Below, piece after piece: positions 1 to 55,735 of a DNA stretch of 55,735 nt. Positions within the stretch are counted from its first letter, which is position 1; each line of letters starts with the position of its first letter. The stretch comes from Verrucomicrobiota bacterium (lineage in GTDB: Bacteria; Verrucomicrobiota; Verrucomicrobiia; JABWAM01; JAHFSZ01): assembly GCA_023265515.1 (NCBI GenBank), contig JAHFSZ010000005.1, positions 1 through 55,735 on the forward strand, in the 5' to 3' direction. The translations under genes and the position numbers were made by a program. The notes beneath the pieces were generated by a model. The model was not told the DNA's origin and made no database searches. It was given only the letters and a program-made list of their open reading frames with translations.

Positions 1-1
1 G

Positions 2-214
2 ATCGTCGTTGGCGGCACCAATAGCAACAACACGCGCGAGCTAGCCGAGACCTGCCGGCTTCACTGTCCGAGGGTTTACCGGGTTGAGAGCGCAGTCGAA
101 TTGCGGGCTGAATGGTTTTCAGGCGCCAAAACCGCCGGCCTGACCGCTGGAACGTCGACCCCCGACGGGGTCATCGCTGAAGTTGAGCTGGCTTTGAAAA
201 AAGTCGCCGCATAA
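2..214 (+). CDS. ispH: 4-hydroxy-3-methylbut-2-enyl diphosphate reductase, C-terminal 70 aa (5'-truncated by the window edge)
   Basis: My translation from nt 2 reads IVVGGTNSNNTRELAETC...GLTAGTSTPDGVIAEV*, matching the IspH/LytB C-terminal motifs VVGGxNSSNT and G(V/L)TAGxSTP. Stop TAA at 212-214. Not listed in the ORF track. Confidence 0.9.
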   Translation: MVVGGTNSNNTRELAETCRLHCPRVYRVESAVELRAEWFSGAKTAGLTAGTSTPDGVIAEVELALKKVAA

Positions 215-234
215 AAATGAAAACCAACTAACCG

Positions 235-1839
235 ATGCGTGTTCTGCTCCTCAACCCGCCACATCCTGCCGTGGCAAGCCGCTGCCACAGGGGCCAGATG
301 CCGCCAGCCGGCCACCTTGCAGTGGGCGGGCCTCTGATCGATTCCGGGCACCAAGTTCGACTGATTGATGCGGAGACCGGCCCGCTTTCAATATCCCAAG
401 CCGTTGCCGCTGCGACTTCATGGGCGCCGGACGTCGTCCTTGTTGGCCACTCGGGCTCTACCTCAGCTCACCCGACCATTGCTGAACTGGCTCGCGCGTT
501 AAAGATGGCGAACCCCCGCGTTCCGATTGTCTATGGCGGATTGTATCCCAGTTACCACGCGGAGGAGGTTCTATCCAACCATCACGAGATCGACGTCATT
601 ATCCGCGGCGAAGGCGAGGACACGACACGTCGGCTTGTCGCTGCTCTCGAATCAGGCGATTGCCTCAGCACGGTAAATGGAATCGCCTACCGTGATCACG
701 GCGTGCCACGCTTGACTGCCCCCGCACTCACCATTCAAAACCTCGATGCTTTTCGCGTTGGCTGGGAATTGATCGAGAACTGGGACGACTACCAATATTG
801 GGGCGCCGGCCGCGCTGCGGTAATCCAATTTTCACGCGGCTGCCCACACCGCTGCAGCTACTGCGGCCAACGCGGCTTTTGGACCCGCTGGCGCTATCGT
901 GATCCTCACAAGGTCGCGGCACAGATCGGGTGGCTTTACCGCACACACCGGGTCGGCTTCGTCGATCTGGCCGATGAAAATCCAACCACCTTGCCGCGGC
1001 TTTGGCGGACCTTCCTGGAGGCGCTCATCTCGCAGAATGTCCCGGTTCAGCTCGTCGGAACCATGCGGGCGAGCGACATTGTTCGAGACGCGGAGTTCCT
1101 GCATCTTTACAAGAAAGCCGGCTTCTCCCGCATCCTCATGGGCATGGAGAGCACCGATCCTGACACTCTCATGAAAATCCGGAAGGATGCCACAACCACG
1201 ACAGATCGCGAGGCAATCAAACTCCTGCGTCAGCACGATATCCTTTCCCAAGCCGCATATGTCGTCGGGTTCGAGGAAGAGACGGACCGCCAGTTTCTCC
1301 ACGGACTGCGGCAGCTCTTGTTATATGATCCCGACCAGGTCAATGCGATGTACGTCACGCCTCACCGCTGGACACCGTTTTACCGCGAGAGCGCCGGACG
1401 CCGAGTCGTTGAGCTGGACAAAAGCCGGTGGGACTATCGCCACCAGGTACTGGGCACCAGGATTCCTTCCTGGCGAGTGTTCCTCTGGGTAAAGCTGACC
1501 GAGGCCATTTTGCAGCTCCGTCCTCGCGCCTTGTGGCGGGTGATCGCGCATCGCGATCTCAAAATCCGCAGGGCGCTCCGATGGTGCTACGGCGTTGGCG
1601 CGCGCGCCTGGCTCTTTGAGATGCGCTCGTTCCTGCGTCCGCGGCGGCGTCAGCGTTCGCCCCGTCAAGTGACCCTTGCGCAGTTCTGGGGCGCACCGGG
1701 AGACGCTCATGAAGAAGCCTTGAGACCTGCGGAACGCCCCGCTCGCTCCCATGTTGCGGGCGCCTCTAAAACAGGTTACAATCCCGTGTTGATGAAAATC
1801 GGAACTCCCGTTCCCACCGTGCAGGTTTCGAGCGCATGA
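235..1839 (+). CDS. Cobalamin-binding (class B) radical SAM protein, BchE/HpnP-like superfamily; substrate unknown
   Basis: N-terminal B12-binding Rossmann domain (LLNPPH..MPPAG; PDVVLVG; PIVYGGLYPS) followed by the CxxxCxxC motif RGCPHRCSYC, then DLADEN and RILMGMES. Confidence 0.88.
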   Translation: MRVLLLNPPHPAVASRCHRGQMPPAGHLAVGGPLIDSGHQVRLIDAETGPLSISQAVAAATSWAPDVVLVGHSGSTSAHPTIAELARALKMANPRVPIVYGGLYPSYHAEEVLSNHHEIDVIIRGEGEDTTRRLVAALESGDCLSTVNGIAYRDHGVPRLTAPALTIQNLDAFRVGWELIENWDDYQYWGAGRAAVIQFSRGCPHRCSYCGQRGFWTRWRYRDPHKVAAQIGWLYRTHRVGFVDLADENPTTLPRLWRTFLEALISQNVPVQLVGTMRASDIVRDAEFLHLYKKAGFSRILMGMESTDPDTLMKIRKDATTTTDREAIKLLRQHDILSQAAYVVGFEEETDRQFLHGLRQLLLYDPDQVNAMYVTPHRWTPFYRESAGRRVVELDKSRWDYRHQVLGTRIPSWRVFLWVKLTEAILQLRPRALWRVIAHRDLKIRRALRWCYGVGARAWLFEMRSFLRPRRRQRSPRQVTLAQFWGAPGDAHEEALRPAERPARSHVAGASKTGYNPVLMKIGTPVPTVQVSSA

Positions 1840-2501
1840 TCGCACGGCACATCCATCACGCGCTTGCGCAGGTCCAGGAGCTGCAGCACCAGCTTCTAGA
1901 AAAGCAACGGTTCAAGGGCTACTCGGGACGCGCCCGGGCGGCGACCGGATGCCTGGCGCTGCTGGCAGCCATCGTGATGTCCGCGGATTCGTTTCCCCAG
2001 AAGGCATCATGGCACGCCGTTGGATGGGGCATTGTGTTTCTACTTGGCGCAGCGATCAACTTCGGCGCGCTGATCTATTGGTTCTTCACCGATCCGGATG
2101 ATATTTCGCGCGGAAAAACCGCGGGACGTGATGTGAGGCGCCTCAAACCGCTGATCGACGCATTCGGCCCGCTTTTCGTCGGCGCGGTTCTGACGTTCGT
2201 GTTTCTTTACGAAGGCCAGCACCGGCTGCTGCCCGGGATGTGGATGTGTCTTTTCGGGCTGGCGAACCTGGCGTCACGCCACGTGCTGCCCCGCGCCATT
2301 TTCCTGGTGGGACTCTTCTATATTATCTGCGGCACCGCCTGCCTGCTCTGCCCGGACATTTCATTCACCGATCCCTGGCCGACCGGCATCGTTTTTTTTG
2401 TGGGTGAATGGGCGGGCGGCTGGATCCTTCATTACGACAACGTCACCAACGCCTCGTTCAACCAGTTGATCGGGCGTCTGTTGGGAAGAGAGGAGCCATG
2501 A
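1836..2501 (+). CDS. Multi-pass (~6 TM) integral membrane protein, function unknown
   Basis: Several hydrophobic segments; ATGA overlap with the radical SAM stop. Confidence 0.75.
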   Translation: MIARHIHHALAQVQELQHQLLEKQRFKGYSGRARAATGCLALLAAIVMSADSFPQKASWHAVGWGIVFLLGAAINFGALIYWFFTDPDDISRGKTAGRDVRRLKPLIDAFGPLFVGAVLTFVFLYEGQHRLLPGMWMCLFGLANLASRHVLPRAIFLVGLFYIICGTACLLCPDISFTDPWPTGIVFFVGEWAGGWILHYDNVTNASFNQLIGRLLGREEP

Positions 2502-2884
2502 GCGATAAAAGTGAAAATCCTTATGAGGCCCTGGAGAAGATTTTTCACGAGCCAAACCGGCTCGCGATCATGTCGGCGCTCTGCCGCTCGAGCCATGGGC
2601 TCACCTTCAATGATTTGAAGGAGGAGTGCAGCCTGACCGATGGCAACCTGAGCCGGCACCTGAAGGCGCTGGAGGAGGCCGGCGCAATTGCCATCAAGAA
2701 AACCTTTGTCGGCGTCAAACCGCAGACCACCGCGCTGTTGTCTGCGAGGGGGCGGCAGAACTTCCTGGACTATCTGAAGGCGCTGGAAGAAGTCCTCAAA
2801 AAGGCCGCCGAGGCGATCGGGCCGGAAAAAAAGGAAGCCCGCCATCCACTGCGCCTCGGAAAAACTGCACGAGCCAAATCATAG
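2498..2884 (+). CDS. Winged-helix (ArsR/MarR-like) transcriptional regulator
   Basis: IFHEPNRLAIMSAL...LTFNDLKEECSLTDGNLSRHLKALEEAG motif. ATG at 2498 overlaps the upstream TGA and follows an AGGAG RBS. Confidence 0.88.
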   Translation: MSDKSENPYEALEKIFHEPNRLAIMSALCRSSHGLTFNDLKEECSLTDGNLSRHLKALEEAGAIAIKKTFVGVKPQTTALLSARGRQNFLDYLKALEEVLKKAAEAIGPEKKEARHPLRLGKTARAKS

Positions 2885-2890
2885 GATCCC

Positions 2891-4138
2891 ATGAAATGGC
2901 AGCGGACCGCTGGAAAGAATCTGTCGAATCCCCGACAAATGAATTCCAAAGACCGGGTCCGCCGCCTCGCACGCCCTGGCATCGCCCTTCTCCTTTTCCT
3001 CGCCGGGGTCTGGTTGATCCCTCACCGGTGGTGTTCGCGGGATTCCGGCGACTGGTACCGGGGCGACCCGGCAGTCCAGAAAAAACTGGCCGCCGGAGTG
3101 GAGCAATGGATCATCAAAGATCTTCAGCGCGACAACTATTCCACGGGCAACCGTCAGTTCAACGGCGAATGGCTCTTCGGAACCTACCTGATGGCCGGCC
3201 TGGGTTACGGCCAGACAGCCCTCGAGCATCCTGAATGGAGGACCCGCCATCTCCAGCTGATGGAACATTGCATCGACCGGATACTGACCCCGGGGGTCCG
3301 GGCCTTCGACCGGGAAAGCTGGCGCAACGATCCCATCGACTCGCTGGACGAGGACTCCGATCATGCTGCGTATCTGGGATACTTCAATCTCCTTCTGAGC
3401 CTCCACCGTCTTCTTGAACCCAAGTCTAAATACTCACAACTCAACGACCGGATCACGGAGGCTCTTTGCCGGCGCATTCACAACAGCCGGACGGGTCTCC
3501 TATCCACCTATCCGGGAGAAACGTACCCGGTAGACAACTGTGCGGTGATTGCGTCGATCGGACTCCACGACCGGGCGACCGGAACGAATCACCGCGAACT
3601 GCTTATGGCATGGGAAGCGCGACTCCGTGAAAAATACATCGACCCCACGTCAGGGCTGCTCTTCCAAGCCGTGGACTCGCTCGACGGCTCGCCGATCGAC
3701 GCCCCGCGTGGATCGGGGACGACGCTTGGCGCCTACCTGCTGTCATTTTCCCATCCGGGTCTTTCGCGGGAGCTTCATATGGCCGTAAAACGGCAGCTAT
3801 TCCGGACATGCCTCGGATTCGGCGCGGTGCGCGAATATCCCGTCTCGTTCTCGCGCGGACGGGGCGACATCGATTCGGGTCCCGTGCTCTTCGGCATCGG
3901 AATTTCACCGACGGGTTTCCTGGTTTCCACTTCAAGAATCTTCGGGGATCGATCCATGTTTTCCGACCTCTACGGGACAGTCGATCTCTTTGGCGCGCCC
4001 TTGGATGGCAACAACGGGCTCACGTTCGTGACGGGGGGACCGATCGGAAACGCCATCATGTTTGCGATGCTCACGGCCCAGCCGGAGGACGGACGGACGG
4101 ACGAAGCGCGTCCTTTGAGCGCCGGGGAGGGCTCATGA
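2891..4138 (+). CDS. Linalool dehydratase/isomerase-like (alpha/alpha)6-barrel protein A, N-terminal membrane anchor/signal
   Basis: The segment YLGYFNLLLSLHRLLEPKSKY...TYPGETYPVDNCAV...LHDRATGTNH...IDPTSGLLF parallels LinD (YKGHLNLMYGLYQLV...CEPDNYFVQCNSVA...YDRLHGTDY...IDPERGAFY, recalled from memory). Clear paralog of the next gene. Confidence 0.72.
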   Translation: MKWQRTAGKNLSNPRQMNSKDRVRRLARPGIALLLFLAGVWLIPHRWCSRDSGDWYRGDPAVQKKLAAGVEQWIIKDLQRDNYSTGNRQFNGEWLFGTYLMAGLGYGQTALEHPEWRTRHLQLMEHCIDRILTPGVRAFDRESWRNDPIDSLDEDSDHAAYLGYFNLLLSLHRLLEPKSKYSQLNDRITEALCRRIHNSRTGLLSTYPGETYPVDNCAVIASIGLHDRATGTNHRELLMAWEARLREKYIDPTSGLLFQAVDSLDGSPIDAPRGSGTTLGAYLLSFSHPGLSRELHMAVKRQLFRTCLGFGAVREYPVSFSRGRGDIDSGPVLFGIGISPTGFLVSTSRIFGDRSMFSDLYGTVDLFGAPLDGNNGLTFVTGGPIGNAIMFAMLTAQPEDGRTDEARPLSAGEGS

Positions 4139-5331
4139 AGCACGCTGTCCTTCTCCGGGCCCTCGGGTCCTTGATCGCATTGGGCGCCGCCGCGGCCATT
4201 TGGTTTCCGGCCATGCATTTGTTTTTTCGCCCCAACATGGATGATTACTTCGCCGTCAAGAGCGGCATTTCGCCGAAAGCCAGGGCAATCGCCGCCTACC
4301 AGCTCGATCTCTGGAAAGACCCGGGAAAACGCACCCGCGAGGTCGCGCGGATGCGAACAAGCAACGCCGAGTGGGATTTCATGGGCCGGACCTTTCTGGT
4401 TCTCTCGCTCGCGAACATGGCCCTGCACGAGCCGGACCGCCAGGAGGAGTATCTTAAAGTCATGGACCGAATCATCGAGGAAACCATCCGGTTCGAGAAC
4501 GACAAGGGCATCTATTTTTTCCTGATGGATTATGCCAGGGAGGGTAAATTCAGCTCGGACCAGCCCGCCAGCATCTTCATTGACGGCGAGACCGCCCTCA
4601 TGCTTGGCGCCCGCCGGATGGTCCGTGAGCGGACGGATTACAAGCCGATGATGAAGCAGCGGATCGACCGCCTGGTCAAGATGATGACCAAAGGTCCCGT
4701 GCTTTGCGCGGAGAGCTACCCGAATGAATGCTGGATGTTCTGCAATACGGTCGCCCTGGCAACGCTCCGGATTTCCGACGTCCTGGACGGTTCCGACCAT
4801 TCGGCATTCCTGAAAAAATGGGTCGCGACGGCAAAAACCAAGCTGATCGATGTCAAAAGCGGCCTGCTTTTTTCCAGTTTCGGCCTTGACGGAACTCCCC
4901 TCGACGGACCGGAAGGCTCGTCCATCTGGATGGTATCGCATTGCCTGCAAATCGTGGACCCGTCCTTCGCCAATGACCAGTACGCCAGAGCGCGGAAGGA
5001 ACTCGCAACAACGGTCTTTGGCTTTGGCTACGCCAAGGAATGGCCGGCCTGCTGGCGCGGCTCCCCCGACATCGATTCGGGGCCGATCGTGCCGGTATTG
5101 GATGCGAGCGCGGGCTCGAGCGGCTTGGCGCTCATCGGGGCAAGCGCCTTCAAGGATTCGGTCTACCTAAAGGCGTTGATCACGTCGCTCAACTTCGCGG
5201 CCTTTCCCAATAAACAGAACAACACCCTCCGCTACTGTGCAAGCAACCAGGTCGGCGATGCGGTCATTCTCTATTCCCTGGTCAACGGACCTCTCTGGGA
5301 CAAGGTGTTGCGCGCCAAGAAGGCATCATGA
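4135..5331 (+). CDS. Linalool dehydratase/isomerase-like (alpha/alpha)6-barrel protein B, N-terminal membrane anchor/signal
   Basis: ATGA overlap at 4135-4138 and hydrophobic N-terminus. ESYPNECWMFCNTVA...LDGSDH...LIDVKSGLL motif. Shares GFG...E(Y/W)P...DIDSGP with protein A. Confidence 0.72.
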   Translation: MKHAVLLRALGSLIALGAAAAIWFPAMHLFFRPNMDDYFAVKSGISPKARAIAAYQLDLWKDPGKRTREVARMRTSNAEWDFMGRTFLVLSLANMALHEPDRQEEYLKVMDRIIEETIRFENDKGIYFFLMDYAREGKFSSDQPASIFIDGETALMLGARRMVRERTDYKPMMKQRIDRLVKMMTKGPVLCAESYPNECWMFCNTVALATLRISDVLDGSDHSAFLKKWVATAKTKLIDVKSGLLFSSFGLDGTPLDGPEGSSIWMVSHCLQIVDPSFANDQYARARKELATTVFGFGYAKEWPACWRGSPDIDSGPIVPVLDASAGSSGLALIGASAFKDSVYLKALITSLNFAAFPNKQNNTLRYCASNQVGDAVILYSLVNGPLWDKVLRAKKAS

Positions 5332-5332
5332 C

Positions 5333-5680
5333 ATGAACCCCATTCAACCACGCGCCCACTGGCTGGACCGCATGTTTTCCCCGCACATGCTTCTTCGACG
5401 CGCCGTGATGTTAAGCCTTGTCTTTCTGCTCTGCGAAGTCGCCGGGCTCAGGGTTTACACATGCATCCTTTGCGGAACTTCGCCGGACGGTCAGCCGGTC
5501 GGCGTTTTGGCTGTCTTCCTCACCGGTTTCTACCTTTTCTTCTACTTTGCGTTCATCTGCGCAGTCCCCGTTCTCCTCCTGGCATCCCTCATTCTCCTAA
5601 CAACGAAAAGACTATCGAAAATCTCGAAAACTTCCACGGAGACGGACCATGAGAAACAAGATATCAACTCTGTTCGTTGA
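5333..5680 (+). CDS. Small 2-TM membrane protein, hypothetical
   Basis: ATG 1 nt after the upstream stop; two long hydrophobic stretches. Confidence 0.65.
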   Translation: MNPIQPRAHWLDRMFSPHMLLRRAVMLSLVFLLCEVAGLRVYTCILCGTSPDGQPVGVLAVFLTGFYLFFYFAFICAVPVLLLASLILLTTKRLSKISKTSTETDHEKQDINSVR

Positions 5681-5960
5681 AACCGGCCTACTCCTCTTGA
5701 TTCACTTCGTTTTGATCAACTGGATGGCGGAGGATAACCCGGTTGCCAGAATTTTGGCGCTGGGGGAGCATACGCCCTTATGGGTGTCGACGCTCTGCGT
5801 GATTTTCCTGGGAGTCAGAATCCTGCTCCTCGTCCTGCTTCCGGGCATCATCGCGCTACGGCTTGGAATGATCCTTTTCGACCAGCTCGGAAGGCAACGA
5901 CCGGAGCCGGTTCCCGAGACAGCCCCTACTCAGGGCTCCACTTCTGCTTCCGCTCAGTGA
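5649..5960 (+). CDS. Small 2-TM membrane protein, hypothetical
   Basis: Overlaps the previous gene, two hydrophobic stretches; last gene of the operon. Confidence 0.6.
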   Translation: MRNKISTLFVETGLLLLIHFVLINWMAEDNPVARILALGEHTPLWVSTLCVIFLGVRILLLVLLPGIIALRLGMILFDQLGRQRPEPVPETAPTQGSTSASAQ

Positions 5961-6303
5961 TGAGCCGCTGATATTTCTCTTTCTGATCGTCACTCAAGAG
6001 CTGCATCACACGGTGGTCGAAGTCATCGACGATCTTGACGAAACGCGGCTGTGCTTCGCCGCGCAGAGTTTGAAGCTGCGCGTGGGAATCCATGATGATT
6101 TCATGGAGCTTGGCCTTCTGCTGTTCGTCCATGCCCAGCTTGCCCGTGATCCGCTTTTCGATCCGGTCACGGACCCACTCCGGGTTCGCGGCAGCTTGCC
6201 GGATGAAATGGATCGTCATCCGGTGGCCGGCGATGACGCCGACCAGCGCTCCCGCGAGGAAGATTGCCGCCACCCACAACCATGCTTTCCATCGATTCAT
6301 CAT
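5926..6303 (-). CDS. Spy/CpxP/ZraP-like periplasmic helical protein (heavy-metal sensor-like)
   Basis: N-terminal TM (WLWVAAIFLAGALVG), then KLGMDEQQKAKL...LLSDDQKEKY (LTxxQ-like repeats). Start moved to MMNRW. Confidence 0.7.
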   Translation of the reverse strand: MMNRWKAWLWVAAIFLAGALVGVIAGHRMTIHFIRQAAANPEWVRDRIEKRITGKLGMDEQQKAKLHEIIMDSHAQLQTLRGEAQPRFVKIVDDFDHRVMQLLSDDQKEKYQRLITERKQKWSPE

Positions 6304-6320
6304 GATCTTGTTCGCTTTCT

Positions 6321-6611
6321 CTATGAGTAAAAAGTCCAGAACCACGGGTCCGTCAGCTTCGTCCAATCCTGGGCCGCGCCCCAGTCGCCGCCGAACAGGA
6401 GCCAGTCGCCGCAGGCTAGAAGAATAACCGCCGCCATCGCCGGCGCCAGGAACTGGCGGGCCGCGATCGCGATCAATTCAAAAGGCGATGACGTCTCCAC
6501 TTTCACGCCAGCAATCGCCGAAACAACGCGGCTTACAAATGTGTTCGAGGGAACCGGAGACTCTTCCCCGCGCGCCGCCTCGAACAATTTTTTCAGTTTA
6601 TCATCACTCAT
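6321..6611 (-). CDS. Putative anti-sigma factor-like single-TM protein
   Basis: Directly downstream of an ECF sigma; short N-terminal helix plus one TM. Confidence 0.6.
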   Translation of the reverse strand: MSDDKLKKLFEAARGEESPVPSNTFVSRVVSAIAGVKVETSSPFELIAIAARQFLAPAMAAVILLACGDWLLFGGDWGAAQDWTKLTDPWFWTFYS

Positions 6612-6635
6612 GGCACATCCATTCTGAAATCCTCT

Positions 6636-7205
6636 TCAATAACAGGATCGTTCATGGCCCATCCGCTCCAAAATTTTCTTCAACTTGGCTCGCGCCCGGT
6701 GGGCCCGGACGCGGACCGCGACGCCTGACCAGCCTGTCATGCGCCGGATCTCCTCGACGCTCCGCTCCTCGATCTCGAGAAGCGTGATCACGATGCGGTC
6801 CTCCGGTGAAAGTTTCGACAGGGCCAGCCCAAGCACCTCGCGCGCGTCGCGCACTCCGATCTCAGAAGGCCGGTCGCTCCGCAGCCAGTCGAGAACCGAA
6901 TCGCCGAGCGAGGAAAAGGGAACTTCCTGTCGCAGGCGTTTCTGTTTTCGCAAATGATCGAGCGCGGTGCGGACGGCAATCCGGGAAATCCAGTGCTCGA
7001 AGGGCGCGCGGCCGTCGAACTGGGCGAAGGCCCGCCATGCCTTGATGAAAGTCTGCTGGGCGAGGTCCTCCACGCGTTGGATGTCGCGCTCGTAGCGCCC
7101 CAGGATCGCGAAAACCCTCCGCTGGTGCCGCTGGACCAACTCTCCGAAGGCATCCGTTGAGCCTTGGCGGACTTCTTCGATGATTTCATGCTCATCCTCG
7201 CTCAT
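6636..7205 (-). CDS. ECF-family RNA polymerase sigma factor (sigma70 region 2 + region 4)
   Basis: DAFGELVQRHQRRVF, EDLAQQTFIKAWR, FEHWISRIAVRTALDHLRK, LSKLSPEDRIVITL..., GVAVRVRAHRARAKL. Confidence 0.92.
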   Translation of the reverse strand: MSEDEHEIIEEVRQGSTDAFGELVQRHQRRVFAILGRYERDIQRVEDLAQQTFIKAWRAFAQFDGRAPFEHWISRIAVRTALDHLRKQKRLRQEVPFSSLGDSVLDWLRSDRPSEIGVRDAREVLGLALSKLSPEDRIVITLLEIEERSVEEIRRMTGWSGVAVRVRAHRARAKLKKILERMGHERSCY

Positions 7206-7211
7206 TCACGG

Positions 7212-7303
7212 CGTGGTTCGTGGATCGTGAATCGTGGATCGAAGCCGCCCGTGGTTTGCTGTCACTCTTCTTACGAACCACGAAACCCGAATCACGATCC
7301 CCG
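7212..7303. repeat. Degenerate heptamer tandem repeats in inverted arrangement (hairpin-forming)
   Basis: cgtggtt-cgtggat-cgtgaat-cgtggat (7212-7239) faces cgaacca-cgaaacc-cgaatca-cgatccc (7274-7301). Confidence 0.7.
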
Positions 7304-7306
7304 AGT

Positions 7307-7804
7307 TCAGTCATTGAGCGCAGGATGGCTTCCAACATTCTTGAGGAACCAGTCGATGTTGTCATCGATCCGTTTCTGGAACTCCGTGACCTTGTCGTGC
7401 TGCTCCTTGGTCAGGATCGGGCTGATTTTGGCATAAACTTTGGCCCTTTCAACAGCCAAATCCGATTCGATGGCCGCCACCTTCGCGGACGCCGCGCGGA
7501 CCGCCCTCTCGTCAACCTTGCCGTTGGACGATTGCTGAATCACACCGCGCATCTCGACGCGGGCCTGGTGCAGGTCCGACAACTTGGACAGAACGACATC
7601 CTTCTCCTCATTGCGGACTTTCTTGATTTGCGCGACCTGATCCTCGTTGAGGTCGAGTTTTTCCGCGATGCGCTGGGCGATCAAGCCGTGAAACCGGCCC
7701 GATCCCAGGGCACCCGTCTTGGCGGCCTGCGACTCATAGACGAAAGCGCCGCCCGCCATCAACAGCACGGCGGCGGCGATCCATGTTATTCTTCGTGTTT
7801 TCAT
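7307..7804 (-). CDS. Spy/CpxP family periplasmic chaperone
   Basis: Signal peptide, KLDLNEDQ and ILTKEQ (LTxxQ) motifs. Confidence 0.85.
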   Translation of the reverse strand: MKTRRITWIAAAVLLMAGGAFVYESQAAKTGALGSGRFHGLIAQRIAEKLDLNEDQVAQIKKVRNEEKDVVLSKLSDLHQARVEMRGVIQQSSNGKVDERAVRAASAKVAAIESDLAVERAKVYAKISPILTKEQHDKVTEFQKRIDDNIDWFLKNVGSHPALND

Positions 7805-7813
7805 ACCATTCCA

Positions 7814-7840
7814 GACGTGGAAAACCGCGATAACGTTACA
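7814..7840 (-). promoter_or_regulatory. Putative ECF-sigma promoter (-35 TGTAAC, 17-nt spacer, -10 CGTC)
   Basis: Minus strand reads TGTAAC-gttatcgcggttttcca-CGTC, ending 9 nt before the spy ATG, at the head of the operon that encodes an ECF sigma. Confidence 0.5.
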
Positions 7841-7896
7841 CCCATTGGCCGCGATTCCTCTTTGCGAATCGTCGTTTTTTAATTACGATCCGAGGG

Positions 7897-8304
7897 ATGG
7901 CGCAGGTCGACCAGGACCAGGAGCATTTGAAACTCCTTTCCATTTTCCATTACGTGGTTGGATGCGTTGCCGGCCTCTTTGCCTGCTTTCCCGTCATCCA
8001 TGTCGTGATGGGCCTCATGATCGCCCTGAATCCCGGCAGTTTTGGAGGCCATCGAGGAGACGAACCTCCGGCATTGTTCGGATGGCTTTTCGTCATTTTT
8101 GGCGGCGTATTCATTTTAATTGGCTGGAGCTTCGCGGCGACCATCATTCTGGGCGGCCGCTTCATCGCCCAACGGAAGCACTACACAGCCTGCGTCATCA
8201 TCGCCGCGATCGCCTGCGTTTTCTTTCCATTCGGGACTGCGCTGGGCGTCTTCACGCTGCTGGTCCTGCTGCGTCCGAGCGTGAAACCGCTTTTCACTTC
8301 CTGA
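7897..8304 (+). CDS. Conserved 3-4 TM membrane protein, hypothetical
   Basis: DQEHLKLLSIFHYVVG...FPFGTALGVFTLLVLLRPSVK pattern; hydrophobic segments. Confidence 0.75.
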   Translation: MAQVDQDQEHLKLLSIFHYVVGCVAGLFACFPVIHVVMGLMIALNPGSFGGHRGDEPPALFGWLFVIFGGVFILIGWSFAATIILGGRFIAQRKHYTACVIIAAIACVFFPFGTALGVFTLLVLLRPSVKPLFTS

Positions 8305-8429
8305 TTGCAGCGATGTCATGGTGACTATCGTCACACCCGCGCGTTGCACGGAATACCGGGCGCGCGAACATCCGGAAAAACCCGTCTAGCCAGCCGGCGG
8401 GCTTGGCCGCCACAGGCGGCTCAACCCTC

Positions 8430-9737
8430 CTAACCACCAGGCGGGTAAACCTCCAGCGGCCGGGGCTCGAGCCGGACCCGGCTCATGACGATCAGCCCGA
8501 TGAACATCACAAGAGCCATCGAAAAGAGCGCGGCGCGGTACTGGATGGCGGGCGAGTCCCGAAGAAAATAGACCATTCCACCCCAGATGAGCGGGCCGAC
8601 AATCGCGGCTCCCTTGTTCACGAGTCCGAAGATGGCGAACATCTGGCTCTTTTCCTCGGGGTGGCAAACTGCCATTAAAAAACTGCGCGACACCGTCCAG
8701 ATCCCGCCAAGGCCGGTCGCGATCAAGGCGCCAACGACATAAAAAACTTCCTTCGAGGTGTTCAACGTCCCGGCGATCAGTCCGACAACCCAGATACCCA
8801 TCACCACGAGCAACATTCGCCAATGGCCCCATTTGTCGCCGAGATGGCCGACGACAAAGGAGCCGATCAACGCGAAGAAAACCACCATGAAGAAAAAAAT
8901 ATCGATCTCGTCAAGCTGCACGCCGAGAAACGCCCGCTTGGTCTCCGACAAACCGACCACCTTGTTGGCGTAGATGCCCATGTACTGGATCACGGTGTGT
9001 GTGGCCTCGAGACCGATCAGGATGGCGATGAAAAACAGCAGGATCTCGCGGTGCCGGACGACGCGGTTCAACGTCACAAAAAATGCCTCCCAGCTGTTGC
9101 GCAGTCCATCGACGAACGAGACTCGGTGCAATCCCGGCTGCTCCCTTACGAAAAAAAAGAGCGGCAGCGAAAATCCGAGATAAAGCAGCGCGACCGGTAG
9201 AAAGATTCCCGTGTAACTGCCCGCGGCCGCGAAACGGCTCACGTAGAAAATCCCGATCACCGTGCCCAGATAGCCAACGCCCGTGCCTATTCCGGAGATG
9301 CGCGCCAGGTGCCGGTCGTCGGCCACATCGGCCAGCATGGCGTTGTAAAAAACCATGGCACACTGGGCGCCGATATTGGCCATCACAAAGTAAAACAGGC
9401 CCGTGCTCAGCGTGACGGCGCGGCCGATCATCGCCGTGAAGGCCACACCGATGAGCGTAAAAACCAGGACAAAGATCTTCCGCTTGCCAGTCTCATCGGA
9501 AATGGGACTTAAGGTGATCTGAAGAATCGCCGCGATCATCATGGAGACCGACATGGCGATGCCATACTGGATGTCCTGGCCTCCCTTCTCCTTGGTCACC
9601 CAGAAGGCAAAGTACCGGCTGATCACGCAGAAGGAGAAAAGCGTGTTGGCCAGATCATAAAGCGACCAGGAAATGACCGGCCATGTGAACCATTTCGGCC
9701 GCCGCGGCCAGTCGGAGTATTTTGAGAGGAATAACAT
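8430..9737 (-). CDS. MFS transporter (UMF1/Atg22-like)
   Basis: SWSLYDLANTLF, FYNAMLADVA...ISGIGTGVGYLG, ~12 TM. Confidence 0.85.
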   Translation of the reverse strand: MLFLSKYSDWPRRPKWFTWPVISWSLYDLANTLFSFCVISRYFAFWVTKEKGGQDIQYGIAMSVSMMIAAILQITLSPISDETGKRKIFVLVFTLIGVAFTAMIGRAVTLSTGLFYFVMANIGAQCAMVFYNAMLADVADDRHLARISGIGTGVGYLGTVIGIFYVSRFAAAGSYTGIFLPVALLYLGFSLPLFFFVREQPGLHRVSFVDGLRNSWEAFFVTLNRVVRHREILLFFIAILIGLEATHTVIQYMGIYANKVVGLSETKRAFLGVQLDEIDIFFFMVVFFALIGSFVVGHLGDKWGHWRMLLVVMGIWVVGLIAGTLNTSKEVFYVVGALIATGLGGIWTVSRSFLMAVCHPEEKSQMFAIFGLVNKGAAIVGPLIWGGMVYFLRDSPAIQYRAALFSMALVMFIGLIVMSRVRLEPRPLEVYPPGG

Positions 9738-9755
9738 CGATCCCCTTTTCTTAAT

Positions 9756-9783
9756 TGATAAATGCTAAATGATAAATGATAAA
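9756..9783 (+). repeat. Heptamer tandem repeat (TGATAAA)x4, one copy degenerate
   Basis: tgataaa-tgctaaa-tgataaa-tgataaa in the 51-bp gap between the divergent MFS gene and cdsA. Confidence 0.7.
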
Positions 9784-9788
9784 TAGCC

Positions 9789-10646
9789 ATGGTCTTTTGG
9801 AAGAGATTGAGCAGTTCAGTCTTTTTGTGGGCCGTCCTCCTGTTCGCGCTGTTCAAGCTGGGGAACCTGGCGTCGTGGGCGCTGACGCTCCTGATCTCCT
9901 CCATCGCGCTCGCGGAGTTCTACGATATTCTCACCCAGCAGAATCTGAAATCCTTCAAATTCGGCGGCCTGCTCGGCGGCGCGGTCCTGCTCTCGGGCAG
10001 TTGGTGGCACGGCCAGTACGAGCCTCAGTTTCTGGCAACCTTCGAAATGCTGACCCTTCTCTGCTTCGTCATGGGAGTCTTCATCCGCCAGCTTCCGCAG
10101 AACAAGAACCCGGAAGCCATCGAGACGATGGCCTATACGCTGCTGGGTCTCATGTATATCCCATTCCTGATGAGCTTCATCCCGAAGATCAACTATCTCT
10201 ATGGGCTGAACGGCCCCGGTCCGCTCTTTGTCTTCTACGTGGTGGCCGTCACGAAATGTTGCGATATCGGGGCCTACCTGGTCGGGCGCACCCTGGGACG
10301 CCACAAGATGACCCTCCGGATCAGCCCGAACAAAACCTGGGAAGGCGCCTTCGGCGGCGTTGTTTTTTCCCTGATCACCAGCTACACGCTCTTCCAAATC
10401 TGGGGCAAGGCCTGGACCCAGGTCGGCTTCACCCAGAACCATGCGATCATTACCGGCCTGCTCCTGGGCACGGTCGCAATCATCGGGGACCTGTCCGAAT
10501 CGCTGATCAAACGGGAAGCCAATATCCACGATTCCGGAGGAGTCCTGCCGGGAATCGGTGGAGCGCTCGACTTGATTGACAGTTTATTGTTCACGGCCCC
10601 GGCGATGTATGCTTACCTTGTGCTGGTGATCAACTGGAACCTCTGA
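9789..10646 (+). CDS. cdsA: Phosphatidate cytidylyltransferase
   Basis: CDIGAYLVGRTLGRHK...ISPNKTWEG and SESLIKREANIHDSGGVLPGIGGALDLIDSL signatures. Confidence 0.95.
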   Translation: MVFWKRLSSSVFLWAVLLFALFKLGNLASWALTLLISSIALAEFYDILTQQNLKSFKFGGLLGGAVLLSGSWWHGQYEPQFLATFEMLTLLCFVMGVFIRQLPQNKNPEAIETMAYTLLGLMYIPFLMSFIPKINYLYGLNGPGPLFVFYVVAVTKCCDIGAYLVGRTLGRHKMTLRISPNKTWEGAFGGVVFSLITSYTLFQIWGKAWTQVGFTQNHAIITGLLLGTVAIIGDLSESLIKREANIHDSGGVLPGIGGALDLIDSLLFTAPAMYAYLVLVINWNL

Positions 10647-10784
10647 GCCCGCATGGCTTCATAAAATAATGCCAACACTTTTCCAAACACCCCTAAAAAC
10701 TCCTCTTCATTCGGCTTTCTTTTTCCAGATCTGTGCTGTTTTCTAGCAATGCGCATGTTTAATTTGGCCTTATTTTACCGAAGG

Positions 10785-10878
10785 CGGAGGCATACTAGCG
10801 CATCAGCTGCGTTCCTCGGGACGAGCAGTAGTGACTACAGCTCGCCCTCGGGCCTTGCTGCTGCGCCGTCTGCCTCCG
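10785..10878. repeat. ~95-nt nested imperfect inverted repeat (REP/MITE-like or structured leader)
   Basis: Outer stem cggaggca/tgcctccg, middle gcgca-cagc/gctg-tgcgc, inner cgagc-gtag/ctac-gctcg. Confidence 0.5.
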
Positions 10879-10905
10879 TGAAGCTCATGCGGGCGGAAAA
10901 AAATT

Positions 10906-12066
10906 GTGAGTCATAAACAAACTAAAAAACGCCTGGTCCTTCTGGGATCCACGGGGTCGATTGGCCAGAGCACCCTCAAGGTGGTCGAAGACCTCCGGGA
11001 CCGGGTCGAGCTGGTTGGCATCGCGGCCGGGGGCGGCAGCCTCGACGAGCTGGCGCGCCAGGCCAGAACCCTGCGCGTCAAAAAAGTCGGTGTCTTTCAG
11101 AAATCCAAATACGCGGAGCTCAAGCGCCAGCTCGGCGGCGGGATCGAGTGTGTCTGCGGCGAGGAGGGACTCATCGATCTGGCAAGAATGCCGGAAGCGG
11201 ACATCGTCCTGATCGCCATCGTCGGCACAGCCGGGCTGCGCCCCGCGCTCGAAGCGATTCGCGCGGGCAAAGACATCGCCGTTGCCAGCAAGGAAATCCT
11301 GGTCATGGCCGGCGAGAGTGTCATGGGCGAGGCCGAAAAGCATGACGTCAAGGTCCTTCCCGTCGACAGCGAGCACAGTGCGATCTTCCAGTGTCTGGAA
11401 AACCGCCCGAAGAACCATATCAAACATCTCTGGCTCACCGCGTCAGGCGGGCCATTCCGGAAAAAGCCGAAGGAAGAGTTCGCCTCCATCACGGTACAGG
11501 ACGCCCTCAAGCATCCAACCTGGAACATGGGCAACAAGATCACCATCGACTCCGCGACACTGATGAACAAGGGCCTCGAAATGATCGAAGCCCGATGGCT
11601 CTTTGGAACGGACATCGACCAGGTCAAGGTCGTGATCCATCCGCAAAGCATCGTCCATTCGATGGTGGAATTCATCGATGGCTCGATTCTCGCCCAGCTC
11701 AGTGAGCCGAACATGCGCTACCCGATCCAATACGCGCTCACCTATCCCGACCGCGCGCCCAATACAATGGAACCGTTTGATTTCGGCCGGATGAATACCC
11801 TTACTTTCGAGACTCCCGACGACGAGCGGTTTCCGGCGCTCTCGCTGGCGCGCGAAGCAGGCCGGCGCGGCGGCACAACCCCGGCCGTTTTCAACGCCGC
11901 CAACGAAGTGGCCGTGGACTTCTTCGTCAAGGGAAAACTCAACTTCCCGGGCATCTGGGAGACCGTGGCCCGAACGCTCGCCGCGCACCGGACTGTTGCG
12001 CATCCATCGCTTGATATGATCGTGGAAGCAGACCGCTGGGCCCGCGAAGAAGCGGCCAAGGAGTAA
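10906..12066 (+). CDS. dxr: 1-deoxy-D-xylulose-5-phosphate reductoisomerase
   Basis: LGSTGSIG, ASKE, LPVDSEHSAIFQ, LTASGGPF, HPTWNMGNKITIDSATLMNKGLE, NAANE. Confidence 0.97.
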   Translation: MSHKQTKKRLVLLGSTGSIGQSTLKVVEDLRDRVELVGIAAGGGSLDELARQARTLRVKKVGVFQKSKYAELKRQLGGGIECVCGEEGLIDLARMPEADIVLIAIVGTAGLRPALEAIRAGKDIAVASKEILVMAGESVMGEAEKHDVKVLPVDSEHSAIFQCLENRPKNHIKHLWLTASGGPFRKKPKEEFASITVQDALKHPTWNMGNKITIDSATLMNKGLEMIEARWLFGTDIDQVKVVIHPQSIVHSMVEFIDGSILAQLSEPNMRYPIQYALTYPDRAPNTMEPFDFGRMNTLTFETPDDERFPALSLAREAGRRGGTTPAVFNAANEVAVDFFVKGKLNFPGIWETVARTLAAHRTVAHPSLDMIVEADRWAREEAAKE

Positions 12067-12078
12067 GAGGCGTCATTC

Positions 12079-13491
12079 ATGGAAAATTTTCTCATCTCGT
12101 CACTCAAGTTCCTTTATTGCACTTTCATGGTCCTGCTGCTCTTCAACCTGACCATCTTCGTGCATGAATACGGGCATTACCTGCTGGCACGCTGGCGAAA
12201 ACTGAAGGTCGACGAGTTTTCCATCTGGTTTGGCCCGGCGATCTGGCAAAAGAAGATCGGCGGCATCCTCTTTTCACTCCGCTCCATCCCGCTCGGAGGC
12301 TACGTCAAACTTCCCCAGCTCCAGCCCGACGATCCGATCGAGGGCAAGAGCGAAATTCCGAAAGAGGAGCTTCCCTACGCTCGCCCCGTCGACCGGATCC
12401 CGACGCTCTTTGCCGGAAGCGTTTTCAATTTTCTTTTTGCGATCCTCATCGCGTGCCTTCTCTGGGTGGTCGGCATTCCGGTGGACAAGTCATTCACCGA
12501 CACGACCATCGGCTACGTTCCGGAAAACAGTGCGGAAGCGGCGGCCGGTCTCCGAATCGGAGACAAAATCGTTTCCATCAACGGCAATGCGGTCCACGAC
12601 TGGATGGACATCAAGGCTGAAACCGCTCTGGCCACGACCTCCACCCTGAGCCTGTCGGTGCTCCGCGACCACGGAACGGAAGCCCTTCATTTTCAGCCGG
12701 CCAAAAACATGCTGGGAATCCGGGAACTGCAATCCGAGTCACGACAGGGTGTGGTGGTGGGCCGGGTGATCGATGGCACACCCGCCAGCCGGGCGGGCCT
12801 GAAAACGGATGACCACATTCTCTCCGTCGATGGCATCGAACTTCTCAGCCCCGATCATCTCGCCTCGATTGTTGCTCCGCGAATCGGCAAGGAATGCGCC
12901 ATCGTTCTCGAGCGAAATGGAAACCGGATGAATTTGACCGTAACGCCGGTTCTCGATCCGGACGCCCGCCGCGGCAAGATCGGGATCGGATTCAAGGTAT
13001 CAGAGGCCGACACCGTTCTCATCCATCCCAACCCCATCAAGCAGATCACCGAGGTGCTCCTGCGGATGGCGCAGATCATCAACGCGATTTTTCATCACAA
13101 AGAAACCGGCATCGGCGTCAAGGACCTCGCCGGACCCATCGGAATCGTCGACCAGCTCTACCAGATGGTCGCCGTGGACATCCGGCACGCGCTTTATTTC
13201 CTGGTCCTGCTTAATGTCAACCTGGCGATCCTCAACCTGCTTCCCCTGCCGGTCCTCGATGGGGGGCACATCATGTTTACAATACTCGAGTGGGCGCGAA
13301 GAAAGCCCCTGAATCACAAGCTGATGGAGGCGATCCAGATGACGTTTGTCATTCTCCTGCTCGCTTTTGTTGTTTACGTCTCGTTCAACGATGTGAAAAG
13401 ATGGCAATTGATGCATGGTTTTGGCCCGAAACCCGAAGCGGTCCCGGCGGGCCAGAACCCGGCATCCAACCGTCCCATGGATCGAAAATAG
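12079..13491 (+). CDS. rseP: RIP/S2P intramembrane metalloprotease with two PDZ domains
   Basis: HEYGH zinc motif, PLGGYVK, NLLPLPVLDGGH; canonical position after dxr. Confidence 0.95.
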   Translation: MENFLISSLKFLYCTFMVLLLFNLTIFVHEYGHYLLARWRKLKVDEFSIWFGPAIWQKKIGGILFSLRSIPLGGYVKLPQLQPDDPIEGKSEIPKEELPYARPVDRIPTLFAGSVFNFLFAILIACLLWVVGIPVDKSFTDTTIGYVPENSAEAAAGLRIGDKIVSINGNAVHDWMDIKAETALATTSTLSLSVLRDHGTEALHFQPAKNMLGIRELQSESRQGVVVGRVIDGTPASRAGLKTDDHILSVDGIELLSPDHLASIVAPRIGKECAIVLERNGNRMNLTVTPVLDPDARRGKIGIGFKVSEADTVLIHPNPIKQITEVLLRMAQIINAIFHHKETGIGVKDLAGPIGIVDQLYQMVAVDIRHALYFLVLLNVNLAILNLLPLPVLDGGHIMFTILEWARRKPLNHKLMEAIQMTFVILLLAFVVYVSFNDVKRWQLMHGFGPKPEAVPAGQNPASNRPMDRK

Positions 13492-13499
13492 AGCACGAA

Positions 13500-15554
13500 A
13501 TGAATCCAGCACCGTATTGTTTTCACCCGTTTTCTTATCAGCGGCGCAAGACCCGCGAGGTGAAGGTCGGATCTGTCGGCATCGGCGGCGCCAACCCGAT
13601 CCGCATCCAGTCAATGACGACCTCCGACACCATGAACACCGACGCCACGGTCAAGGAGACAATCGAGCTGGTCAAGGCGGGTTGCGAGATCGTCCGAATC
13701 ACCGCTCCGACCAGCAAGGACGCCCAGAACCTCAAGAATATCCGGGCCGAGCTGCAGAGGCGGAATATCCACGTTCCCCTCGTGGCCGACATCCACTTTT
13801 TGCCCTCGGCCGCCATGGAGGCCGTCAACCATGTCGACAAAATCCGGGTCAACCCGGGCAACTACGCCGACAAGAAGAAGTTCGCCATCCGCGAATACAA
13901 CGATGATCAGTACAATGAGGAGCTCCAGCGCCTCCATGACGCATTTTCCCCGCTGGTCAAGCGCTGCCTGTCGCTCGGTGTCGCCATGCGCATCGGCACC
14001 AACCACGGCTCGCTTTCCGACCGGATCATGAACCGCTACGGCGACACGCCGCTGGGCATGGTCGAGTCGGCGCTCGAGTTCGTCCGCATCTGCCGCGACC
14101 ACAACTATCACCAGATCGTCCTTTCCATGAAGGCCTCCAACCCGAAGGTCATGATCCAGGCCTACCGGCTGTTGGCTCAGCGGCTGGGCGAATTCTCCTG
14201 GGATTATCCCTTTCATCTCGGAGTCACGGAGGCGGGCGACGGCGAAGACGGGCGCATCAAATCCGCCATCGGAATCGGGTCGCTCCTGGACGATGGCATT
14301 GGCGACACCATCCGCGTCTCCCTGACGGAAGACTCGATCCATGAGATCCCGGTCGCGCGGGCCATCGCCGGGAAATACAACGAAGGCCGCGGCCCGGTCG
14401 CGAGGCTCGATCTCGGATCGATCGATCTGAAGGAGGTCCGCAATCCTTACGAATACACGCGCCGCAAGTCGCGCGAGGTGACGGTCGGCGATCTGGCGGT
14501 CGGCCACTCGGAAACAATCTGCGTCGAAATCCCGCTCGAGCTGCATGACCCCCGGTTGGAGCAAAACATTTTCGACGTCACCCAGGGCAACCGTGATGTC
14601 GTTGCCGAAATCATCCAGTTTCAGGCCAAGGGCGCCGCGGATTTTGAAAAAATCCAGGAGCTCCGCAGCGAAGAAGGCTCGGCGGCTGGATCGAACCTCT
14701 TTTCCGTCAATATCGGCAGCCAGGCCGCGCTGGTCGGACAGCTTCCGATCGGCATTGCCGAGAAGATCATTTTCGAACCCGGCGGCTCCTGGACCCCGGA
14801 ACACTTCGACAACCTGATCGATTACGCGCAGACCAACGAGGCCGCGCTCCAGATCAATCTCTGCGACAACAACTGCCACCACGGGAAGAACTTCTTTGAA
14901 CGTTGCCGCGACAAGGGATTCTTCGAGGTCCTCGTCGGCATTGGCCGCACCGAGAACGTCGGCCTGGTCCAAGGGTATCGTATTTTGGCATCCTATCTTG
15001 CCCAGCTGGAGATCGATTTTCCCATCCAGCTTCGAAACATCGACTCCTCTGGCGTCGGATCCGGTGACGAAAAGAGCCTCCTGCTCGAATCAGCCCGCAA
15101 CATTGGCAGCCTGCTCTGCGACGGCATCGGCGATTCAATCGAGGTGTCCGGCCCGGCACCGAAGGAGGCCCTGCGCTGGGCCTACAATATCCTGCAGGGA
15201 ACCGGCAACCGCATTACCAAGACCGAATACGTCTCCTGCCCATCCTGTGGACGAACTCTCTTCAATCTCCAGTCAACCACCGAGAGGATCAAGCAGAAGA
15301 CCGTGCACCTCAAAGGAGTCAAGATCGCGATCATGGGATGCATCGTCAACGGACCCGGCGAGATGGCAGACGCCGACTTTGGCTACGTCGGCGGCGCGCC
15401 CGGCAAGGTGAATCTCTACGTTGGCAAGGAGTGCGTCCAGTATCACGTCCCCGAGGCCGAGGCCGACCAGCGACTGATCGATCTGATCAAATCCCACGGC
15501 AAGTGGGTCGAACCCGAAACTTCCGCCCAACCAACCGGGCAGGCTCGCACCTGA
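13500..15554 (+). CDS. ispG: (E)-4-hydroxy-3-methylbut-2-enyl-diphosphate synthase, long three-domain type
   Basis: IQSMTTSDT, PLVADIHF, RVNPGN, RIGTNHGSLS, HLGVTEAG, GIGDTIRVSL, SCPSCGRT, MGCIVNGPGE. Start moved to ATG 13500. Confidence 0.96.
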   Translation: MNPAPYCFHPFSYQRRKTREVKVGSVGIGGANPIRIQSMTTSDTMNTDATVKETIELVKAGCEIVRITAPTSKDAQNLKNIRAELQRRNIHVPLVADIHFLPSAAMEAVNHVDKIRVNPGNYADKKKFAIREYNDDQYNEELQRLHDAFSPLVKRCLSLGVAMRIGTNHGSLSDRIMNRYGDTPLGMVESALEFVRICRDHNYHQIVLSMKASNPKVMIQAYRLLAQRLGEFSWDYPFHLGVTEAGDGEDGRIKSAIGIGSLLDDGIGDTIRVSLTEDSIHEIPVARAIAGKYNEGRGPVARLDLGSIDLKEVRNPYEYTRRKSREVTVGDLAVGHSETICVEIPLELHDPRLEQNIFDVTQGNRDVVAEIIQFQAKGAADFEKIQELRSEEGSAAGSNLFSVNIGSQAALVGQLPIGIAEKIIFEPGGSWTPEHFDNLIDYAQTNEAALQINLCDNNCHHGKNFFERCRDKGFFEVLVGIGRTENVGLVQGYRILASYLAQLEIDFPIQLRNIDSSGVGSGDEKSLLLESARNIGSLLCDGIGDSIEVSGPAPKEALRWAYNILQGTGNRITKTEYVSCPSCGRTLFNLQSTTERIKQKTVHLKGVKIAIMGCIVNGPGEMADADFGYVGGAPGKVNLYVGKECVQYHVPEAEADQRLIDLIKSHGKWVEPETSAQPTGQART

Positions 15555-15572
15555 TTCCAGCAGCGCCGCCGG

Positions 15573-16226
15573 CTAAGATGCCAGGCTTTCGTAGTTCTGC
15601 TCCGTAATATAGCGGTAATACTTATCGAAGAGGGCATCCGCGTCCTGCGGGTCGCCCTCCGGGTTGATTCTCTCGATTTTGGGAAGGATGGCGGCCGAAA
15701 GAATTCCTTCCTCGAAAGCTCTTTTAACGCCAACACCGTAAAGGATCACGGCATAGAGGCGGGGAACATTCGCCGGTAGCTGGTCGATTTCCTGATCCGT
15801 CAACAGTGGAATGCCGATCAGCGATGCGACCGCGTCGGCGTCAGGGTATTGTTTGAGAATGTCAAGATAGACCTTGTTCGGCATGCCGGCGCCGGTTCCC
15901 CGCGACATGTCGTCGATTTTGACGGTGACCCGCCCAACGATTTTGAATTTGCCTTCATACGGGCCGAAGCCCCGATTGAAGCCTTGGGTTTGCCCGCGGA
16001 ATACCGGGCTGTCGACGCTCGAATCCATCATCACGAGCACGAGCTTCGAACCTTCGGGAAGTTCCTGACCCAGCCGTTTGCCAAGCCCCTCGGTCGCGGC
16101 CGCCTGGCGGCTGACATCGATCTTGGGAGACCTTTCGCACTGCGTCAAGAAGAGGGAAAGAATCGAAATCACAATGGCCGCGATGCAGATGCCGGTCACG
16201 AGGGGTTTCTGTGCGCCCAAATTCAC
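15573..16226 (-). CDS. Hypothetical membrane-anchored periplasmic alpha/beta protein
   Basis: Single N-terminal TM (ICIAAIVISILSLFL), then a globular domain. GTG start at 16226 is a guess. Confidence 0.6.
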   Translation of the reverse strand: MNLGAQKPLVTGICIAAIVISILSLFLTQCERSPKIDVSRQAAATEGLGKRLGQELPEGSKLVLVMMDSSVDSPVFRGQTQGFNRGFGPYEGKFKIVGRVTVKIDDMSRGTGAGMPNKVYLDILKQYPDADAVASLIGIPLLTDQEIDQLPANVPRLYAVILYGVGVKRAFEEGILSAAILPKIERINPEGDPQDADALFDKYYRYITEQNYESLAS

Positions 16227-16466
16227 CGTTTGATCATATAATGAATGGCTTCGATCAACGCAACGATTTTTCCCCCACACTTTCCAGTCGGATCTGCCCA
16301 AAAATCTTGCTTCTGGAGAAGATCTTGTCTTACGGTGCCCGCTCGGCCGGGATGGAAGAAAGTGCGGGGCTTTTCCTTTTGACAGATTCTAGCCTTTTCG
16401 TGATGATCCCCAGCCGAGGAGTTTGCCTGCACCCGACACGGCCGCAGGCGAGTTCAAGCCGGGCCG

Positions 16467-17393
16467 ATGACACACACTCAAACCATCTTTTGGGCGATCA
16501 TTGTGCTTTGCCTGGCCATGCCGGGGCGGGCTCAGCAAACCCAAGTCCAGCAGCAATCCCAGCAGGGGGCCGTCGAAGAGATCCGGCGGGCACAGAAGTA
16601 CGTCGTTGTTCCCAAACTTTCACCTGAGGACCAGGAGGAATTCGGCGAACAGGTCGTCCTCACCGAAAAACCCGTCCAGCCGATCTTCACGGGTTACACC
16701 GACAACCAGCTGCTTTTTGAGTCCAACGCCCTCCTGACCCACGGTAACGAAGAAAGTGACATGCTCTTCATTTCCACAACCGGCTTCGGCATCCAGCCGC
16801 CCCTTCCGGAGGATTGGAAAAAAGTGATTTTGGTTTTCAACGGCCGCTTCCAAGCGTACCGTTACAATGATCAGAACCAGCTGAACTTTCACATTTACAC
16901 CGGCGGCGTGACCGCCGGCTACCAGGTGGACGACCTCCTTTCGGTCCTCACCGGCCACAGTTACAACATTTACTACAATGAGGAGTCGTACGACAAATTT
17001 TTCGAGGAAACCGATCACTTCATCAGCGTCAATCGCGCGATCCCGATCGCAGACGATCTGGCGGCCTTCGTGGGCGCGCAGGTCCAGTACCGAAATACCG
17101 CTCCGGCGCGCTTTTCGCGGATGGAGTACGACCTTTTCGGCGGCGTGCGTTATGCGCTCGACGAAAAGTGGGTCGCGCAGATCTACGAGCGCGCCGAATA
17201 CCAGGATTATGTCGCGAACTTCACCCGCCACGACTGGAATCTCCAGTCGGTGCTGTCGCTGACCCACTATTTCAACGAATGGGCCAGCGCCCGGATCATG
17301 GGGCACTACACTTACAATAATTCGAGCATTAACGTCCTCGACTACCAAAATTTCGAGTCTGGCGGGGCGATTACTTTTACCGCTCAATTTTAA
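16467..17393 (+). CDS. Outer-membrane beta-barrel protein
   Basis: Signal peptide, alternating aromatic/hydrophobic strands, C-terminal Phe (ITFTAQF). Confidence 0.75.
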   Translation: MTHTQTIFWAIIVLCLAMPGRAQQTQVQQQSQQGAVEEIRRAQKYVVVPKLSPEDQEEFGEQVVLTEKPVQPIFTGYTDNQLLFESNALLTHGNEESDMLFISTTGFGIQPPLPEDWKKVILVFNGRFQAYRYNDQNQLNFHIYTGGVTAGYQVDDLLSVLTGHSYNIYYNEESYDKFFEETDHFISVNRAIPIADDLAAFVGAQVQYRNTAPARFSRMEYDLFGGVRYALDEKWVAQIYERAEYQDYVANFTRHDWNLQSVLSLTHYFNEWASARIMGHYTYNNSSINVLDYQNFESGGAITFTAQF

Positions 17394-17413
17394 GGTCACA
17401 TGCGGGTGACCCG

Positions 17414-17872
17414 ATGGTTTTGAAAATCATCTCAGGGGGCCAGACGGGGGCCGACCGCGCGGCGCTGGATTTCGCCATTGCCCACAACATCGCCCACGGC
17501 GGCAAATGTCCGAAGGGCCGGCTCGCTGAAGATGGCGAACTCGCCGCGAAGTACCGGCTCTCCGAGACGCCCCAAGCGGAGTTCATCCACCGGACGCACG
17601 CCAACGTCCAGGAAAGCGACGGGACCGTGATCTTTACGCTCGGCCCTCTTCGGGGCGGCAGCCGCGTGACCGCAGGCTATGCGGCGAAGCGCGCAAAACA
17701 CTGTCTTCACCTCGATCTGAAGGCATTCCCGGTGAAAGAGGCGGCCAAACACCTTCAGAAATGGATTCGGGAAAACAGGATCCGGGTTCTGAATGTCGCC
17801 GGGCCGCGCGCCGGTCATGCGCCGAAAATTTACCAGCTCGTGATCGAAACCCTCGAAACCGCTTTCATGTGA
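17414..17872 (+). CDS. Putative molybdenum-carrier / YpsA-type SLOG family protein
   Basis: KIISGGQTGADRAALD...GGKCPKGRLAEDG...RT..NV..SDGT...VLNVAGPR. Confidence 0.85.
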   Translation: MVLKIISGGQTGADRAALDFAIAHNIAHGGKCPKGRLAEDGELAAKYRLSETPQAEFIHRTHANVQESDGTVIFTLGPLRGGSRVTAGYAAKRAKHCLHLDLKAFPVKEAAKHLQKWIRENRIRVLNVAGPRAGHAPKIYQLVIETLETAFM

Positions 17873-18101
17873 GCTGTCGCCAGTCCGAAAGAAAAAGCGT
17901 CCTTGCTTTTTCCATGGGATTTCGTCCTGCTCAGGGCGGCCATTTCTTCGAAGCGGCGTTACTGCCGAGATTCCAAAAACGCGCTTTTGGTGGGCATTTG
18001 AGCCAAAAAGGCTCTGAAAACGCCCTGATCCATGAAAAGCTTTTTTGACACCAGGCCCTCGGATGGGCTATGTTCCCCGTTTGAGCCAGCGGCCAGGTTC
18101 C

Positions 18102-19904
18102 ATGAAAAAAACACGCGCCATCACCTCGATCGTCTTGATTCTCGCTGTTACCACGGCGAGCGCCAATCCGATTTTGACGAGCGCGAAAGTCACGCAAGTT
18201 CAGAACGATGTCCGCCTGAAAGAAGGCGCGGCGACTCCCGGCTCCGGCGGCGAACTTGATCCAGCCCCTTCGCGAGGTTTGGCCGCTTCCGAGCACAACG
18301 CCAAGGTCGGCGATGTCGTGCAGGGAACCCGCACGCTGAGCACCGGAAAAAAATCCCGGGCCGAACTGTTGTTCAACGACAACACGGTCGCGCGGCTTGG
18401 GGCCAACAGTGTTTTTTCATTCAAGCCCGGAAGCCGTGACATCGATCTGAAATCGGGTTTTCTTCTGCTCCACACCCCCAAGGGACAGGGCGGGGCCAAG
18501 ATCACCACGCCCTCCGCGGCAGCCTCCGTTCTGGGCACGACCGTCATGCTCGCGGCCCTGCCGGGGGGCGGGATGAAACTGGTGGTGCTGGAAGGCACCG
18601 CCTCTATTAAATACAACGGCATCACACAGAACGTGGGTGCGGGCCAGTTGGTCTTCCTGACACAGGAGAATGGCATGTCGCCACCCATCAATGTCGACCT
18701 CAAGCAGCTCGTCGCTTCATCGGGACTGTTCAACAATTTCAAGGGAACCATCGGCAGCGAGCAGTTAATCCAGGAAGCGATCAAGGAGCAGGCCGAGAAG
18801 ATCGAGGATGGCGAATTGGAGGCGAGCGGTTTCAAGATCGGCGGTGATCAGAACGGCCTGAACATCCTCAATGCGGCGGTGATCGAGGCGCTGCTCCAGC
18901 AGTTTGTAACGGTCCAGAATGCGCTGTCCCATACCACGGCGGAGATTCAGGAAGACATGTCTGATGCCTTCAGCCTTTCTCCTCCCGCCAGCATCGATTT
19001 CTCAACGCCCCTTGCGGTCAGTGACACCGGCCTGAGCCTGCTTGGCGTGCCGGGTGAGTCGGGCAGCGTCATGTTTTTCAGCGACCGCTTTTATTTCACG
19101 AATGGTCCGCCTGCAAACCTTTCGAACCTCCAGGGCGGGTCCACAGCGATCTTCTCCGCCGCGGGCGAGGCAGTCGATTATCTGACGCGCTTCAATGCAA
19201 TCCGGTTCGACGGCTTCCAATCTTCGGGCGGCGAGGATGCCGGCGGATTCAACAACCTCAACCTTGTTTTCTCGGCGGATCGCGGGAGCATCGGCGTTTT
19301 CAATTCGAATTTTGAGCAAAATGGCGATCTCTTCTTTCACGCAGGGGGATGGAAAGTGGGGGACAAGGGAAATGTCGACATCTTCAACAGCAGGATTCAA
19401 AGCGCGGGCACCGGGGGCGCCGGCGTTTTCATCAACACCGCGACAGGCAACATTCTGATCAATCAATCCGAGATCCTGCTGGCGTCGTCGACGCCAGGCA
19501 CCCAGATCCTCCTGGATGCGCCGGGGACCGGTGCGGCCATTGTTGCTCAGAATTCGATCATCAACAGCGCCGTCGGAGCGAATCCCGGAGCCATCACGAT
19601 CCCTGCCAATCAGCTCACCGGCCGCGTCGATCTCACGAACACGCAGATCATCGCGGCGAACAGCCAACTGGCGTCCGATGTTCGCGTGCTTGCAAGCATG
19701 ATCAATCTCGCCAACACCACCATTACCGGATCCATGGTGATCCTCGGTAACAACGCCCAAAACGCTACGATCAATTTCATCGGCGATCAGAACTTCATCT
19801 ACACGAGTGCAGGCGTTGATGGCTTGGTGATCAACGGCACTCAAACCGGCACGGTGAATGTCGGCACCATTGGCCAGCAGGGAACCACGCCTGTTGGCCC
19901 ATAG
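18102..19904 (+). CDS. Secreted FecR-domain protein with a long N/G/T/I-rich beta-helix-like C-terminal region
   Basis: Signal peptide MKKTRAITSIVLILAV; FecR-like TGKKSRAELLFNDNTVARLGANS...TPSAAASVLGT; repetitive beta-strand-rich tail. Confidence 0.75.
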   Translation: MKKTRAITSIVLILAVTTASANPILTSAKVTQVQNDVRLKEGAATPGSGGELDPAPSRGLAASEHNAKVGDVVQGTRTLSTGKKSRAELLFNDNTVARLGANSVFSFKPGSRDIDLKSGFLLLHTPKGQGGAKITTPSAAASVLGTTVMLAALPGGGMKLVVLEGTASIKYNGITQNVGAGQLVFLTQENGMSPPINVDLKQLVASSGLFNNFKGTIGSEQLIQEAIKEQAEKIEDGELEASGFKIGGDQNGLNILNAAVIEALLQQFVTVQNALSHTTAEIQEDMSDAFSLSPPASIDFSTPLAVSDTGLSLLGVPGESGSVMFFSDRFYFTNGPPANLSNLQGGSTAIFSAAGEAVDYLTRFNAIRFDGFQSSGGEDAGGFNNLNLVFSADRGSIGVFNSNFEQNGDLFFHAGGWKVGDKGNVDIFNSRIQSAGTGGAGVFINTATGNILINQSEILLASSTPGTQILLDAPGTGAAIVAQNSIINSAVGANPGAITIPANQLTGRVDLTNTQIIAANSQLASDVRVLASMINLANTTITGSMVILGNNAQNATINFIGDQNFIYTSAGVDGLVINGTQTGTVNVGTIGQQGTTPVGP

Positions 19905-19919
19905 ACTCACGGGCTTCCG

Positions 19920-20420
19920 GTGACTTTCGGTCAACCCTTGCAGGCCAATAACCAGCGTAGTCTCATGCAGGTTGCCATTGAAGCGGCCCGCTCCGGCATA
20001 CGACTTGGGCATGGCGGTCCTTTTGGCGCCTGTCTCGTGAAGAACGGAAAAATCCTCGCTGTCGCGCACAATACGGTCCTAAAGACGTACGATGCCACCT
20101 GCCACGCCGAGATCAACGCCATCCGCGGGGCATCCAAAAAATGGAAGACCCCGTTTCTTGAGGAAGCCGTGATCTACTCCACGACGGAGCCTTGTCCGAT
20201 GTGCTTTGCCGCGATCCACTGGGCGCGAATCTCGCGGGTCGTGTACGGGGCTGACATCGCTGACGTGAAACGCCGGGGTTTTAACGAGCTTACCATCTCG
20301 AGTTCGAAGTTGAAAATGATGGGCAGATCCCCCGTCCGGATCACGAAGGGTTTCATGCGGCGGGAATGCCTCGGTCTTCTCCGGGAGTGGGACCGGCTCG
20401 AAACCAAGCACCCCTATTGA
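19920..20420 (+). CDS. Zn-dependent nucleoside/guanine deaminase (CDA fold)
   Basis: HAE and EPCPMC zinc motifs; GPFGA. The start may be ATG 19965. Confidence 0.88.
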   Translation: MTFGQPLQANNQRSLMQVAIEAARSGIRLGHGGPFGACLVKNGKILAVAHNTVLKTYDATCHAEINAIRGASKKWKTPFLEEAVIYSTTEPCPMCFAAIHWARISRVVYGADIADVKRRGFNELTISSSKLKMMGRSPVRITKGFMRRECLGLLREWDRLETKHPY

Positions 20421-20531
20421 CGACCCATAACATGGCGCGCCAGCTTCCGGTGAAGCTTGGGCAGCATGGGCCGAAATCCAGTTTGTATTGTGCGTGAACT
20501 TCCGGACGGCCGTGGTAGGTTGTCACAGACG

Positions 20532-21155
20532 ATGCCGGACCGCCGCTCATCCTTTGGACTCGCCCGCCGCGAGCTTCGGATCCTTCGACGCCTGAACACG
20601 CCCGCCAAAATCCAGGACTTCCTCACCAATCTCCCATTCAACGGCGAGCCCCGGGGGGAAACCTGCATGTCTCCGCGCCGAGTCCTGCGGACCGGCAAGG
20701 CACATTGCATGGAAGGCGCGCTGCTCGCCGCGGCCGCCCTTCGTCTGCAAGGCCGACCGCCGCTCATCATCGACCTGTGCGCCACCGATGAGGATGACGA
20801 TCATGAAATCGCCCTCTTCGGAGGACCCGGCTGCTGGGGCGCGGTTTCCAAAACCGGTTCTCCGGTCTTGCGCTATCGCGAACCGATCTATCGGTCAATC
20901 CGCGAGCTGATCATGTCGTACTTCCACGAATACTTTATGAACAACGGCCGGAAAACCCTCCGCTCCTATTCGGTCCCGATCGATCTGAGCCGCTTCGACA
21001 AGCGCGGCTGGATGACGGCGGAGGACGACCTCTGGGACATCGCCGATTACATGACTGACGTCCGGCACCATCGCATTCTCACTCCGGCCCAGACCGCCCA
21101 CCTTCGCAAGGCCGATCCAATCGAGATCAAGGCAGGGCGGATGCAGGAGAAGTAG
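20532..21155 (+). CDS. Conserved hypothetical protein, transglutaminase/papain-like
   Basis: LNTPAKIQDFL...AHCMEGALLAAA...DDDHEIALF...LRYREPIYRS with candidate catalytic Cys and His. The start could be as early as 20457. Confidence 0.7.
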   Translation: MPDRRSSFGLARRELRILRRLNTPAKIQDFLTNLPFNGEPRGETCMSPRRVLRTGKAHCMEGALLAAAALRLQGRPPLIIDLCATDEDDDHEIALFGGPGCWGAVSKTGSPVLRYREPIYRSIRELIMSYFHEYFMNNGRKTLRSYSVPIDLSRFDKRGWMTAEDDLWDIADYMTDVRHHRILTPAQTAHLRKADPIEIKAGRMQEK

Positions 21156-21297
21156 ATGGAAGACGGAAGAACTCTGTGGCGGGGAGCATTCTAGAAACTG
21201 CGGGCGATTCTAGTAATTCTAAGTTTCCCCTGAAAAAATGCGCTTCGGCCAGGCAAACTTGCTGAACCAACGCCGATCATGTATGGTGAATATCTAA

Positions 21298-22173
21298 ATG
21301 CGAATGGGAGGAACCAAAATCTGGGCGGCGATGTGGTTGGGGTTTGGCATGCTGGTGTCGGCTCCGGCTCAAGCCGTCATTCTGGGAAGCGCGGACGGTT
21401 CCGGAAATACGACGGCCCCAACGGACGATCCGGGCTGGGCTCGCATCGGAATGGTGAACGGCTCCACCGGCGTCTATCTGGGCGATGGCTACGTCCTCTC
21501 GGCCAAGCACGTCGATGCGGGTAACTTCACGCTTGGCTCAACCATCTACAGTCTCGATTCCAGTTTCGCGCCCCAGTATCTTCAAACCTTGCCCGGCATG
21601 TTCGCCGACCTGGTGATCTTCAGGGTCGTCAGTGGGCCGTCCATGTCCCTGATGCCCATCTACACCGGCAGCGCTGAAGCCGGCAAAATTGCCACATACG
21701 TCGGTTTTGGACTGGACCGGGGCACCGAGGTCACGGGACAAGGCTGGCTTTGGGGAACCACCCAGACGGAGCGATGGGGACAAAATGTCATTGACGGCAC
21801 GTTTACCATTTCCGACAGCGCCTCGCACACTTCTTACGAATCGCTGGTTTCGGATTTCGACCGCGTCGGCAGCGGCGGAACCGGACTGGCGAACGAATCC
21901 GCCGCCGCGACCGGCGATTCGGGCGGCGCGCTCTTCATCAAGGACGGCTCCATCTGGAAGCTCGCGGGCATCATGACCGCCGTGACCGCGACCGGCCACT
22001 CCTATTACGATAACAACCCCACCCTGCCTGGAAACCAGCCCGACAACCTTTATTCCGTCCGCTTGAGCGATTACAGCGGCTGGATCCTTACGACGATTCC
22101 CGAGCCAGGCAGTTGGGCGCTGATGGTTCTGGGCAGTGGGCTTCTTGCCGCGCGTCTCTTTCGGAAAAAATAG
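21298..22173 (+). CDS. Trypsin-like serine protease with PEP-CTERM sorting domain
   Basis: Signal peptide; catalytic triad motifs LSAKH, ADL and GDSGG; C-terminal IPEPGSWALMVLGSGLLAARLFRKK. Confidence 0.9.
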   Translation: MRMGGTKIWAAMWLGFGMLVSAPAQAVILGSADGSGNTTAPTDDPGWARIGMVNGSTGVYLGDGYVLSAKHVDAGNFTLGSTIYSLDSSFAPQYLQTLPGMFADLVIFRVVSGPSMSLMPIYTGSAEAGKIATYVGFGLDRGTEVTGQGWLWGTTQTERWGQNVIDGTFTISDSASHTSYESLVSDFDRVGSGGTGLANESAAATGDSGGALFIKDGSIWKLAGIMTAVTATGHSYYDNNPTLPGNQPDNLYSVRLSDYSGWILTTIPEPGSWALMVLGSGLLAARLFRKK

Positions 22174-22231
22174 AGAGGGCGGTGCGTCTAGACAGGAAAA
22201 TGCCTGTCCAGCACGGCAGATTTCTCCCTGT

Positions 22232-22259
22232 ACGCTCCACGCTCCACGCGGTACGCTCC
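22232..22259 (+). repeat. Heptamer tandem repeat (ACGCTCC)x4, one copy degenerate
   Basis: acgctcc-acgctcc-acgcggt-acgctcc immediately upstream of the ZIP start. Confidence 0.6.
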
Positions 22260-22266
22260 GCCTTCA

Positions 22267-23016
22267 ATGAACGTCTGGGGTTACAGCCTTTTGAGCGTGG
22301 GCATCGTCAGTTTGCTCTCCCTGATCGGCATCGTCACGCTTTCCCTGAAGCCTCTGACGATGCGTAAAGTCATTTTTCACATGGTCAGTTTCGCCGTGGG
22401 CGCCCTGTTCGGCGACGCGTGCATTCACCTGATTCCAGAAACTTTCGAAAAAATCCGGCCGCCGCTGACCGGATCGTTTCTTCTGGTCGGCGGCATCCTG
22501 ATCTTCTTTGTGCTCGAAAAGTTCGTCCGGTGGCGCCACTGCCACGTTCCGGAGGAGGAGCATCAACACGTCCATCCGGTTGTCACGACCAACATTGTCG
22601 GCAACACCGCGCATAACATGATCGACGGCATGCTCATCGGGGCCAGTTACACGGCGAGCATTCCGATCGGCATTGCGACAACGATCGCGATCATCCTGCA
22701 TGAGATCCCTCATGAGATGGGCAACTTCAGCATCCTGATCCACGGAGGTTTGCCGGTTCAAAAGGCGCTCCTGGTCAACTTTCTTACGGCGCTTGCAGCC
22801 GTGCTCGGCACCGTCATTTCCCTCTTGATCGGCTCGCATGTGGAAGCTTTCACGCTCTGGCTTCTGCCGGTGACCGCCGGTGGTTTTCTCTACATTGCCG
22901 GATCGGACCTGATCCCCGAGCTCCATCACGAGGTGAATCTTCGGACCTCGTTCGGCCAGTTCGTCGCGATCATCCTGGGCGTGGGAATCATGGCGGCGCT
23001 CAAGTTCATGGATTAG
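22267..23016 (+). CDS. ZIP family divalent metal transporter
   Basis: His-rich loop HCHVPEEEHQHVH; HNMIDG; HEIPHEMGNF; GGFLYIAGSDLIPEL. Confidence 0.92.
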   Translation: MNVWGYSLLSVGIVSLLSLIGIVTLSLKPLTMRKVIFHMVSFAVGALFGDACIHLIPETFEKIRPPLTGSFLLVGGILIFFVLEKFVRWRHCHVPEEEHQHVHPVVTTNIVGNTAHNMIDGMLIGASYTASIPIGIATTIAIILHEIPHEMGNFSILIHGGLPVQKALLVNFLTALAAVLGTVISLLIGSHVEAFTLWLLPVTAGGFLYIAGSDLIPELHHEVNLRTSFGQFVAIILGVGIMAALKFMD

Positions 23017-23060
23017 AAGCTATCCCGAAGGCGAGTCGAGGACCGGTGGTTTTTATACGC

Positions 23061-24506
23061 TCAGAAATGAATTCCGGTCATGGAGAATGCAACCGCGATG
23101 GACGCCGCTCCGGCCCACATCAATGCGAACGGAATCCAGGTCTCGCGCTTGTGCATGAAAAAATAAATGACGTTGGGAAGCGGGTTGAAGAGAAACATCG
23201 CGATCGCCCAACCGATGCTTTCCTTCCAGGCCAAAACAACCATCCAAATACTGCCCGTCAGATACGTGATGAACCCTGCAAGGATGAGGATGTAGAGCCC
23301 CCTGGAAATATCCGGAATTTTTGTTCCGTCCTGTGCGAGAACGTTCCCGGAGGATTTTTTTGGCGGTTCCTTCGCGGCGGCTGACGAGACAGCAGGCTGG
23401 GCAGGGCCGGTGACGGCGGGTTTTGGAGCCTTTGCTCTTGGCTTGGAAATTTTCGCGGCGGCGGCGTTCGATGCCTTTGCCGCGGCGGCCAACGCCGCTT
23501 CCCTCGCCGACTGCTCCGCCCGTTCAAGGATCCCGACGACACCGGGCTGTCCTTTCTGGCGCGCCACATCAACGGCACTGCCCCCGCTGCCAGCCGACAT
23601 CTTCGCGCCTTTGCCGAGAAGCAAGGCCACGGCATTCGTCTGTCCTGCCGCGGCCGCGTGCATGAGCGGCGTCCAGCCCGCCTTGTCCTCTTCATCCAGT
23701 AAAGCGCCGCGTGAGATCAGGGTTTTCATCGCCTCCTCCCGGCCCGCGGCGGCGGCAACCATCAGCGGAGTCGCTCCGGTGGCCGGGTCCTGCTCCTTCG
23801 TGGAGGCGCCTGCTCCGATCAGCGCCTCGATGATGGCCGGCTGGCCGGACGCGGCTGCGCGCATCAACGGGCTCATCCCAGTGACATCCACCGTTTTCAA
23901 CAAATTTTTGTTTTTTAAAACGAGTTCACGGATGGTTTTGACATCCTCGATCAGCATGGCGGTTTTCAGGTCGGTGACTTTCACACCGGAATCCTTCAAG
24001 AGGCGGCAGACCTTCACGCGGCCCTTTGCCGAGGCAACCATCAGGGCGGTCTGTTCCAGGCCATTTTTTAGATTCAGATCGGCATCCCGCGCGATCAGGG
24101 CCTTGGCGATGTCGTCCCAACCGTTGGCAGCCGCCTCGATCAACGGTGTGTTGCCGCCAGGCAGGAGGCCGTTGACGTCGCCCGCCGTCCGGATCATTTT
24201 TTCAGCCTGCTGAACCGCTTCCCGTGACGGGGGCGTGAGATCCACATCGCCGGGCTCGATGATGGATTTGTCGGTCGAGGCGTTCAGCGCCGCCACCTGC
24301 TCGCGCGTCAGCACCGTCAGCGGCACGGTCTTGTTGCCGATCGCATGCGTGAAGGTGATCTGATTGTCCTTGAACTGTGAAAGCGTCACTCGTTCATACG
24401 TGAAGTCGCCGATGGTGAGCGAGTCAACCGGGGACTCCGCCCGTGCGAGGACGGACATGGCGATCAAAGTCAAAATAATGCCGGGTTGCCGCTTCATAAG
24501 AAACAA
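23061..24506 (-). CDS. Ankyrin-repeat envelope protein with conserved N-terminal beta-domain and C-terminal 3-TM module
   Basis: Repeated GxTPL/ALMxAA ankyrin motifs; shared N- and C-terminal modules with its neighbours. Confidence 0.88.
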   Translation of the reverse strand: MFLMKRQPGIILTLIAMSVLARAESPVDSLTIGDFTYERVTLSQFKDNQITFTHAIGNKTVPLTVLTREQVAALNASTDKSIIEPGDVDLTPPSREAVQQAEKMIRTAGDVNGLLPGGNTPLIEAAANGWDDIAKALIARDADLNLKNGLEQTALMVASAKGRVKVCRLLKDSGVKVTDLKTAMLIEDVKTIRELVLKNKNLLKTVDVTGMSPLMRAAASGQPAIIEALIGAGASTKEQDPATGATPLMVAAAAGREEAMKTLISRGALLDEEDKAGWTPLMHAAAAGQTNAVALLLGKGAKMSAGSGGSAVDVARQKGQPGVVGILERAEQSAREAALAAAAKASNAAAAKISKPRAKAPKPAVTGPAQPAVSSAAAKEPPKKSSGNVLAQDGTKIPDISRGLYILILAGFITYLTGSIWMVVLAWKESIGWAIAMFLFNPLPNVIYFFMHKRETWIPFALMWAGAASIAVAFSMTGIHF

Positions 24507-24507
24507 C

Positions 24508-25431
24508 CTACATCAAGAGATCGAAAAAACCCATTCGATAACGCAAGACGGGAATCGTCAACATCAGAAAACCGGCCGCGTAGATCCCATAGGGCAGAGC
24601 CGCCGTGCGAATGTGGAACATCCAGTAGATGAATCCGGCGACTGGATTGAAAAAGAAAATGAGCAGCGCCCAGGTCATGCTGTCGGTTTGATGAATGGCC
24701 ATGCCGATAAGCCACACTTCGCCAATGAAAAGCATGAAAAAACCGGCCCACGCCAGAAAGCGGACGAACCCGGGGACCTTGATCCGCGTCTCCGATTCCT
24801 CCTGCTCGGACTCCTGACCGTTACGGCCAAGCGAGCGGAACTCCTGGATCAACGCCTCCGTCGAAGCGGCCGCTTCAGCCACTGCCACCGGATTTTCCGC
24901 CGGAACAATGGGGGTTGTTGCCGGCGGGGCGTTCGTCGCAGGCGGAGGCGTTGGCGCCGCGGCCTGATTCGCGCCATTGGTCTGCAGGATCGGCGCCGGG
25001 GGGCTCGTTGGAGCCGCAACCTGATTCGTGGCCGCTGCCGGCGGCGCGATCTTGATCTTCGCGGAGGTCCGGTTGAGCGCCTCGATCTGGCCGGGCGACA
25101 GTTGAGACGCCGGAAGGTTTTTGAGGCCGTATGCATGGGAAATGACGACGGTCGTTCCGTCGAAGCCGGTGAGAGTCACGTTCTCGAAAGTCTTGTCACC
25201 GATGACCAGCGTCGGCAGAGGCTGCGGATTCGATTCCGCTGCCGCACCTGCGACGGCGTTGGTTGACGACAGAGGGGCGGCCACACCGGGTGCCGCGTTC
25301 GTCACGGGTGACTGGACTTGGCCTGGCGGGTTTGTGGTTTGGGCGAACACAGGTATCACCAGAGTCGCGACGAGAAAAACGAGGCCCAACAGCCCTGTTT
25401 GCTTCATTCGTAAAAAACGGACCGCAGGCAT
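24508..25431 (-). CDS. Paralog lacking ankyrin repeats: N-terminal beta-domain, Pro/Ala/Thr linker, C-terminal 3-TM module
   Basis: IGDKTFENVTL...SHAYG...QIEALN and WALLIFFFNP motifs shared with neighbours. Confidence 0.8.
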   Translation of the reverse strand: MPAVRFLRMKQTGLLGLVFLVATLVIPVFAQTTNPPGQVQSPVTNAAPGVAAPLSSTNAVAGAAAESNPQPLPTLVIGDKTFENVTLTGFDGTTVVISHAYGLKNLPASQLSPGQIEALNRTSAKIKIAPPAAATNQVAAPTSPPAPILQTNGANQAAAPTPPPATNAPPATTPIVPAENPVAVAEAAASTEALIQEFRSLGRNGQESEQEESETRIKVPGFVRFLAWAGFFMLFIGEVWLIGMAIHQTDSMTWALLIFFFNPVAGFIYWMFHIRTAALPYGIYAAGFLMLTIPVLRYRMGFFDLLM

Positions 25432-25438
25432 AAAGCGC

Positions 25439-27019
25439 CTAAAAGAGAAAGTCGAATACGCCGACCTGGTAGACCATCACAGGGATGCCCCACATCATCA
25501 GGCCGAATAGATAAAGGGCGAATGGAAACCACATTTCCTTTGGGTGCATGATGAAATAAACCAGAAATGCGGGGGGGCCGAAAAACAAGGTCAGCAGGCC
25601 CCACAGCGCGCTGTCATAAAATGCCATGCAGATGAACCAAAGCGATCCGCCGACGAAAAACATAAGGCCTGACCAGACGATGTATCGGACATAAGACGGA
25701 ACCTTCGCCATTTTTTGCTTGGTCTCCTCGACCTGCCTGGCGAGCTCCTTTTCAGCCGCCGTTTTGGATTCCATGATCTCCATCATCGATTGGACTGTCC
25801 TGGCATCCGCCTGCATTTGCTGGCCCTGCGCCTTCATCTGCTCCAACCCGGGATCCCGGTAATCCTCGGATGGGGGCGCTTTGTTTTCCGCGGACTTTTC
25901 CGCGGGCGCCGGCAGCTGAGGCGGGGGCTGTTGATTCTGCGCCTTCTGCTGTTGAGACAGCCTCTCGCGTGAACGCGCCTCCTCTTTTTCAAACCGTTCG
26001 GCTTCCGCAGTCTGCTGCCTGACCGCTTCCGTGTACGCGCTCTCCCAGCTCTTGACTTGTTTCTCGTAATAGGCGGCGGTGTCCGCCGCGCTTTTCGCGT
26101 TCAGATCCTCGGTTTGCGCCCTCGAGAGGTAGTCCTGGGCCTGCTGCTTTTCGGTCGGGTTGGCAAGCGCCCGGCTCAGCTGCGCCGCCTTCCGGCGGAA
26201 GGAGCCGGCCTTGTCCCGGCTTGCTTTCGCCTGCTCGTTGAACTGTTTGGCCTTGGCCCGGCATTCCTGGATATTCTTTTCGCAGTCGAGCATGTAAGGC
26301 GTTTTCGGCAATACCTTCGGCGCATGCCTGGCGCCGGCGCTTTTCAAAAGCGCGATGATCTTCGCGTCGCCCCGCGCCTCCGCCTCCTGAAGGGGCGTCG
26401 TTCCCAACCTGTTCATCAAGGTCACATTTGCGCTGCGGGCGATCAGCACTTTGATAATGTTGGCACGGCCGTTGGCAACGGCTTCGATCAGCGGCGTGTT
26501 GCCGTTGGAGAGCAGACCGTTCACCTCGCCGGCCGATTGAATGAGCGCGTCGGCTTCTTTGACAGCTTCCGGCGAAGGCGGCGTCAGATCCAACTGGCTG
26601 GTATCAATGAAGACCCGGTTGGTGGTTTTGTTCAGCGCACCAACCTGCTCCACGGTGAACGCCGCGACCGGCAGCGTCTTGGTCCCATACGCATGGGAAA
26701 AGGTGATGTTGGCGCCATCAAACGAGGTGAGGGTGACGCTTTCAAATGTCTTATCGCCTATCGTAAACGACGCCATTGGCCGGGGCTCCTCTGTTGCCAG
26801 TCCCTGCCCTTGAGCCCTGGCGGGACCGGCAGGCGCACTCGCTGCGGCTGGAGTGGCTGTCCCGGAATCCGCCGCGTTGGTGCCCGCGCCACGGGCAACA
26901 CCTTCGGCGACTGGCTCCGTCTGGGCGGATAAGAGCACCGTGACCAACAGTCCGGCAAACAAGATCAAAAATGGGAGCGTTGTGAGGCGCCGAAGCACCC
27001 TTCCGATAAACCAAAACAT
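25439..27019 (-). CDS. Paralog with N-terminal beta-domain, 2 ankyrin repeats, coiled coil and C-terminal 3-TM module
   Basis: GNTPLIEAVANG and GTTPLQEA; A/Q/E/K-rich coiled coil; WGLLTLFFGP. Confidence 0.82.
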   Translation of the reverse strand: MFWFIGRVLRRLTTLPFLILFAGLLVTVLLSAQTEPVAEGVARGAGTNAADSGTATPAAASAPAGPARAQGQGLATEEPRPMASFTIGDKTFESVTLTSFDGANITFSHAYGTKTLPVAAFTVEQVGALNKTTNRVFIDTSQLDLTPPSPEAVKEADALIQSAGEVNGLLSNGNTPLIEAVANGRANIIKVLIARSANVTLMNRLGTTPLQEAEARGDAKIIALLKSAGARHAPKVLPKTPYMLDCEKNIQECRAKAKQFNEQAKASRDKAGSFRRKAAQLSRALANPTEKQQAQDYLSRAQTEDLNAKSAADTAAYYEKQVKSWESAYTEAVRQQTAEAERFEKEEARSRERLSQQQKAQNQQPPPQLPAPAEKSAENKAPPSEDYRDPGLEQMKAQGQQMQADARTVQSMMEIMESKTAAEKELARQVEETKQKMAKVPSYVRYIVWSGLMFFVGGSLWFICMAFYDSALWGLLTLFFGPPAFLVYFIMHPKEMWFPFALYLFGLMMWGIPVMVYQVGVFDFLF

Positions 27020-27066
27020 GGCCGAAATCTCAAGCTGGTTCTCAGAAACCGGGTGGTGTCCTATGT

Positions 27067-27111
27067 TGTAGCGGCGCTCTATGAGCGCCGGCCCGGCGGT
27101 CGCAGACCGCC
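27067..27111. repeat. GTAG-type REP-like double hairpin (right end truncated)
   Basis: tgtagcggcgctctatgagcgccg-gcc-cggcggtcgcagaccgcc; sister copy at 39329. Confidence 0.8.
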
Positions 27112-27126
27112 AATTCGCCCTAGATC

Positions 27127-28662
27127 CTAGATATAAAAGCCGAGGAGGTTCACATCAAACAGCCACGCCGGGATTCCCATGATCAAGATGCCGGCCAGAT
27201 AGATCGCTAAAACGGGCATGGCGCCTCGCACGCGGACGAAGCAGTAAGCGGCCCCGCCGAGCGGGTTGAAAAACAGCACGACCAGCCCCCAAGCCAACCC
27301 GTCCTGGATCGCGATGAGAGTCAGCCAAACGTGTCCCACCGCGGAGATGATCAAGCCCGCCCACAAGAGGAATGGAACGTAGCGCGGCAGTGCGGCGCGC
27401 CTGGCCTCCTCCTCACCCTGGAGAGCCCGCTCGATTCCCAGGACACGCTTGAAGCTTCTTCGTTTTTCGGCCTTGATTTTTCCCGCATCCTCCTCAGCCT
27501 CCAGAAGCAAGGCCGCCAAGTCGCCGTGATCGCATTCCAAGGCGTGCTGCCGCGCCGTTTTACCGACGCGGTCGATGGCATCCGGCCGGGCGCCCCGTTC
27601 CAGGAGGAGCTCCACAGCATCCTTGTTATTCTTCCTCGCCGCAAGCATGAGGGAGTTCCGGCCTTCGCTGCGGTCGACGGCGCGGATTTTTGCCCCGTGA
27701 TCGATCAGGATTTTCATCATCTCAAGGGATCCGGATTCAGTGGCCGCCATGAGCGCAGTCATGCCCTTCTGGTCCCGCGCATTGACATCGACGCCTTTCT
27801 CGATGAGGATCCGGCCGGTCTGCGTTTTTCCCGTCTCGGCCGCATGGATGATCGCGGTGTTTCCCGCGTTGTCGCGGGCATCCAGCGAGGCTCCTTTCTC
27901 CGCCAGCAATTCCACGACTCGGTCCTGCCCAGCCCGGGCCGCCAGCATGATGACCGTCCGGCCCAACGCATCCGTCGTTTCAGTTGACGTGGGATCCTTG
28001 GCAAGGAAGAGCTTCACGATGTCCTCGTCGCCGGCCTGCGCGCGACCGATCAAATCGGGAATTTTCGCGCCGGCGTTCTCCAGCATCCCCGCAATCTCCG
28101 TGTAGCCGCGGATCGCGGCCTCGTACCAGGCAGTGTGGCCGTCCTTGTTGACGGCATTCGGATCAGCGCGCATTTTCAACACAACCTTGACGTAATCGGG
28201 CCGGCCCGTCAGGACCGCCTCGATCAGCGGCGTGTCTCCGTCCTCCAGCCTCCGGTTGACACCACCAGCCTGCGCAATCCAGTGGTCCACTTGTTTGAGA
28301 ACCTCAGGAGAAATCGGGTTCGGGTCGACCTTGGTGAGATCGATGCTGGCCAGAGTCGTGGTGCCATTGAGCGCCTTCATCTGGTCGAGGCTCAAACTGG
28401 AGACGGGGATGTTTTTGATCCCGGCGTCATGCAAGATGGTGGCATTGGTTTTACCGGCCGCCTTGAGCGTCACGTTCAGGTACACCCGCCCGCCCACCGT
28501 TAGGCTTGGCAGAGGCTTCGGCGCGGCTTGTGCCGCCGGCTTGTCCGCCGGGGCGGAGTTATCGGACTGGGCCGCGGCAAGGAGAGCCATGAAGCAGAAA
28601 ACAAGAATCGCCAGGGCCAATTTCACGGAGGCGACCTTAATGAGGTTCGAACAGCGTTCCAA
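27127..28662 (-). CDS. Ankyrin-repeat envelope protein (~8 repeats) with the shared N-domain and C-terminal 3-TM module
   Basis: Multiple ankyrin motifs; WGLVVLFFNP. Confidence 0.88.
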   Translation of the reverse strand: MERCSNLIKVASVKLALAILVFCFMALLAAAQSDNSAPADKPAAQAAPKPLPSLTVGGRVYLNVTLKAAGKTNATILHDAGIKNIPVSSLSLDQMKALNGTTTLASIDLTKVDPNPISPEVLKQVDHWIAQAGGVNRRLEDGDTPLIEAVLTGRPDYVKVVLKMRADPNAVNKDGHTAWYEAAIRGYTEIAGMLENAGAKIPDLIGRAQAGDEDIVKLFLAKDPTSTETTDALGRTVIMLAARAGQDRVVELLAEKGASLDARDNAGNTAIIHAAETGKTQTGRILIEKGVDVNARDQKGMTALMAATESGSLEMMKILIDHGAKIRAVDRSEGRNSLMLAARKNNKDAVELLLERGARPDAIDRVGKTARQHALECDHGDLAALLLEAEEDAGKIKAEKRRSFKRVLGIERALQGEEEARRAALPRYVPFLLWAGLIISAVGHVWLTLIAIQDGLAWGLVVLFFNPLGGAAYCFVRVRGAMPVLAIYLAGILIMGIPAWLFDVNLLGFYI

Positions 28663-28688
28663 GCCAAAACCCGGAAGAAGGTCCGGTC

Positions 28689-29345
28689 CTATTCCTTTGC
28701 TCCGGCTTTCAAAAGGATCTCACGCAAATCCATCCGTCCGCGAAGTTTTGCGATCATCAGCGCGGTCTGACCAGCCTTGGTCTTCAGGTTCACATTCGCG
28801 CCCTTCTCGATCAGCGTCGTGGCAATCTCGGCTTTACCGTCGAAAATGGCCCCCATCAATGGTGTGACGCCGTTGGCGTCGCCCAAGTTAAAGTCGGCGC
28901 CCTTTTCGAGAAGCATTTTAACGTTCTCGTGCTTTCCGGAAATCACCGCCCACATCAGGACCGTCGTTCCGTCGGCGGACTGGTCATTCACCTTGGCACC
29001 CTTCTCCATGAGAATCTTCATCGTTTCCAACTGGCCGTTGTGGGCCGCCGCCATCAGGGCCGTCCATCCCCCTTCGCTGCGTGCGGAAATATCCGCCCCT
29101 TTCGAGAGCAGAAGCTTGATGACCTCAGGGTGGCCTTCGCGCGCCGCCCACATCAGCGCCGTGCGCCCCTTGTCATCGCTCGAATCCACATCCACGCCCC
29201 TGGCCAGGATTCCCGCGACGGCGTCCTGGTCTCCCTTTTGGACCGCGTCGAGCAACGAGATGGCGTTGGTCGATGTTTGACCGGAAGACAATCCCGCCAC
29301 CGATAGCATCAGAAGAAAGAAACAGAGAATCGACGCTGATTTCAT
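28689..29345 (-). CDS. Secreted ankyrin-repeat protein (~5-6 repeats)
   Basis: Signal peptide followed by GRTALMWAA, GWTALMAAA, GTTVLMWAV, GVTPLMGA and GQTALMIA. Confidence 0.92.
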   Translation of the reverse strand: MKSASILCFFLLMLSVAGLSSGQTSTNAISLLDAVQKGDQDAVAGILARGVDVDSSDDKGRTALMWAAREGHPEVIKLLLSKGADISARSEGGWTALMAAAHNGQLETMKILMEKGAKVNDQSADGTTVLMWAVISGKHENVKMLLEKGADFNLGDANGVTPLMGAIFDGKAEIATTLIEKGANVNLKTKAGQTALMIAKLRGRMDLREILLKAGAKE

Positions 29346-29455
29346 GACCCGCCCGGTTGAGTCTTAAGATAACACCAAAAAGCGGAAAAAACCGGCGAAA
29401 AAAATGACCATGGCGGTCTTTTCAGCCGAGGCAGTCGTTCCGCTGGGGGAAAGAC

Positions 29456-29476
29456 GAAGCCAGCCCCGCCGGCTTC
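29456..29476 (-). terminator. Possible terminator hairpin of the nitrate operon
   Basis: Minus strand gaagccggc-ggg-gctggcttc followed by gtcttt, ~60 nt after the cysJ-like stop; weak U tract. Confidence 0.35.
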
Positions 29477-29535
29477 TGACCGGCTGCCGGGCAAGATGTG
29501 AACCGGACAATCTTTTGGGCGGGATCGAGACCTCA

Positions 29536-31284
29536 TCAATAGACGTCCCGCTGATAACGTTTTTCGGACTGCAACTTTTTCACGTAGGCTGCCGCAGCTT
29601 CCGCTGTCTGCCCGCCACCCCGTTCAACGACTTGATGAAGCGCGGAATCGACATCCCTGGCCATCCGGCTGGCATCGCCGCAGACGTAAACAACGGCGCC
29701 CTGTTCCAGCCACGCGAAAATCTCCCCCGCGTTCTCCAGCATCCGGTGCTGGACGTAAACTTTCTGTGCCTGGTCACGCGAGAAAGCCGTGTCGAGCCGG
29801 CTCAAAACACCGTCCGCGAGCATCGCCGTCAGTTCCTCGCGATATAAAAAGTCCGTCGCTTCGTGCTGGTCGCCGAAGAAAAGCCAATTTTTCCCCTTCG
29901 CCCCGGCAGCCCGCCGTTCTTCCAGGAAGGCGCGGAACGGCGCGATCCCCGTCCCAGGTCCGACCATGATGACGGATGTGTCACCGGAGGGCGGCAACCG
30001 GAAGTTTTTGTTGGTATGAACGAAAACCGGCACCGGCGTTTCCGGGCCGGCGCGGTCGGCGAGAAATGTGGAGCAGACACCCTTGCGATCCCGCCCGTGC
30101 GATGCGTAACGGACAGCGGCCACGGTGAGATGAACCTCTCCTGGATGAGCCCTTGGGCTCGATGAAATCGAATAGAGGCGCGGTGGGAGCTTTTTAAGCA
30201 AACCGATGAACTCAGCCGGCTCGAAGCGGGCTTGCGGATACGCGAGCAGCATGTCGATGATCTCCCGGCCCCAAAGATGGGAACGGAGTTCCGCCTTGGA
30301 TTCGGGTTCGAGGAGTTTTTTCAGCGCGGCATCCCCGGATTTTTCCACGATCTTCTGCAACAAGGCCTGTGGGATCTTCGTGATCTCACAACGGGAGAGG
30401 AGAGCTTTGCGCAGTGCCGTAGTGCCGCCTTCCGGATCGGCCACCGCCTCCTCCCCATCATAGCCGAGCGCTTTGAGCAGATCTTCGACGAGCGAGGGGC
30501 AGTTGGTCGCCACGACACCCAGCGCATCTCCGGTTTCGTACGTGAGGCCGGAATCCCCAAGCGAAATTTCAAAATGCCGGGTGTCCTTTTCCGAGCCAGG
30601 CGCGTTCAGCTTTCGGTTGGCAAGCAACCGGGCGGGGAAAGGATTTTTTTTAGACCAGGCCGGCGGCGCTTCCACGGCGGCTGGAGCCGCGCTCCCACCC
30701 GACCCATTCGGCAGGCTCAGGGCAGGCAGCACTCCGCTCATCCACTGGTGAAAAGACTCGTCATAATCGACGTCGCAATCGACGCGCGAAAAAATTCGCT
30801 TCGCGCCGAGCTCTTCGAGGCGCCTGTCGAAGTTTTTTCCGCATTCACAAAATTTGGCGTAGTTGGTGTCGCCCAGCGCCAGGACGGAATATTGGACATG
30901 GTCAAGCCGCGGCGCATGGCCGTTGCCGAGATATTCCCAGAATCCCTTCGCGTTGTCGGGTGGATCGCCGTCACCATGCGTGCTGGTCACGATCAGCAGC
31001 GCCTTTTCGTTCTTCAGCTGACTGCAACTGTACTCGGCCATGTCGACCACCGATGGCGCGAAACCGCGCTTGCCGGCTTCCGAAGCCACTTTTTTGGCAA
31101 GGCTCTCCGCTGTCCCGGTCTGGGAGCCGAAGAGGATCGTGAGCGGGTTCAGCGGCCTTGCCTCGGCCGCTGGAATACCGGCAGGCGCCGGCCGGGAATA
31201 GACTCCGGCGAAAAAACCGTTCAGCCATGCCCGCTGCTCGGGCGAAAAGGGGGAATTCTCAGGAATAAAAGGGATATTACTCAT
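29536..31284 (-). CDS. CysJ-like diflavin (FMN/FAD) NADPH reductase, likely partner of the nitrite reductase
   Basis: FGSQTGTAE, THGDGDPPDNA, PRLYSISSS, MVGPGTGIAPFR, KRYQRDVY. Confidence 0.92.
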   Translation of the reverse strand: MSNIPFIPENSPFSPEQRAWLNGFFAGVYSRPAPAGIPAAEARPLNPLTILFGSQTGTAESLAKKVASEAGKRGFAPSVVDMAEYSCSQLKNEKALLIVTSTHGDGDPPDNAKGFWEYLGNGHAPRLDHVQYSVLALGDTNYAKFCECGKNFDRRLEELGAKRIFSRVDCDVDYDESFHQWMSGVLPALSLPNGSGGSAAPAAVEAPPAWSKKNPFPARLLANRKLNAPGSEKDTRHFEISLGDSGLTYETGDALGVVATNCPSLVEDLLKALGYDGEEAVADPEGGTTALRKALLSRCEITKIPQALLQKIVEKSGDAALKKLLEPESKAELRSHLWGREIIDMLLAYPQARFEPAEFIGLLKKLPPRLYSISSSPRAHPGEVHLTVAAVRYASHGRDRKGVCSTFLADRAGPETPVPVFVHTNKNFRLPPSGDTSVIMVGPGTGIAPFRAFLEERRAAGAKGKNWLFFGDQHEATDFLYREELTAMLADGVLSRLDTAFSRDQAQKVYVQHRMLENAGEIFAWLEQGAVVYVCGDASRMARDVDSALHQVVERGGGQTAEAAAAYVKKLQSEKRYQRDVY

Positions 31285-31285
31285 A

Positions 31286-33043
31286 TCAGTTCGTGAACAT
31301 TTCCTGGAGCTGCCCGACTTCGTGGCGGCGCGTGAACCGGGTGAAGGATTCGCCGGACTTGCGCCGTTCCATGTAAATTTTCAAAATCCGCTCCAGGAGC
31401 GCCGGCAGCTCCGTGAATCGGATGCCCTTGAAGATTTCACGGCCGAGGGCCTGTTCATGGTCGTCGCCTCCGCCCAAAATCACGTTGTAACCCTCGTCAG
31501 CCGTGGGGCCGACCTTAATCCCCAGCAAACCGATGTCGCCGATATAGTGCTGCGCGCATGAATGGGGGCATCCCGTCAGGTGAATGTTGATCGGTTGGTC
31601 CAGCGGAACCCGTTTCTCCAGATACCGTGCCAGTTCCAACGCCTGGCCCTTGGTGTTGGTCGCTGAAAATTTGCAGCCGGTGTTGCCTGTGCAGGCGACC
31701 AGGCCGCCCGCGATGTGGGATGCCTCATAGTGAAAACCGGTCCAGGTCAACGACCTCTTGACCGCCTCCACATAGGTGTCGGGAACGTTCGGGATAAGCA
31801 GGTTTTGAAAAACCGTGAGCCGCAGCTCGCCCGAACCATAGTTGCCCGCCGTTTCCGCAAGCCGGTGCATCTGCTGGGCCTTCATCCGGCCGACCGGAAT
31901 CACCACGCCGATGTAATTCAACCCTCTCTGCGCCTGTCGATAGACGCCGATGTGTCCATGGCGGAACACCGGCCGCCTCGGCTCGCAGTGTTCAAGCGGA
32001 AAATGGACCAGAGGAAATGCGAGCTTCTTTTCGGTCTGATCCAGAAATTTCGGAATTCCCCAACGGTCAATGAGGTATTTCAGCCGCGCCTTCTTGCGGT
32101 TGGTCCGGTCGCCGTTTTCCACAAACACCCGGACCATGGCGGCCGCGGCGGCGACGCACTCGTTGGGCTTCAGAAGGATCCCTGCATCCTGTGCAAATTG
32201 TTTGTGGCCCGTGATCCCCGCCAGTTGGACGCGAAAATAGACGCCGGGCTCGACTCCTTTGCCTTCGCCAACGCGCACCGCGACGAATCCAAGGTCGTTG
32301 GTGTCGGCCGCGACGCTGATCGAACCTCCGTTGTCGAAAGCAACATTGAACTTGCGCGGGATGCCGTAGAGATCCCGGTGATTGAGGATGTAATGATGCA
32401 GGGCCTTGGCCAGCGGCCGCACGTCGAACACCTCGTCCAGATCGATGCCGGAAGTCGGCGACGCGGTGATGTTGCGGATGTTGTCAGCGCCCGATCCCCT
32501 CGACGTCAGCCCGATCTCCTGCAGCTTGATGAGCACGTTGACGATGTGGCGGGCGGCGATCTCCCGGACCTGGATGTTGCCGCGCGTGGTGATGTCCGCG
32601 TAGCCGTTACCCCACTGCTCGGCGATCTCAGCCAAGCCTGCGAGCTGCGCCGAAGTCAAAATGCAGCCCGGGATCCGGCAGCGCATCATGAATGCGTTCT
32701 GCGCCGGCGCGACGTAAAAAAGACCGTGAAATTTGAAGCGGAACGTGTCCTCGGCGTCCGGAAACCGGTCCTGGTCCGCGTGTGCGGCGATCTTCTCCCA
32801 GATGTCGAGCGGGTTTTCCTCGTGCTTGATCCGCTCCTCCTTGCACAGCTCGGAAAGCGGCGTGCCGTGGACGGTCTCTTCCGCCGGCGCGGCAAGGTTG
32901 ATTGAAGCGCCGGCCGGATCGCCGGTGATCCTGCCGTCGCCGGCGACGCCGACGAACGGCATGAATCCCCTTTGCGCCGCCCCGGCCAGGACGCCCTGCA
33001 GATACTCCTTCTGCTCGTCGGTAAACGGACCCGGTGCGCTCAT
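31286..33043 (-). CDS. nirA: Siroheme/[4Fe-4S] nitrite reductase, NirA family
   Basis: [21 protein letters not shown] and TGCPHSC motifs; located in the nitrate cluster. Confidence 0.88.
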
Positions 33044-35157
33044 GCCTTCACCGCCTCCCCTCCGTCCCTCTCGAGCCGGACGGCATTGTGCTTCAACTCA
33101 GGCTGGCGCGAGATCGGGTCGGCCTCGCCGTGGGTCACCAGGTTCACGCAACCGTCCTCGCCGGCCGATTGCCCCCAATGAAACGGCATGAAGAGCGATC
33201 CCTCCCGCATCGATTCTTCAATCTTGAGCCGCGTCCGGGCCACACCGCGCCGTGAGATGAGCCGGACCGCGTCGCCATTCCGCAGGCCAAGGCGCTGCGC
33301 ATCGGCAGGGTGCGCCGCGACAAAGGGTTCGGGGTTGAGCTTGCCCAGCTTCGCCACATGTCCTGTTTTCGTGCGCGAATGCCACTGGTGCGCGAGCCTG
33401 CCGGTGGTCAGCGCGAACGGATAGTCAGGCGTGATCCGGTCCGCGGGAGGCAGATCATCGACCGGATGAAAACGGGCCCGGCCGCTCGGAGTGGCAAATG
33501 TTTTGCGCCGGTAGCGCCTTGCGATGCCGGGGCTGCTCTTGGTGGGGCAGGGCCACTGGATCGGATGATGCTTGAGGCGCCCATACGTGATGCCGTCCAT
33601 GTTGAGCGCGTAGACATCGGAACAGCAAAGTTTATGCTCCTCGAAAATGTTGGCGGCCGATGAAAAGGAAAACTGCTCCTCATAACCCATCAAGGCGGCA
33701 AACCGGCAGCCAATCTCCCAGTCGGGACGCGCCTCGCCGGGCGGAGACACGCAGGGCTGCAGAAGGCTGACACGGCGTTCCGAATTGGTCATCGTTCCCT
33801 CCATCTCCAGGTTCAGCGCCGCCGGCAGGAGGACGTGCGCGAGGCGGGAGGTCTCCGTCGGGTGATAACAATCCTGGACGACGAGCAATTCCACCTTCTC
33901 GAGCGCCCGGCGGATCTGGTTGGAGTTCGGCATGGTCGCCAGCGGGTTGCACCCGACCACCCAGAGCGCCTTCACTTCGCCCGTCTCGAGCGCCTCGAAC
34001 ATGCGAACGGCGTCGAGTCCCGGCTTGGGCCGTATTCTCGGCAGCGGCACGCCCCAGATTTCAGCGATCTCTTTGCGGTGCGCATCGTCGGAGACGTTCC
34101 GGTGACCGGGCAGCAGACCGCTCATGTAGCCGACCTCGCGTCCGCCCATCGCGTTGGGCTGGCCCGTGAGCGAGAAGGGCCCGCTTCCGGGGCGCCCGAT
34201 CTTGCCGGTCGCCAGGTGAAGGTTGATGATCCCAAGATTTTTGGCGACTCCTTGCGTGCTCTGGTTGGCTCCCATCGCCCAGAAACTCAGGGCGTCCGCC
34301 GACTGGCCAAACCAGAACGCGGCCCGGTGGATGTCGATTTCGGAAACACCGCAAACTTTCGCCGCGCGCGCGGGCGACCAGCCCTCCACCATGCCCCGGA
34401 CTTTTTCCCAATCTTCGGTGTGATCGCGGATGAAGCGTGGATTGATCCATCCCTGCGAGATCATCACGTGCAGCATCGCGTTGAGCAGCGCCACGTCGGT
34501 GCCGGGGCGAATCGCCAGATGGAGATGCGCGTTTTCAGCGGTTGGCGTGCGCCGCGGATCCACCACGATGATCCGGACCCGCTTGCGGTTGGCGCGCCTT
34601 TTGATCCTCTGCCAGAGAACCGGATGGCACTCGGCCATGTTGGCGCCGAGAATCAGGAAACATTCCGTGAGCTCAATGTCCTCGTAGCACGTGGGCGGAG
34701 CATCGGCTCCCAGCGAAAGCTTGTAGGCGCTCACCGCGCTCGACATGCAGAGGCGGGAGTTGGCGTCGATGTTGTTGGTGCCGATCGCGCCCTTGGCGAG
34801 CTTGTTGAAGACGTACTGCGACTCCGTCGTCAGCTGGCCGGAGACATAAAATGCAACAGCATCCCGCCCATGATCCCGGAAGATCGAGCGGTATTTCTCG
34901 GCCAGATGCTCCAGCGCACCATCCAACGGGACAGGCTCAAAGGGATCGGATCGGTTAAAACGGATCTGCGCGAACTTGAGACGATTCGGCGTGTCAATGG
35001 TCTGGTCGACCGTCGCGCCCTTGGTGCAGAGGCTCCCGAAATTGGCGGGATGCTCCTTGTCGCCTTTAACGTCGACGATTCTGTTGTCGCGAACTTTGAC
35101 CGAAAGCCCGCAACCCACGCCGCAGTAAGGGCAGATTGTTTTGACCGTCGTTTCCAT
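33040..35157 (-). CDS. Assimilatory nitrate reductase catalytic subunit (Mo-bisPGD; NasA/NarB type, no C-terminal BFD domain)
   Basis: [49 protein letters not shown]. Confidence 0.93.
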
Positions 35158-35166
35158 GGCATCGCC

Positions 35167-36405
35167 TCAGGCCGCCTCCGCATCCTCCTGGGGAAGATTT
35201 GTTCGGACCGTTCCGCCATGCGCCACCCAATCGCCGATCCAGTGGCGCTGCACAAAGGCAAGCGTCAGGAACGCGAGAGCCGAGAGAGAAGCAAACAAGG
35301 CGAGCCCGGCCCCGTAGGAACCGGCCGCCTGCTTGAGCCATCCGAGCGCGGTGGGAAGCAGAAATCCGCCGATGCCCCCCGCGGCGCCAAAGATACCGGT
35401 CGCAGTCCCAACGCGGGCTCCAAAGCGCTGCGGCACAAGCTGGAAAACCGAGCCGTTGCCCGCGCCGAGGCACGCCATCATGAGAAAAAAGAGCAGGACG
35501 GCCAGCGTCAACGCCGGAAGCTGCGCGACGCCCAAGGCGAGCGCGGCGACGGCCGCATACACCAACATCAGCATCCGCACACCGCCGATCCGGTCCGCGA
35601 GAAACCCCCCGACGGGCCGGATGAAGCTCCCCGCGAAGACACAGAGAGCCGTCAGGTCGCCCGCATGGACCTTCGAGACGGCGTATTGGTCGCGCAGCAG
35701 GATCGAGAGGAAACTCGCCAGACCGACGAATCCGCCGAAGGTCACGCTGTAAAAAAGACTGAAGAGGTACGTGTCTCTCTCCTTAAAGAGCGAGAGGTAG
35801 TCCGACCAACCCGGCGCAGCCGGACGGCTGGGCGCGTCTTTGGCGAAAAGCAGAAAAAACGCCGCCACCGCAGCCAGAGGGATCATCGCCAGGCCAAACA
35901 CCGCATGCCACCCGAACGCCTCGGCGAGCCGCGGGGAAAACAGGGTCGCGAGAATGGTTCCGGAATTTCCGGCTCCGGCAATGCCCATCGCCAGACCCTG
36001 ATGCTCCGGCGGGTACCAGCGGCTTGCCATCGGAAGCGCCACGGCGAAACTTGCGCCCGCCACGCCGAGGCAGAGCCCGAGGGCGTAAACGCCGCTGATC
36101 GAGCCGGCCCAGAGCCAGCCACCGAGCAGCGGCAGGAAAGTGGCCGCCATGCCGATCAAGCCCGCCTTTCGCGCGCCGATCGAGTCGGTGAGATAGCCCA
36201 GGACAAGACGAAGGATGGATCCGCCCAGGAGCGGAATCGCGGTCATCAAGCCCTTCTGGGCGGGACTGAGTCCAAACTCGGACGCCACATAATTTCCCAG
36301 AGCCCCGAGGAGCACCCAGATCATGAAGCTGACATCAAAATAGAGAAAGGCTCCCGCCAGAGTCGGCAGGTGGCCCGATTTCCAAAAGGATAAGCGGTTG
36401 GTCAT
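35167..36405 (-). CDS. narK: NarK/NRT2-family MFS nitrate/nitrite transporter
   Basis: GHLPTL, GASFAVALP, GIAGAGNSG, TFGGFVG, GAGNGSVFQLVP. Confidence 0.9.
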   Translation of the reverse strand: MTNRLSFWKSGHLPTLAGAFLYFDVSFMIWVLLGALGNYVASEFGLSPAQKGLMTAIPLLGGSILRLVLGYLTDSIGARKAGLIGMAATFLPLLGGWLWAGSISGVYALGLCLGVAGASFAVALPMASRWYPPEHQGLAMGIAGAGNSGTILATLFSPRLAEAFGWHAVFGLAMIPLAAVAAFFLLFAKDAPSRPAAPGWSDYLSLFKERDTYLFSLFYSVTFGGFVGLASFLSILLRDQYAVSKVHAGDLTALCVFAGSFIRPVGGFLADRIGGVRMLMLVYAAVAALALGVAQLPALTLAVLLFFLMMACLGAGNGSVFQLVPQRFGARVGTATGIFGAAGGIGGFLLPTALGWLKQAAGSYGAGLALFASLSALAFLTLAFVQRHWIGDWVAHGGTVRTNLPQEDAEAA

Positions 36406-36419
36406 GGCACGCCATCAAC

Positions 36420-36435
36420 GCAACCGGCATGCCAA
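36420..36435 (-). promoter_or_regulatory. Sigma54 (-24/-12) promoter of narK operon
   Basis: Minus strand TTGGCATGCCGGTTGC = GG-N10-GC, 14 nt upstream of the narK ATG. Confidence 0.75.
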
Positions 36436-36637
36436 TGTTCCGCAGGTCACTCATGAAACAAATGAAATATTTATCGTAATTTGATGAAAAATTTTCAATA
36501 GCTCGGCGAGGCGGAAAATCCTCCTTTTTCAGGCGTTTTGGCGGGGTATACCGCCTCAGGGCATGCGGCCCGCCGACAGGGCGGCCCGTCCTCTTTGGGA
36601 GCCCATCCCTGCCGGGCCCTGAGAACCATCAACGGCC

Positions 36638-36653
36638 TGTCTCAATTTGGACA
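36638..36653. promoter_or_regulatory. Candidate enhancer-binding-protein site (TGT-N10-ACA)
   Basis: cc-TGT-ctcaatttgg-ACA-gg palindrome ~200 nt upstream of the sigma54 site, with an AT-rich tract between them. It could instead be a hairpin downstream of the porin. Confidence 0.45.
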
Positions 36654-36686
36654 GGCTGATTAGAATCTATCCCGAAAAGGAGCTGC

Positions 36687-38201
36687 TCAAAATTGGAACA
36701 TGGTTTGCGCATAAACAAAATCCGCATCATCCGCCCTCCCCGTATCCGCCAGGTACGCTCCGGAAAAAAAGTGGCTGTAGCCCACCAGGAGCTTCATCCA
36801 CTTGACCACCGGATAGGTCGCCGTGAAATCCACTTCACTGCCCGCAAAATTGTTGGCGCTGCCCCGCGTGGGAACATTCCGCACCGGGGTGTACGCGTTG
36901 GCCCTGAACCACTGGTCGTTGGTTTCCGCGATCCAAAAGGCGTGGTAATCGACCTGGAGGCCGAGTTTTTCGATCGGCGTGATGTTGAACTGCGCGCGCG
37001 CGTTGTGCATGTTGCGCCACGCGAACAGGTCCATGTAACCGTAGAACTTATGGTTCGTCGGGAAGAGGTTCTGGAATGATCCGTTGTTCCCGTCCATTGG
37101 ATCATGGTCGCCCGATGCGTAGTTGTATTCGAGGCCGAGGCGGGTTCGTTCCTTGCCCTCCCACGTGTAGCCGCCCGCCACGTGCGTCGCCACCGCCGCC
37201 AGATCCTTTCTGGAGGTTGTGGCGTTCGGAAGGTTGGTGTCAACGGAGTTGGAAACGATGGTCCCCAACTGGCCGGCCGTTTCCATCTCATAGTCCCACG
37301 GGCCGAGCTGACCGGGTGTGGACTTGATGCGCGTGCCGATCGTCGCGTAGTCGCCTTTCTCCGTGCCAAGCTGAACGCCATTCTGGTCCGTCCCAATCGG
37401 GGAGCCGCCCATCGGAAAGCCTGAATCGATATCGGTCTTGTTTCGATAGAAGGCGTAGAATTCAGTCACCTGCTTCGGGATGTAATTCATCTGGTAGTAG
37501 AGCCCGAAAAACCTGTCCTGCGTGTCCGGCGCGTCAAAATGATTCGAAAAGTGCTCGACGGGCATGACGGCAAAGCCTTCGAGATTCCAGTTCACCTGCT
37601 GAAAGCGCATCTTGATGCCGTCAAAAACACGTCCAATGTTATTCCAGTCGAAAGCGCCGATCAGTCGCTCATCCCCGTAACCCAGCTCCTGCCGGCCCGC
37701 GGTCACGCCAAACGGACATTCCTTATAGTTTGCGATGGTGACGTTGGCCTGCCGCAGGAAGAAGGAATCATCCCCCTCCGAGCCCGAGAATCCAGGATCA
37801 TCCGGACGGTCGGAGCCGATTTCGCGCGAGTCCTGGGTTTGCAGATAAATATTCACCCAATCGTTCGGCTTGTTGCGGACGCCGATCCTGAAACGCTGCA
37901 ACAGGTACGCGTCATCGGTGATCGCATCGACGGCACTGTTGAAATCGAAATTGTTTTCGCGCCACTCAAAGCGCATCCGTTCCTGGACATCGAACACCAC
38001 CGCCCCGCCCTCGAGGCTGAGTGGATCCCCGGGCTTCCAATCGGAAGAACCAGCCGCGCCTTTTGAATCCAGTCCCGTTTCCAGGATCGGCTGCTTTAAA
38101 TCGCGGCCCGCCTCGTATTTCAGCGCGTCATCTGCGGGCGCGCCTGCGATCACGCGAAAAGCGAATATCACTGCCAATGAACATTTTTTAAGCATCATCA
38201 T
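36687..38201 (-). CDS. Alginate-export-family outer-membrane porin (probable nitrate-associated porin)
   Basis: QERMRFEWREN, GRQELGYGDERLIG..DWNN.GR.FDG, YNYASGD, FQNLFPTNHKFYG, C-terminal Phe. Start moved to the MMM at 38201-38195. Confidence 0.85.
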   Translation of the reverse strand: MMMLKKCSLAVIFAFRVIAGAPADDALKYEAGRDLKQPILETGLDSKGAAGSSDWKPGDPLSLEGGAVVFDVQERMRFEWRENNFDFNSAVDAITDDAYLLQRFRIGVRNKPNDWVNIYLQTQDSREIGSDRPDDPGFSGSEGDDSFFLRQANVTIANYKECPFGVTAGRQELGYGDERLIGAFDWNNIGRVFDGIKMRFQQVNWNLEGFAVMPVEHFSNHFDAPDTQDRFFGLYYQMNYIPKQVTEFYAFYRNKTDIDSGFPMGGSPIGTDQNGVQLGTEKGDYATIGTRIKSTPGQLGPWDYEMETAGQLGTIVSNSVDTNLPNATTSRKDLAAVATHVAGGYTWEGKERTRLGLEYNYASGDHDPMDGNNGSFQNLFPTNHKFYGYMDLFAWRNMHNARAQFNITPIEKLGLQVDYHAFWIAETNDQWFRANAYTPVRNVPTRGSANNFAGSEVDFTATYPVVKWMKLLVGYSHFFSGAYLADTGRADDADFVYAQTMFQF

Positions 38202-38266
38202 ACTGTACCGTCTCTCATCGCGGCTGGCATTGATTTGGATCAATTGAAGGTTGGTTTCGATGGTTC

Positions 38267-38282
38267 GCAGAAGCCATGCCAA
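38267..38282 (-). promoter_or_regulatory. Second sigma54-type promoter, upstream of the porin
   Basis: Minus strand TTGGCATGGCTTCTGC = GG-N10-GC, with the same TTGGCATG core as the narK promoter. Confidence 0.6.
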
Positions 38283-38360
38283 CTTCGGCACGCCGACGGA
38301 TGAATTAAATGAAACATTCAGGTTGATATCATGATTGATTTTCACTAATTAGCGGACAGC

Positions 38361-39281
38361 ATGGAAACAAGGCGGCTTCGAATGTTCTGCTCGATCGCCA
38401 AACACGGCAGTCTCGTGGCCGCGGCGCGCGAGCTTCACCTGACCCCGTCGGCCGTCAGCCACGGTCTCAAGGCTCTCGAGACACAAATCGGGTGCCGTCT
38501 TTTGGACAGGGTGGGGAAAAAAGTCTACCTCAACCAGGCCGGGGAGCAGTTGCTCGCGCAGATCGAAAATCCGCTTGCCGCCATCGACTCCGCCGAAGAT
38601 GAAATCAAGCGTCTCGCAAGATGGGGGCAAACGCGCCTGCGCGTCGGCGCGTCGGCGTCGGCCTGCCACTATATTCTTCCTGCGGTGATCAAGGAGGTCA
38701 AAAAATCCTTCGAGCAGGCGTCCATCCAGCTGGAGTCGGGGGACACGCCCGAGCTCGTGGACTTGATCCGCCAGAACAGGATCGATCTGGTTTTGGGACT
38801 CGAGCCCGACGACCCATCCGGCCTGGAGGTCCGCCCCCTGTTCGGCGACGAGCTGCTCTTCACCTTTTCATCCTCGCATCCTTGGGCGCAGGCGAGGTCC
38901 GTGACCCGAAACGAAGTCGCCCGGCAGCACTTCATTCTTTACCAGAGAAGGAGCTTCACGGCCCGTCTTGTCGAAGCCTATTTTCATTCCGAACGGATCA
39001 TTCCGCTGGCGGTCATGGAGATTGCGGACATCGAAGCGATCAAGGAGATGGTCAAACTCAACCTGGGCGTCGCTGTCCTGGCGCCCTGGACCACCGTGCG
39101 CGAACTCAAAAAAGGAACCCTGCGCATGCGCACGATCGGCGCCCGGACGCTCAAGCGGAAATGGGCGTTGGTTTCCCGGTTTGGCCGCAGGCTCAGCCTG
39201 ATCGAGGAGACCTTCTGCAAGCTCTGCCGCCAGTTCGTCACCGCGATGCCCACCGATCACCGGGACATGCGCCGCGGCTGA
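38361..39281 (+). CDS. LysR-family transcriptional regulator
   Basis: N-terminal HTH GSLVAAARELHLTPSAVSHGLKALE...G..LLDR; ~306 aa; divergent from the nitrate cluster. Confidence 0.95.
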   Translation: METRRLRMFCSIAKHGSLVAAARELHLTPSAVSHGLKALETQIGCRLLDRVGKKVYLNQAGEQLLAQIENPLAAIDSAEDEIKRLARWGQTRLRVGASASACHYILPAVIKEVKKSFEQASIQLESGDTPELVDLIRQNRIDLVLGLEPDDPSGLEVRPLFGDELLFTFSSSHPWAQARSVTRNEVARQHFILYQRRSFTARLVEAYFHSERIIPLAVMEIADIEAIKEMVKLNLGVAVLAPWTTVRELKKGTLRMRTIGARTLKRKWALVSRFGRRLSLIEETFCKLCRQFVTAMPTDHRDMRRG

Positions 39282-39328
39282 CGCGCAAGATTAGGCGGGC
39301 CCGGCGTTGTCCTGATTTCATGGTTTTC

Positions 39329-39377
39329 TGTAGCGGCGGTCTATGACCGTCGACGGCGCTCGCAGAGCGCCGCTACA
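39329..39377. repeat. GTAG-type REP-like double hairpin (complete doublet)
   Basis: tgtagcggcggtctatgaccgtcg-a-cggcgctcgcagagcgccgctaca; terminal TGTAGCGGCG/CGCCGCTACA inverted repeat. Confidence 0.85.
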
Positions 39378-39462
39378 AATGAGGACAACGCAGCAGGCCG
39401 ACAATACTTGAATCATTTGCCGATCGACTCTAAGATCATGCGGGGTTTCGGCCTCAATTCGA

Positions 39463-41226
39463 ATGGCGGCGAGTGAAGAACAAATCAAGATGGCTGAAGA
39501 GCTCCTCTTTTCCGGGGAGCCAAAGACCAGCTTCGTCAAACGGCTCTACTTCGGACTGTTCGACGCGCACCGCGTATTCCCCTTCCCCGAACCTCCAGCC
39601 GGAGAACAGAAAAGCGAAGAGGATTTCATAGCCCGGGTGAGGGCTTTTGCCCAGGAGCGCGTCGACCCGGACTGGATCGACCGCCACGCCACGATTCCGG
39701 ATGATGTGGTCCATGGACTTGCCGAACTCGGCATTCTGGGACTCATCATCCCCAAGGAATACGGCGGGCTCGGGCGCTCCTACCATACCTACTGCAGGAC
39801 CGTCGAAACTCTCGCGCGGCGCTGCAGCTCAACGGCGCTTTTTGTCAGCGTTCATCAGAGCATCGGTTTGAAGGCTCTTTTGCTTTTTGGAACTGAGGAG
39901 CAGCGCCGCCGCTGGCTGCCGCAGATGGCCACCGGAAAAAAACTCTCCGCCTTTTCCCTGACGGAGCCCGAGGCGGGCTCCGACGCCGCCGGAATCAGAA
40001 CCCGCGCCGTTTTCGACCCGGTCAAAAACATCTACCGGATTACCGGCCAAAAACAATGGACCACCAACGGCAGCATCGCCGGCATCCTCACGGTCATGGC
40101 AAAGACAGACATGGAAACGCCGGACGGTCGTCGTGAAAAAATCACCGCCTTTCTCGTCACCCCCGACATGCCGGGCTTCCGGGTCACGGCGCCTGCCCTC
40201 GAGAAAGTCGGAATGCGGGGCACGACGACAAGCAATCTGGCTTTCGATGACATGGAGGTTCCTGCAGCAAACGTGCTTGGCACCCTTGGCGCCGGACTCA
40301 AGATCGCCCTGACTGTCCTTGACTATGGCAGGACTACGTTCGGCGCCTCCTGCACCGGAGCCGCCAAGGAAGTTCTTGAACGCGCGACCTCCCACGCTCA
40401 AAACCGGCATCAGTTCGGCCGCCCGCTGGCGAGTTTCGCCTTGGTGAAGCGTAAAATCGCGACGATGGCCTCACTCACCTACGCGATGGACGCCGTCACG
40501 CAGATGACCGCCGGGATGATCGACCGTGGCGACGACGACATCATGCTCGAAACGGCGATCGTCAAGGTGTTCTCCAGCGAAGCACTCTGGACGATCATCT
40601 ATGAAGGGATGCAGATCTTCGGAGGCCGGTCCTTCTTCCCGGACCAGCCGTTTGAAAGAATGATGCGTGACGCTCGGCTCAACACCATCGGCGAAGGTTC
40701 CAACGAGGTGCTTCGCGCCTTTATCGGCGTCGTCGGCATGCGTGACGTCGGAAAACAGCTCGAGCAACTGCAGGCGGCGCTCCGCCACCCGATGCAGCAG
40801 GCCATCAAGATCGCCGGACTGAGCCAAAGCATCCTGCGGCGCGTCGCAACGACGCCGCGGGTTCCCGTTCAGTCGCGTGAGCTGGCCGGTGAAGCCGAAC
40901 AGCTCGGCGAGTCGACCCACCGTTTCGGCAACAGCATCCTCCGCCTGCTCGCCCGCCACCGGGAAGAGATCGTTGAACAACAGATGATCCTGGACCGCGT
41001 CACCACCATCGTCATCGCGCTTTATACGATCACAGCCGTCCTCTCGAAATTGGATCTGGACTTGTCGCGGCCTGGCGAAGGAAACAAAACTCTGGCCCAT
41101 GATCTTTCCGCGGGAAAACTTTATTGCCAGGAGGCCTTCGCCTCGATCGACCGCGCCACGCAGCTCCTCTTCCGCAACAACGACGCGGACGTCGAGGCTG
41201 TGTCGGACCAACGGACCGGATCGTGA
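39463..41226 (+). CDS. Acyl-CoA dehydrogenase (long, VLCAD/ACAD9-like)
   Basis: AFSLTEPEAGSDA, GQKQWTTNG, KVGMRG, GRTTFGA, RHQFGRPL, IFGGRSF, RDARLNTIGEGSNEVLR. Confidence 0.95.
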   Translation: MAASEEQIKMAEELLFSGEPKTSFVKRLYFGLFDAHRVFPFPEPPAGEQKSEEDFIARVRAFAQERVDPDWIDRHATIPDDVVHGLAELGILGLIIPKEYGGLGRSYHTYCRTVETLARRCSSTALFVSVHQSIGLKALLLFGTEEQRRRWLPQMATGKKLSAFSLTEPEAGSDAAGIRTRAVFDPVKNIYRITGQKQWTTNGSIAGILTVMAKTDMETPDGRREKITAFLVTPDMPGFRVTAPALEKVGMRGTTTSNLAFDDMEVPAANVLGTLGAGLKIALTVLDYGRTTFGASCTGAAKEVLERATSHAQNRHQFGRPLASFALVKRKIATMASLTYAMDAVTQMTAGMIDRGDDDIMLETAIVKVFSSEALWTIIYEGMQIFGGRSFFPDQPFERMMRDARLNTIGEGSNEVLRAFIGVVGMRDVGKQLEQLQAALRHPMQQAIKIAGLSQSILRRVATTPRVPVQSRELAGEAEQLGESTHRFGNSILRLLARHREEIVEQQMILDRVTTIVIALYTITAVLSKLDLDLSRPGEGNKTLAHDLSAGKLYCQEAFASIDRATQLLFRNNDADVEAVSDQRTGS

Positions 41227-41262
41227 TCGAGGACCAACGGATCGGATTGTAATAGGAGACCC

Positions 41263-42891
41263 ATGGATCGGATCATGACACGGGCCATCATCGCCCTGGT
41301 TCTTTTCATGGGCGGAACGCTGTTCTGGTCCGCCTCGCACGCGGAGCTGATCTCCCAGGAAGCCTACTACTGGACCTTTGCGCAGCACCCGGCGCTCAGC
41401 TACTACGACCATCCGCCGATGGTGGCCTGGCTGATCGGGCTCGGCACCTTCTGCTTTGGAAACACGGAGCTCGGGGTCCGTTTCGTCCATCTGTTGCTTT
41501 ATTTCGGCTCCGCTTTCCTGATGTTCCTGACAGCGTGCGCCTGGTTTGGACGGAGAACCGCGTTCTGGGCGACACTCATTTTTGCCGCCACACCCTTCTA
41601 CATCGCGACCGGTTTTATCGCATCGCCCGACGGGCCGCTGATTTTCTTCTGGCTGCTGACGCTGTTGACTCTCTCAAGAGCTCTTCAGACCAAGAGCACC
41701 CGATCGTGGTTTTTTTCAGGACTGGCCCTCGGCGCGGCCATGCTTTCAAAATACCCGGCCGTGATTCTGGTTCCGTCGTTTCTTCTCTTCCTCTTGTTCT
41801 CGCCACAGCACCGTTTCTGGCTTCGCCGGCCGCAGCCCTGGATGGCGGCATGCGTGGCCATGCTGGTCTTCAGCCCCGTGATTGTCTGGAACGCCCAGCA
41901 CGACTGGGCTTCGTTCCTGTTTCAATCGACGCGCGCGCTGGATCAGGGATCCTCCAAGCCGCTTCACCGCGCCTTCGAATTCTGGGCGATTCAGCCGTTG
42001 CTGCTCACACCCCTGCTTTTCGTCCTGTTCGCGATCGGCGCCTCGCGCGCGATCCGACGCGGCTGGTTCCAGCATGATGAGCGTTGGAATTTCGCCGTCT
42101 CATTCGCCCTGCCGATCCTTCTGATCTGCTTTGTCTCCGGGCTGAAGACCGATCACGTCCACTTCCAATGGACGGCGCCCGCCTACCTGTCGCTTACGCT
42201 GGCGGGAGCGGCCGTTTTTTCCGAGGGGATCGGAAGCCATGATCCGCGGCAGGCCCGGCGTTGGCGCTTGTTCGGATGGGCTGCGGGCGTTTTTTCCGCA
42301 GCCGTGATTTTGCTCGCATTGAGTTTCTTCACCCTGGGACTTCCGAAGGTTTCGGCGGTCCGCGTTCCCCTGGGCTGCTGGCGAGAGCTGGCCGGCAAGG
42401 TGGAGGCGGCCGAAACCCGGCTCCAGGCGCAAACCGGGCAGGAGCCTTTCATCCTTGGATTCGACAAATACAAGATCTCGGCTTCGCTCGGCTTCTATTC
42501 AGGCGAGCCGGAGGAGCAAGTCAATTGGTTCGCCCTTGGCCAGCCGGGTTTCGCCTACCGTTACTGGATCAACCTGCGATCATGGAAGGGTCATCCCGCG
42601 ATCGCCGTGCTCGCCGAGTCCAACGGATCGGACCTCGACAGATTGCGAAAGTACTTTGACCGCATCACCGGGCCAATCGCCATCCAGGTGACCACCGTCG
42701 ACCGGCGGACCCGCATCTTCTATCTTGTCGACTGCTATGGATACCGTCCCGCGCCGGAAGCCCCGATGTTGGAGAGCCGGAATTGCTTTCAAGAAGGCGC
42801 GGTTTCCAGGCTTTTGTCTCGTCTGGCAATGAACTCGCCCGGTATGGAAGGGACATTTTTATTTCTTTTCCCTCTGTCGTCAGCCCGTTAG
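41263..42891 (+). CDS. GT-C fold glycosyltransferase, family 39/ArnT-PMT-like
   Basis: EAYYW..AQHPALSYYDHPPMVAWLI, SPDGPL, LSKYPA, PVIVWNAQHDWASF; many TM. Confidence 0.88.
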   Translation: MDRIMTRAIIALVLFMGGTLFWSASHAELISQEAYYWTFAQHPALSYYDHPPMVAWLIGLGTFCFGNTELGVRFVHLLLYFGSAFLMFLTACAWFGRRTAFWATLIFAATPFYIATGFIASPDGPLIFFWLLTLLTLSRALQTKSTRSWFFSGLALGAAMLSKYPAVILVPSFLLFLLFSPQHRFWLRRPQPWMAACVAMLVFSPVIVWNAQHDWASFLFQSTRALDQGSSKPLHRAFEFWAIQPLLLTPLLFVLFAIGASRAIRRGWFQHDERWNFAVSFALPILLICFVSGLKTDHVHFQWTAPAYLSLTLAGAAVFSEGIGSHDPRQARRWRLFGWAAGVFSAAVILLALSFFTLGLPKVSAVRVPLGCWRELAGKVEAAETRLQAQTGQEPFILGFDKYKISASLGFYSGEPEEQVNWFALGQPGFAYRYWINLRSWKGHPAIAVLAESNGSDLDRLRKYFDRITGPIAIQVTTVDRRTRIFYLVDCYGYRPAPEAPMLESRNCFQEGAVSRLLSRLAMNSPGMEGTFLFLFPLSSAR

Positions 42892-42901
42892 AGTGCGGCC
42901 G

Positions 42902-44443
42902 ATGGCTGACGTCGACACTTCAGGGCCTGAAATTGTTGATGACGATCCATGGATTGGCCAGAACCTTGCCGGATACATCATCCTCCAGCGACTCGGCGAG
43001 GGCGGCATGGGCATTGTCTACCTCGCCCGGCACCAGTCTCTTGACCGTCTGGCCGCTGTCAAATTCCTTCCCGGCGACATGGCGACCGATGCGGCTTTCG
43101 TCGAGCTTTTCCTGCGTGAAGCCAAAGCCGCCGCCAAACTGAGCCATCCGAACATCGTCGCTGTCCATGACGCAGGCGTTGTCGGTGAAAACATCTACTA
43201 CTTCATCATGGAATACGTGGAAGGGCGGGATCTGCGCTCGATCCAGCAGGAACTCGGAACACTGCCGGTGCCCCTGGCGGTCGAATATCTCCGCCAGGCC
43301 GCCTCCGCGCTGGCCTACGCGCACAAGAAACAAGTCATCCATCGCGACATCAAACCGGAAAACCTCCTCCTTACCAGCGAGCGCATCATCAAGGTGGTCG
43401 ACCTCGGCCTCGCCAAATGGGCCGGCGAGGAGTCCAGCATGATCACTCAGACCGGCGACATCATGGGCAGCCCCATCTACATTTCCCCGGAGCGGCTGCG
43501 CGATCCGCATACGATCGACCACCGCACCGACGTCTACTCGCTGGGTGCAACGCTTTTTCATTTGGTGACGGGGAAAATTCCTTATGAAGGCTCCTCGGCC
43601 GTGATCATGGCACGCCATCTGACCGACGCCGCCCCCGATCCTCGTGACATCAATCCCAAACTTGATGAAGGCATCAGCCGAATCATCATGAAGATGATGG
43701 CCAAGGAAGTCGGCGACCGCTACCAGACCATGGAGGAGGTGGAAACGGCGTTCGAAGAGTACCAGGCCGGCAGGGCTCCCCCTCCCCTCAAAACGCGGCG
43801 GCTGGCCCGCAGGAACAAACCCTGGCTGACCCCCGCGGTGCTTCTATTGGCCGCGGGCGCGGCCGGTTTTTTTCTGGCATCCCGGCTCACCAAGTCCGAG
43901 ACCACTCCGGCGGTCGCCGTCCTTCCCAAACCCGTCAACCCGCAAAAACCACCCTTGGTCGTCGCCGATTTCAACCTCGACAGCAGGGTCAACCGGTTGG
44001 GCGGCACTTTTGGCAGCTGGGGTTCCTCGCGGCCCGATCCTCTCGGCAAAGCCGGCGAACGAGTCGAGCGCAGTGGAGGGACCGACGGCACCGGCTACTG
44101 GAAAATCAACTTCGATATCACCACTCCCGGCTCATCCGCAGGCGCCTGGATGCACCTAAACAAGCTGGATGCCACCGGCTACAATGTGCTGGCGTTTCAA
44201 GCCAAGGCCGAAGGCGTCAACAACCTTAATTTTCTCTTCGAGCTTAAGGGCCCGTCGACGGGCCAACGCGTCATCCGCGGCATCGGCAGCAAATGGCAAT
44301 CGGTCGAAATCCCCCTCAAGGAACTGAACATTGGCTCCAGCAAGAGCCTCTCGGAGCTCTCCGTCAAGTTCGACGCCCAAAATACCGGCGCCGCCAAGGG
44401 CAGCCTGTCCATGGACCAGATTGAGTTCTTGAAGAAGAAGTAA
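42902..44443 (+). CDS. Hanks-type Ser/Thr kinase with one TM and a C-terminal carbohydrate-binding-like (CBM11/CIA30-like) domain
   Basis: LGEGGMGIVY, AVK, HRDIKPEN, DLG, GSPIYISPE; TM AVLLLAAGAAGFFLA; jelly-roll-like C-terminus. The GTG at 42893 is an alternative start. Confidence 0.9.
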   Translation: MADVDTSGPEIVDDDPWIGQNLAGYIILQRLGEGGMGIVYLARHQSLDRLAAVKFLPGDMATDAAFVELFLREAKAAAKLSHPNIVAVHDAGVVGENIYYFIMEYVEGRDLRSIQQELGTLPVPLAVEYLRQAASALAYAHKKQVIHRDIKPENLLLTSERIIKVVDLGLAKWAGEESSMITQTGDIMGSPIYISPERLRDPHTIDHRTDVYSLGATLFHLVTGKIPYEGSSAVIMARHLTDAAPDPRDINPKLDEGISRIIMKMMAKEVGDRYQTMEEVETAFEEYQAGRAPPPLKTRRLARRNKPWLTPAVLLLAAGAAGFFLASRLTKSETTPAVAVLPKPVNPQKPPLVVADFNLDSRVNRLGGTFGSWGSSRPDPLGKAGERVERSGGTDGTGYWKINFDITTPGSSAGAWMHLNKLDATGYNVLAFQAKAEGVNNLNFLFELKGPSTGQRVIRGIGSKWQSVEIPLKELNIGSSKSLSELSVKFDAQNTGAAKGSLSMDQIEFLKKK

Positions 44444-44452
44444 GATCTCCGA

Positions 44453-47400
44453 TCAATCGCGCGTCCAGCGAACAGAGTCGACGTAGAACGTTGTGGGTGT
44501 CTGGGCGGTGATCTTCAGAGGGCACGAGACATGTGCGGGATCAACTCCCGTAAAGCTGCTGATCGCAATGCTGATTTCCTGCCACTGGCCGGCCGTCGAA
44601 CTGATAAATTTCGTCCGGGTAATGCCCCCGGGTGATTCGATTTCCACTTTCAGGGTGGATGTGCTTTTGACCCAAAACTTCAAGTGTCCGCTCGCGTAAG
44701 ACGATAGATCGTAAGTGCCACTCACCTTGAATACGCCCCAACCGGCGAAGCCGATGGTGGTCGTCTGGAAACACTCCGTCCCTTCCGGCGGCGTTTCGCC
44801 CGTGAAGCTGCCGTCCCAGGATCCAACTCCCCAGGTAAAAACCGTCGAATCCGAAGGCACGCCTGCATCCGAATAGACGCTGAAAACAGTGCCGACCGTG
44901 ATCGTTGTTTCAGGCTCATACGGCAACCCCTCCGGAGTAAACCGAAATGTGTCATCCATGCCGATCCTCTCCTCGTAGGGTTGTATGCCCGGTCGCTTAT
45001 GGTCAAAGATATAAGCGCCCCACATGTAATTGGCTCCGTAGGGAGTGTTCGCCGGGATCGTGATGGGAAACATCTGGTTGCCGCTGCCCGTGCTGATGAG
45101 GAAGTCCGAGGTCATGTAGGTGACTCCCAGGTAGACATCCTGGAGAAAGATCCGGAGCGTCATGGGGAACGATACCTGATACGGCTTCCACTGTGTGAGC
45201 ATCACGATCGTATCGAGATCATTCCAGACCACCGGGACATAGACGGTCGTGCCCGGATCAAACACCGTCGGGAAGGCCGGGTCCTCAACCTTCAGGCGCG
45301 GCGCCCATGAGACCTTGGTCGGCGCCGTGCTCAGGTCCGACGACTCGGTAAACCAAGTGGCCCAGCGGTATTTGCCTCCGCTGGCCCCGTCCTTGAAGGA
45401 TGGGTCACCCGGATCATAATCCGGCACCAAGGCGTAGTTGGGCGTGTAAGGCGGACGGAAGTCGTCGACGACACCGTTGACCACCTCGCTCTGCAGCCAG
45501 TTCTCGAACCGCATGTCCTTGGCCGACGGATAACCGCTCAACGTCGCCGCCTTGTTCAGTGTGATTTTGTCGTTGGGCGAACCACCGTCGTTCAATGTGA
45601 TGCGGTAGTACTTCGCCGCTGTGTCAAGATTGATGGTTGGCGTGTAACTGCTAGCCGCGGTGGGCGAACTGTAGATGTTTGTCCAAGTCGTCTCGTCGGA
45701 GGTTTTCTCAACCATCACCTGGTTGTTGCTACCGGCCAACTGGAAGGCCATGGTGATCTTCGGCGAGGTTGCCGACGCGATGTCTTTGAAGGCAAGGAAG
45801 AGTCGCGGCCTCTGTGCCGGTCCAACGGCGTTGCTCACCCAGTTCTGGGCGCTCTCTTCCAGCCAGGCGTTTGGATCGACGACTCCATCAAACATCGGAC
45901 TGCCGCCATAGACCTTGTTGACCAGGCCATCGCCGTTGTCGCCATCGCCCATGAGGCCAAAGTTCAGCGTCAGAGACTGGCCCCTCGTGTTATATGCAAC
46001 CCAGTTGTCGAAGGTCCGGCCAGCCATGGCCAGCGGTGTCGCGCCCGCGTGGAGGAGGCCGTATCCGGCGATGCTGGATTGGAAACCAGGATCATTTGAC
46101 GACGTGTAGAAGCCGGTCTGACTGAGCCATGGATCGGATGCGTCCCACGGGTAAGCGAATGCAATCCAGTAAATATTACCGTCGCCCGTCATCGTGGTCG
46201 ATGGCAGCGTGAACTGCACGTTCTGGCTGCCGGTGCCGTCGAGGGTCCAAATATCCTGTTCGGCAAGTACGAAGTCGTCACCGCTTGGAGTCGCATATTT
46301 GAGCTGGATCTTGATCTTGTAGATCTCGCGCGTCGCCGAATCCAAAACCCTCTGGGCAATCAGTTGGTACTGGTTGGTCATCTGGTCAAACGTATCCACG
46401 CCGAAGTTGAACACATAGGCCTTGCTCCGCCTGTCCCCATAGTCCGACGTACGCGCGTAGGTTGTGTCGAAGTAATACGTCCCCGCGTTCTGCTCATACA
46501 ACTCGATGGACGTGATTTGCTTCCAGTCGACGCCCGTGACGGCGGCCGGGGTGATCGGCCAGTAAATCTGCGTCCACTGATTTTGGATCGCATGGCCCGG
46601 CGACCAGACCATGGAACTAAGATTGCCCCATTTGTCTTTGAACTTGATCTGGACCGTGTTGTTGTCCTGCGTGTCGTAGACCCAGGCGTAAAAGCCCACG
46701 ATGCTGCTCAGGTCCACAGTTCCGCCGGGCGCCCCCAGGTTGAGACCGATCGTGCCACCTCCGCTTCCCACGGTCATCTTGACCGAGTGCGATCCGGCCT
46801 GAACAATTCCCGTCTCAAAGGCGAGGCTCGCCTGCCAAGCGTCGTAAAAGTAGGCGCCCGGCGTGCTGTTGTCCGGCTCGAAGTCCTGGAAAGACACGTC
46901 GCCCTTGGCAATCGAGTTGCTGATCATTGCGGGCGCCGAAAAGCCCGCGTTCAAAATATCAGCCAGCTTCGTTCCCGTCGTCAACACCGTCCATGCGGTG
47001 GCCGATGCGTTCGGATTCGACGCGATCAGCTGGCCGTTCGAGTAGGTTTGCGTGATGTAGTTGTTGGTATCGGTCACCCTCAGATTCTGGAGAAAACCGA
47101 GGGAAGTCGCTGCCGGGGCCACGCCGAAGATGCTTTCGACACGGCCGGGGCCGTTGGAGCCGTCTGGCTTCAGCATGCCGACGCCGCCATCGGTGGCAAT
47201 TACGGCGAACTGCGCCGATTGGGAGTAAGCCCTGAGGTTGTAACACTCATCGTTGTTCATGACATAAACGCTCGGGAGGATGACCGTGCTGAAGAATGAT
47301 TTCAGGTACCCCCAGTTGAGGTTCAGGAGTTCGCTGTCGGTCCCCCGCTCGGTGTCATCCACGAAGTAATATCCCTTCGTGGGCTCCCAAACGCCGAGCT

Positions 47401-50400
47401 GTGACGCCTTGGCGCCGAGGCCAATCTTGCCGCTGATTAGCCGCGTGTCCGTGAATGTGCCGACGCTGGAGCCGTCAAGGTAGACCTGAAAGTTACTGCC
47501 GGTAGCCTGAACCTTCAGCATATGAGATACATTCGCCGAAATCTCGTTAATATTCGCCAGGTTCTGGACGAAGTCTTGCCCGTTGACCCTGCCGCCGTAC
47601 TTGATCCGCCAGAGGCCGTAGTTATTGTAGGTCTTAACGTAGTAGTAGTTGTCGTTGTTTTGATAGCGGAAGATCAAGTACGTCTCCTGGAAATAAGGGT
47701 CTTTCACCACATACTTGAACTTGGCTTCCACATTGTAATTCGTCCAACTGCTGTCGCCTGCCACAACCATGTTGTTGCCCTGACCAATGCGGTCGAGGCT
47801 CAGCTCGTTACTCGCCACCTGCCAGCGGCTGCAGCCATCCACCTGTGTCCAGTTTGCCATGCTGCCGGTGTTGAAGTTGTCGCTGAACGCCGCGGCGCCC
47901 GTCACCACGACGTCATCAAAGCGGGTCTCGGCCGGATTGGAGTGGGCATAACCCAGGCTTTCGAGCCAGTCGCAGGTCTGACTCACCTTGTCGTAGTGCG
48001 ACGGGAAAAGAGCCTGCGTCTTACTGGACCGCACCACGGCGATGCGCCGGGGAAATGCCGTTTCACGCGACAACGGAGTGTTTTCCCACCATTGATAAGC
48101 GTACAAGTCCTGCCATTGAAGATTAAGAGATGCGGTCTGGCCTTTCGTCAACGATGTGGGCAGCGCGGTGATCGGATTGATTGCCCACTCCAGCTGAGTC
48201 AACTGCTTCGCTTCGGCAACCTTATTGCCGTTGTCCTCGAGCCAGGCATGAATGATGTACTTGCCCCCGTCCAAGGTCGACTTGTAGTCACCATCCGCCT
48301 TGTTGGCGTCGGGAATGTAAAGCCAGAGCGTCTGATCGCCCTCGCCCGAAACCACCGCGTTGGCGCTGCTATAGATTTCATTCGCCACGCCGTCGCCGTT
48401 ATCTCCATCCTCCTGGAAGGCCGCCACCAGCGTTTCATTCTGCGCACCGAGTGTGTCGTACCGAACCTTCACCTGGAAAGAGTTCTGCCCCATCGGATGA
48501 ACCACGGCAGGAGCGTCGATGATTTCGACTTTCTTGATGGCATCGGTAGTGTACGCGCGCACCAACTCATGCCCGTTGGGTTGCAGCGTGAGGTTGAACG
48601 TTCCGTTGCTGCTGGTCGCGATGATTCCGCCGCTGGTCAGGTTCTCAATCGTTCGGCCTTGAACCAGCGTCGTCGTGATGGTCACCGTCTGGCTGGCGTC
48701 GTTAAGGTAGTTGTTTGCGGAAATCAGGATCGAGCCGTCGGCGGCTGTCCGGTAATCCACAAGAACATACTGGCTTCCTGACACGTCCAGGGCGGGATTG
48801 ATGCCGAAACCTGTGCGGAAGATCGCCTTGATCCAGTCATAACGCTGGGCCCAGGGGCCGATGTCCGGCTGGCCATCCGCGTTGCTGTCCGAGCTCACGT
48901 CACCGAGTGAAAAAGTCGTAATCGCCGCCTTCGCAGTCGGAAGGTTATTGATGACAAGGGCTGGATGGCCGTTGGAATGTCTGGCATACACCACGCCCGT
49001 GGTCGGCGTCGTCATGTTGCTGTACTTCCAAACGCGGAAGGTATCTTGACGGTTCTGGGTGAGAGGGGCGAGCGCCTGGGAAACCGTCGTAGTGATCGGC
49101 ATAAATTGGATGCCGAACTGCTCATTCTCGACAGGATCGTCGTAACCGGAAGTGTTCGTCGCATCAATGCCGAAGATATCGTTCATCTGCTGCACGAAAT
49201 CCGGAAGCGGATTGACATGGTAATCCTGCATGCCAGGCAAGTCGGCATCGGCATAGATGTTGACGCCGGCCGGAGTCACCTTGCGATGGATGTAGCTGAG
49301 GTCGCCCGGATAAGTCCGCATGTTCCGCGGCAGAATGAGGGCTGAATAAGTGCTGTAGTCGCGGGGCGTGCCGTTGTTCTTTTCAACATCCTGGAACATC
49401 TGCTCAGTGCCGGCGGTGTAAGCTGCGTCATCGAAATAGTAAACACCCTGATTCTGCTCGAAAAGTTCCACCGATCGGATCTTGGCTTTGTCCAAGCCGG
49501 CGGCTTTCGGGTACTGGGAAAGGTTCCACGTGATCTTCGTCCACTGGTTTGCAACCGATGCGTTGTTGGACCAAAGGGAGTTGCCGTCACCCCTGGAACC
49601 TCCGTTTCCGTTCACGTCGCGGAGACGGAGTTGAATCGTGTTGCTGCCTTGCGTGTCGTAGACCCAGACCGAAAATGCCGTCGCCCCGCTCAGGTTCTTG
49701 CTCTGGCCGGCGTCCGCCGCGTCAATCGCGACCGAGCCGCCTCCGTTGGCGGCGTTCATCTTGACCGAACGCGTGCCGCCATGGACGGTGGTCAGGTTAA
49801 TGGACGGGTCGGCCTGGTAAACATCCTTGAAGTAGGTTGAATTGAGCAGCTCGTCGCGCTCCATGAAGGTTGGCTTCAGACCGACCCGCAGAAGGGAACC
49901 GAAAAGCTGCTGCATGTTCGACTCGTAGCGGTTGTACATCTGATCGGTCGCGTGCGACCAATAGATCGCCACGTCGGGATCGCGATCCTTGGAACCCGCC
50001 AGCAGATGGATCAGCCCGATCTGCTCCATGAGGCCATAATTGTCGCGCACGACCCAATACGCCGGCTTGATCCGCCGGTCAGCATAGGTAATGCCGAAGC
50101 CTTTCTCGCGGTCGGTGATGTATTCACGGTCCTGCCACGTGAAAACGTGAATGCCGATGACACCGCTTTCCAGCGCCTCCCAAAGCGCGTTGCGGATGAG
50201 AGGTCCCTGGTTTTGCTCGTTGATGCCAGAGAAAAGCGTCTCGGACGAAGTGAAGCCGGTTTCAGAATACATGACAGGCAGGCCGGTCCTCCACTTGGCG
50301 TTGACGATGCCCCACCGGGCGGTCTCCAATTCCGAGCCAGGCAAATTCCACGGGTAATTGTTGATCGACCAGAAATCGAGGGGCGCTCCCATGTCCTTGC

Positions 50401-51388
50401 AGGCCTGCACGATCTTGCCCGCGTGTTCGGCGTGGTAGCGCCAGTCCTCATCACCCCACTGCGTGCCGACGGCCGAGTAGCTGATCAAGTGGTTTGGATC
50501 AGCGGCGCGCACGGCTTTCGCACCGGCGGCCGTGTAGCCGGCGATGCTGTCCTGCCGCCATTCCACCAGGTCCCACCAGGCGGGATTGTCCCGGTTGTAA
50601 GGCGTGGGCATCTGAACGTCATTGAATGAACCGTAGGACGTTCCCCACACCTGGTTGAGCGCCGAGATGCTGCCGTTGTAGAAAGTGGAAAGCCAGCTCC
50701 GAAACGCGCCCTGACACTGATCGTCGTAACCATCCTGCTTGCCGCTCCAGAGGCCAACATAGCCGTACTCGTTGCCGACAATCCAGGCGACAAGCGTCGG
50801 GTTGTTCTTGTAGCGAGCTGCCACCGCGCTCAGAAACTCCGTGTACTGCGCCCGGGCGTTCGGGTTCTCGAAAGAAATGATGTCAGAGCGCCAGCGGGTG
50901 GGCTGGTAGACCCCTTCGTTGTCATAGCCGGGCGGATGCATGGTGTACCAACCCGAATCCGGATTCTCGGCCGTCGATTTCGGAAACCAATCGGGCGGCC
51001 ATTGGTAGCCCGCCAGGGCGAACACCTTGATGCCCCGCTGGGCGCAGGCTTGCAGCAGATAGTCGTAATTGGACCAGTCAAACTGGTTGTCGCCTGCCGC
51101 TTCGATCTCCTTCCAGACGAAATCCACCCGAACGGAGTTGACATGCGCTTTGACCATCTCATCGAGGTCATAATTGATCTGATCGTACGTCTGCCAGACG
51201 CCGAGCGGGCGGTTCCATGTCTGATAGGCGATGCCGTGCGGCAGCCAATAACTGCTTGCAGTGGGGTCGTAGAAATAACCGTTCTGGATTCGAATGAATC
51301 GCTGATCATGGGCGTGGAGATGAGGGCACTGCGGCAAAAATACTGGAAACAGAAAAAGAAGACAGGATGACAGAATTTTCGTCTTCAC
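44453..51388 (-). CDS. Giant secreted multimodular glycoside hydrolase, clan GH-A (GH42-like catalytic domain) with CBM, lectin and Ig modules
   Basis: Signal peptide from GTG 51388; MVKAHVNSVRVDFVWKEIE, IVGNEYG (acid/base), MYSETG (nucleophile); GH42 trimerisation-like domains; several beta-sandwich modules. Confidence 0.85.
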   Translation of the reverse strand: MKTKILSSCLLFLFPVFLPQCPHLHAHDQRFIRIQNGYFYDPTASSYWLPHGIAYQTWNRPLGVWQTYDQINYDLDEMVKAHVNSVRVDFVWKEIEAAGDNQFDWSNYDYLLQACAQRGIKVFALAGYQWPPDWFPKSTAENPDSGWYTMHPPGYDNEGVYQPTRWRSDIISFENPNARAQYTEFLSAVAARYKNNPTLVAWIVGNEYGYVGLWSGKQDGYDDQCQGAFRSWLSTFYNGSISALNQVWGTSYGSFNDVQMPTPYNRDNPAWWDLVEWRQDSIAGYTAAGAKAVRAADPNHLISYSAVGTQWGDEDWRYHAEHAGKIVQACKDMGAPLDFWSINNYPWNLPGSELETARWGIVNAKWRTGLPVMYSETGFTSSETLFSGINEQNQGPLIRNALWEALESGVIGIHVFTWQDREYITDREKGFGITYADRRIKPAYWVVRDNYGLMEQIGLIHLLAGSKDRDPDVAIYWSHATDQMYNRYESNMQQLFGSLLRVGLKPTFMERDELLNSTYFKDVYQADPSINLTTVHGGTRSVKMNAANGGGSVAIDAADAGQSKNLSGATAFSVWVYDTQGSNTIQLRLRDVNGNGGSRGDGNSLWSNNASVANQWTKITWNLSQYPKAAGLDKAKIRSVELFEQNQGVYYFDDAAYTAGTEQMFQDVEKNNGTPRDYSTYSALILPRNMRTYPGDLSYIHRKVTPAGVNIYADADLPGMQDYHVNPLPDFVQQMNDIFGIDATNTSGYDDPVENEQFGIQFMPITTTVSQALAPLTQNRQDTFRVWKYSNMTTPTTGVVYARHSNGHPALVINNLPTAKAAITTFSLGDVSSDSNADGQPDIGPWAQRYDWIKAIFRTGFGINPALDVSGSQYVLVDYRTAADGSILISANNYLNDASQTVTITTTLVQGRTIENLTSGGIIATSSNGTFNLTLQPNGHELVRAYTTDAIKKVEIIDAPAVVHPMGQNSFQVKVRYDTLGAQNETLVAAFQEDGDNGDGVANEIYSSANAVVSGEGDQTLWLYIPDANKADGDYKSTLDGGKYIIHAWLEDNGNKVAEAKQLTQLEWAINPITALPTSLTKGQTASLNLQWQDLYAYQWWENTPLSRETAFPRRIAVVRSSKTQALFPSHYDKVSQTCDWLESLGYAHSNPAETRFDDVVVTGAAAFSDNFNTGSMANWTQVDGCSRWQVASNELSLDRIGQGNNMVVAGDSSWTNYNVEAKFKYVVKDPYFQETYLIFRYQNNDNYYYVKTYNNYGLWRIKYGGRVNGQDFVQNLANINEISANVSHMLKVQATGSNFQVYLDGSSVGTFTDTRLISGKIGLGAKASQLGVWEPTKGYYFVDDTERGTDSELLNLNWGYLKSFFSTVILPSVYVMNNDECYNLRAYSQSAQFAVIATDGGVGMLKPDGSNGPGRVESIFGVAPAATSLGFLQNLRVTDTNNYITQTYSNGQLIASNPNASATAWTVLTTGTKLADILNAGFSAPAMISNSIAKGDVSFQDFEPDNSTPGAYFYDAWQASLAFETGIVQAGSHSVKMTVGSGGGTIGLNLGAPGGTVDLSSIVGFYAWVYDTQDNNTVQIKFKDKWGNLSSMVWSPGHAIQNQWTQIYWPITPAAVTGVDWKQITSIELYEQNAGTYYFDTTYARTSDYGDRRSKAYVFNFGVDTFDQMTNQYQLIAQRVLDSATREIYKIKIQLKYATPSGDDFVLAEQDIWTLDGTGSQNVQFTLPSTTMTGDGNIYWIAFAYPWDASDPWLSQTGFYTSSNDPGFQSSIAGYGLLHAGATPLAMAGRTFDNWVAYNTRGQSLTLNFGLMGDGDNGDGLVNKVYGGSPMFDGVVDPNAWLEESAQNWVSNAVGPAQRPRLFLAFKDIASATSPKITMAFQLAGSNNQVMVEKTSDETTWTNIYSSPTAASSYTPTINLDTAAKYYRITLNDGGSPNDKITLNKAATLSGYPSAKDMRFENWLQSEVVNGVVDDFRPPYTPNYALVPDYDPGDPSFKDGASGGKYRWATWFTESSDLSTAPTKVSWAPRLKVEDPAFPTVFDPGTTVYVPVVWNDLDTIVMLTQWKPYQVSFPMTLRIFLQDVYLGVTYMTSDFLISTGSGNQMFPITIPANTPYGANYMWGAYIFDHKRPGIQPYEERIGMDDTFRFTPEGLPYEPETTITVGTVFSVYSDAGVPSDSTVFTWGVGSWDGSFTGETPPEGTECFQTTTIGFAGWGVFKVSGTYDLSSYASGHLKFWVKSTSTLKVEIESPGGITRTKFISSTAGQWQEISIAISSFTGVDPAHVSCPLKITAQTPTTFYVDSVRWTRD

Positions 51389-51539
51389 GGTTGTTGTTTT
51401 GTCGAAAGATTTTTGAGATCCCGGAAGCCGGCTTAACCCCAATGAGACACTCGGGAATTTAAAGAGTATAAATACTTAGTTCAGTTCCCCACGAAGCGAT
51501 CCTTGTACTATCCTCACCCCTCTTGATCTGCAAGAAATT

Positions 51540-54500
51540 TCATTCCGCCGCCAGCAGCTCCCGCGCCATTGTCTCTACATTCTGCAAACCGCATTCGGTA
51601 GCCAGCGCAAGTGCGCGTTTGAGTGATTCCGAAGCGCCATCCTTGTCTTTTCGTTCATTCCGAACCCGGCCCTGGGCAAGAAAAGTCCGGGCTAAATCAA
51701 ACTTTGCCCCAATTTCCTCCATGAGCGCTGCGCTTTTGGTCAGGTGACCATCGGCCTCATCCAGGCGTGGCGGCGAACCTGCCGCCAACACTCGACCGAT
51801 CGCACGCTCCGCCAAAGCTTCAGCAATGACGCTGCCCGTTGTTTTGGCAATCGCAAGAGCCTCTTCCCCCTTTTTCAGCGCCGAGGTCACGTCGCCCGAT
51901 TCAAGCAAAGTTTCGGCTTCAATCGCCGCCAGCCATTCTCCGAGCAGTAAACGACCACCAAGTTTTTTCGCAGCTTCATGAGCTGCGGTCCAATGTTTGA
52001 TGGCCCCTTCATAATCCTTCAATCCGGACAACCCCCAAGCAATGAATGAATTGCTGGAATATTGAAACATTGCGTCTCCACTATTTTCGGCAATGGCAAA
52101 TGCTTTCTTGGCATTTTCAATCGCCTCGGCATACCTGCCCGCAATCAGTTGGATCAGGGCAAAGGCAGTATGAGCCATCGTTTTTGCATTCAAATCTCGA
52201 CTGGCCTGCAATAATTTAAGCACGCGCATGATTTCCTTGGAACCTGTCGCATAATCTCCCAATGCGGCGCGAGATCCTGCGCGAAAAATATGAGAGTAGA
52301 GAATCTCGTGATGGTTTTTTGCCGCCTCCAGAAGCGGCACGGTTTGGTTTAAAAGTTCCAGCGATTTTGCAAACTGACCCTGCATGAAAAGAGCGCGTCC
52401 GATAACAGCCCCCGGAAGAGCCATGAGTTCCGGATCACCAAGCTTGGAGGCGACTGCAAGCACTTTTTGAAAGTGACCAATCGCTTCCGGCGTGCGTCCC
52501 CCAAGGTAATGTACTCGCCCCATCCAAAATTGAATGCGTGCCAGACGAATCGGATCGTTCAACAATTCCGCTGTGGCCTTGGCTTCGACAAGCAGAGCCA
52601 TGTTTTTTTCCGGTGATTCAGCCTGGGGTGACACACTCACCAACCGGACATTCAGATCCACCCGTTTCTGATGATGAACTTCGTCCTGAGGAAGATATTT
52701 AAGAGCTTCGAGCGCCCGACGAAAATGGTCCCGCGCCTCCGCGTAGGCAAAAATTTGTGTCATTGCGTTTCCAGCTCTGGCTGAGTATTCGAGAGCCTTT
52801 TCCCACGCCTCTCCACGGAAGTAGTGGTAGGCCAGCAACGCCGTAAACTCCTCGATCCGCTCGGCGAACACCGCTTCCATCGCCTCGCCCACCTTTTGGT
52901 GCAAAATTTTCCGCGCCGGTCCCAGCAGCGTCTGGTAGGCCACTTCCTGTGTCAGAGCATGTTGAAAAATATACTCGATCTCCGGATGCCGCGCCCGCTC
53001 CCGCACCAACTCCGCCTCCTCGAGCCGCGAGATCTGCGCATCCAGCCCCGTCTCGCCCCGCGCTATGTGGTCCAGGACACGATAAAGAAACACCCGACCG
53101 ATCACCGCCGCCTTCTGAATCACCCGCCGCGTTTCCTCCGGCAGCCGATCCAACCGTGAAAGCAGCACCGCCTGAAGCGTGTCCGGCACCTGAATCGTCT
53201 CAACAAGCTCCGTCGCCTTCCATTCCGCCCCATCACGAACGAGCGCTCCCCGCTCGATGAGAGACCGCAGCACCTCCTCGACAAAAAATGGATTCCCTTC
53301 CGCCTTGCCAATGATCGTTGCCGTGAGCTTCTCCGGAAGCGTGCTACCTCCCAGCAATCCCTTCACCAAATCGTGATTGGATTGCCGGGAAAGAGGCTGA
53401 AGCTGAAGTTCCACAAAGCGGTCGCGAAATCCGGCCAGTGCCGGCTCCAGCTTTTCCCAATTCCCCGCAGATTCCTGCTTCGGCCGGCCCATCGCGACAA
53501 TCGCCACCGGCGCCCGCATGGTCACCGAGAGAAGATGAATGACCAGATCCATCGAACTCAAGTCCGCCCAATGAAGGTCTTCGAGCACCACCACCACGGG
53601 TTTCTGCCGGGCCAGAAGCAGCAGAAATTCCTCCATGATCGAAAAGAGCCGCGTCCGGAACGCCTCCCCGGCCATCGCCCCCACCGCGGCCGCTTCGCTG
53701 ACCTCGAGTCGTAGCGAAAGCAGCTGGGCCAGGACCGGATAGGCGTCCTTCTCCTCCGGAAAAATCTCGGCCAGGCGCCGCCGCAAACTCGCCCGCGCCT
53801 TCGCCTCTCCATCCTCGTCCGCGATCCCCGCGTAACGACGCAGCAGGTCCAAGAAGGGGCCATAGCTCAGCGACCGGCTAAAGGCGAAGGAACGACCCTC
53901 GAGCCACGTCAGGTCCTTCCCCTCCCGCTGACGGATCTCCGCCAGCAAGCGGCTCTTCCCAATCCCCGCTTCGCCCAGAATCCTCACGACCCGCCCCTCC
54001 CCGCGCCGCAAGGCATCAAGGCATTCCGCCAGCCCCTGACGCTCCCGGTCGCGACCAACAAGGGGCGAAGAGAGCCCTTCCAGACCGCGCGCCTTCTCCG
54101 GTTGAAGTTTCGCGTGCAAAAGCTCATAGACGTGCAAAGGATCCTGCTTTCCTTTAACCTTGATCGAATCCATCTCCTGGAAAGCAAAGCCCCCACGCGT
54201 CAGCCGATAGGTGTTCCGGCTCACAAAAACCTGCCCCCTTTTTGCAGCGTCCTGAAGCCGTGCCGCAATGTTGACCGTGTCCCCCATCACGGTGTAACTC
54301 ATCCGCAAATCGCTCCCCATGTTCCCGGCAATGACAATGCCGGTGTTCACGCCGATGTGAAGATCCAGCGGCTGACCCAGCTTCTCGATCCATCGCCGAT
54401 TGAATCCCTGCAGCTTTTCCCGCATCAGAAGCGCCGCGCGCAGAGCGTTCTCCGCGTCATCCTCCAGGGCGATGGGCGCTCCGAAGACTGCCATGACGCA

Positions 54501-54932
54501 ATCTCCCACAAACTTGTCCACCATTCCTTCGTACTGGTAAACGGCTTGGACCAACTCCTTCAGACAGTCATTGACGAGAGAAGCCACCACTTCCGCGTCG
54601 AGCCGTTCCGAGATGGCCGCGAAGCCGGAGATGTCGGCAAAAAGCACGGTGACTTGTCGGCGTTCGCCTTCGATCCGTCCCAAGGCGCGCATCTTGTCAG
54701 CGAGTTGTTTGGGAACGTAGCTCTGCAACTGCGCGAGCAGGGTGTCGGGCGAAAGACCGGCCTTTGGCTGGGCCTGGGCCGCGGTTTTTTGTTCGGCGCG
54801 AAGGGACTCGAGTTGCGCGCGTAGAACCGTGAGCGTGACCTCCACCACAGTGTCCCCAAGCGTCGGCCTCAACGACTCTTGCGCCGCAATCGCGGATTGA
54901 AGTTGGGCAATCTGTTCGTCGGTCGATGGCAA
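51540..54932 (-). CDS. Class III adenylate/guanylate cyclase - STAND/AAA ATPase - TPR protein
   Basis: VTVLFADISGF, DKFVGDCVMAVFG, YTVMGDTVNIAARLQ; Walker A GEAGIGKS; Walker B VVVLEDLHWAD; C-terminal TPR helices. TTG start. Confidence 0.93.
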   Translation of the reverse strand: MPSTDEQIAQLQSAIAAQESLRPTLGDTVVEVTLTVLRAQLESLRAEQKTAAQAQPKAGLSPDTLLAQLQSYVPKQLADKMRALGRIEGERRQVTVLFADISGFAAISERLDAEVVASLVNDCLKELVQAVYQYEGMVDKFVGDCVMAVFGAPIALEDDAENALRAALLMREKLQGFNRRWIEKLGQPLDLHIGVNTGIVIAGNMGSDLRMSYTVMGDTVNIAARLQDAAKRGQVFVSRNTYRLTRGGFAFQEMDSIKVKGKQDPLHVYELLHAKLQPEKARGLEGLSSPLVGRDRERQGLAECLDALRRGEGRVVRILGEAGIGKSRLLAEIRQREGKDLTWLEGRSFAFSRSLSYGPFLDLLRRYAGIADEDGEAKARASLRRRLAEIFPEEKDAYPVLAQLLSLRLEVSEAAAVGAMAGEAFRTRLFSIMEEFLLLLARQKPVVVVLEDLHWADLSSMDLVIHLLSVTMRAPVAIVAMGRPKQESAGNWEKLEPALAGFRDRFVELQLQPLSRQSNHDLVKGLLGGSTLPEKLTATIIGKAEGNPFFVEEVLRSLIERGALVRDGAEWKATELVETIQVPDTLQAVLLSRLDRLPEETRRVIQKAAVIGRVFLYRVLDHIARGETGLDAQISRLEEAELVRERARHPEIEYIFQHALTQEVAYQTLLGPARKILHQKVGEAMEAVFAERIEEFTALLAYHYFRGEAWEKALEYSARAGNAMTQIFAYAEARDHFRRALEALKYLPQDEVHHQKRVDLNVRLVSVSPQAESPEKNMALLVEAKATAELLNDPIRLARIQFWMGRVHYLGGRTPEAIGHFQKVLAVASKLGDPELMALPGAVIGRALFMQGQFAKSLELLNQTVPLLEAAKNHHEILYSHIFRAGSRAALGDYATGSKEIMRVLKLLQASRDLNAKTMAHTAFALIQLIAGRYAEAIENAKKAFAIAENSGDAMFQYSSNSFIAWGLSGLKDYEGAIKHWTAAHEAAKKLGGRLLLGEWLAAIEAETLLESGDVTSALKKGEEALAIAKTTGSVIAEALAERAIGRVLAAGSPPRLDEADGHLTKSAALMEEIGAKFDLARTFLAQGRVRNERKDKDGASESLKRALALATECGLQNVETMARELLAAE

Positions 54933-55061
54933 CGCCTGCCTCCGCGTGAAAGGAAGGGTAAGTTTATCACCGGATCACACTGCGTCAACATCTCTTGACT
55001 CCTCCATCTTCAGATTTTTTTTTGCTTGCGTTGGAGGATAACTCAATCGAGACTTTGTTTC

Positions 55062-55718
55062 ATGAAAAGCCTCCTTTTCTTGTTCGGGCTGTTGGCTCTG
55101 CTTCCATTGTCCAACCTCAACGGCGATGATTCTCTGAAATCCGGACCGCAGCCGGCATCGTCGGACCAAGAGGATGAAAAGGAATGGTCGGCTGAGCTTG
55201 GGAGTGGTGTTCTATTTTCCAATGTGCGGGTTTCGAGCTTGGATGCCTATACTTTGGTCCCGATCGATTTCACCGCGAGTCTGGCCGTGGATGAGGTTTC
55301 CCTGGACGATTTCTGGGGCGGAATCTTTCGTGGAAATACCGAGTTCATCTTCCGTGGTTTTGGGATGGCAGTTACCACGGGGACTGAGTCGCGAATCGTC
55401 GGCTTCAACGTCGGACCCCGCTACAATTTTGTTCAGAAAGGGTGGCCCGTGGTCCCCTTCATCGGAGCCGACGTCGGTTTTGGGTTTGCAGACTCCCGGG
55501 GGAAGACCAATGGGACCCAGCAAGTGGGTTTAGGACAGGATATGAACTTCTACTTCGGCGTTGTTACCGGTATTCGTTATTACATAAATGAGGACTGGTT
55601 TGTTCGATTCACGGTGGCGTACAACCATTTCTCAAACGCGGGTCTTTCAGAGCCAGCCCGCCAGAACCGCGCCATTGACGCAATGGGGCCCGAACTCAGT
55701 GTGGGATCCCGGTTCTAA
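55062..55718 (+). CDS. PagL-like acyloxyacyl hydrolase / lipid A deacylase family outer-membrane beta-barrel
   Basis: Signal peptide, beta-strand pattern, YNHFSNAG motif (HxSNA of the PagL family), terminal Phe. Confidence 0.75.
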   Translation: MKSLLFLFGLLALLPLSNLNGDDSLKSGPQPASSDQEDEKEWSAELGSGVLFSNVRVSSLDAYTLVPIDFTASLAVDEVSLDDFWGGIFRGNTEFIFRGFGMAVTTGTESRIVGFNVGPRYNFVQKGWPVVPFIGADVGFGFADSRGKTNGTQQVGLGQDMNFYFGVVTGIRYYINEDWFVRFTVAYNHFSNAGLSEPARQNRAIDAMGPELSVGSRF

Positions 55719-55735
55719 TCAAAGACGCTGATCTC

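Follow-up and report, generated by a model that had tools for sequence, protein, structure and literature searches.

The eight co-oriented genes at positions 2 to 5960 of the window, the 55,735-nt stretch of Verrucomicrobiota DNA analyzed here, may form part of a single autoregulated operon of a conserved regulon, since a palindromic operator and a gene pair encoding a six-transmembrane protein (TM6) and an HTH_34 regulator recur ahead of several gene types. We consider the chances about evenly balanced that the locus is one such operon with envelope isoprenoid/polyprenyl cargo under TM6/HTH_34 control. The regulon is apparently tied to isoprenoid/polyprenyl metabolism and apparently undescribed: the preliminary description of this DNA knew of no characterized pathway with the gene set, and our literature search likewise found no description of a set of ispH, radical SAM, and LinD-like genes.

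All eight open reading frames previously described were found on the plus strand, and the ATGA overlaps at positions 1836, 2498, and 4135 are present in the sequence. Other neighbors are separated by 20, 6, and 1 nt, whereas the last two genes, sm7 and sm8, overlap by 32 nt. No sigma-70-like promoter was found on the plus strand within positions 1 to 5960. A pattern scan identified a weak terminator-like hairpin at the operon end (5954 to 5971, plus strand), beyond which the next genes are convergent (opposite strand); because the number of terminator-like sites in the scan was not above that in shuffles, it is its position that argues for this hairpin. The layout suggests that the locus comprises the distal eight genes of one operon, the start of which lies outside the window because the window begins at a contig end. 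An ECF sigma/LTXXQ operon is located just downstream of the locus, within the window.

On the basis of an overlap of ~92% identity, we infer that another contig of the same genome (C21 of G000) carries the upstream end of the operon. The last 619 nt of C21 are 91.8% identical to positions 1 to 619 of the window, and the overlap includes a 100-nt patch at just 64% identity. The order on C21 is palindromic operator, ATGA-coupled gene for a DUF4153 membrane protein, ispH, and the start of the radical SAM gene. The operator is an exact 17-bp palindrome, ACTTTGTAATGCAAAGT, located 11 nt ahead of the DUF4153 start, and this is its only exact occurrence in the 2.2-Mb genome. C21 and the window may come from variant strains or represent two paralogous loci; if they are paralogous, the promoter of the window operon itself is not in view. 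A prenyltransferase or methyltransferase gene, which the preliminary description had proposed to look for upstream, was not found on the C21 side.

TM6 (positions 1836 to 2501, plus strand) belongs to no Pfam or NCBIfam family, and its structure is not matched by any PDB entry (best E value, 0.5). Its AF2 model (pLDDT, 86) contains an N-terminal helix and six further long helices, in agreement with the six transmembrane segments initially assigned. The 387 TM6 homologues, which are 50 to 60% identical, occur in Verrucomicrobiota, Calditrichota, Planctomycetota, and Acidobacteriota, and the verrucomicrobial c15 family is a further relative of TM6 (hhalign, 95.8%). In every context read with its downstream flank, TM6 or c15 is followed by the HTH_34 gene (2498 to 2884, plus strand). 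The ArsR-like winged-helix protein that it encodes matches PF13601 (HTH_34) with 76.6 bits (threshold, 27), as well as HTH_20 and HTH_5, and its nearest solved relatives are PH1061 and ArsR. The operator has the form ACTTTG-N5-CAAAGT (17 bp) and was in all cases accompanied by the TM6 and HTH_34 genes. When up to one mismatch is allowed, the 1.25 Mb of LdiB loci contain 44 sites, whereas 2.7 would be expected (~16-fold), all of them in regulator-carrying LdiB loci; 27 of the 80 LdiB loci have an operator site and about 26 to 27 have the regulator. Judging from these sequence relationships, the most likely role of the HTH_34 protein is that of a repressor acting at the palindrome, and TM6 is likely to be the membrane sensor, or anti-repressor, that releases it. 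A small winged-helix protein with a perfect inverted repeat over its own and target promoters resembles the ArsR/SmtB-type repressors. Unlike these, however, the HTH_34 protein lacks a sensor domain for metals or any other signal, is invariably accompanied by a translationally coupled 6-TM protein without a solved structural relative, and is predicted to target isoprenoid and membrane genes.

The cargo is modular, and different genomes place different genes behind the same regulator and operator. In Verrucomicrobiota loci, the operator is found ahead of TM6/c15-HTH and of ispH, ahead of the BchE-like radical SAM gene followed by LdiB (L076, L078, and L079), directly ahead of LdiB (L066), and ahead of a stand-alone c17 gene (L115). 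The order is operator-TM6-HTH in loci labeled Lentisphaerae, operator-TM6-HTH-variant operator-uppS in Calditrichota, operator-TM6-HTH-operator-diiron-like gene in an Acidobacteriota-labeled MAG, and operator-ispH-TM6-HTH-Ldi-like-c14-DUF4153 in a Planctomycetota-labeled MAG. Two types of gene order were seen, c15-HTH-ispH (type I) and DUF4153-ispH-TM6-HTH (type II), and L079 is inverted. Across genomes, the cargo includes ispH, uppS, DUF4153, YjbQ, B12 radical SAM enzymes, a diiron-like protein, and LdiA/LdiB, and the orphan membrane proteins comprise DUF4153, DUF1361, c6, c14, and c17. In addition, a motif resembling ECF-type promoters, TGAAC-N16-17-(C/G)GTCT, is present at the cargo in many verrucomicrobial loci (20 sites) and absent upstream of the neighboring ECF sigma genes. 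A DgkA-family kinase gene is located inside the L008 cluster, and a BacA gene is found ~600 nt beyond the L120 cluster.

None of the other genomes among the LdiB loci compared carries all eight genes, and in ~53 of the 80 loci LdiB-sm7 occurs without the regulator, ispH, or the radical SAM gene. Of the dedicated, locally regulated pathway originally proposed, the local regulation and the isoprenoid link held up, with the operator before ispH, the radical SAM gene, and LdiB and a variant operator before uppS. A fixed pathway is not supported, since LdiB-sm7 and the radical SAM family are each mostly separate elsewhere. The suggested co-occurrence of the gene set was likewise borne out for modules linked by the regulator and operator but not for LdiB-sm7 and the radical SAM gene, which mostly stand alone. 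None of the three outcomes that the preliminary description had named as refuting its proposal was seen.

The ispH fragment (70 aa; positions 2 to 214, plus strand) is the 3' end of a gene for an accessory short-type HMBPP reductase and matches PF02401 (LYTB; 70.6 bits) and TIGR00216 (68.3 bits). The full-length ispH on C21 encodes 278 aa, scores 249.9 bits against TIGR00216 (cut-off, 187.85), and, by inspection of the sequence, contains the conserved cluster cysteines and the H-x-E motif. The window fragment is identical to the C21 protein at 57 of 70 residues, versus 24 of 78 for the long-type IspH encoded on a separate contig, C28. This long copy (PRK13371 type; 473.6 bits) is present almost throughout the class, a 0.9-Mb genome included, and in this genome adjoins a squalene-synthase-family gene. 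The second, housekeeping ispH that the preliminary description had asked about is thus present on C28, and the window ispH is the accessory short copy. Among 14 short-ispH loci of the class that were checked, 13 have TM6/c15 and the HTH gene next to the short ispH (the exception is L109), some of them in genomes without LdiB; genome G015 has two ispH copies of another, weakly similar kind, both likewise unlinked to TM6/c15-HTH. Two nonidentical ispH genes per genome, one of them in a specialized cluster, are also known from other systems with a second IspH/LytB, and LytB1 and LytB2 of Mycobacterium tuberculosis are such copies (PMC4550268), whereas here the accessory copy is tied to the 6-TM/HTH_34 pair and the operator. 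Hopanoid clusters may also contain ispH genes (PMC4263297), but here it is the long copy and not the accessory one that adjoins the squalene-synthase-family gene. Squalene-hopene cyclase and SQS_PSY genes were identified in this genome and its relatives.

The second gene (positions 235 to 1839, plus strand) encodes a 534-aa BchE-like protein with the domain architecture of class B (cobalamin) radical SAM enzymes, as judged from an N-terminal B12-binding domain (PF02310; 70.3 bits) followed by a radical SAM core (PF04055; 65 bits) with the sequence CPHRCSYC (CX3CX2C motif). This domain order and motif are shared with BchE, HpnR, HpnP, TokK, and CysS, and the closest solved structures are the methylases CysS and TokK. 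HpnR was rejected as an identity (TIGR04367; 138.6 bits against a cut-off of 650). Against the BchE model TIGR02026, the window protein scores 477.7 bits, 3.6 bits short of the curated cut-off of 481.35, and its L078 orthologue scores 512.1 bits, so the family straddles the cut-off. Homologues of ~75% identity are found in Planctomycetes MAGs and are annotated as BchE in nonphototrophs. These scores and pipeline annotations would suit a genuine BchE, i.e., Mg-protoporphyrin IX monomethyl ester cyclase, with the cluster serving tetrapyrrole metabolism. We disfavor this reading and consider it extremely improbable: the family is widespread in nonphototrophic lineages, where it is mostly a stand-alone gene in other phyla, and neither the reaction center (PF00124) nor BchH (TIGR02025) had a match in G000 (88.5% complete, with ~11% unassembled) or in the three other genomes with a BchE-like gene beside LdiB (G056, G060, and G061). 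Unlike for BchE, a bacteriochlorophyll pathway was thus not detected in the genome.

LdiA (positions 2891 to 4138, plus strand) and LdiB (4135 to 5331, plus strand) are paralogous (hhalign of LdiA with the LdiB profile, 99.9%; 25% identity). LdiB scores 32.2 bits against PF18566 (Ldi; gathering threshold, 26.1), and LdiA, at 24.2 bits, is slightly under the threshold. LdiA matches the LinD chains directly (phmmer E value, 1.5e-7), as does the LdiB profile (E value, 7.5e-14). With the AF2 model of LdiB (pLDDT, 90.9; pTM, 0.91), Foldseek placed LinD first (E value, 1e-12; TMq, 0.72; TMt, 0.79), and the next match was GH76 (E value, 4e-5; TM, 0.47). A glycosidase or epimerase identity of the barrels, with a TM of only ~0.47, is far behind LinD and was rejected. 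The LinD-like assignment originally given to both barrels was therefore confirmed, and LdiA and LdiB are, by sequence and, for LdiB, also by predicted structure, true LinD homologues. The linalool dehydratase/isomerase LinD (Ldi) of Castellaniella defragrans (PDB 5G1U and 5I3T; PF18566), an (alpha/alpha)6 barrel, is the best match for both, at ~19% identity. LinD is a periplasmic homopentamer with a capping disulfide (C48-C101) and an active site formed where subunits meet, and it hydrates or dehydrates allylic terpene alcohols and carries out a 1,3-shift of their hydroxyl. In the alignment, LinD C171 corresponds to S194 in LdiB and Thr in LdiA, C180 to C203 in LdiB (at least 90% conserved) and Asp in LdiA, and H129 to E152 in LdiB and Tyr in LdiA. 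Hence, the C180 equivalent is kept in LdiB, and the full set of the catalytic pair C171/C180 and H129 is absent in both paralogues. Cys-to-Ser variants of LinD are inactive (PMC6600392, where the two cysteines are numbered C170 and C179). The LdiB homologues number more than 2,200, with 55 to 63% identity across phyla, and an alignment of 24 sequences contains 82 invariant residues. LdiA orthologues of 53 to 56% identity were found in L013 and L057. LdiB is also present in Lentisphaerae-labeled genomes with no ispH, no squalene/phytoene synthase, and only weak cyclase-domain matches, so the LdiB substrate need not be tied to the window ispH or to hopanoids.

Both proteins have one N-terminal hydrophobic helix preceded by basic residues, and their N-terminal 140 residues were unaligned to LinD in sequence searches. 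LinD has a Sec signal peptide, whereas LdiA and LdiB are predicted to have an uncleaved N-terminal transmembrane anchor; like LinD, they are probably extracytoplasmic. Unlike LinD, which functions in a monoterpene catabolic context, they are encoded in a regulated operon with ispH, and each barrel is paired with a small transmembrane protein that has two to three hydrophobic stretches. The cognate partner of LdiB is sm7 (5333 to 5680, plus strand), which belongs to no Pfam or NCBIfam family and is encoded directly downstream of LdiB in 71 of the 80 LdiB loci, in different species; LdiB is the core of this two-gene module. The predicted 2-TM protein sm8 (5649 to 5960, plus strand) is the probable partner of LdiA, as its gene follows the LdiA orthologue in L013 and an LdiA-like fragment in L113. 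In the linalool isomerase Lis of Thauera linaloolentis, N-terminal helices anchor a LinD-like domain in the inner membrane (PMC4791888), and such membrane anchoring of the LinD fold is a precedent for a hydrophobic prenyl alcohol substrate. However, Lis has 644 aa, four N-terminal transmembrane helices, a predicted cytoplasmic domain, and a gene that stands alone (PMC4791888), and this description sets it apart from LdiA and LdiB, which have ~400 aa and one helix.

Alongside the directly observed gene order, coupling, homology, fold, ispH paralogy, and operator conservation and placement, we propose a model for which we infer all substrates, the protein topology, and the action of the cargo on one common molecule. 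The HTH_34 protein would bind the palindrome and repress the operon until TM6, always translationally coupled to it, senses a signal at the membrane and frees the repressor. The accessory short IspH would raise the supply of IPP and DMAPP, and the BchE-like B12 radical SAM enzyme would functionalize an unactivated carbon of a probably lipidic substrate. LdiA/sm8 and LdiB/sm7 would act as signal-anchored, probably periplasm-facing LinD-type enzymes that hydrate or dehydrate a prenyl chain, or move a hydroxyl along it, at an allylic position, with sm7 and sm8 at the membrane interface. A more specific version, which we consider doubtful, is that TM6/HTH_34 is a cross-phylum sensor-repressor of the polyprenyl (undecaprenyl) carrier pool that drives supply genes, ispH in Verrucomicrobiota and Planctomycetota and uppS in Calditrichota, and perhaps BacA- or DgkA-based recycling. 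On the outer face of the inner membrane, LdiA and LdiB would then hydrate or isomerize free polyprenol at its allylic alcohol end, or a related prenyl lipid, and C-H-activating enzymes, either B12 radical SAM or diiron enzymes, would be interchangeable modifiers of the same lipid. If so, no hydratase or isomerase specific for polyprenol would precede LdiA and LdiB with their small partners.

It is possible, if on the unlikely side, that the genes share a regulator and no pathway. TM6/HTH_34 would in that case mediate a general membrane or envelope stress response with independent cargo: an IspH isozyme that serves as a back-up under certain redox conditions, various membrane proteins, a self-standing radical SAM enzyme, and a LinD-like enzyme of the periplasm whose substrate is unrelated. 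Because most of the cargo consists of membrane proteins without assigned function, a general membrane stress regulon fits equally well. The variation of the cargo by genome (mostly orphan membrane proteins and YjbQ), the self-sufficiency of LdiB-sm7 and the BchE-like gene elsewhere, the 20 ECF-like cargo promoter sites, and the ECF sigma/LTXXQ operon adjoining in the window are consistent with this. Against this reading, the cargo gene nearest the regulator encodes an isoprenoid enzyme in more than one phylum, IspH in some and UppS in another, and BacA and DgkA-family genes occur nearby, which exceeds what a random draw of envelope genes would yield; moreover, the ECF-like motif is missing before neighboring ECF sigma genes.

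Defense against exogenous terpenoids appears improbable. TM6/HTH_34 would sense membrane-active terpene alcohols from plants or microbes. These would be detoxified in the periplasm by the LinD-like enzymes through dehydration or isomerization, a role that has been proposed for LinD, and the extra IspH would feed hopanoid synthesis and so stiffen the membrane. LinD and the membrane-anchored Lis do act on free monoterpene alcohols, the periplasm has been judged optimal for a defense enzyme (PMC4791888), and squalene-hopene cyclase and SQS_PSY genes are present in this genome and its relatives. Against this, the conservation of LdiB across phyla and habitats (55 to 63% identity; 82 invariant residues) suits a fixed endogenous substrate better than xenobiotics, the catalytic residues of LinD are not kept in LdiA and LdiB, the operon contains no downstream terpene-catabolic genes, and the radical SAM enzyme has no obvious place. 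That the genes are functionally unlinked, being chance neighbors or inherited synteny, is very improbable and strongly disfavored. The full eight-gene set does recur in no other genome compared, but the operator is conserved before each module across phyla at ~16-fold above expectation, the gene orders are rearranged and yet linked (type I, type II, and the L079 inversion), and the window genes are translationally coupled.

The eight genes that open the contig lie on the plus strand and are tightly coupled, as proposed in the preliminary description and confirmed here by the ORFs between positions 2 and 5960, their overlaps, and their short gaps. They comprise the 3' end of ispH (2 to 214; last 70 codons; LYTB, 70.6 bits), the gene for a 534-aa radical SAM protein (235 to 1839; B12-binding domain, 70.3 bits, and Radical_SAM domain, 65 bits), TM6, encoding a 221-aa membrane protein (1836 to 2501), and a gene for a 128-aa winged-helix regulator (2498 to 2884; HTH_34, 76.6 bits). 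These are followed by LdiA (2891 to 4138) and LdiB (4135 to 5331), which encode paralogous proteins of ~400 aa with weak matches to the Ldi family PF18566 (24.2 and 32.2 bits, respectively), and by sm7 (5333 to 5680) and sm8 (5649 to 5960), both encoding small hydrophobic proteins. ATGA overlaps are present at 1836, 2498, and 4135; the remaining junctions are 20, 6, and 1 nt long, and sm7 and sm8 overlap by 32 nt. No sigma-70-like promoter was found within positions 2 to 5960. At 5954 to 5971 on the plus strand, a pattern scan identified a weak hairpin that leads into a T-rich tail.

The last 619 nt of another contig of the same genome, C21 (G000:C21:13463-14081; L096 7464-8082), are 91.8% identical to positions 1 to 619 of the window. 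The two sequences hardly differ outside a 100-nt patch within the 3' end of ispH; there, identity drops to ~64%, and the patch could be strain-variable or recombined. On C21, a glyoxalase-family gene is separated by 71 nt from a gene for a DUF4153 membrane protein (501 aa), after which come a full-length ispH (278 aa) that is ATGA-coupled to the DUF4153 gene and the start of the radical SAM gene. Most simply, C21 and the window contig, C11, are strain variants of one locus at which the assembly was broken; alternatively, there could be two paralogous ispH-radical SAM loci. If the contigs represent one locus, as we infer, the DUF4153 gene heads the set. A search for a prenyltransferase gene on the C21 stretch 5' of ispH found none, and the sole uppS of the genome is on contig C73.

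The refuting case named for the preliminary description, a sole ispH with lineage-specific adjacency, was not found: a second ispH, on contig C28, belongs to the long PRK13371 type (473.6 bits), and the short copy is accessory. The long type is near-universal in 41 genomes of the class, including a 0.9-Mb genome, and 23 further LdiB carriers usually have one short and one long copy. Short-ispH loci were fetched from 14 genomes of the class, the majority of which have no LdiB, together with two loci from genome G015 that carry a different, weakly similar kind of ispH. The short ispH adjoins the regulator gene and either TM6 or c15, a recurrent ORF cluster remotely related to TM6 (hhalign, 95.8%), in 13 of the 14 loci, the exception being L109; both ispH loci of G015 are unlinked to these genes. 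Two arrangements occur at the short-ispH loci, c15-HTH-ispH-... and, as in the window, DUF4153-ispH-(c14)-TM6-HTH, where c14 is a further recurrent ORF cluster. The long, housekeeping-type ispH of C28 stands back to back with a squalene/phytoene-synthase-family gene (G000:C28:14356-16524; L097).

Alignment of the HTH-ispH spacers revealed the palindrome ACTTTG-N5-CAAAGT in nearly all of them, often as a perfect 8-1-8 palindrome, ACTTTGTA-N-TACAAAGT. The exact pattern occurred 50 times in the loci collected up to that point. With up to one mismatch, 44 sites were found in 1.25 Mb of LdiB loci versus 2.7 expected, and these were restricted to 27 loci, essentially the regulator carriers. The putative operator sits just 5' of TM6/c15-HTH and of ispH; in L076, L078, and L079 it precedes a BchE-like radical SAM gene that is followed by LdiB, in L066 it precedes LdiB itself, and elsewhere it precedes a stand-alone gene of ORF cluster c17 (L115) or another membrane gene (L114). 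The genome studied here has a single exact operator, ACTTTGTAATGCAAAGT, located on C21 11 nt 5' of the DUF4153 start and just past a TTGACA hexamer, and none was found in the window even at two mismatches. Since this is the only such site, the whole set is predicted to be one operon including its own regulator, given the inferred join of C21 and C11.

Directly 5' of the palindrome, the cargo genes of many verrucomicrobial loci have a promoter of the form TTTGAACA-N16-17-(C/G)GTCT, which has an ECF-sigma-like shape (20 sites; the loci include L026, L037, L039, L044, L066, L074, L076, L114, and L115), whereas the regulator's own promoters have TTGACA- or TTGCCA-like hexamers instead. Homologues of the window's ECF sigma factor (6636 to 7205, minus strand) are encoded close to LdiB clusters in ~10 other loci. 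A link between the cargo promoters and the neighboring ECF sigma factor was rejected because the motif was found neither 5' of the window's ECF sigma gene nor 5' of the adjacent ECF sigma genes at other loci.

The two barrels had been described as LinD-like, with a glycosidase or epimerase family as the competing assignment, and the assignment to LinD held. An alignment of 24 LdiB homologues contains 82 invariant residues, and the AF2 model of LdiB built from it (pLDDT, 90.9; pTM, 0.91) matched LinD chains in all of the top 27 Foldseek hits to the PDB (E of ~1e-12; TMq, 0.72; TMt, 0.79; 19% identity). The runners-up, GH76 mannanases and AGE-family epimerases, had E values of 4e-5 or worse and TM scores of ~0.47. 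By sequence, the LdiB profile found LinD with an E value of 7.5e-14, and LdiA found LinD as a single sequence (E of 1.5e-7) and matched the LdiB profile with a probability of 99.9%. In the alignment, the counterpart of LinD C171 (C170 in other numbering) is Ser in LdiB (invariant) and Thr in LdiA, and that of H129 is Glu in LdiB (invariant) and Tyr in LdiA; LdiB retains C180 as C203, where LdiA has Asp. LinD variants with Cys changed to Ser fold but are inactive (PMC6600392). Judged by these alignments, the LinD catalytic set is not retained in either protein, and both are LinD homologues that cannot be classified as linalool dehydratases. The basic residues ahead of their single N-terminal helix make a periplasm-facing orientation of the barrels probable. 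Lis of Thauera linaloolentis, a LinD relative that is anchored in the membrane and has isomerase activity, is a precedent for a LinD fold at the membrane (PMC4791888).

More than 2,200 LdiB homologues of 55% to 63% identity were detected under the names of Verrucomicrobia, Planctomycetes, Kiritimatiellae, and Lentisphaerae MAGs, and scanning a single genome from each species identified 310 LdiB carriers. The titles of MAG records are often unreliable, and the phylum statements made here rest on the better-labeled records. All ORFs within up to 10 kb on each side were clustered for 80 LdiB loci. The sm7 gene lies immediately 3' of LdiB in 71 of these; the HTH regulator is present in 26, ispH in 19, B12 radical SAM genes in 10 (in L076, L078, and L079, the BchE-like orthologue immediately 5' of LdiB), and TM6 in 7. 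True LdiA orthologues were seen in L013 and L057, the former with the order LdiB-sm7-LdiA-sm8. This order and the placement of sm7 behind LdiB suggest a dedicated small TM partner for each barrel. The pattern shared by verrucomicrobial loci is c15 (TM)-HTH-ispH-[B12 radical SAM or c17]-c6 (two or three copies)-c8-LdiB-sm7-[second Ldi-like]-c14, in which c8 is a DUF1361 protein, the upstream protein on C21 being DUF4153; the orphan membrane proteins c6, c14, c15, and c17 matched no Pfam or NCBIfam family. In a relative of the same order (G007), LdiB-sm7 stands alone on its contig without the regulator or operator. Six loci whose gene order is typical of Verrucomicrobiota are titled, for example, Bifidobacterium, Rickettsiales, Acidoferrum, or Electrothrix (L049, L065, L068, L073, L074, and L089) and are probably mislabeled bins or contaminating contigs.

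The radical SAM protein scored 477.7 against the NCBIfam BchE equivalog, 3.6 bits short of the cutoff of 481.35, and 138.6 against HpnR (cutoff, 650). Neither a photosynthetic reaction-centre gene nor BchH was found in this genome or in three other genomes with an orthologue beside LdiB, and a functional BchE identity was therefore rejected. The family is very large, with ~60% to 75% identity across Planctomycetes, Abditibacteriota, Armatimonadota, and Chloroflexi; on three long contigs from other lineages or phyla, its gene stands alone, and none of its neighbors is conserved. Annotation pipelines name the homologues (P0122 to P0240) [quoted passage not shown] in nonphototrophic lineages, which looks like systematic overannotation near the TIGR02026 cutoff.

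The TM6/HTH_34 pair also occurs outside Verrucomicrobiota. Searches detected 387 TM6 homologues of 50% to 60% identity, some of them under the names of Calditrichota, Planctomycetota, and Acidobacteriota MAGs; the confident AF2 model of TM6 had no match in the PDB (best E, 0.5). Two Calditrichota genomes have the order operator-TM6-HTH-variant operator-uppS-Mur-ligase-like gene, in which the variant operator, GCTTTG-N5-CAAAGC, lies 5' of the undecaprenyl-diphosphate synthase gene (PF01255, 284 bits; L116 9513-10295 and L117 9245-10054). A Planctomycetota-labeled MAG has operator-ispH-TM6-HTH-Ldi-like-400-aa gene-c14-DUF4153. An Acidobacteriota-labeled MAG (L118) has operator-TM6-HTH-operator-ferritin-like protein-YjbQ, the 265-aa ferritin-like diiron protein (L118 5453-6250; two ExxH motifs; weak COQ7 and rubrerythrin matches) being encoded directly behind an exact operator. 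Two further contigs have operator-TM6-HTH-operator-YjbQ, one of which (L120) continues with DUF4153, making YjbQ (PF01894) a recurrent cargo (L118, L120, and L121). Single cases are the undecaprenyl-diphosphate phosphatase gene BacA, ~600 nt past TM6-HTH-YjbQ-DUF4153 (L120 10708-11529), and a DgkA-family kinase gene between the regulator and the barrels of a Lentisphaerae-labeled cluster (L008 8496-8840). Lentisphaerae-labeled genomes with TM6-HTH-LdiA/B have neither ispH nor an SQS_PSY gene, and their cyclase-domain matches are weak.

As far as gene order and motifs tell, the TM6/HTH_34 pair and its palindrome form the hub, and the cargo is modular, repeatedly taking in enzymes of isoprenoid-precursor or polyprenyl-diphosphate synthesis. 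Of the earlier proposal, a fixed eight-gene pathway was not supported by the comparison of loci; the locally regulated, isoprenoid-linked unit was, through conservation of the operator and regulator with recurrent ispH or uppS cargo. HTH_34 would repress the operon at the palindrome, and TM6 may sense a membrane signal that relieves the repression; the short IspH would then enlarge the precursor supply, and the radical SAM enzyme and the pairs of LinD-like enzyme and partner may act at the inner membrane to modify a prenyl-type membrane lipid. The chief competing explanation is a membrane-stress regulon, in which the cargo genes would share the regulator only. Hopanoids were rejected as the general substrate: the Lentisphaerae-labeled genomes bearing LdiA/B lack SQS_PSY genes and a more than weak cyclase match.

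The literature searched contained no description of this cluster. To our knowledge, the regulation of isoprenoid and lipid-carrier supply is barely known in bacteria outside model organisms, and LinD has so far been an isolated biocatalyst with one characterized relative, Lis. If an isoprenoid-linked unit is the correct reading, the sequences of at least four phyla would reveal a regulator pair, its exact operator, and ispH or uppS as its direct targets, making the regulation of isoprenoid supply experimentally testable. The more than 2,000 highly conserved membrane-anchored LinD homologues with an altered active-site makeup would then have an endogenous, probably lipidic, substrate, the LdiB-type family would point to new hydratase chemistry, and placement in the regulon would give a first handle on the true role of the misnamed "BchE" family.

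The genome also encodes a squalene-hopene cyclase, on contig C40, and has SQS_PSY genes; it probably belongs to a hopanoid producer. Beyond the ispH/Ldi cluster, the ECF sigma gene is part of a convergent operon on the minus strand with genes for an LTXXQ-family protein (7307 to 7804) and two small proteins of no family (6321 to 6611 and 5926 to 6366). Two very long minus-strand ORFs, of 2,329 aa (44453 to 51442) and 1,130 aa (51540 to 54932), lie farther along the window.

Follow-up and report, generated by a model that had tools for sequence, protein, structure and literature searches.

Two nested LinD-fold barrel and micro-protein modules in a Verrucomicrobiota gene string: candidate carboxylate-based enzymes of membrane lipids

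INTRODUCTION

Near one end of a 55,735-nt stretch of DNA from a Verrucomicrobiota bacterium (contig JAHFSZ010000005.1; the whole stretch is called the window here), two overlapping genes encode proteins, A and B, that resemble linalool dehydratase and carry different residues at its active-site positions. The locus raises the questions of what chemistry such proteins could perform and whether the two act as one enzyme. Linalool dehydratase of Castellaniella defragrans (LinD, or Ldi; EC 4.2.1.127 / 5.4.4.4; PDB 5g1u, 5hlr, 5i3t) is, to our knowledge, among the very few cofactor-free enzymes that add or remove water at unactivated terpene double bonds, and it is commonly viewed as an isolated curiosity. 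The enzyme is periplasmic and uses thiol acid/base catalysis in a pocket at the subunit interface, with a dimer as the minimal unit (PMC6600392). A soluble homopentamer, it has active-site cysteines that are counted either as C170 and C179 or as C171 and C180. A membrane-anchored member of the Ldi family, the linalool isomerase Lis of Thauera linaloolentis 47Lol, is ~20% identical to Ldi, an example of the same fold acting on hydrophobic substrates at the membrane (PMC4791888).

RESULTS

Gene organization of the locus

A and B belong to a tight string of genes on the same strand, ordered ispH, BchE-like radical SAM, TM221, HTH, A, B, X116 and small94. The features of this string are as follows:

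2..214, + strand: 3' portion of ispH, truncated at the contig boundary and read in frame 2 as IVVGGTNSNNTRELAE...KKVAA*; first gene of the string
235..1839, + strand: BchE-like B12-binding radical SAM enzyme (Pfam B12-binding and Radical_SAM)
1836..2501, + strand: TM221, a polytopic membrane protein, ATGA-coupled to the radical SAM gene
2498..2884, + strand: ArsR-type winged-helix regulator (HTH_34; Pfam E 1.7e-21), overlapping TM221
2891..4138, + strand: barrel A, 415 aa, an N-terminal transmembrane (TM) anchor followed by a LinD-fold (α/α)6 barrel
4135..5331, + strand: barrel B, 398 aa with its ATG at 4135, an N-terminal signal anchor followed by a LinD-fold barrel; paralog of A
5333..5680, + strand: X116, small membrane protein and partner of B, beginning 2 nt past the B stop codon
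5649..5960, + strand: small94, 2-TM hairpin micro-protein identified by HMM match, the partner of A, located here behind B and X116
5954..5971, + strand: weak hairpin, resembling a terminator, that closes the string

We take the product of the first segment to be the IspH C-terminus. The radical SAM protein scores 477.7 bits against the NCBIfam BchE model (cut-off 481.35). TM221 belongs to no Pfam or NCBIfam family. The start of B overlaps the end of A by ATGA. An antisense ORF at 3970-4950 and the other overlapping ORFs are treated as high-GC shadows because protein-level conservation sits in the plus-strand frames. For the hairpin, position alone is suggestive, since the region has no more of these sites than expected after shuffling. 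Further neighbors in the window include an ECF sigma factor and LTXXQ proteins. Pfam and NCBIfam searches with two other membrane proteins (up246 and c4_233) returned nothing.

The genes upstream of A were compared across 81 loci. A B12-type radical SAM gene lies near A on the same strand, nearly always upstream, at about 10 of these, and a radical SAM gene of any kind at 16, in both cases from other subfamilies. The TM221 HMM finds a match upstream of A at 15 of the 81 loci, each time immediately 5' of the HTH gene, and the HTH_34 regulator and TM221 occur together in these 15. No ispH was found near A in the 80 other A loci or in the B loci, so its linkage is local to this locus and was discarded as a trait of the family. 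An IspH-like stretch located 5' of B at another locus (L120) is without Pfam support and was likewise set aside.

A and B adopt the fold of linalool dehydratase

An earlier note on this DNA had aligned both proteins to LinD. The similarity is significant, and the proposed register is retained in the HMMER alignments. Against Pfam PF18566 (Ldi), B scores 32.2 bits, over the cut-off of 26.1, and A scores 24.2 bits, slightly below it; the Pfam search of A and B returned no other family. In phmmer searches of the PDB, LinD is matched with E 1.5e-7 (A) and 4.8e-6 (B), values that improve to 1.7e-13 and 3.3e-14 with family profiles. AlphaFold2 models of the two proteins (pLDDT 89) were compared with the PDB using Foldseek. 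At E ~1e-12 both find LinD alone, with TM-scores of 0.76–0.82; over the two models the target TM-scores span 0.71–0.82, and LinD chains occupy ranks 1–27. LinD C101, whose disulfide with C48 caps the active site, aligns to T133 of A; HMMER leaves the first 70 residues of LinD, and the matching part of B, unaligned.

A and B are 25% identical to one another over 318 aa (BLASTP E 3e-34), in an alignment that contains all of the shared SGLL, LDGxPxDxPxGS, GFG..E(Y/W)P and DIDSGP motifs. The idea that they are old paralogs is borne out by their placement in separate clades (local support 0.73 for A and 0.998 for B) and by orthologs from different phyla that are 50–62% identical, compared with 25% between A and B. 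Homologs of A number more than 1200, the best 120 of these being 51–68% identical, and those given any name among the matches listed are called 'hypothetical'. More than 2200 homologs were found for B, the best 120 of which are 53–63% identical. Grouped at 50% identity, proteins with this fold make up at least 1,851 clusters. The distribution of A and B is patchy across the PVC group, Myxococcota and candidate phyla, and a literature search for the family in PVC bacteria or Myxococcota found no paper.

Membrane anchoring and a 10-TM companion

The N-terminal TM helices are conserved in both families and correspond to H19-48 in A and H2-30 in B in the AlphaFold2 models. In each barrel protein a K/R-rich segment precedes the anchor helix, and by the positive-inside rule, read by eye, the barrels probably face the periplasm. 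LinD is also exported to the periplasmic side; its signal peptide is cleaved, whereas A and B retain a conserved N-terminal membrane anchor. Lis offers a second comparison, made here by description: its isolated gene encodes four N-terminal TM helices and a domain for which a cytosolic location is predicted (PMC4791888), whereas A and B have a single anchor helix, a presumed periplasmic orientation and micro-protein partners.

At ~22 of the 81 loci, a 365-aa 10-TM domain is either fused to one of the barrels or encoded upstream. In the fusion proteins, 10 TM helices, a basic linker and an 11th helix precede the barrel, which likewise suggests a periplasmic position; judged by length, 5 of the best 150 cluster representatives would fit such a 10-TM–barrel fusion. 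The 10-TM family has more than 5,700 homologs. No 10-TM protein was found in the present genome (88% complete) by genome search or six-frame HMM, and TM221 and up246/c4_233 were rejected as remote homologs or substitutes (hhalign probability <2%).

The folds nearest to A and B behind LinD are GH76 mannanases, AGE-family epimerases and GH88/GH105 enzymes, which suggests an alternative of glycan activity: as hydrolases, lyases, epimerases or enzymes similar to unsaturated-uronate hydratases, the barrels would work on a polysaccharide that is periplasmic or lipid-linked, and the 10-TM protein would be its transferase or transporter. Judged from the alignments, conserved Asp, Glu and aromatic residues appear to be plentiful in the pockets, and the holders of A and B are mostly PVC-group bacteria, many of which are glycan specialists. 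The arrangement of 10 TM helices, linker helix and outward domain may also resemble that of AT3-SGNH or GT-C enzymes. The structural matches point elsewhere, however. LinD is far better (E 1e-12 and TM ~0.8) than these glycan-active (α/α)6 families, whose E-values are at least 1e-5 and whose TM-scores are mostly ~0.43–0.55 (~0.5), with a maximum of 0.62 (one GH76 chain); none is a close structural match. Neither A nor B matches a glycan-enzyme family in Pfam, the 10-TM protein has no match in Pfam at E ≤10 or in NCBIfam at E ≤1, and no glycosyltransferase or polysaccharide gene emerged among the conserved neighbors of A/B loci. We therefore regard a glycan substrate as unlikely, although it is the alternative that fares best.

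Each barrel has its own micro-protein partner

At 11 of 12 loci with B, the next gene downstream is X116, which also directly follows B in L121 and L122. The counterpart for A is small94, which the HMM detects in 69 of 81 loci. Among the 80 related loci it lies immediately 3' of A in 68, i.e. in every one that has it, and the window is the sole locus of the 81 in which small94 is separated from A. Pfam and NCBIfam searches with X116 and small94 were empty. Their profiles are homologous to one another (hhalign probability 97%, E 8.8e-11), so the two-gene module was duplicated as a unit. The locus is thus composed of two independent paralogous modules, each an inner-membrane-anchored LinD-fold barrel with a 2-TM micro-protein of ~90-115 aa: module A consists of barrel A and small94, and module B of barrel B and X116. 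In the window, module B is nested within module A, giving the order A-[B-X116]-small94.

This architecture bears on the proposal that A and B form a heteromeric periplasmic acid/base enzyme, with a composite site at the A/B interface like that between LinD subunits. An outward-facing acid/base enzyme is still the most plausible reading of the barrels; the heteromer is the part of the proposal that is not supported. In its favor, the ATGA overlap would presumably allow A and B to be co-translated, the LinD site does lie between subunits of a minimal dimer (PMC6600392), and A and B are adjacent not only in the window but also in L002, L010 and L027 (contig shared with L124, G092), with a partial copy in L026. 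These cases are outnumbered by loci in which the barrels occur independently, each tied to its own small membrane protein. B is close to A in 4 of 80 A loci and missing from the 10-kb flanks in the other 76. Among 30 genomes with A, ~20 have no ortholog of B; one is present in ~9-10, and in 8 of these it occupies a locus of its own. A set of 150 high-quality genomes from the phylum includes three with A only (G128, G131, G167), two with B only (G095, G056) and one with both. Since each barrel sits in its own widespread module, with its own paralogous micro-protein, A and B are not an obligate pair, and we consider a heteromer quite improbable.

LinD pocket positions are conserved with different residues

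Three regions are conserved in common among LinD, A and B: the loop from C171 to C180, the helix that carries H129, and the loop that reads DDADGG in LinD and DIDSGP in A and B. Two of these are represented in A and B by the following segments:

3506..3538, + strand: A loop TYPGETYPVDN, residues 206-216, counterpart of LinD CEPDNYFVQCN
3866..3883, + strand: A motif DIDSGP, residues 326-331, aligned to LinD DDADGG
4714..4746, + strand: B loop SYPNECWMFCN, residues 194-204, aligned to the same LinD loop
5068..5085, + strand: B motif DIDSGP, residues 312-317, located in the 25-ortholog alignment

Conservation was assessed in 28 orthologs of A, 25 orthologs of B and four further subfamilies. In the HMMER register, the counterparts of LinD C171, C180 and H129 are T206, D215 and Y164 in A, and S194, C203 and E152 in B, in agreement with the substitutions first read from the sequence. 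In A orthologs, Y207, P208, D215 and N216 are invariant and Y164 is at least 90% conserved. In B orthologs, E193, S194, Y195, P196, W200, F202 and E152 are invariant, and some have Asp instead of C203. The Glu of the YPxE segment is invariant in B (E198) and at least 90% conserved in A (E210). The earlier note had singled out DIDSGP as a possible source of a catalytic Asp. The motif reads D(I/V)DSGP in both families, and DxDSGP extends to more distant membrane-linked paralogs; in the form D(I/V)D(S/A)GP the loop is universal. Within this motif, D328 and G330 of A are invariant and D326, I327, S329 and P331 are at least 90% conserved; D312, D314, S315, G316 and P317 are invariant among the 25 orthologs of B. 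As far as alignment can tell, the LinD pocket positions are strongly conserved in both barrels and occupied by different residues.

The LinD catalytic set is complete in neither protein. Because the set is broken up in both, and the C170S and C179S variants of LinD are inactive (PMC6600392), neither A nor B is a linalool dehydratase operating by the LinD mechanism, as the earlier note had concluded. Loss of the catalytic residues of the sole characterized relative could also mean that the barrels, rather than being enzymes, are domains tethered to the membrane for binding, scaffolding or sensing, such as a lipid-binding receptor that signals through TM221 and the HTH regulator, a pair that is co-located with A in 15 loci. 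That pair is found in just ~19% of loci, however, and many polar residues at the positions of the LinD pocket are very strongly conserved in both families and from phylum to phylum, a pattern typical of catalysis; a non-enzymatic role thus seems about as improbable as the heteromer. Least credible of all, with almost no weight in our assessment, is that A and B act as true dehydratase-isomerases of monoterpenes (linalool/geraniol/myrcene) through an altered active site: LinD is the top match in fold and sequence and Lis is a divergent membrane-bound member that still acts on linalool (PMC4791888), but C171, C180 and H129 are replaced, LinD variants with Ser for Cys are inactive (PMC6600392), the neighborhood, unlike that of LinD, is without monoterpene-catabolic genes, and membrane partners and a patchy spread over PVC, Myxococcota and candidate phyla misfit a carbon-source pathway.

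DISCUSSION

We tentatively favor, at a probability of roughly 45%, a reading in which the locus comprises two separate modules whose barrels are periplasm-facing, carboxylate-based acid/base enzymes acting on a membrane lipid, likely an isoprenoid. Each barrel would act jointly with the micro-protein of its module and, in many of the genomes, with the 10-TM protein as well, a combination of dedicated 2-TM and, elsewhere, 10-TM partners that distinguishes these modules from LinD. The barrel would be a cofactor-free acid/base enzyme in which carboxylates replace the LinD thiols. The reaction could be a hydration or dehydration, an allylic isomerization or a protonation-initiated rearrangement of a C=C bond or of a tertiary or allylic alcohol. 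A lipid embedded in the membrane would serve as substrate, an isoprenoid being the likeliest candidate. A and B may then catalyze two related but separate reactions, or differ in substrate preference, with no obligatory heteromer.

Two features of the genomic context hint at an isoprenoid: the position of ispH immediately upstream in the string and the radical SAM genes at 16 of 81 loci. Counting against it, ispH is absent at the 80 other loci, and the radical SAM gene, the TM221–HTH pair and the 10-TM protein each occur in a minority of loci. Glycan-active enzymes, too, typically have (α/α)6 pockets rich in carboxylates. Hopanoids were considered as a general substrate and rejected, because most holders of A or B lack a true squalene-hopene cyclase (SHC); across the phylum sample, 9 of the 151 genomes encode a true SHC, among them the present genome (contig C40).

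The proposed chemistry has possible mechanistic analogies in two other groups. In class II terpene cyclases and in GH88/GH105 enzymes, an Asp or Glu general acid protonates a C=C bond inside an α/α barrel. The DxD(S/A)GP motif of A and B is reminiscent of the DxDD motif of class II cyclases such as SHC, and any resemblance may be one of mechanism, as SHC is not in the top 50 Foldseek matches of A or B and homology is undetectable. The unsaturated uronyl hydrolases GH88/GH105, for which the analogy to A and B would likewise be mechanistic and homology is likewise undetectable, are found by Foldseek at E ~1e-3 to 1e-4 and TM ~0.5.

A broader interpretation is that the barrel and micro-protein, with or without the 10-TM protein, represent widespread, undescribed inner-membrane machines for isoprenoid lipids, wired here to ispH and a BchE-like radical SAM enzyme in a dedicated operon. 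Polyprenyl or other isoprenoid lipids would be remodeled on the periplasmic face by carboxylate acid catalysis through hydration, allylic isomerization or cyclization. We view this extension as doubtful, and clearly less probable than the narrower reading given above.

The LinD fold appears here in a setting of its own: membrane-anchored, with a putative carboxylate-based pocket, obligatory-looking micro-protein partners and unannotated 10-TM companions. If modification of isoprenoid lipids proves true, these proteins would add a branch to the membrane-lipid chemistry of bacteria and supply new hydratase/isomerase biocatalysts. Even otherwise, the barrel and micro-protein unit provides a clean, testable case of unannotated small membrane subunits.

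LinD-fold proteins in an eight-gene string

Eight genes occupy positions 2–5960 of the window on the plus strand without interruption, either overlapping or separated by at most 20 nt.

2–214, +: putative 3′ end of ispH, cut by the contig end
235–1839, +: B12-binding radical SAM gene, BchE-like
1836–2501, +: TM221, polytopic membrane protein
2498–2884, +: ArsR-type HTH_34 regulator
2891–4138, +: barrel A, LinD-fold
4135–5331, +: barrel B, LinD-fold, with an ATGA overlap with A
5333–5680, +: X116, small membrane protein following B
5649–5960, +: small94, small membrane protein following X116

TM221, X116 and small94 have no family match in Pfam or NCBIfam. The presumed ispH stop codon lies 20 nt upstream of the radical SAM gene, so that an isoprenoid-precursor gene heads the same string; among all loci fetched, ispH adjoins the cluster only in the window. 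On the NCBIfam BchE equivalog model, the radical SAM protein reaches 477.7 bits, slightly below the cut-off of 481.35. Pipelines may annotate it as an anaerobic Mg-protoporphyrin cyclase; photosynthesis genes were not noticed nearby. Directly beside the operon, a convergent minus-strand block (5926–7804) looks like an envelope-stress unit.

5926–6366, −: 146-aa protein
6321–6611, −: 96-aa protein, possible anti-sigma factor by position
6636–7205, −: ECF sigma factor
7307–7804, −: LTXXQ/Spy-like periplasmic protein

A and B are 25% identical across 318 residues (E 3e-34) and form separate clades in a LinD-rooted tree of 82 A and 14 B sequences (local support 0.73 and 0.998), in agreement with their earlier description as paralogs. 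Sequence, profile and structure searches all recover the linalool dehydratase/isomerase LinD. On the Pfam Ldi model (PF18566, cut-off 26.1), B scores above the threshold (32.2 bits) and A slightly below (24.2 bits). Searches of the PDB with phmmer return LinD chains only (E 1.5e-7 for A, 4.8e-6 for B), and profiles built from 28 A and 25 B orthologs reach E 1.7e-13 and 3.3e-14 in an unchanged register. The AlphaFold2 models are confident (pLDDT 89.2 and 89.0, pTM 0.88 and 0.90 for A and B, respectively), and for both of them LinD is the sole Foldseek match at E ~1e-12, with TM 0.71–0.82.

Conserved residues at the LinD active site

LinD is a periplasmic pentamer with its active site between two subunits; two loop cysteines serve as its acid/base catalysts, and variants with Ser in their place still fold but have no activity (PMC6600392). 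In the alignment, the LinD loop C171-E-P-D-N-Y-F-V-Q-C180-N corresponds to T206-YPGETYPV-D215-N in A and S194-YPNECWMF-C203-N in B, and the H129 position to Y164 and E152. Both phmmer and the ortholog profiles reproduce the register proposed in the earlier note. Because the essential cysteine pair is incomplete in both, A and B are LinD-fold proteins and not LinD-type dehydratases, as that note had held.

The residues that replace the LinD catalytic set are conserved and not decayed. Among 28 A orthologs that are 51–58% identical to A (from Verrucomicrobiota, Planctomycetota, Lentisphaerota, Kiritimatiellota and others), Y207, P208, D215, N216, H158, G163, N166, D328 and G330 are invariant, and E210, Y164, D326, S329 and P331 are at least 90% conserved. 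The 25 B orthologs share E193, S194, Y195, P196, E198, W200, F202, D150, G151 and E152 without exception, with C199, C203 and N204 conserved at 90% or more; some carry Asp-His in place of Cys-Asn at the C180 position (P0134, L122). The DIDSGP motif is conserved in both sets, with D312, D314, S315, G316 and P317 likewise invariant in B. Four more distant membrane-linked subfamilies have (T/A)EW, YP(G/D)E and D(I/V/M)D(S/A)GP in common, and carry Asp (three subfamilies) or Asn (the fourth) at the C180 position. Across the whole family, the pocket at the LinD site appears to be carboxylate-based, the Cys of B being the exception. A profile of A searched against 1.84 billion representatives matched 1,851 clusters at 50% identity, 412 of them at E <= 1e-30.

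Micro-protein partners and independent inheritance

We sampled 80 A loci, one genome per species, with flanks of up to 10 kb and our own ORF calls; with the window this gives 81 loci. By tblastn, B adjoins A in only four of the 80 (L002, L010, L027 and, as a fragment, L026), in the order B then A. Eight of 30 whole genomes behind A loci encode a full-length B ortholog (E <= 1e-107), on a different contig or megabases distant, and G027 holds fragments. In a phylum sample of 150 evenly spread genomes, each at least 90% complete, A orthologs occur in G128, G131, G167 and G092 and B orthologs in G095, G056 and G092, so that only G092 and the source genome have both. The pairing of A with B is not obligate, and the two are inherited independently, which speaks against the heteromer suggested previously.

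The real partners of the barrels appear, from gene order, to be micro-proteins. Neighbour clustering around A identified a gene of ~94 codons directly downstream, and the small94 HMM detects a copy, always on the strand of A, in 69 of 81 loci; where a partner seems to be missing from divergent (Myxococcota) loci, the sensitivity of the HMM may be the reason. The small94 consensus describes a helical hairpin: the N-terminus is basic, the short loop reads (S/A)xGxHxP, and the second helix contains F...R......LPG. X116 directly follows B in 11 of 12 B loci and in two further B-only genomes. Pairwise BLAST detects no similarity between small94 and X116, whereas profile comparison shows them to be homologs (hhalign probability 97%, E 8.8e-11, 80 columns), indicating that barrel and micro-protein were duplicated together as one unit. 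Where other genomes contain both units, these stand in tandem as B-X116-A-small94 (e.g. L010), and small94 directly follows A in all 68 related loci that possess it. The window alone separates the two, in a nested A-[B-X116]-small94 order.

Other recurrent companions

Several further families recur near the barrels, none of them universal.

L010 7296–9650; L039 8498–11104; L040 8843–11128; L001 3271–4386: Trp-rich ~10-TM family, fused to or beside Ldi-like barrels
Window 1836–2884 (+); L010 4243–5304; L120 152–1155: TM221–HTH_34 pair
L010 5379–6871; L018 8544–9994: paralogous ~240-aa membrane protein pair

In six loci, an A or B barrel forms the C-terminal half of a 690–870 aa protein whose N-terminal ~365 residues are a Trp-rich domain with ~10 TM helices and the motifs FEYLNRFVQNWYY, FWEMWN and LPFGLEC. 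A separate upstream gene encodes this domain in ~16 more loci, and the domain is also found alongside Ldi-like barrels of still greater divergence. Neither Pfam nor NCBIfam has a match for it; it has more than 5,700 homologs, whose source-given names, among those listed, are all ‘hypothetical’; it was not found in the source genome (88% complete). TM221 (~220 aa), translationally coupled to HTH_34, lies upstream of Ldi-like modules in several phyla (15 loci) and may form a membrane-sensor/regulator pair with it. Radical SAM genes of several subfamilies occur in 16 loci (~10 of B12 type), and the two adjacent ~240-aa membrane proteins, paralogs by hhalign (probability 100%) without a family, lie upstream of barrels in ~10. 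A protein of 986 aa with an MSEP-CTERM sorting domain (TIGR04286, E 8e-130) closely follows the A module in L002 (6226–9186) and four other loci.

Proposed function

The segments ahead of the anchor helices in A and B are rich in Arg and Lys, and the fusion proteins run from 10 helices through a basic linker and an 11th helix into the barrel. By the positive-inside rule, the barrels probably face the periplasm, as LinD does. They would be cofactor-free acid/base enzymes at the outer face of the inner membrane, acting on a hydrophobic alkene or alcohol, probably an isoprenoid, with the micro-protein, and the 10-TM protein where present, providing a membrane interface or substrate delivery. An isoprenoid is suggested by the only characterised relatives, LinD and the membrane-bound linalool isomerase Lis, which are both terpene-alcohol enzymes, by ispH at the head of the operon in the window and by the recurrence of radical SAM enzymes of lipid-modifying types. 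We give this reading a probability of about 0.45: its genomic anatomy is firm and its chemistry a guess.

Hopanoids are unlikely as the common substrate, since most holders of A or B lack a true squalene-hopene cyclase. The source genome (2.2 Mb) has a bona fide one (contig C40, 16133–17089, −; E 2.3e-142, 676-aa frame) and so probably makes hopanoids. Eleven genomes of the phylum sample (G056, G092, G167, G170 and others) encode a 570–800 aa protein that the SHC C-terminal model scores at only 58–108 bits and that may represent a divergent family of class II cyclase-like proteins; its presence in four of 14 holders of Ldi-like barrels, against ~1 expected, may simply reflect relatedness.

Other functions are less probable. 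After LinD, Foldseek lists GH76, AGE epimerases, GH88/105 and complement C5 at E >= 1e-5 and TM ~0.45–0.55, and a glycan-active enzyme is improbable. We consider an A/B heteromer, given the scattered B genes, more doubtful still, and put a non-catalytic binding domain, beside so conserved a pocket, on the same footing. Genuine linalool metabolism, with the cysteine pair incomplete, is very improbable.

The fold family (PF18566) is already known and includes one membrane-bound enzyme that has been studied, Lis; full-text searches found no papers on the present proteins. A and B belong to two paralogous modules that are inherited independently of each other, each composed of a LinD-fold barrel tethered to the membrane and a micro-protein; at the positions of the LinD active site, both barrels have a conserved pocket rich in carboxylates. 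Besides this pocket, they differ from LinD in retaining a membrane anchor, in having dedicated micro-protein subunits that were co-duplicated with the barrels and in their 10-TM companion family.

Follow-up and report, generated by a model that had tools for sequence, protein, structure and literature searches.

TonB and TolA are inner-membrane tethers that span the periplasm, in which a spacer, Pro-rich or a long helix, leads from the membrane anchor to a small binding domain at the far end. Ankyrin proteins can also work in the periplasm: both Bdellovibrio Bd3460 (PMC4686830) and Rickettsia parkeri RARP-1 (bioRxiv 10.1101/2022.02.23.481736) are reported to be Sec-exported ankyrin proteins that act in the producing cell's own periplasm by binding envelope proteins. 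Our literature search returned nothing specific on exported ankyrin proteins in Verrucomicrobia, or on bacterial SHD1 domains. Here we describe an array of five minus-strand ORFs, spanning positions 23061-29345 of the window (the whole 55,735-nucleotide stretch of verrucomicrobial DNA that was analysed), which encode one ankyrin-only exported protein, ank0, and the paralogs p4, p3, p2 and p1 (Table 1). Judged by the comparisons below, the array is an old, conserved and well-delimited family in a rare uncultured bacterial lineage.

Layout of the locus and its paralogs

Table 1. Positions of the array genes, their modules and the adjoining gene in the window.
Feature	Position	Strand	Description and basis
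ank0	28689..29345	-	218 aa, ankyrin-only, Sec signal peptide, first gene of the unit; Ank_2 E 5.6e-68
p4	27127..28662	-	511 aa: signal peptide, N-module, about 8 ankyrin repeats, C-module
p4 N-module	28360..28509	-	residues 52-101, SH3-like; four-way alignment and module HMM
p4 C-module	27130..27390	-	residues 425-511, three hydrophobic helices; alignment and module HMM
p4-p3 spacer	27020..27126	-	107 nt, two GC-rich hairpins GGCGGTCTGCGACCGCC, GGCGCTCATAGAGCGCC; read from the sequence
p3	25439..27019	-	526 aa: signal peptide, N-module, two ankyrin repeats, long helices, C-module
p3 N-module	26624..26773	-	residues 83-132; alignment and AF2 model
p3 long helical segment	25934..26299	-	residues 241-362; AF2 pLDDT 96-98, A/Q/E/K-rich composition
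p3 C-module	25442..25702	-	residues 440-526; alignment, module HMM, AF2
p2	24508..25431	-	307 aa: signal peptide, N-module, A/P/T-rich linker, juxtamembrane helix, C-module; no ankyrin repeats
p2 N-module	25072..25218	-	residues 72-120, four strands and a helix; AF2, Foldseek best match 2HBP (Sla1 SHD1)
p2 C-module	24511..24771	-	residues 221-307; AF2
p1	23061..24506	-	481 aa: signal peptide, N-module, about 6-7 ankyrin repeats, A/K/P-rich linker, C-module
p1 N-module	24279..24422	-	residues 29-76; four-way alignment
p1 C-module	23064..23309	-	residues 400-481; alignment and module HMM
ZIP metal transporter gene	22267..23016	+	convergent with p1; Pfam Zip E 1.8e-44; context only, not claimed as part of the system

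The layout agreed with the original prediction. A fifth, ankyrin-only secreted gene does head the operon, ank0 being its first gene with a Sec signal peptide and an Ank_2 match. The gaps, read from the ank0 side to p1, are indeed 26, 107, 7 and 1 nt, of which the 26- and 1-nt values hinge on TTG starts being accepted; p1 has an ATG 9 nt into its ORF, and the start of p4 sits further in among its relatives. The short spacing of p3, p2 and p1 (7 and 1 nt) points to their co-expression, and the hairpins between p4 and p3 may possibly form an internal regulatory or processing site. No composition shift was seen at the array, and the region is part of the syntenic core. Further ankyrin-only ORFs with signal peptides occur in the same genome, so that exported ankyrins are usual for this organism.

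That the four paralogs, with their two conserved terminal modules, constitute a real family was borne out by alignment, by paralog-against-paralog E-values of 5e-21 to 1e-3 within the genome and by the module HMMs (E-values 1e-27 to 1e-39); on these scores, their similarity is far beyond chance. The columns of both motifs proposed earlier, IGD.T[FY]..VTL...H..G.K..P...Q..ALN at the N terminus and W....A......W.....FF[NG]P....Y...[HR] at the C terminus, are invariant or near-invariant in the four-way alignment. Each paralog carries an N-module of ~50 aa and a C-module of ~88 aa with three hydrophobic helices, and both modules were modelled by AF2 at pLDDT above 90 in p2 and p3. In the p2 model these are residues 72-120 and 221-306, with a disordered linker between them, and the C-module helices run through 221-248, 252-261/264-272 (kinked at N-P) and 274-298. 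The p3 model has strands at 82-117, ankyrin helices at 176-227 and TM helices at 442-517, and the coiled coil predicted for this protein corresponds to three long helices, two at 241-283 and 288-362 (both pLDDT 96-98) and one at 390-439.

The stalks between the modules are of distinct types: p1 and p4 have an ankyrin solenoid, p3 has two ankyrins and long helices of about 170 residues in all, and p2 has an Ala/Pro/Thr-rich linker of about 90 residues. Ankyrin content was as first read, Pfam and motif counts giving about 6-7 repeats for p1, none for p2, two for p3 and about 8 for p4. With the Pfam ankyrin models (PF12796/PF00023; cut-off 27.3 bits), ank0 scored 226 bits, p4 154, p1 109.5 and p3 32.1, while p2 had no match. 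The middles had been said to differ completely; they do not, as p1, p3 and p4 have in common a helix and the two ankyrin repeats that come first. Over the first 100 residues past the N-module these three are 35-52% identical, a conservation that equals that of the N-module itself.

Affinities of the terminal modules

When the whole proteins and the excised modules were scanned against Pfam and NCBIfam, ankyrin matches and sub-threshold noise were all that emerged, which places both modules outside named families, as the original prediction had it. The top Foldseek match of the N-module was 2HBP, the SHD1 domain of Sla1 (probability 0.97, TM 0.61 on the target, rmsd 2.0 A over 55 columns, with an E-value of only 0.28), on which it can be superposed as an SH3-type barrel with a C-terminal helix. 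When the N-module was aligned by hhalign with 28 verrucomicrobial SHD1 domains, 40 columns aligned in register at 67.6% probability (E 5e-5). The SHD1 model itself (PF03983, 23.7-bit threshold) did not match any of the four N-modules at E<=10, nor any of 77 N-module relatives at E<=0.01, nor anything in the source genome; SHD1 is common in the phylum, being found in 38 of 151 genomes. We thus regard the N-module as an SH3-fold domain resembling Sla1 SHD1 most closely, at a level below the Pfam threshold. The two have in common the small barrel, with its four strands and a helix after them, and in distant relatives (P0080) it is SHD1 that is joined to the C-module. The signature H..G.K..P...Q..ALN, in contrast, is specific to the N-module sister group, and whereas the yeast domain is a cytoplasmic binder of NPFxD peptides, the N-module is probably periplasmic. 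Elsewhere the N-module accompanies Sel1, TPR, ankyrin, trypsin-like and FGE-sulfatase domains, and in most cases a hydrophobic segment at the N terminus precedes it.

Human OSTF1 (PDB 3EHR) resembles our proteins in having ankyrin repeats directly after an SH3-fold domain. It took ranks 2-5 in Foldseek for the p3 model over 167-173 columns, but at an rmsd of about 14.6 A, indicating that the parts match and not their arrangement. OSTF1 is, however, a eukaryotic cytosolic protein with neither signal peptide nor membrane anchor, and the likeness gives no evidence of common descent with the proteins that join an N-module to ankyrin repeats.

An exhaustive search with the C-module recovered 446 representatives at E<1e-3. 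The module also stands alone, in proteins of 72-110 aa, and is fused elsewhere to DUF4124, SHD1, LRR, thioredoxin and other SH3-like domains. The wider family carries the motifs G..W, AF.ES..WG, P and HW.EAKKP and is present in about 7% of the sampled genomes of the phylum, normally as one small gene. From this distribution, the C-module is an undescribed yet widespread three-helix membrane module. Cluster look-up of the distant matches gave no name or taxonomy other than "hypothetical protein", no structural counterpart was present among the top 50 Foldseek matches against PDB, and no recurring partner was seen beside stand-alone C-module genes in ten genomes.

Assignment of the C-module to PLDc_N (PF13396) was rejected on an hhalign probability of 6.6%, and to DUF5684 (PF18936) on 12.8%, as compared to 99.8% for the positive control. 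The best PLDc_N scores of 14.1 bits (E 0.046) and 11.3 bits are both below the 23.3-bit cut-off, and the sole match to this family genome-wide is a 481-aa open frame on contig C99, outside the array. For DUF5684 (27.4-bit cut-off), 2 of 58 distant C-module proteins matched below the cut-off, at E of at least 0.0066, and the source genome had no match. What the C-module has in common with these two families is a brief local resemblance around a helix that is rich in Trp and has one Pro conserved (W..L.LF.P), whereas helix number and motifs differ. The NCBIfam matches PTPDL_fam and Lepto_7_Nterm in distant C-module proteins were also set aside, since they fall on a separate N-terminal SH3-like domain and not on the C-module.

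Export, topology and proposed function

All five proteins have n-h-c signal peptides, read by eye, with AxA-type sites before Q/E. In the distant C-module relatives P0084, P0121 and P0125, a zinc ribbon or a poly-Lys stretch and one extra TM lie ahead of the module; a cytoplasmic zinc ribbon followed by one TM would set the C-module N-out, as Sec leaders do. On these two lines of evidence, periplasm-facing soluble parts, as originally predicted, are most likely, although the K/R pattern points the opposite way. Export and cleavage of the signal peptide would leave head and stalk in the periplasm, with TM1 of the C-module running out-to-in and the short C-tail in the cytoplasm.

The reverse topology would have an uncleaved N-terminal hydrophobic segment or an N-in C-module, with the ankyrin stalks as cytoplasmic scaffolds on the inner membrane face. 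The K+R residues of the C-module lie mostly ahead of TM1 (2.4 per protein) and in loop 2 (1.4), as against 0.3 for loop 1 and 0.5 for the tail; this pattern fits the N-in arrangement, and under the positive-inside rule it would put the stalk in the cytoplasm, contrary to the topology that we propose. Ankyrin repeats are, moreover, quick to fold and harder to export, and in some relatives the C-module is N-terminal with the soluble domain after it. Nevertheless, we consider the reverse topology unlikely, since canonical leaders and AxA-type sites are present in all five proteins with no further TM between leader and C-module, the relatives with a zinc ribbon or poly-Lys and one TM ahead of the module give N-out, and the domains that accompany the N-module elsewhere are typical of exported proteins.

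For the periplasm-facing arrangement, we propose, with about even confidence, that the proteins are inner-membrane-anchored scaffolds or tethers that are co-expressed and may hetero-oligomerise. Their SH3-like heads would reach to different distances from the membrane and share one envelope ligand, while the ankyrin stalks, together with the soluble ankyrin partner ank0, would bind client proteins. Mere anchoring would not account for how conserved and widespread the C-modules are; through them the four proteins may dock onto one another or onto a further membrane complex. A bolder version, which we hold only tentatively and find rather doubtful, is that the four paralogs and ank0 form one inner-membrane complex via the C-modules, with heads at graded distances on stalks of rigid ankyrins, of long helices or of flexible linker. 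Such a complex would be a new periplasmic spacer or tether by which a PVC bacterium connects its inner membrane with the wall or with the outer membrane, and the C-module would serve for oligomerisation or docking, in stand-alone proteins of 72-110 aa as well.

The original prediction had also raised immunity as a candidate role, with a toxin or T6SS cognate to be looked for nearby, and this found no support: no toxin-like gene was present among the ORFs flanking the array, and the T6SS sheath gene VipB/TssC was not found in the genome (88.5% complete). As self-protection, periplasmic ankyrin domains would bind and block envelope-acting enzymes or toxins, the paralogs covering different toxins. 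The mechanism is documented, Bd3460 being reported as a periplasmic ankyrin immunity protein of Bdellovibrio that blocks DD-endopeptidases (PMC4686830). Tandem paralogs are a common layout for immunity genes, and three relatives, L008, L011 and L014, have a gene for a secreted VanY/M15-type peptidase on the opposite strand, at a distance of four genes upstream. No such peptidase gene, however, is present beside the array in the window or in L013, and the scanned neighbours are ordinary (ZIP transporter, trypsin-like PEP-CTERM protein, cytidine-deaminase-fold, FecR-domain, flavoprotein and NIR_SIR sulfite/nitrite-reductase-type genes). Further, p2 has no binding domain besides its SH3-like head, and 1:1 orthologs under purifying selection, in a syntenic core region of even composition, also speak against immunity. 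The array is not evidence of an arms-race locus, and we judge the self-protection reading improbable.

There is similarly little to recommend a role in host or prey interaction, in which the eukaryote-like ankyrin proteins would be displayed or released onto a eukaryotic host, as proposed for ankyrin-rich symbionts. The genome is small and, like its order, ankyrin-rich (32 Ank_2 matches in 2.2 Mb, with up to 139 in a relative), and many of its ankyrin ORFs have signal peptides, but the C-terminal three-helix anchor would hold 4 of the 5 proteins in the cell's own membrane and no secretion-system genes are nearby. A rickettsial ankyrin protein once thought to be secreted is also reported to be periplasmic (bioRxiv 10.1101/2022.02.23.481736).

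History of the array and comparison with described systems

In the related metagenome contigs L008 and L014 all four genes recur in unchanged order, each of the two modules showing 1:1 orthology, and a second ankyrin-only gene is present as well. The trees of the N- and C-modules are congruent and resolve the same four clades, arguing that no gene conversion or exchange took place between paralogs. Against three relatives, dN/dS is 0.08-0.32 in modules and middles alike, and the orthologous stalks are 57-79% identical (dN/dS 0.17-0.29). Orthologs of ank0 head the array in L008, L011, L013 and L014 with 73-84% identity and dN/dS of 0.10-0.16. By trees and substitution rates, the array is a set of four old orthology groups under purifying selection and not a shuffling set. 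A diversifying family, as had been suggested from the window, is therefore not supported.

Array content does vary among relatives. Orthologs of p4 are present in L008, L011, L013 and L014, and those of p1 in L008, L011, L013 and L014 (partial), while p3 has orthologs in L008 and L014 and has been lost twice, by deletion in L013 and to a remnant in L011. L013 thus has three genes, with the p3 leader fused to the p2 body, and L011 retains, along with the p3 remnant, a truncated p2. L016 has a single-copy gene adjoining ZIP, which groups with p4 in the N-module tree; the ZIP gene is at the same position in L008, L009, L013 and L016. In the p2 clade a helical insert was gained by one sub-lineage (P0007, P0009). 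On this evidence, an ankyrin gene resembling p4 was duplicated in tandem to give the four genes, and stalks were then replaced or shortened by internal deletion. Since p3 is dispensable in two relatives and the p2 anchor is lost in one, an obligatory four-part complex is unlikely. No matches to the array were found in the same order (10 genomes) or in GTDB species representatives, and JGI metagenome contigs yielded one more short contig with a match.

The swappable middle of the original prediction found no support, the orthologous stalks being conserved and the observed changes being losses and not swaps. Comparison of array content showed that it is not invariant, with one to four genes, yet the four orthology groups are stable; neither module fits a well-characterised family. 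The original observation therefore stands, while its evolutionary interpretation shifts. A contingency-type diversifying receptor array, with conserved ends as recombination handles for exchange of middles between copies and strains, could draw on the inter-copy recombination in L013 (p3 leader fused to p2, p3 deleted), on the insert in P0007 and P0009 and on copy number, but it is already largely contradicted by the agreement of the module trees, the conservation of ortholog stalks and the prevalence of losses, and we hold it to be highly improbable.

Two domain families that have no Pfam or NCBIfam model are now defined: an SHD1-like head, which recurs ahead of Sel1, TPR, ankyrin and protease domains, and a three-helix membrane module with a conserved HW.EAKKP loop in 446 representative proteins. 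The operon illustrates how one ankyrin gene gave rise to four anchored proteins with differing stalks, and adds to the few cases of ankyrin repeats at work in the bacterial periplasm. If the proposed tether or scaffold role is true, it would be relevant to the organisation of the unusual PVC envelopes.

As compared to this four-paralog operon, Bd3460 and RARP-1 are reported as single genes, and neither is known to carry a three-helix anchor or a head of the SH3-like kind. Bd3460 adjoins its target endopeptidase, whereas the array has no such target next to it. TonB and TolA have the opposite polarity, the anchor of the paralogs being C-terminal and of three helices, and the array lacks both sequence similarity to them and a nearby ExbBD/TolQR-like partner. 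What the paralogs share with TonB and TolA, by analogy only, is the logic of an anchor, a spacer and a distal binding domain.

Organisation of the array and its genes

The array consists of five consecutive minus-strand ORFs (Table), starting with ank0, which encodes a predicted exported ankyrin-only protein, followed by the paralogs p4, p3, p2 and p1, which are the only four copies in their own genome. The intergenic gaps of 26, 107, 7 and 1 nt were as originally predicted, the 26- and 1-nt values assuming TTG starts; an ATG is present 9 nt inside the p1 ORF, and p4 of the relatives starts further in. Base composition was flat across the region. Each of the five proteins opens with a classical leader, in which basic residues and a hydrophobic stretch precede a small-x-small site followed by Q or E. 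Four-way alignment of p1-p4 confirmed that the N- and C-terminal motifs noticed earlier are invariant or near-invariant columns. They belong to an N-terminal module of about 50 residues (N-module, the head) and a C-terminal module of about 88 residues (C-module), separated by a variable stalk.

Pfam ankyrin matches were obtained for ank0, p4 and p1, and for two repeats only in p3, while the Pfam scan gave no match in p2. The stalks had been described as completely different, which did not hold for p1, p3 and p4: these are 35-52% identical over the 100 residues past the N-module, a stretch comprising a helix plus ankyrin repeats 1 and 2, where similarity equals that of the N-module itself. p3 has the appearance of an ankyrin paralog with its later repeats substituted, and p2 of one with the entire stalk substituted.

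Coordinates of the array and of associated features
Feature	Location	Strand	Description
ank0	28689-29345	minus	ORF, 218 aa
p4	27127-28662	minus	ORF, 511 aa
p3	25439-27019	minus	ORF, 526 aa
p2	24508-25431	minus	ORF, 307 aa
p1	23061-24506	minus	ORF, 481 aa
Conserved C-terminal tail, p2	24511-24543		
Conserved C-terminal tail, p3	25442-25474		
Conserved C-terminal tail, p4	27130-27162		
p4-p3 spacer	27020-27126	minus	107 nt, two hairpins
ank0-p4 gap hairpin	28671-28686	minus	terminator-like
ZIP gene	22267-23016	plus	metal transporter
Second tandem set	C73:5158-7485	minus	three ankyrin-only ORFs
Further ankyrin ORFs	C81:3830-6657; C18:13987-14964; C25:1760-2995		other contigs of the same genome
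Unannotated gene pair	L008:3883-5300; L011:4894-6236; L014:1974-3397		precedes array in relatives
p1 ortholog	L011:10823-12274		divergent C-module

The p4-p3 spacer carries two putative GC-rich hairpins, GGCGGTCTGCGACCGCC and GGCGCTCATAGAGCGCC. Directly upstream of the p3 ATG, translation would read NQLEISA, and there the related contigs L013 and L011 give the near-identical reading QNRLEISP, pointing to either leader conservation or, in the relatives, a start site further upstream. The hairpin in the ank0-p4 gap, CCGGACCTTCTTCCGG followed by GTTTTGG, could attenuate read-through and so set the ratio of soluble ankyrin to anchored protein. Past the third helix, p2, p3 and p4 have in common a tail, [HVL]Y.[VM]..F[DE][FL]L[FM], which recurs in distant C-module proteins (P0022, P0024, P0065, P0096) and is absent from the p1 C-terminus; possibly it serves as an interaction peptide on the cytoplasmic side.

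Folds and distribution of the two modules

AlphaFold2, run with an alignment of family members, gave four strands and a helix for p2 residues 72-120 (pLDDT about 95), and the p3 model has an N-module with the same elements. Foldseek against the PDB placed the SHD1 domain of Sla1 (2HBP) first, with a probability of 0.97, a TM score of 0.61 on the target and an rmsd of 2.0 A over 55 columns, at an E-value of only 0.28; SH3 domains ranked after it. The Pfam SHD1 model detected no N-module in the array or in 77 N-module relatives. When the N-module profile was compared by hhalign with 28 aligned SHD1 domains taken from the phylum's genomes, the two aligned in register with 67.6% probability (E 5e-5). 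We interpret the N-module, within the SH3 fold, as a probable divergent sister group to SHD1, lying outside the Pfam family as its model delimits it. Human OSTF1, an SH3-plus-ankyrin protein, also matches the p3 model, a likeness in architecture only.

The C-module was modelled as three hydrophobic helices (pLDDT >90), helix 2 being kinked at a conserved N-P. Weak hmmscan hints of PLDc_N and DUF5684 were both rejected: hhalign gave 6.6% and 12.8%, respectively, as against 99.8% in a positive control in which the C-module set was split into close and distant halves. Within the array's own genome, the one PLDc_N match is an open frame of 481 aa on a different contig, and DUF5684 has no match.

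A profile of both modules, searched against 1.84 billion representative proteins, retrieved 446 representatives at E<1e-3. Among the best 150 of these, only about 15 carry both modules in one protein, 77 have the N-module without the C-module, and 58 the reverse. In the N-module-only proteins an N-terminal hydrophobic segment usually comes about 140 residues before the module, and Sel1, TPR, ankyrin, trypsin-like or FGE-sulfatase domains come after it. The C-module alone takes three forms: stand-alone proteins of 72-110 aa; an N-terminal position, before SH3-like, LRR or thioredoxin domains; and a C-terminal position, after a signal peptide and DUF4124, SHD1 or other SH3-like domains. Motifs of this wider family are G..W in helix 1, AF.ES..WG at the first turn, HW.EAKKP in the second loop and the proline of helix 2. 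Such conservation, together with existence as an independent protein, argues that the C-module is more than a passive anchor. It was found in 21 of 301 sampled genomes of the phylum, as a single copy in all except the present genome, which has four.

Relatives, selection and genomic surroundings

The paralog family is rare. A word-indexed search with p2 returned eight clusters; neither ten genomes of the same order nor the GTDB species representatives gave a hit, and one further metagenome contig was the only addition. In L008 and L014 the order is that of the present array, with a second ankyrin-only gene after ank0; a convergent ZIP gene follows p1 in L008, and the L014 contig ends inside p1. 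The closest relative, L013, is without p3, and its p2 bears the p3 leader (MFWFTGRVLRRL...); thus, unequal recombination joined the start of p3 to p2 and deleted the rest. In L011, p3 survives only as a 110-aa remnant that has internal deletions, and p2 has lost its C-module, a state also seen in P0008. L016, an NCBI MAG, has one ankyrin-type gene adjoining ZIP and ClpB, and its N-module groups with p4 (support 95/95).

For both modules, local scores and maximum-likelihood trees resolved into the same four clades, those of p1, p3 and p4 being strongly supported. It follows that the four copies arose before these lineages separated and are neither being homogenised nor exchanged among themselves. 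In comparisons with three relatives, Nei-Gojobori dN/dS was 0.08-0.32, in N-modules, stalks and C-modules alike. The original prediction of a diversifying array was largely contradicted by this range, by the congruence of the clades and by the lack of exchange between paralogs, and a contingency array of exchangeable copies is accordingly of low probability. Over longer distances the stalk does change, a p2-clade sub-lineage (P0007, P0009) having gained a helical insert. The p1 ortholog (L011 and P0018) has a strongly divergent C-module (LSPFSDLAFCCIHSDHTMKP), which in the C-module tree falls among distant outgroups and apart from the other p1 proteins, its N-module being a normal p1. This points to module replacement or fast divergence in the very lineage where p3 and the anchor of p2 were lost. 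The picture from these comparisons is duplication of a p4-like gene, one stalk remodelling per paralog, long-term maintenance and occasional loss, not diversification that continues.

Upstream in the window lie flavoprotein and NIR_SIR sulfite/nitrite-reductase-type genes. The downstream neighbours that were scanned, syntenic with the relatives, encode a ZIP transporter, a trypsin-like PEP-CTERM protein, a cytidine-deaminase-fold protein and a FecR-domain protein. No other neighbour accompanies the family as constantly as the ZIP-family gene, which is convergent with p1, occurs also in L008, L009, L013 and L016, and is present beside the single-copy form too. An unannotated pair precedes the array in three relatives, encoding a membrane protein of about 128 aa (motifs HWAVLQ..AW and FDG.HPC..C) and a 316-aa signal-peptide protein with a C(D)xCGC motif at its start; a divergent VanY/M15 peptidase gene is also upstream there. 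Neither the pair nor the peptidase adjoins the array in the window.

Immunity and host interaction had been proposed for these proteins, and we give both a low probability. The toxin or T6SS cognate looked for nearby was not found: the ORFs flanking the array include no toxin, secretion-system or mobile-element gene, and no T6SS sheath gene was detected in the genome (88.5% complete).

The genome encodes further signal-peptide-bearing ankyrin-only ORFs outside the array, so exported ankyrins are evidently normal for this organism. Among them is a second tandem set of three on contig C73, whose members are 222-262 aa long and 38-41% identical to ank0. Ank_2 matches number 32 in the 2.2 Mb genome and 139 in one relative of the same order.

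Proposed topology and role

On the evidence of the leaders, head and stalk should be exported. However, K+R counts around the C-module (2.4 ahead of helix 1, then 0.3 and 1.4 in loops 1 and 2, and 0.5 in the tail) point the opposite way, and this objection stands. Among distant relatives, P0084 and P0121 have a cytoplasmic zinc ribbon with a poly-basic stretch, and P0125 has a poly-basic stretch; in each, a single additional TM helix comes next and the C-module after it, so that helix 1 of the module must run outside-to-inside. Because these three proteins favour export as far as sequence can, we infer that head and stalk are periplasmic, loop 1 and the short C-tail cytoplasmic, and the HW.EAKKP loop outside; the reverse topology has a low probability. 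Fusions with a small SH3-like domain occur in both orders, module first (P0056, P0154, P0148) or signal peptide and SH3-like domain first (P0053, P0058, P0113); given the three helices, the SH3-like domain would end up on opposite faces of the membrane in the two orders, unless insertion of the module is possible in either orientation.

The family is real and neatly modular; its two constituent domains lack annotation, it belongs to a rare uncultured lineage, and it is conserved rather than diversifying. The most economical reading would make its members scaffold or tether proteins, anchored in the inner membrane and facing the periplasm, that present a shared SH3-like head on stalks unequal in length and stiffness. 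Other envelope proteins would be bound by the ankyrin surfaces and by ank0, the soluble partner, and the conserved C-modules may dock the paralogs to one another or to another complex. The tight p3-p2-p1 spacing fits stoichiometric co-expression. Binding roles of this kind are documented for periplasmic ankyrin proteins: Bd3460 is an inhibitor of endopeptidases of the predator itself (PMC4686830), and RARP-1 has partners in the periplasm to which it binds (bioRxiv 10.1101/2022.02.23.481736). Neither identifies the partner of the array proteins; both set a precedent for ankyrin binding in the periplasm.

What the first reader, a model, noticed from the sequence alone, without database searches (positions are those of the whole stretch)
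44453..51388. Russian-doll domain architecture in a ~2300-aa glycosidase
Seen by internal alignment: a two-Ig-like module occurs twice (EDGDNGDGVANEIY...IPD...DGGKYIIHAW versus GDGDNGDGLVNKVY...VPD...SGGKYRWATW). In copy 1 the second Ig domain is split at AFP|...|IYKIKIQL by a ~575-aa insert (46325-48049), whereas copy 2 reads SFP|MTLRIFL continuously. That insert is a second trimerisation/GATase-like domain (PAMISNSIA..SKAYVFNFG, compare PALVINNLPTAKAAITTFSLG). It in turn contains a lectin-like domain and a CBM. In copy 2 the first Ig domain is split by a different ~170-aa insert. This three-level nesting is unusual; CAZymes are normally beads-on-a-string.
Basis: partly seen in the sequence, partly recalled or inferred. 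Interest (0 to 1): 0.68.

Follow-up and report, generated by a model that had tools for sequence, protein, structure and literature searches.

The report
Nested domain insertions in giant GH42-like glycosidase
A 2311-residue secreted sugar-cleaving enzyme is built by inserting whole domains into loops of other domains, up to two insertions deep, and relatives that lack each insert show the order of assembly; the kind of architecture is already known, but this enzyme family is undescribed.

Summary
ORF 44453..51388 (-) encodes a signal-peptide protein. Residues ~49-965 fold like a complete GH42 beta-galactosidase: TIM barrel, trimerisation domain B and domain C (Foldseek TMt 0.70-0.77).

A two-sandwich module occurs twice. 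Profiles of copy 1 (966-1131 + 1707-1790) and copy 2 (1791-1861 + 2006-2185) align at E 1.8e-29, straight across the proposed splice.

The 575-residue insert (1132-1706) is a second copy of domain B:
- It aligns with the first domain B at E 1.4e-7.
- Pfam's GH42 trimerisation model (PF08532) scores above its cut-off on the same domain in homolog P0010.

This second domain B itself carries a CBM66/PF06439-like lectin (1169-1341) and a 156-residue binding module (1512-1667). Two more inserts sit in the first domain B (538-695) and in copy 2 (1862-2005).

Natural relatives lack each insert with clean junctions. A sister subfamily of 1350-1600 residues has copy 1 uninterrupted. In an exhaustive search, 26 clusters align across the junction and about 26 stop at it.

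Across about 66 homologs the same loops hold different inserted domains. Nested insertion is documented elsewhere, so this is a new variant, not a new principle. No model coordinates were available, so 3-D closure of the split sandwich is inferred. The substrate is unknown.

The parts
44453..51388 (-). Whole gene, 2311 aa from GTG 51388 (residue 19 of P0001) to the stop at 44453-44455
   Evidence: The database protein P0002 is identical and starts at this GTG.
51305..51388 (-). Signal peptide, aa 19-~46 (MKTKILSSCLLFLFPVFLPQCPHLHA|HDQ)
   Evidence: Read from the sequence. The cleavage site is inferred.
49976..51298 (-). GH42-type (beta/alpha)8 catalytic domain A, aa ~49-489. Candidate acid/base E225 (GNE) and nucleophile E394 (SETG).
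   Evidence: Pfam PF02449 scores 84.8 bits against a cut-off of 21. Foldseek matches GH42 structures at TMt 0.70-0.77. The WivGNEygY motif aligns to 4uoq WHVGNEYGC. Both Glu are invariant across the family.
49832..49975 (-). Domain B1 (GH42 trimerisation, GATase-like), N-terminal piece, aa 490-537
49358..49831 (-). Binding module CBM-a copy 1, inserted in B1, aa 538-695
   Evidence: 39% identical to copy 2, E 2e-31. Present in only 6% of homologs. Clean junction against P0009/10/11. 44% identical to a stand-alone 189-aa protein of the same genome.
48848..49357 (-). Domain B1, C-terminal piece, aa 696-~865
48548..48847 (-). GH42 domain C-like beta-sandwich, aa ~866-965
   Evidence: The Foldseek alignment to whole GH42 chains spans it. 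All-beta in the model.
48050..48547 (-). Module M copy 1: sandwich 1 plus the N-terminal half of sandwich 2, aa 966-1131
46325..48049 (-). Level-1 insert: second domain-B-like alpha/beta domain (B2) with its own two inserts, aa 1132-1706
   Evidence: hhalign B1~B2 E 1.4e-7. PF08532 above its cut-off in P0010 B2, and 22.4 bits in P0008. Absent from the sister subfamily.
47420..47938 (-). Level-2 insert: ConA-like lectin domain (CBM66 / PF06439-like), aa 1169-1341
   Evidence: Foldseek matches CBM66 4b1m at TMt 0.71-0.74, 22% identity. PF06439 hits the equivalent domain of P0008, P0045 and P0056. Absent from P0009/10/11.
46442..46909 (-). Level-2 insert: binding module CBM-a copy 2, aa 1512-1667
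46073..46324 (-). Module M copy 1: C-terminal half of sandwich 2, aa 1707-1790
   Evidence: On its own it hits copy 2 at 2095-2162, E 3e-9. Four strands with pLDDT 80-92.
45860..46072 (-). Module M copy 2: N-terminal part of sandwich 1, aa 1791-1861
45428..45859 (-). Insert in a hairpin of copy 2 sandwich 1: all-beta domain, possibly ConA-like, aa 1862-2005
   Evidence: Absent from P0009 and P0011; P0010 has a different insert there. Similarity to the first lectin is weak, E 1e-3.
44888..45427 (-). Module M copy 2: rest of sandwich 1 plus an uninterrupted sandwich 2, aa 2006-2185
44456..44887 (-). C-terminal galactose-binding-like domain, aa 2186-2329
   Evidence: Pfam Exop_C E 3.5e-5, below its cut-off. 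hhalign to CBM-a copy 2 gives prob 82, E 1e-5.

Best explanation
The gene encodes a secreted retaining glycosidase with a complete GH42-type core: TIM barrel A, trimerisation domain B1 and sandwich C. The core is followed by a beta-sandwich stalk made of a duplicated two-sandwich module (M1, M2) and a terminal galactose-binding-like domain.

Five further domains are not strung on linkers. They are spliced into surface loops:
- B2, a copy of domain B, sits inside sandwich 2 of M1.
- A CBM66/PF06439-like lectin and a ~156-aa binding module sit inside B2.
- A second copy of that binding module sits inside B1.
- An all-beta domain sits inside a hairpin of M2.

This gives A1-B1-C-B2-A2 nesting, that is, a host plus two insertion levels.

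The likely order of events, inferred from which relatives carry what, is:
1. M uninterrupted (sister subfamily).
2. B2 inserted into M1 and M duplicated (whole main family).
3. Lectin inserted into B2.
4. Binding module inserted into B2 (P0007 plus the query clade).
5. That module copied into B1 (query clade only).

Inferred function: the inserted binding domains are held rigidly by two attachment points, without protease-exposed linkers, and they target or hold a polysaccharide for the GH42-like active site. The substrate is unknown.
For: GH42 core:
- Pfam PF02449 84.8 bits.
- Foldseek to full-length GH42 chains: E 3e-28, TMt 0.70-0.77.
- The acid/base motif aligns to 4uoq.

Duplication and split of M:
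- Self-BLAST.
- Spliced-profile hhalign E 1.8e-29 across the junction, and 1700-1800 alone E 3e-9; controls E ~0.2.
- The spliced M1 profile aligns uninterruptedly to P0081 903-1123, E 1.4e-40, while the B2 profile finds nothing there.
- In an exhaustive phmmer search of 1.84 billion representatives, 26 clusters (E <= 1e-30) align through query position 172/173 and about 26 more stop at 157-174.

B2 is domain B:
- hhalign E 1.4e-7.
- PF08532 27.8 bits against a cut-off of 25.8 in P0010 B2.
- The order of secondary-structure elements is the same in the two models.

Level-2 and other inserts:
- Clean junctions against P0009/10/11.
- Occupancy of 6-8% for the two binding modules.
- CBM66 Foldseek hit; PF06439 in homologs.
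- A stand-alone secreted copy of the binding module in the same genome, 44% and 38% identical.

Strand counts in the model: sandwich 2 of M1 has 3-4 strands before and 4 after the insert, mirroring 3+4 in the uninterrupted M2.
Against: - No 3-D coordinates were returned. It is therefore inferred, not seen, that 1043-1131 and 1707-1790 pack into one sandwich and that each insert's ends are adjacent.
- Model confidence is moderate (pLDDT 77 and 74) and low at 1115-1129, 1514-1574 and 1837-1859.
- The query's own B2 gets no Pfam hit, and a B2 profile finds nothing significant in the PDB by sequence.
- The direction of some events (lectin gain versus loss in P0009-11) is not resolved.
- The genomic context gives no hint of a substrate: there is no polysaccharide-utilisation locus.
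Confidence: 0.85

Rival explanations
1. The order B1-C-M1a-B2-M1b-M2 arose by tandem duplication of a B-C-M segment. On this view 1707-1790 is a degenerate second domain C, and nothing is really inserted.
For: B and M each occur twice, in the same relative order.
Against: - Domain C and 1700-1800 are unrelated (hhalign prob 1.2, E 0.046).
- 1700-1800 matches the C-terminal half of M2 sandwich 2 (E 3e-9).
- The sister subfamily and M2 carry that half directly after the N-terminal half.
Confidence: 0.04
2. The insertion is real historically, but the split sandwich no longer reassembles: the two halves now pack as separate small sheets or onto B2. The 3-D architecture would then not be a strict nest.
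For: No coordinates were available. pLDDT is low at 1115-1129, just before the junction.
Against: - Both halves are conserved across about 66 homologs and still align to uninterrupted copies.
- Strands on both sides are predicted with pLDDT 80-94, and the count matches M2.
Confidence: 0.08
3. The uninterrupted state in the sister subfamily is derived: B2 was deleted there, rather than inserted in the main family.
For: Clean domain deletions do seem to happen in this family. P0009-11 lack the lectin although they sit inside a clade whose neighbours have it.
Against: M2, the internal paralog, is uninterrupted at the same point. B2 is a paralog of B1 of the same protein, so a copy-and-insert event is the simpler history. 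This rival changes only the history, not the architecture.
Confidence: 0.1
4. The internal similarities are chance or compositional artefacts of a long beta-rich protein.
For: Raw pairwise identities are low, at 26-34%.
Against: Profile E-values of 1.8e-29 and 1.4e-7 compare with 0.16-0.31 for reversed or unrelated profiles. Independent insert-less relatives also support the similarities.
Confidence: 0.01

Closest known systems
GH42 beta-galactosidases (e.g. Thermus thermophilus A4 1KWG, Geobacillus Gan42B 4OIF, Bifidobacterium BlGal42A 4UOQ)
   Same: - Three-domain core: TIM barrel, GATase-like trimerisation domain B and sandwich C. Foldseek TMt 0.70-0.77.
- Pfam PF02449 hit.
- GNE acid/base motif aligned.
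   Different: - Only 13-15% identity.
- 2311 aa against ~680 aa.
- Domain B is interrupted by a binding module.
- A second domain B lies inside a downstream sandwich.
- A 1350-aa non-GH42 tail.
- Secreted.
- Substrate and oligomeric state unknown.
Nested domain insertions catalogued from ECOD (A1-B1-C-B2-A2), e.g. NdhH and the cyanobacterial RNA polymerase beta' Si3 region (PMC13114784)
   Same: Recursive insertion, in which an inserted domain is itself a host.
   Different: - The level-1 insert here (bare B2 ~235-260 aa, 575 aa with its own inserts) is larger than its ~173-aa host. The survey finds inserts typically smaller than hosts (median 115 vs 199 aa).
- The insert is a paralog of a domain of the same protein.
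- The same slots hold different inserted domains across relatives.
CAZymes with a CBM spliced into another module, e.g. GH10 xylanases with CBM4 inside the catalytic domain (PMC7848910, title and abstract only)
   Same: Carbohydrate-binding modules are inserted rather than appended.
   Different: Those are single-level insertions into the catalytic domain. Here the hosts are non-catalytic scaffold domains and the nesting is two insertions deep.
CBM66 (Bacillus subtilis SacC, 4B1M) / Pfam PF06439 3-keto-disaccharide hydrolase-like ConA fold
   Same: The lectin-like insert 1169-1341 matches at TMt 0.71-0.74 and 22% identity. Equivalent domains of homologs hit PF06439.
   Different: The query's own copy gets no Pfam hit. 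Ligand unknown.

Membership tests
CAZy/Pfam GH42 (clan GH-A) | Sequence match of the catalytic domain to PF02449 above the gathering score | tested here: met
   84.8 bits against a cut-off of 21, aa 84-439.
CAZy/Pfam GH42 (clan GH-A) | Three-domain fold: A (TIM barrel), B (GATase-like trimerisation) and C (sandwich) | tested here: met
   The model of aa 19-1018 matches whole GH42 chains at E 3e-28, TMt 0.70-0.77.
CAZy/Pfam GH42 (clan GH-A) | Acid/base Glu in the N-E motif after strand 4 | tested here: met
   WIVGNEYGY (E225) aligns to 4uoq WHVGNEYGC. Invariant in the family.
CAZy/Pfam GH42 (clan GH-A) | Nucleophile Glu after strand 7 | tested here: inconclusive
   E394 in YSETG is invariant in 31 sequences. 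No residue-level alignment to a solved GH42 nucleophile was obtained.
CAZy/Pfam GH42 (clan GH-A) | Beta-galactosidase (or alpha-L-arabinopyranosidase) activity; homotrimer | not testable with these tools
   Needs an enzyme assay and SEC, MALS or a structure.
Nested domain insertion (A1-B1-C-B2-A2) | The two flanks of the insert together are homologous to an uninterrupted domain | tested here: met
   Spliced M1 vs M2 E 1.8e-29; vs P0081 E 1.4e-40, uninterrupted. Alignments of ~26 clusters stop at the junction.
Nested domain insertion (A1-B1-C-B2-A2) | The insert is an autonomous domain known elsewhere | tested here: met
   - B2 ~ B1 and PF08532 in P0010.
- The binding module exists as a stand-alone 189-aa protein.
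- The lectin matches CBM66 / PF06439.
Nested domain insertion (A1-B1-C-B2-A2) | The inserted domain is itself interrupted by further domains | tested here: met
   P0009/10/11 have B2 uninterrupted, at 237-239 aa; the query has +173 aa and +156 aa at two loops.
Nested domain insertion (A1-B1-C-B2-A2) | In 3-D the host halves form one domain and the insert's termini are adjacent | not testable with these tools
   Structure prediction returns no coordinates. Only the strand counts and pLDDT are consistent.

The most novel reading that the evidence does not exclude
This undescribed family of giant GH42-like enzymes, found in Omnitrophota, Kiritimatiellia, Lentisphaerota and Verrucomicrobiota, may be a natural 'plug-in scaffold'. 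At least six fixed surface loops in non-catalytic domains act as recurrent insertion hot spots.
- Unrelated inserted domains have been swapped in and out of these loops: lectins, MAM domains, beta-propellers, binding modules and a copy of the protein's own domain B.
- Sometimes the inserted domains form tandem arrays, with sizes in multiples of ~160 aa.

If so, substrate targeting would evolve by loop grafting rather than by linker-joined modules. The family would also offer a ready map of permissive insertion sites for protein engineering.
Probability: 0.55. Interest if true: 0.6.

Novelty: new variant of a known kind. Interest (0 to 1): 0.5.

Why it matters
- It is a clean, comparatively dated example of recursive domain insertion in a carbohydrate-active enzyme. 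Five insertion events lie in one chain, and for each a natural relative preserves the state without the insert.
- It goes against two rules of thumb: that CAZyme modules are beads on a string, and that inserts are smaller than their hosts.
- It defines a rare protein family, about 76 clusters at 50% identity among 1.84 billion representatives. Its stalk module and second domain B are invisible to Pfam, so current annotation ('beta-galactosidase') describes less than a fifth of the protein.
- The slot map could guide domain-insertion engineering and domain parsing of giant proteins from PVC bacteria and Omnitrophota.
- It does not by itself open a new biological mechanism.

Tried and rejected
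- Plain self-BLAST of the whole protein returns only the identity hit. I had to mask and window the sequence.
- Pfam and NCBIfam see only the TIM barrel. All other pieces, scanned alone at E <= 10, gave nothing useful except a sub-threshold Exop_C hit at the C-terminus.
- A spliced B2 profile against PDB sequences gave nothing significant.
- Foldseek with the 1200-aa multi-domain model is dominated by alpha-2-macroglobulin and complement multi-sandwich proteins and gives no query ranges. It identified only the lectin, as CBM66.
- The first two alignment and structure submissions were too large.
- Tandem-duplication origin rejected. Chance similarity rejected.
- MAFFT forces the two C-terminal lectin domains of P0080/P0081 into the B2 lectin columns, so their '323 aa' in the B2 column is an alignment artefact. 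hhalign shows they have no B2.
- No literature on this family was found.
Full report
**What is there.**
- The region is one ORF on the minus strand, 44453..51442, translated as P0001.
- Residue i of P0001 corresponds to nt 51442-3(i-1).
- The N-terminus (MKTKILSSCLLFLFPVFLPQCPHLHA|HDQ) reads as a signal peptide. This is read from the sequence; the cleavage site is inferred.
- Pfam and NCBIfam recognise only a GH42 TIM barrel at aa 84-439 (84.8 bits against a cut-off of 21).

**The GH42 core.**
- An AlphaFold2 model of aa 19-1018, built from a 31-sequence alignment, has pLDDT 74 and pTM 0.74.
- It matches full-length GH42 beta-galactosidases (5e9a, 5dfa, 3tts, 4oif, 5xb7, 1kwg) at E 3e-28 and TM-score 0.70-0.77 normalised to the ~680-aa target. 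Identity is 13-15%.
- So aa ~49-965 contain all three GH42 domains: TIM barrel A, the GATase-like trimerisation domain B (B1) and sandwich C.
- The family profile aligns WivGNEygY to 4uoq WHVGNEYGC, the GH42 acid/base motif.
- E225 (GNE) and E394 (SETG) are invariant in the alignment.
- The enzyme is therefore most likely an active retaining clan GH-A glycosidase. Its substrate is unknown.

**The internal repeats are real.**
- Windowed, masked self-BLAST gives 527-671 ~ 1521-1659 (39% identity, E 2e-31), 968-1041 ~ 1790-1861 (E 1.7e-6) and 1043-1113 ~ 2006-2076 (E 6e-5). It also gives a weak 1736-1764 ~ 2119-2146 (E 0.3).
- I cut family sub-alignments from a 68-row MAFFT alignment and compared them with hhalign.
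- Spliced module 1 (960-1131 + 1707-1800) against spliced module 2 (1785-1861 + 2003-2200) gives probability 99.8 and E 1.8e-29 over 198 columns.
- That alignment runs straight through TAFP|IYKIKIQL ~ VSFP|MTLRIFL.
- Unspliced 1700-1800 alone finds 2095-2162 of module 2 at E 3e-9.
- Reversed-profile and unrelated-domain controls give E 0.16-0.31.

**The 575-aa insert is a second domain B.**
- B1 (480-537 + 696-965) against B2 (1132-1180 + 1342-1515 + 1670-1800) gives probability 94 and E 1.4e-7 over 185 columns. The reversed control gives E 0.22.
- In homolog P0010, whose B2 is 49-54% identical to the query's and uninterrupted, Pfam's Glyco_hydro_42M model (PF08532) hits B2 at 27.8 bits, above its 25.8-bit cut-off. 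P0008 gives 22.4 bits at the same place.
- A weak stretch of the family profile (FystlilPsvyvmsd...) aligns to domain B of 4uoq at 470-512. It is not significant on its own.
- The two AlphaFold models show the same order of strands and helices in B1 and B2.
- The query's own B2 gets no Pfam hit. A B2 profile finds nothing significant in PDB sequences.

**Natural relatives lack each insert.**
- The homolog search found 80 proteins of 1379-3770 aa. Sources label them Omnitrophota, Kiritimatiellia, Lentisphaerota or Verrucomicrobiota.
- HSP maps and the alignment show a conserved scaffold with variable slots.
- P0009, P0010 and P0011 read straight through three of the query's inserts with clean junctions. 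Examples are LGYQR-AELGVWEPT against LGYAH[173 aa]ASQLGVWEPT, and LISNK-YGPYGSKTFVFNFG against MISNS[156 aa]SKAYVFNFG. At the fourth site, the copy-2 insert, P0009 and P0011 also read straight through, while P0010 carries a different ~178-aa insert.
- The two 156-160-aa binding modules are present in only 6-8% of homologs.
- For the level-1 insert, P0080 and P0081 and a sister subfamily have module 1 uninterrupted. That subfamily comprises 57 clusters of 1350-1600 aa, and the few that carry a source label are Verrucomicrobiota.
- The spliced M1 profile aligns uninterruptedly to P0081 903-1123 at E 1.4e-40. The B2 profile finds nothing there (E 0.027).
- An exhaustive phmmer search of 1.84 billion representatives with aa 960-1180 (junction at query position 172/173) found only 76 clusters.
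- In that search, 26 clusters (E <= 1e-30) align across the junction and about 26 others stop at 157-174.

**Identity of the inserted domains.**
- The lectin-like domain 1169-1341 matches CBM66 (4b1m) at TMt 0.71-0.74 and 22% identity.
- The equivalent domains of P0008, P0045 and P0056 hit PF06439.
- The binding module (CBM-a) also exists in the same genome as a stand-alone secreted 189-aa protein on contig 80. It is 44% identical to copy 1 and 38% to copy 2.
- CBM-a is distantly related to the C-terminal galactose-binding-like domain (hhalign probability 82, E 1e-5).
- The insert 1862-2005 is all-beta. Its similarity to the first lectin is weak (E 1e-3).

**Architecture and nesting.** The layout is:

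signal - A - B1[CBM-a] - C - M1{s1, s2-N [ B2(lectin)(CBM-a) ] s2-C} - M2{s1[beta domain], s2} - galactose-binding-like domain.

- That is five insertion events.
- Two of them lie inside an insert, so the pattern is A1-B1-C-B2-A2: a host plus two insertion levels.
- In the model of aa 960-2159 (pLDDT 77, pTM 0.61), sandwich 2 of M1 has 3-4 strands before the insert and four after, at pLDDT 80-94. This mirrors the 3+4 strands of uninterrupted M2.
- The predictor gives no coordinates. Closure of the split sandwich is therefore inferred.

**Likely history (inferred).**
- M is uninterrupted in the sister family.
- B2 is inserted and M is duplicated in all main-family members.
- The lectin in B2 is found in most members. 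It is absent in P0009-11, and gain versus loss is unresolved there.
- CBM-a in B2 is shared with P0007. CBM-a in B1 occurs only in P0002-P0006.
- A tandem B-C-M duplication is rejected because domain C and 1700-1800 are unrelated (E 0.046).

**Family-wide picture.**
- The same loops carry different inserted domains in different relatives.
- At ~825 in B1 the inserts are 0, 160, 320, 480, 630 or 820 aa.
- Between C and M1 there is nothing or 240-620 aa, which includes PQQ-like beta-propellers.
- In the B2 lectin slot the inserts are 0, 177, 403, 497 or 660 aa, with MAM domains added.
- In the M2 slot the inserts are 0-28, 157 or 188-220 aa, and P0010 has a different 178-aa insert.
- Some relatives even have 170-350 aa inside the TIM barrel near aa 257-268.

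**Context.**
- The neighbours are an adenylate-cyclase/STAND/TPR protein, a Ser/Thr kinase, a PMT-type glycosyltransferase, an acyl-CoA dehydrogenase, a LysR regulator, an alginate-export-like porin and assimilatory nitrate and sulfite reductase genes. There is no polysaccharide-utilisation locus.
- The gene is single-copy in a 2.2-Mb, 88.5%-complete genome.
- None of 40 genomes of the same order or class has aa 960-1707. The closest homologs carry Omnitrophota labels. The distribution is therefore patchy.

**Comparison with what is known.**
- Domain insertion occurs in about 20% of multidomain proteins. Nested A1-B1-C-B2-A2 patterns are a documented minority, with up to six levels in cyanobacterial RNA polymerase beta'.
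- Inserts are usually smaller than their hosts, with a median of 115 against 199 aa (PMC13114784).
- Here the principle is known, but several points stand out:
  - The level-1 insert is larger than its ~173-aa host.
  - It is a paralog of a domain of the same protein.
  - The hosts are non-catalytic scaffold domains of a CAZyme.
  - Relatives lacking each insert survive.
- I found no paper on this family.

**Verdict.** This is a new variant of a known kind, of moderate interest.

Noticed in passing
L007 1474-2043 (+) = G000 contig 80, about 15617-16186: A stand-alone secreted 189-aa protein consists of just the CBM-a module. It is 44% identical to the copy in B1 and 38% to the copy in B2. It may be the source of the inserted copies, or a free paralog.
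   Followed up: partly
window 49358-49831 (aa 538-695) vs 46442-46909 (aa 1512-1667): CBM-a copy 1 carries the strand QMFQDVEKNNGT at its C-terminal end. Copy 2 (VSFQDFEPDNST) and the stand-alone protein (LLQDFEPSNGT) have the equivalent strand at the N-terminal end. This hints at circular permutation of one strand (E 0.07) and agrees with another first-reader note (e1-5227274).
   Followed up: partly
homologs, slot near query aa 825 (window ~48968): Insert sizes in this loop of domain B1 fall at about 160, 320, 480, 630 and 820 aa across homologs. This suggests tandem arrays of one ~160-aa domain inside a single loop. The domain type was not identified.
   Followed up: no
homologs P0015, P0018, P0053, at query aa 255-276 (window ~50615-50680): Some relatives have 170-360-aa inserts inside the catalytic TIM barrel itself.
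   Followed up: no
whole gene, window 44453-51388: None of 40 genomes of the same order or class has a match to aa 960-1707. The best full-length homologs (65-66% identity) include proteins labelled Omnitrophota. The patchy distribution is compatible with horizontal transfer. The gene's GC (57-58%) is not distinct from its flanks.
   Followed up: partly
homolog P0010 aa ~1440-1660: The M2 hairpin slot of P0010 holds a different ~178-aa insert with an alpha/beta-looking sequence. P0010 also ends in a dockerin (PF00404).
   Followed up: no
L007 705-1436 (+): Next to the stand-alone CBM-a gene lies a 243-aa protein. It has a CBM-like N-terminal part (NPGFETGDYTGW...) and a C-terminal hydrophobic tail followed by basic residues, which looks like a PEP-CTERM-type anchor. 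This was read from the sequence only.
   Followed up: no
window 51540-54932 (-): The upstream neighbour is an 1130-aa protein combining an adenylate/guanylate cyclase domain, an AAA_16 (STAND) ATPase domain and TPR repeats. Another first-reader note flags a GC drop in its TPR part.
   Followed up: no
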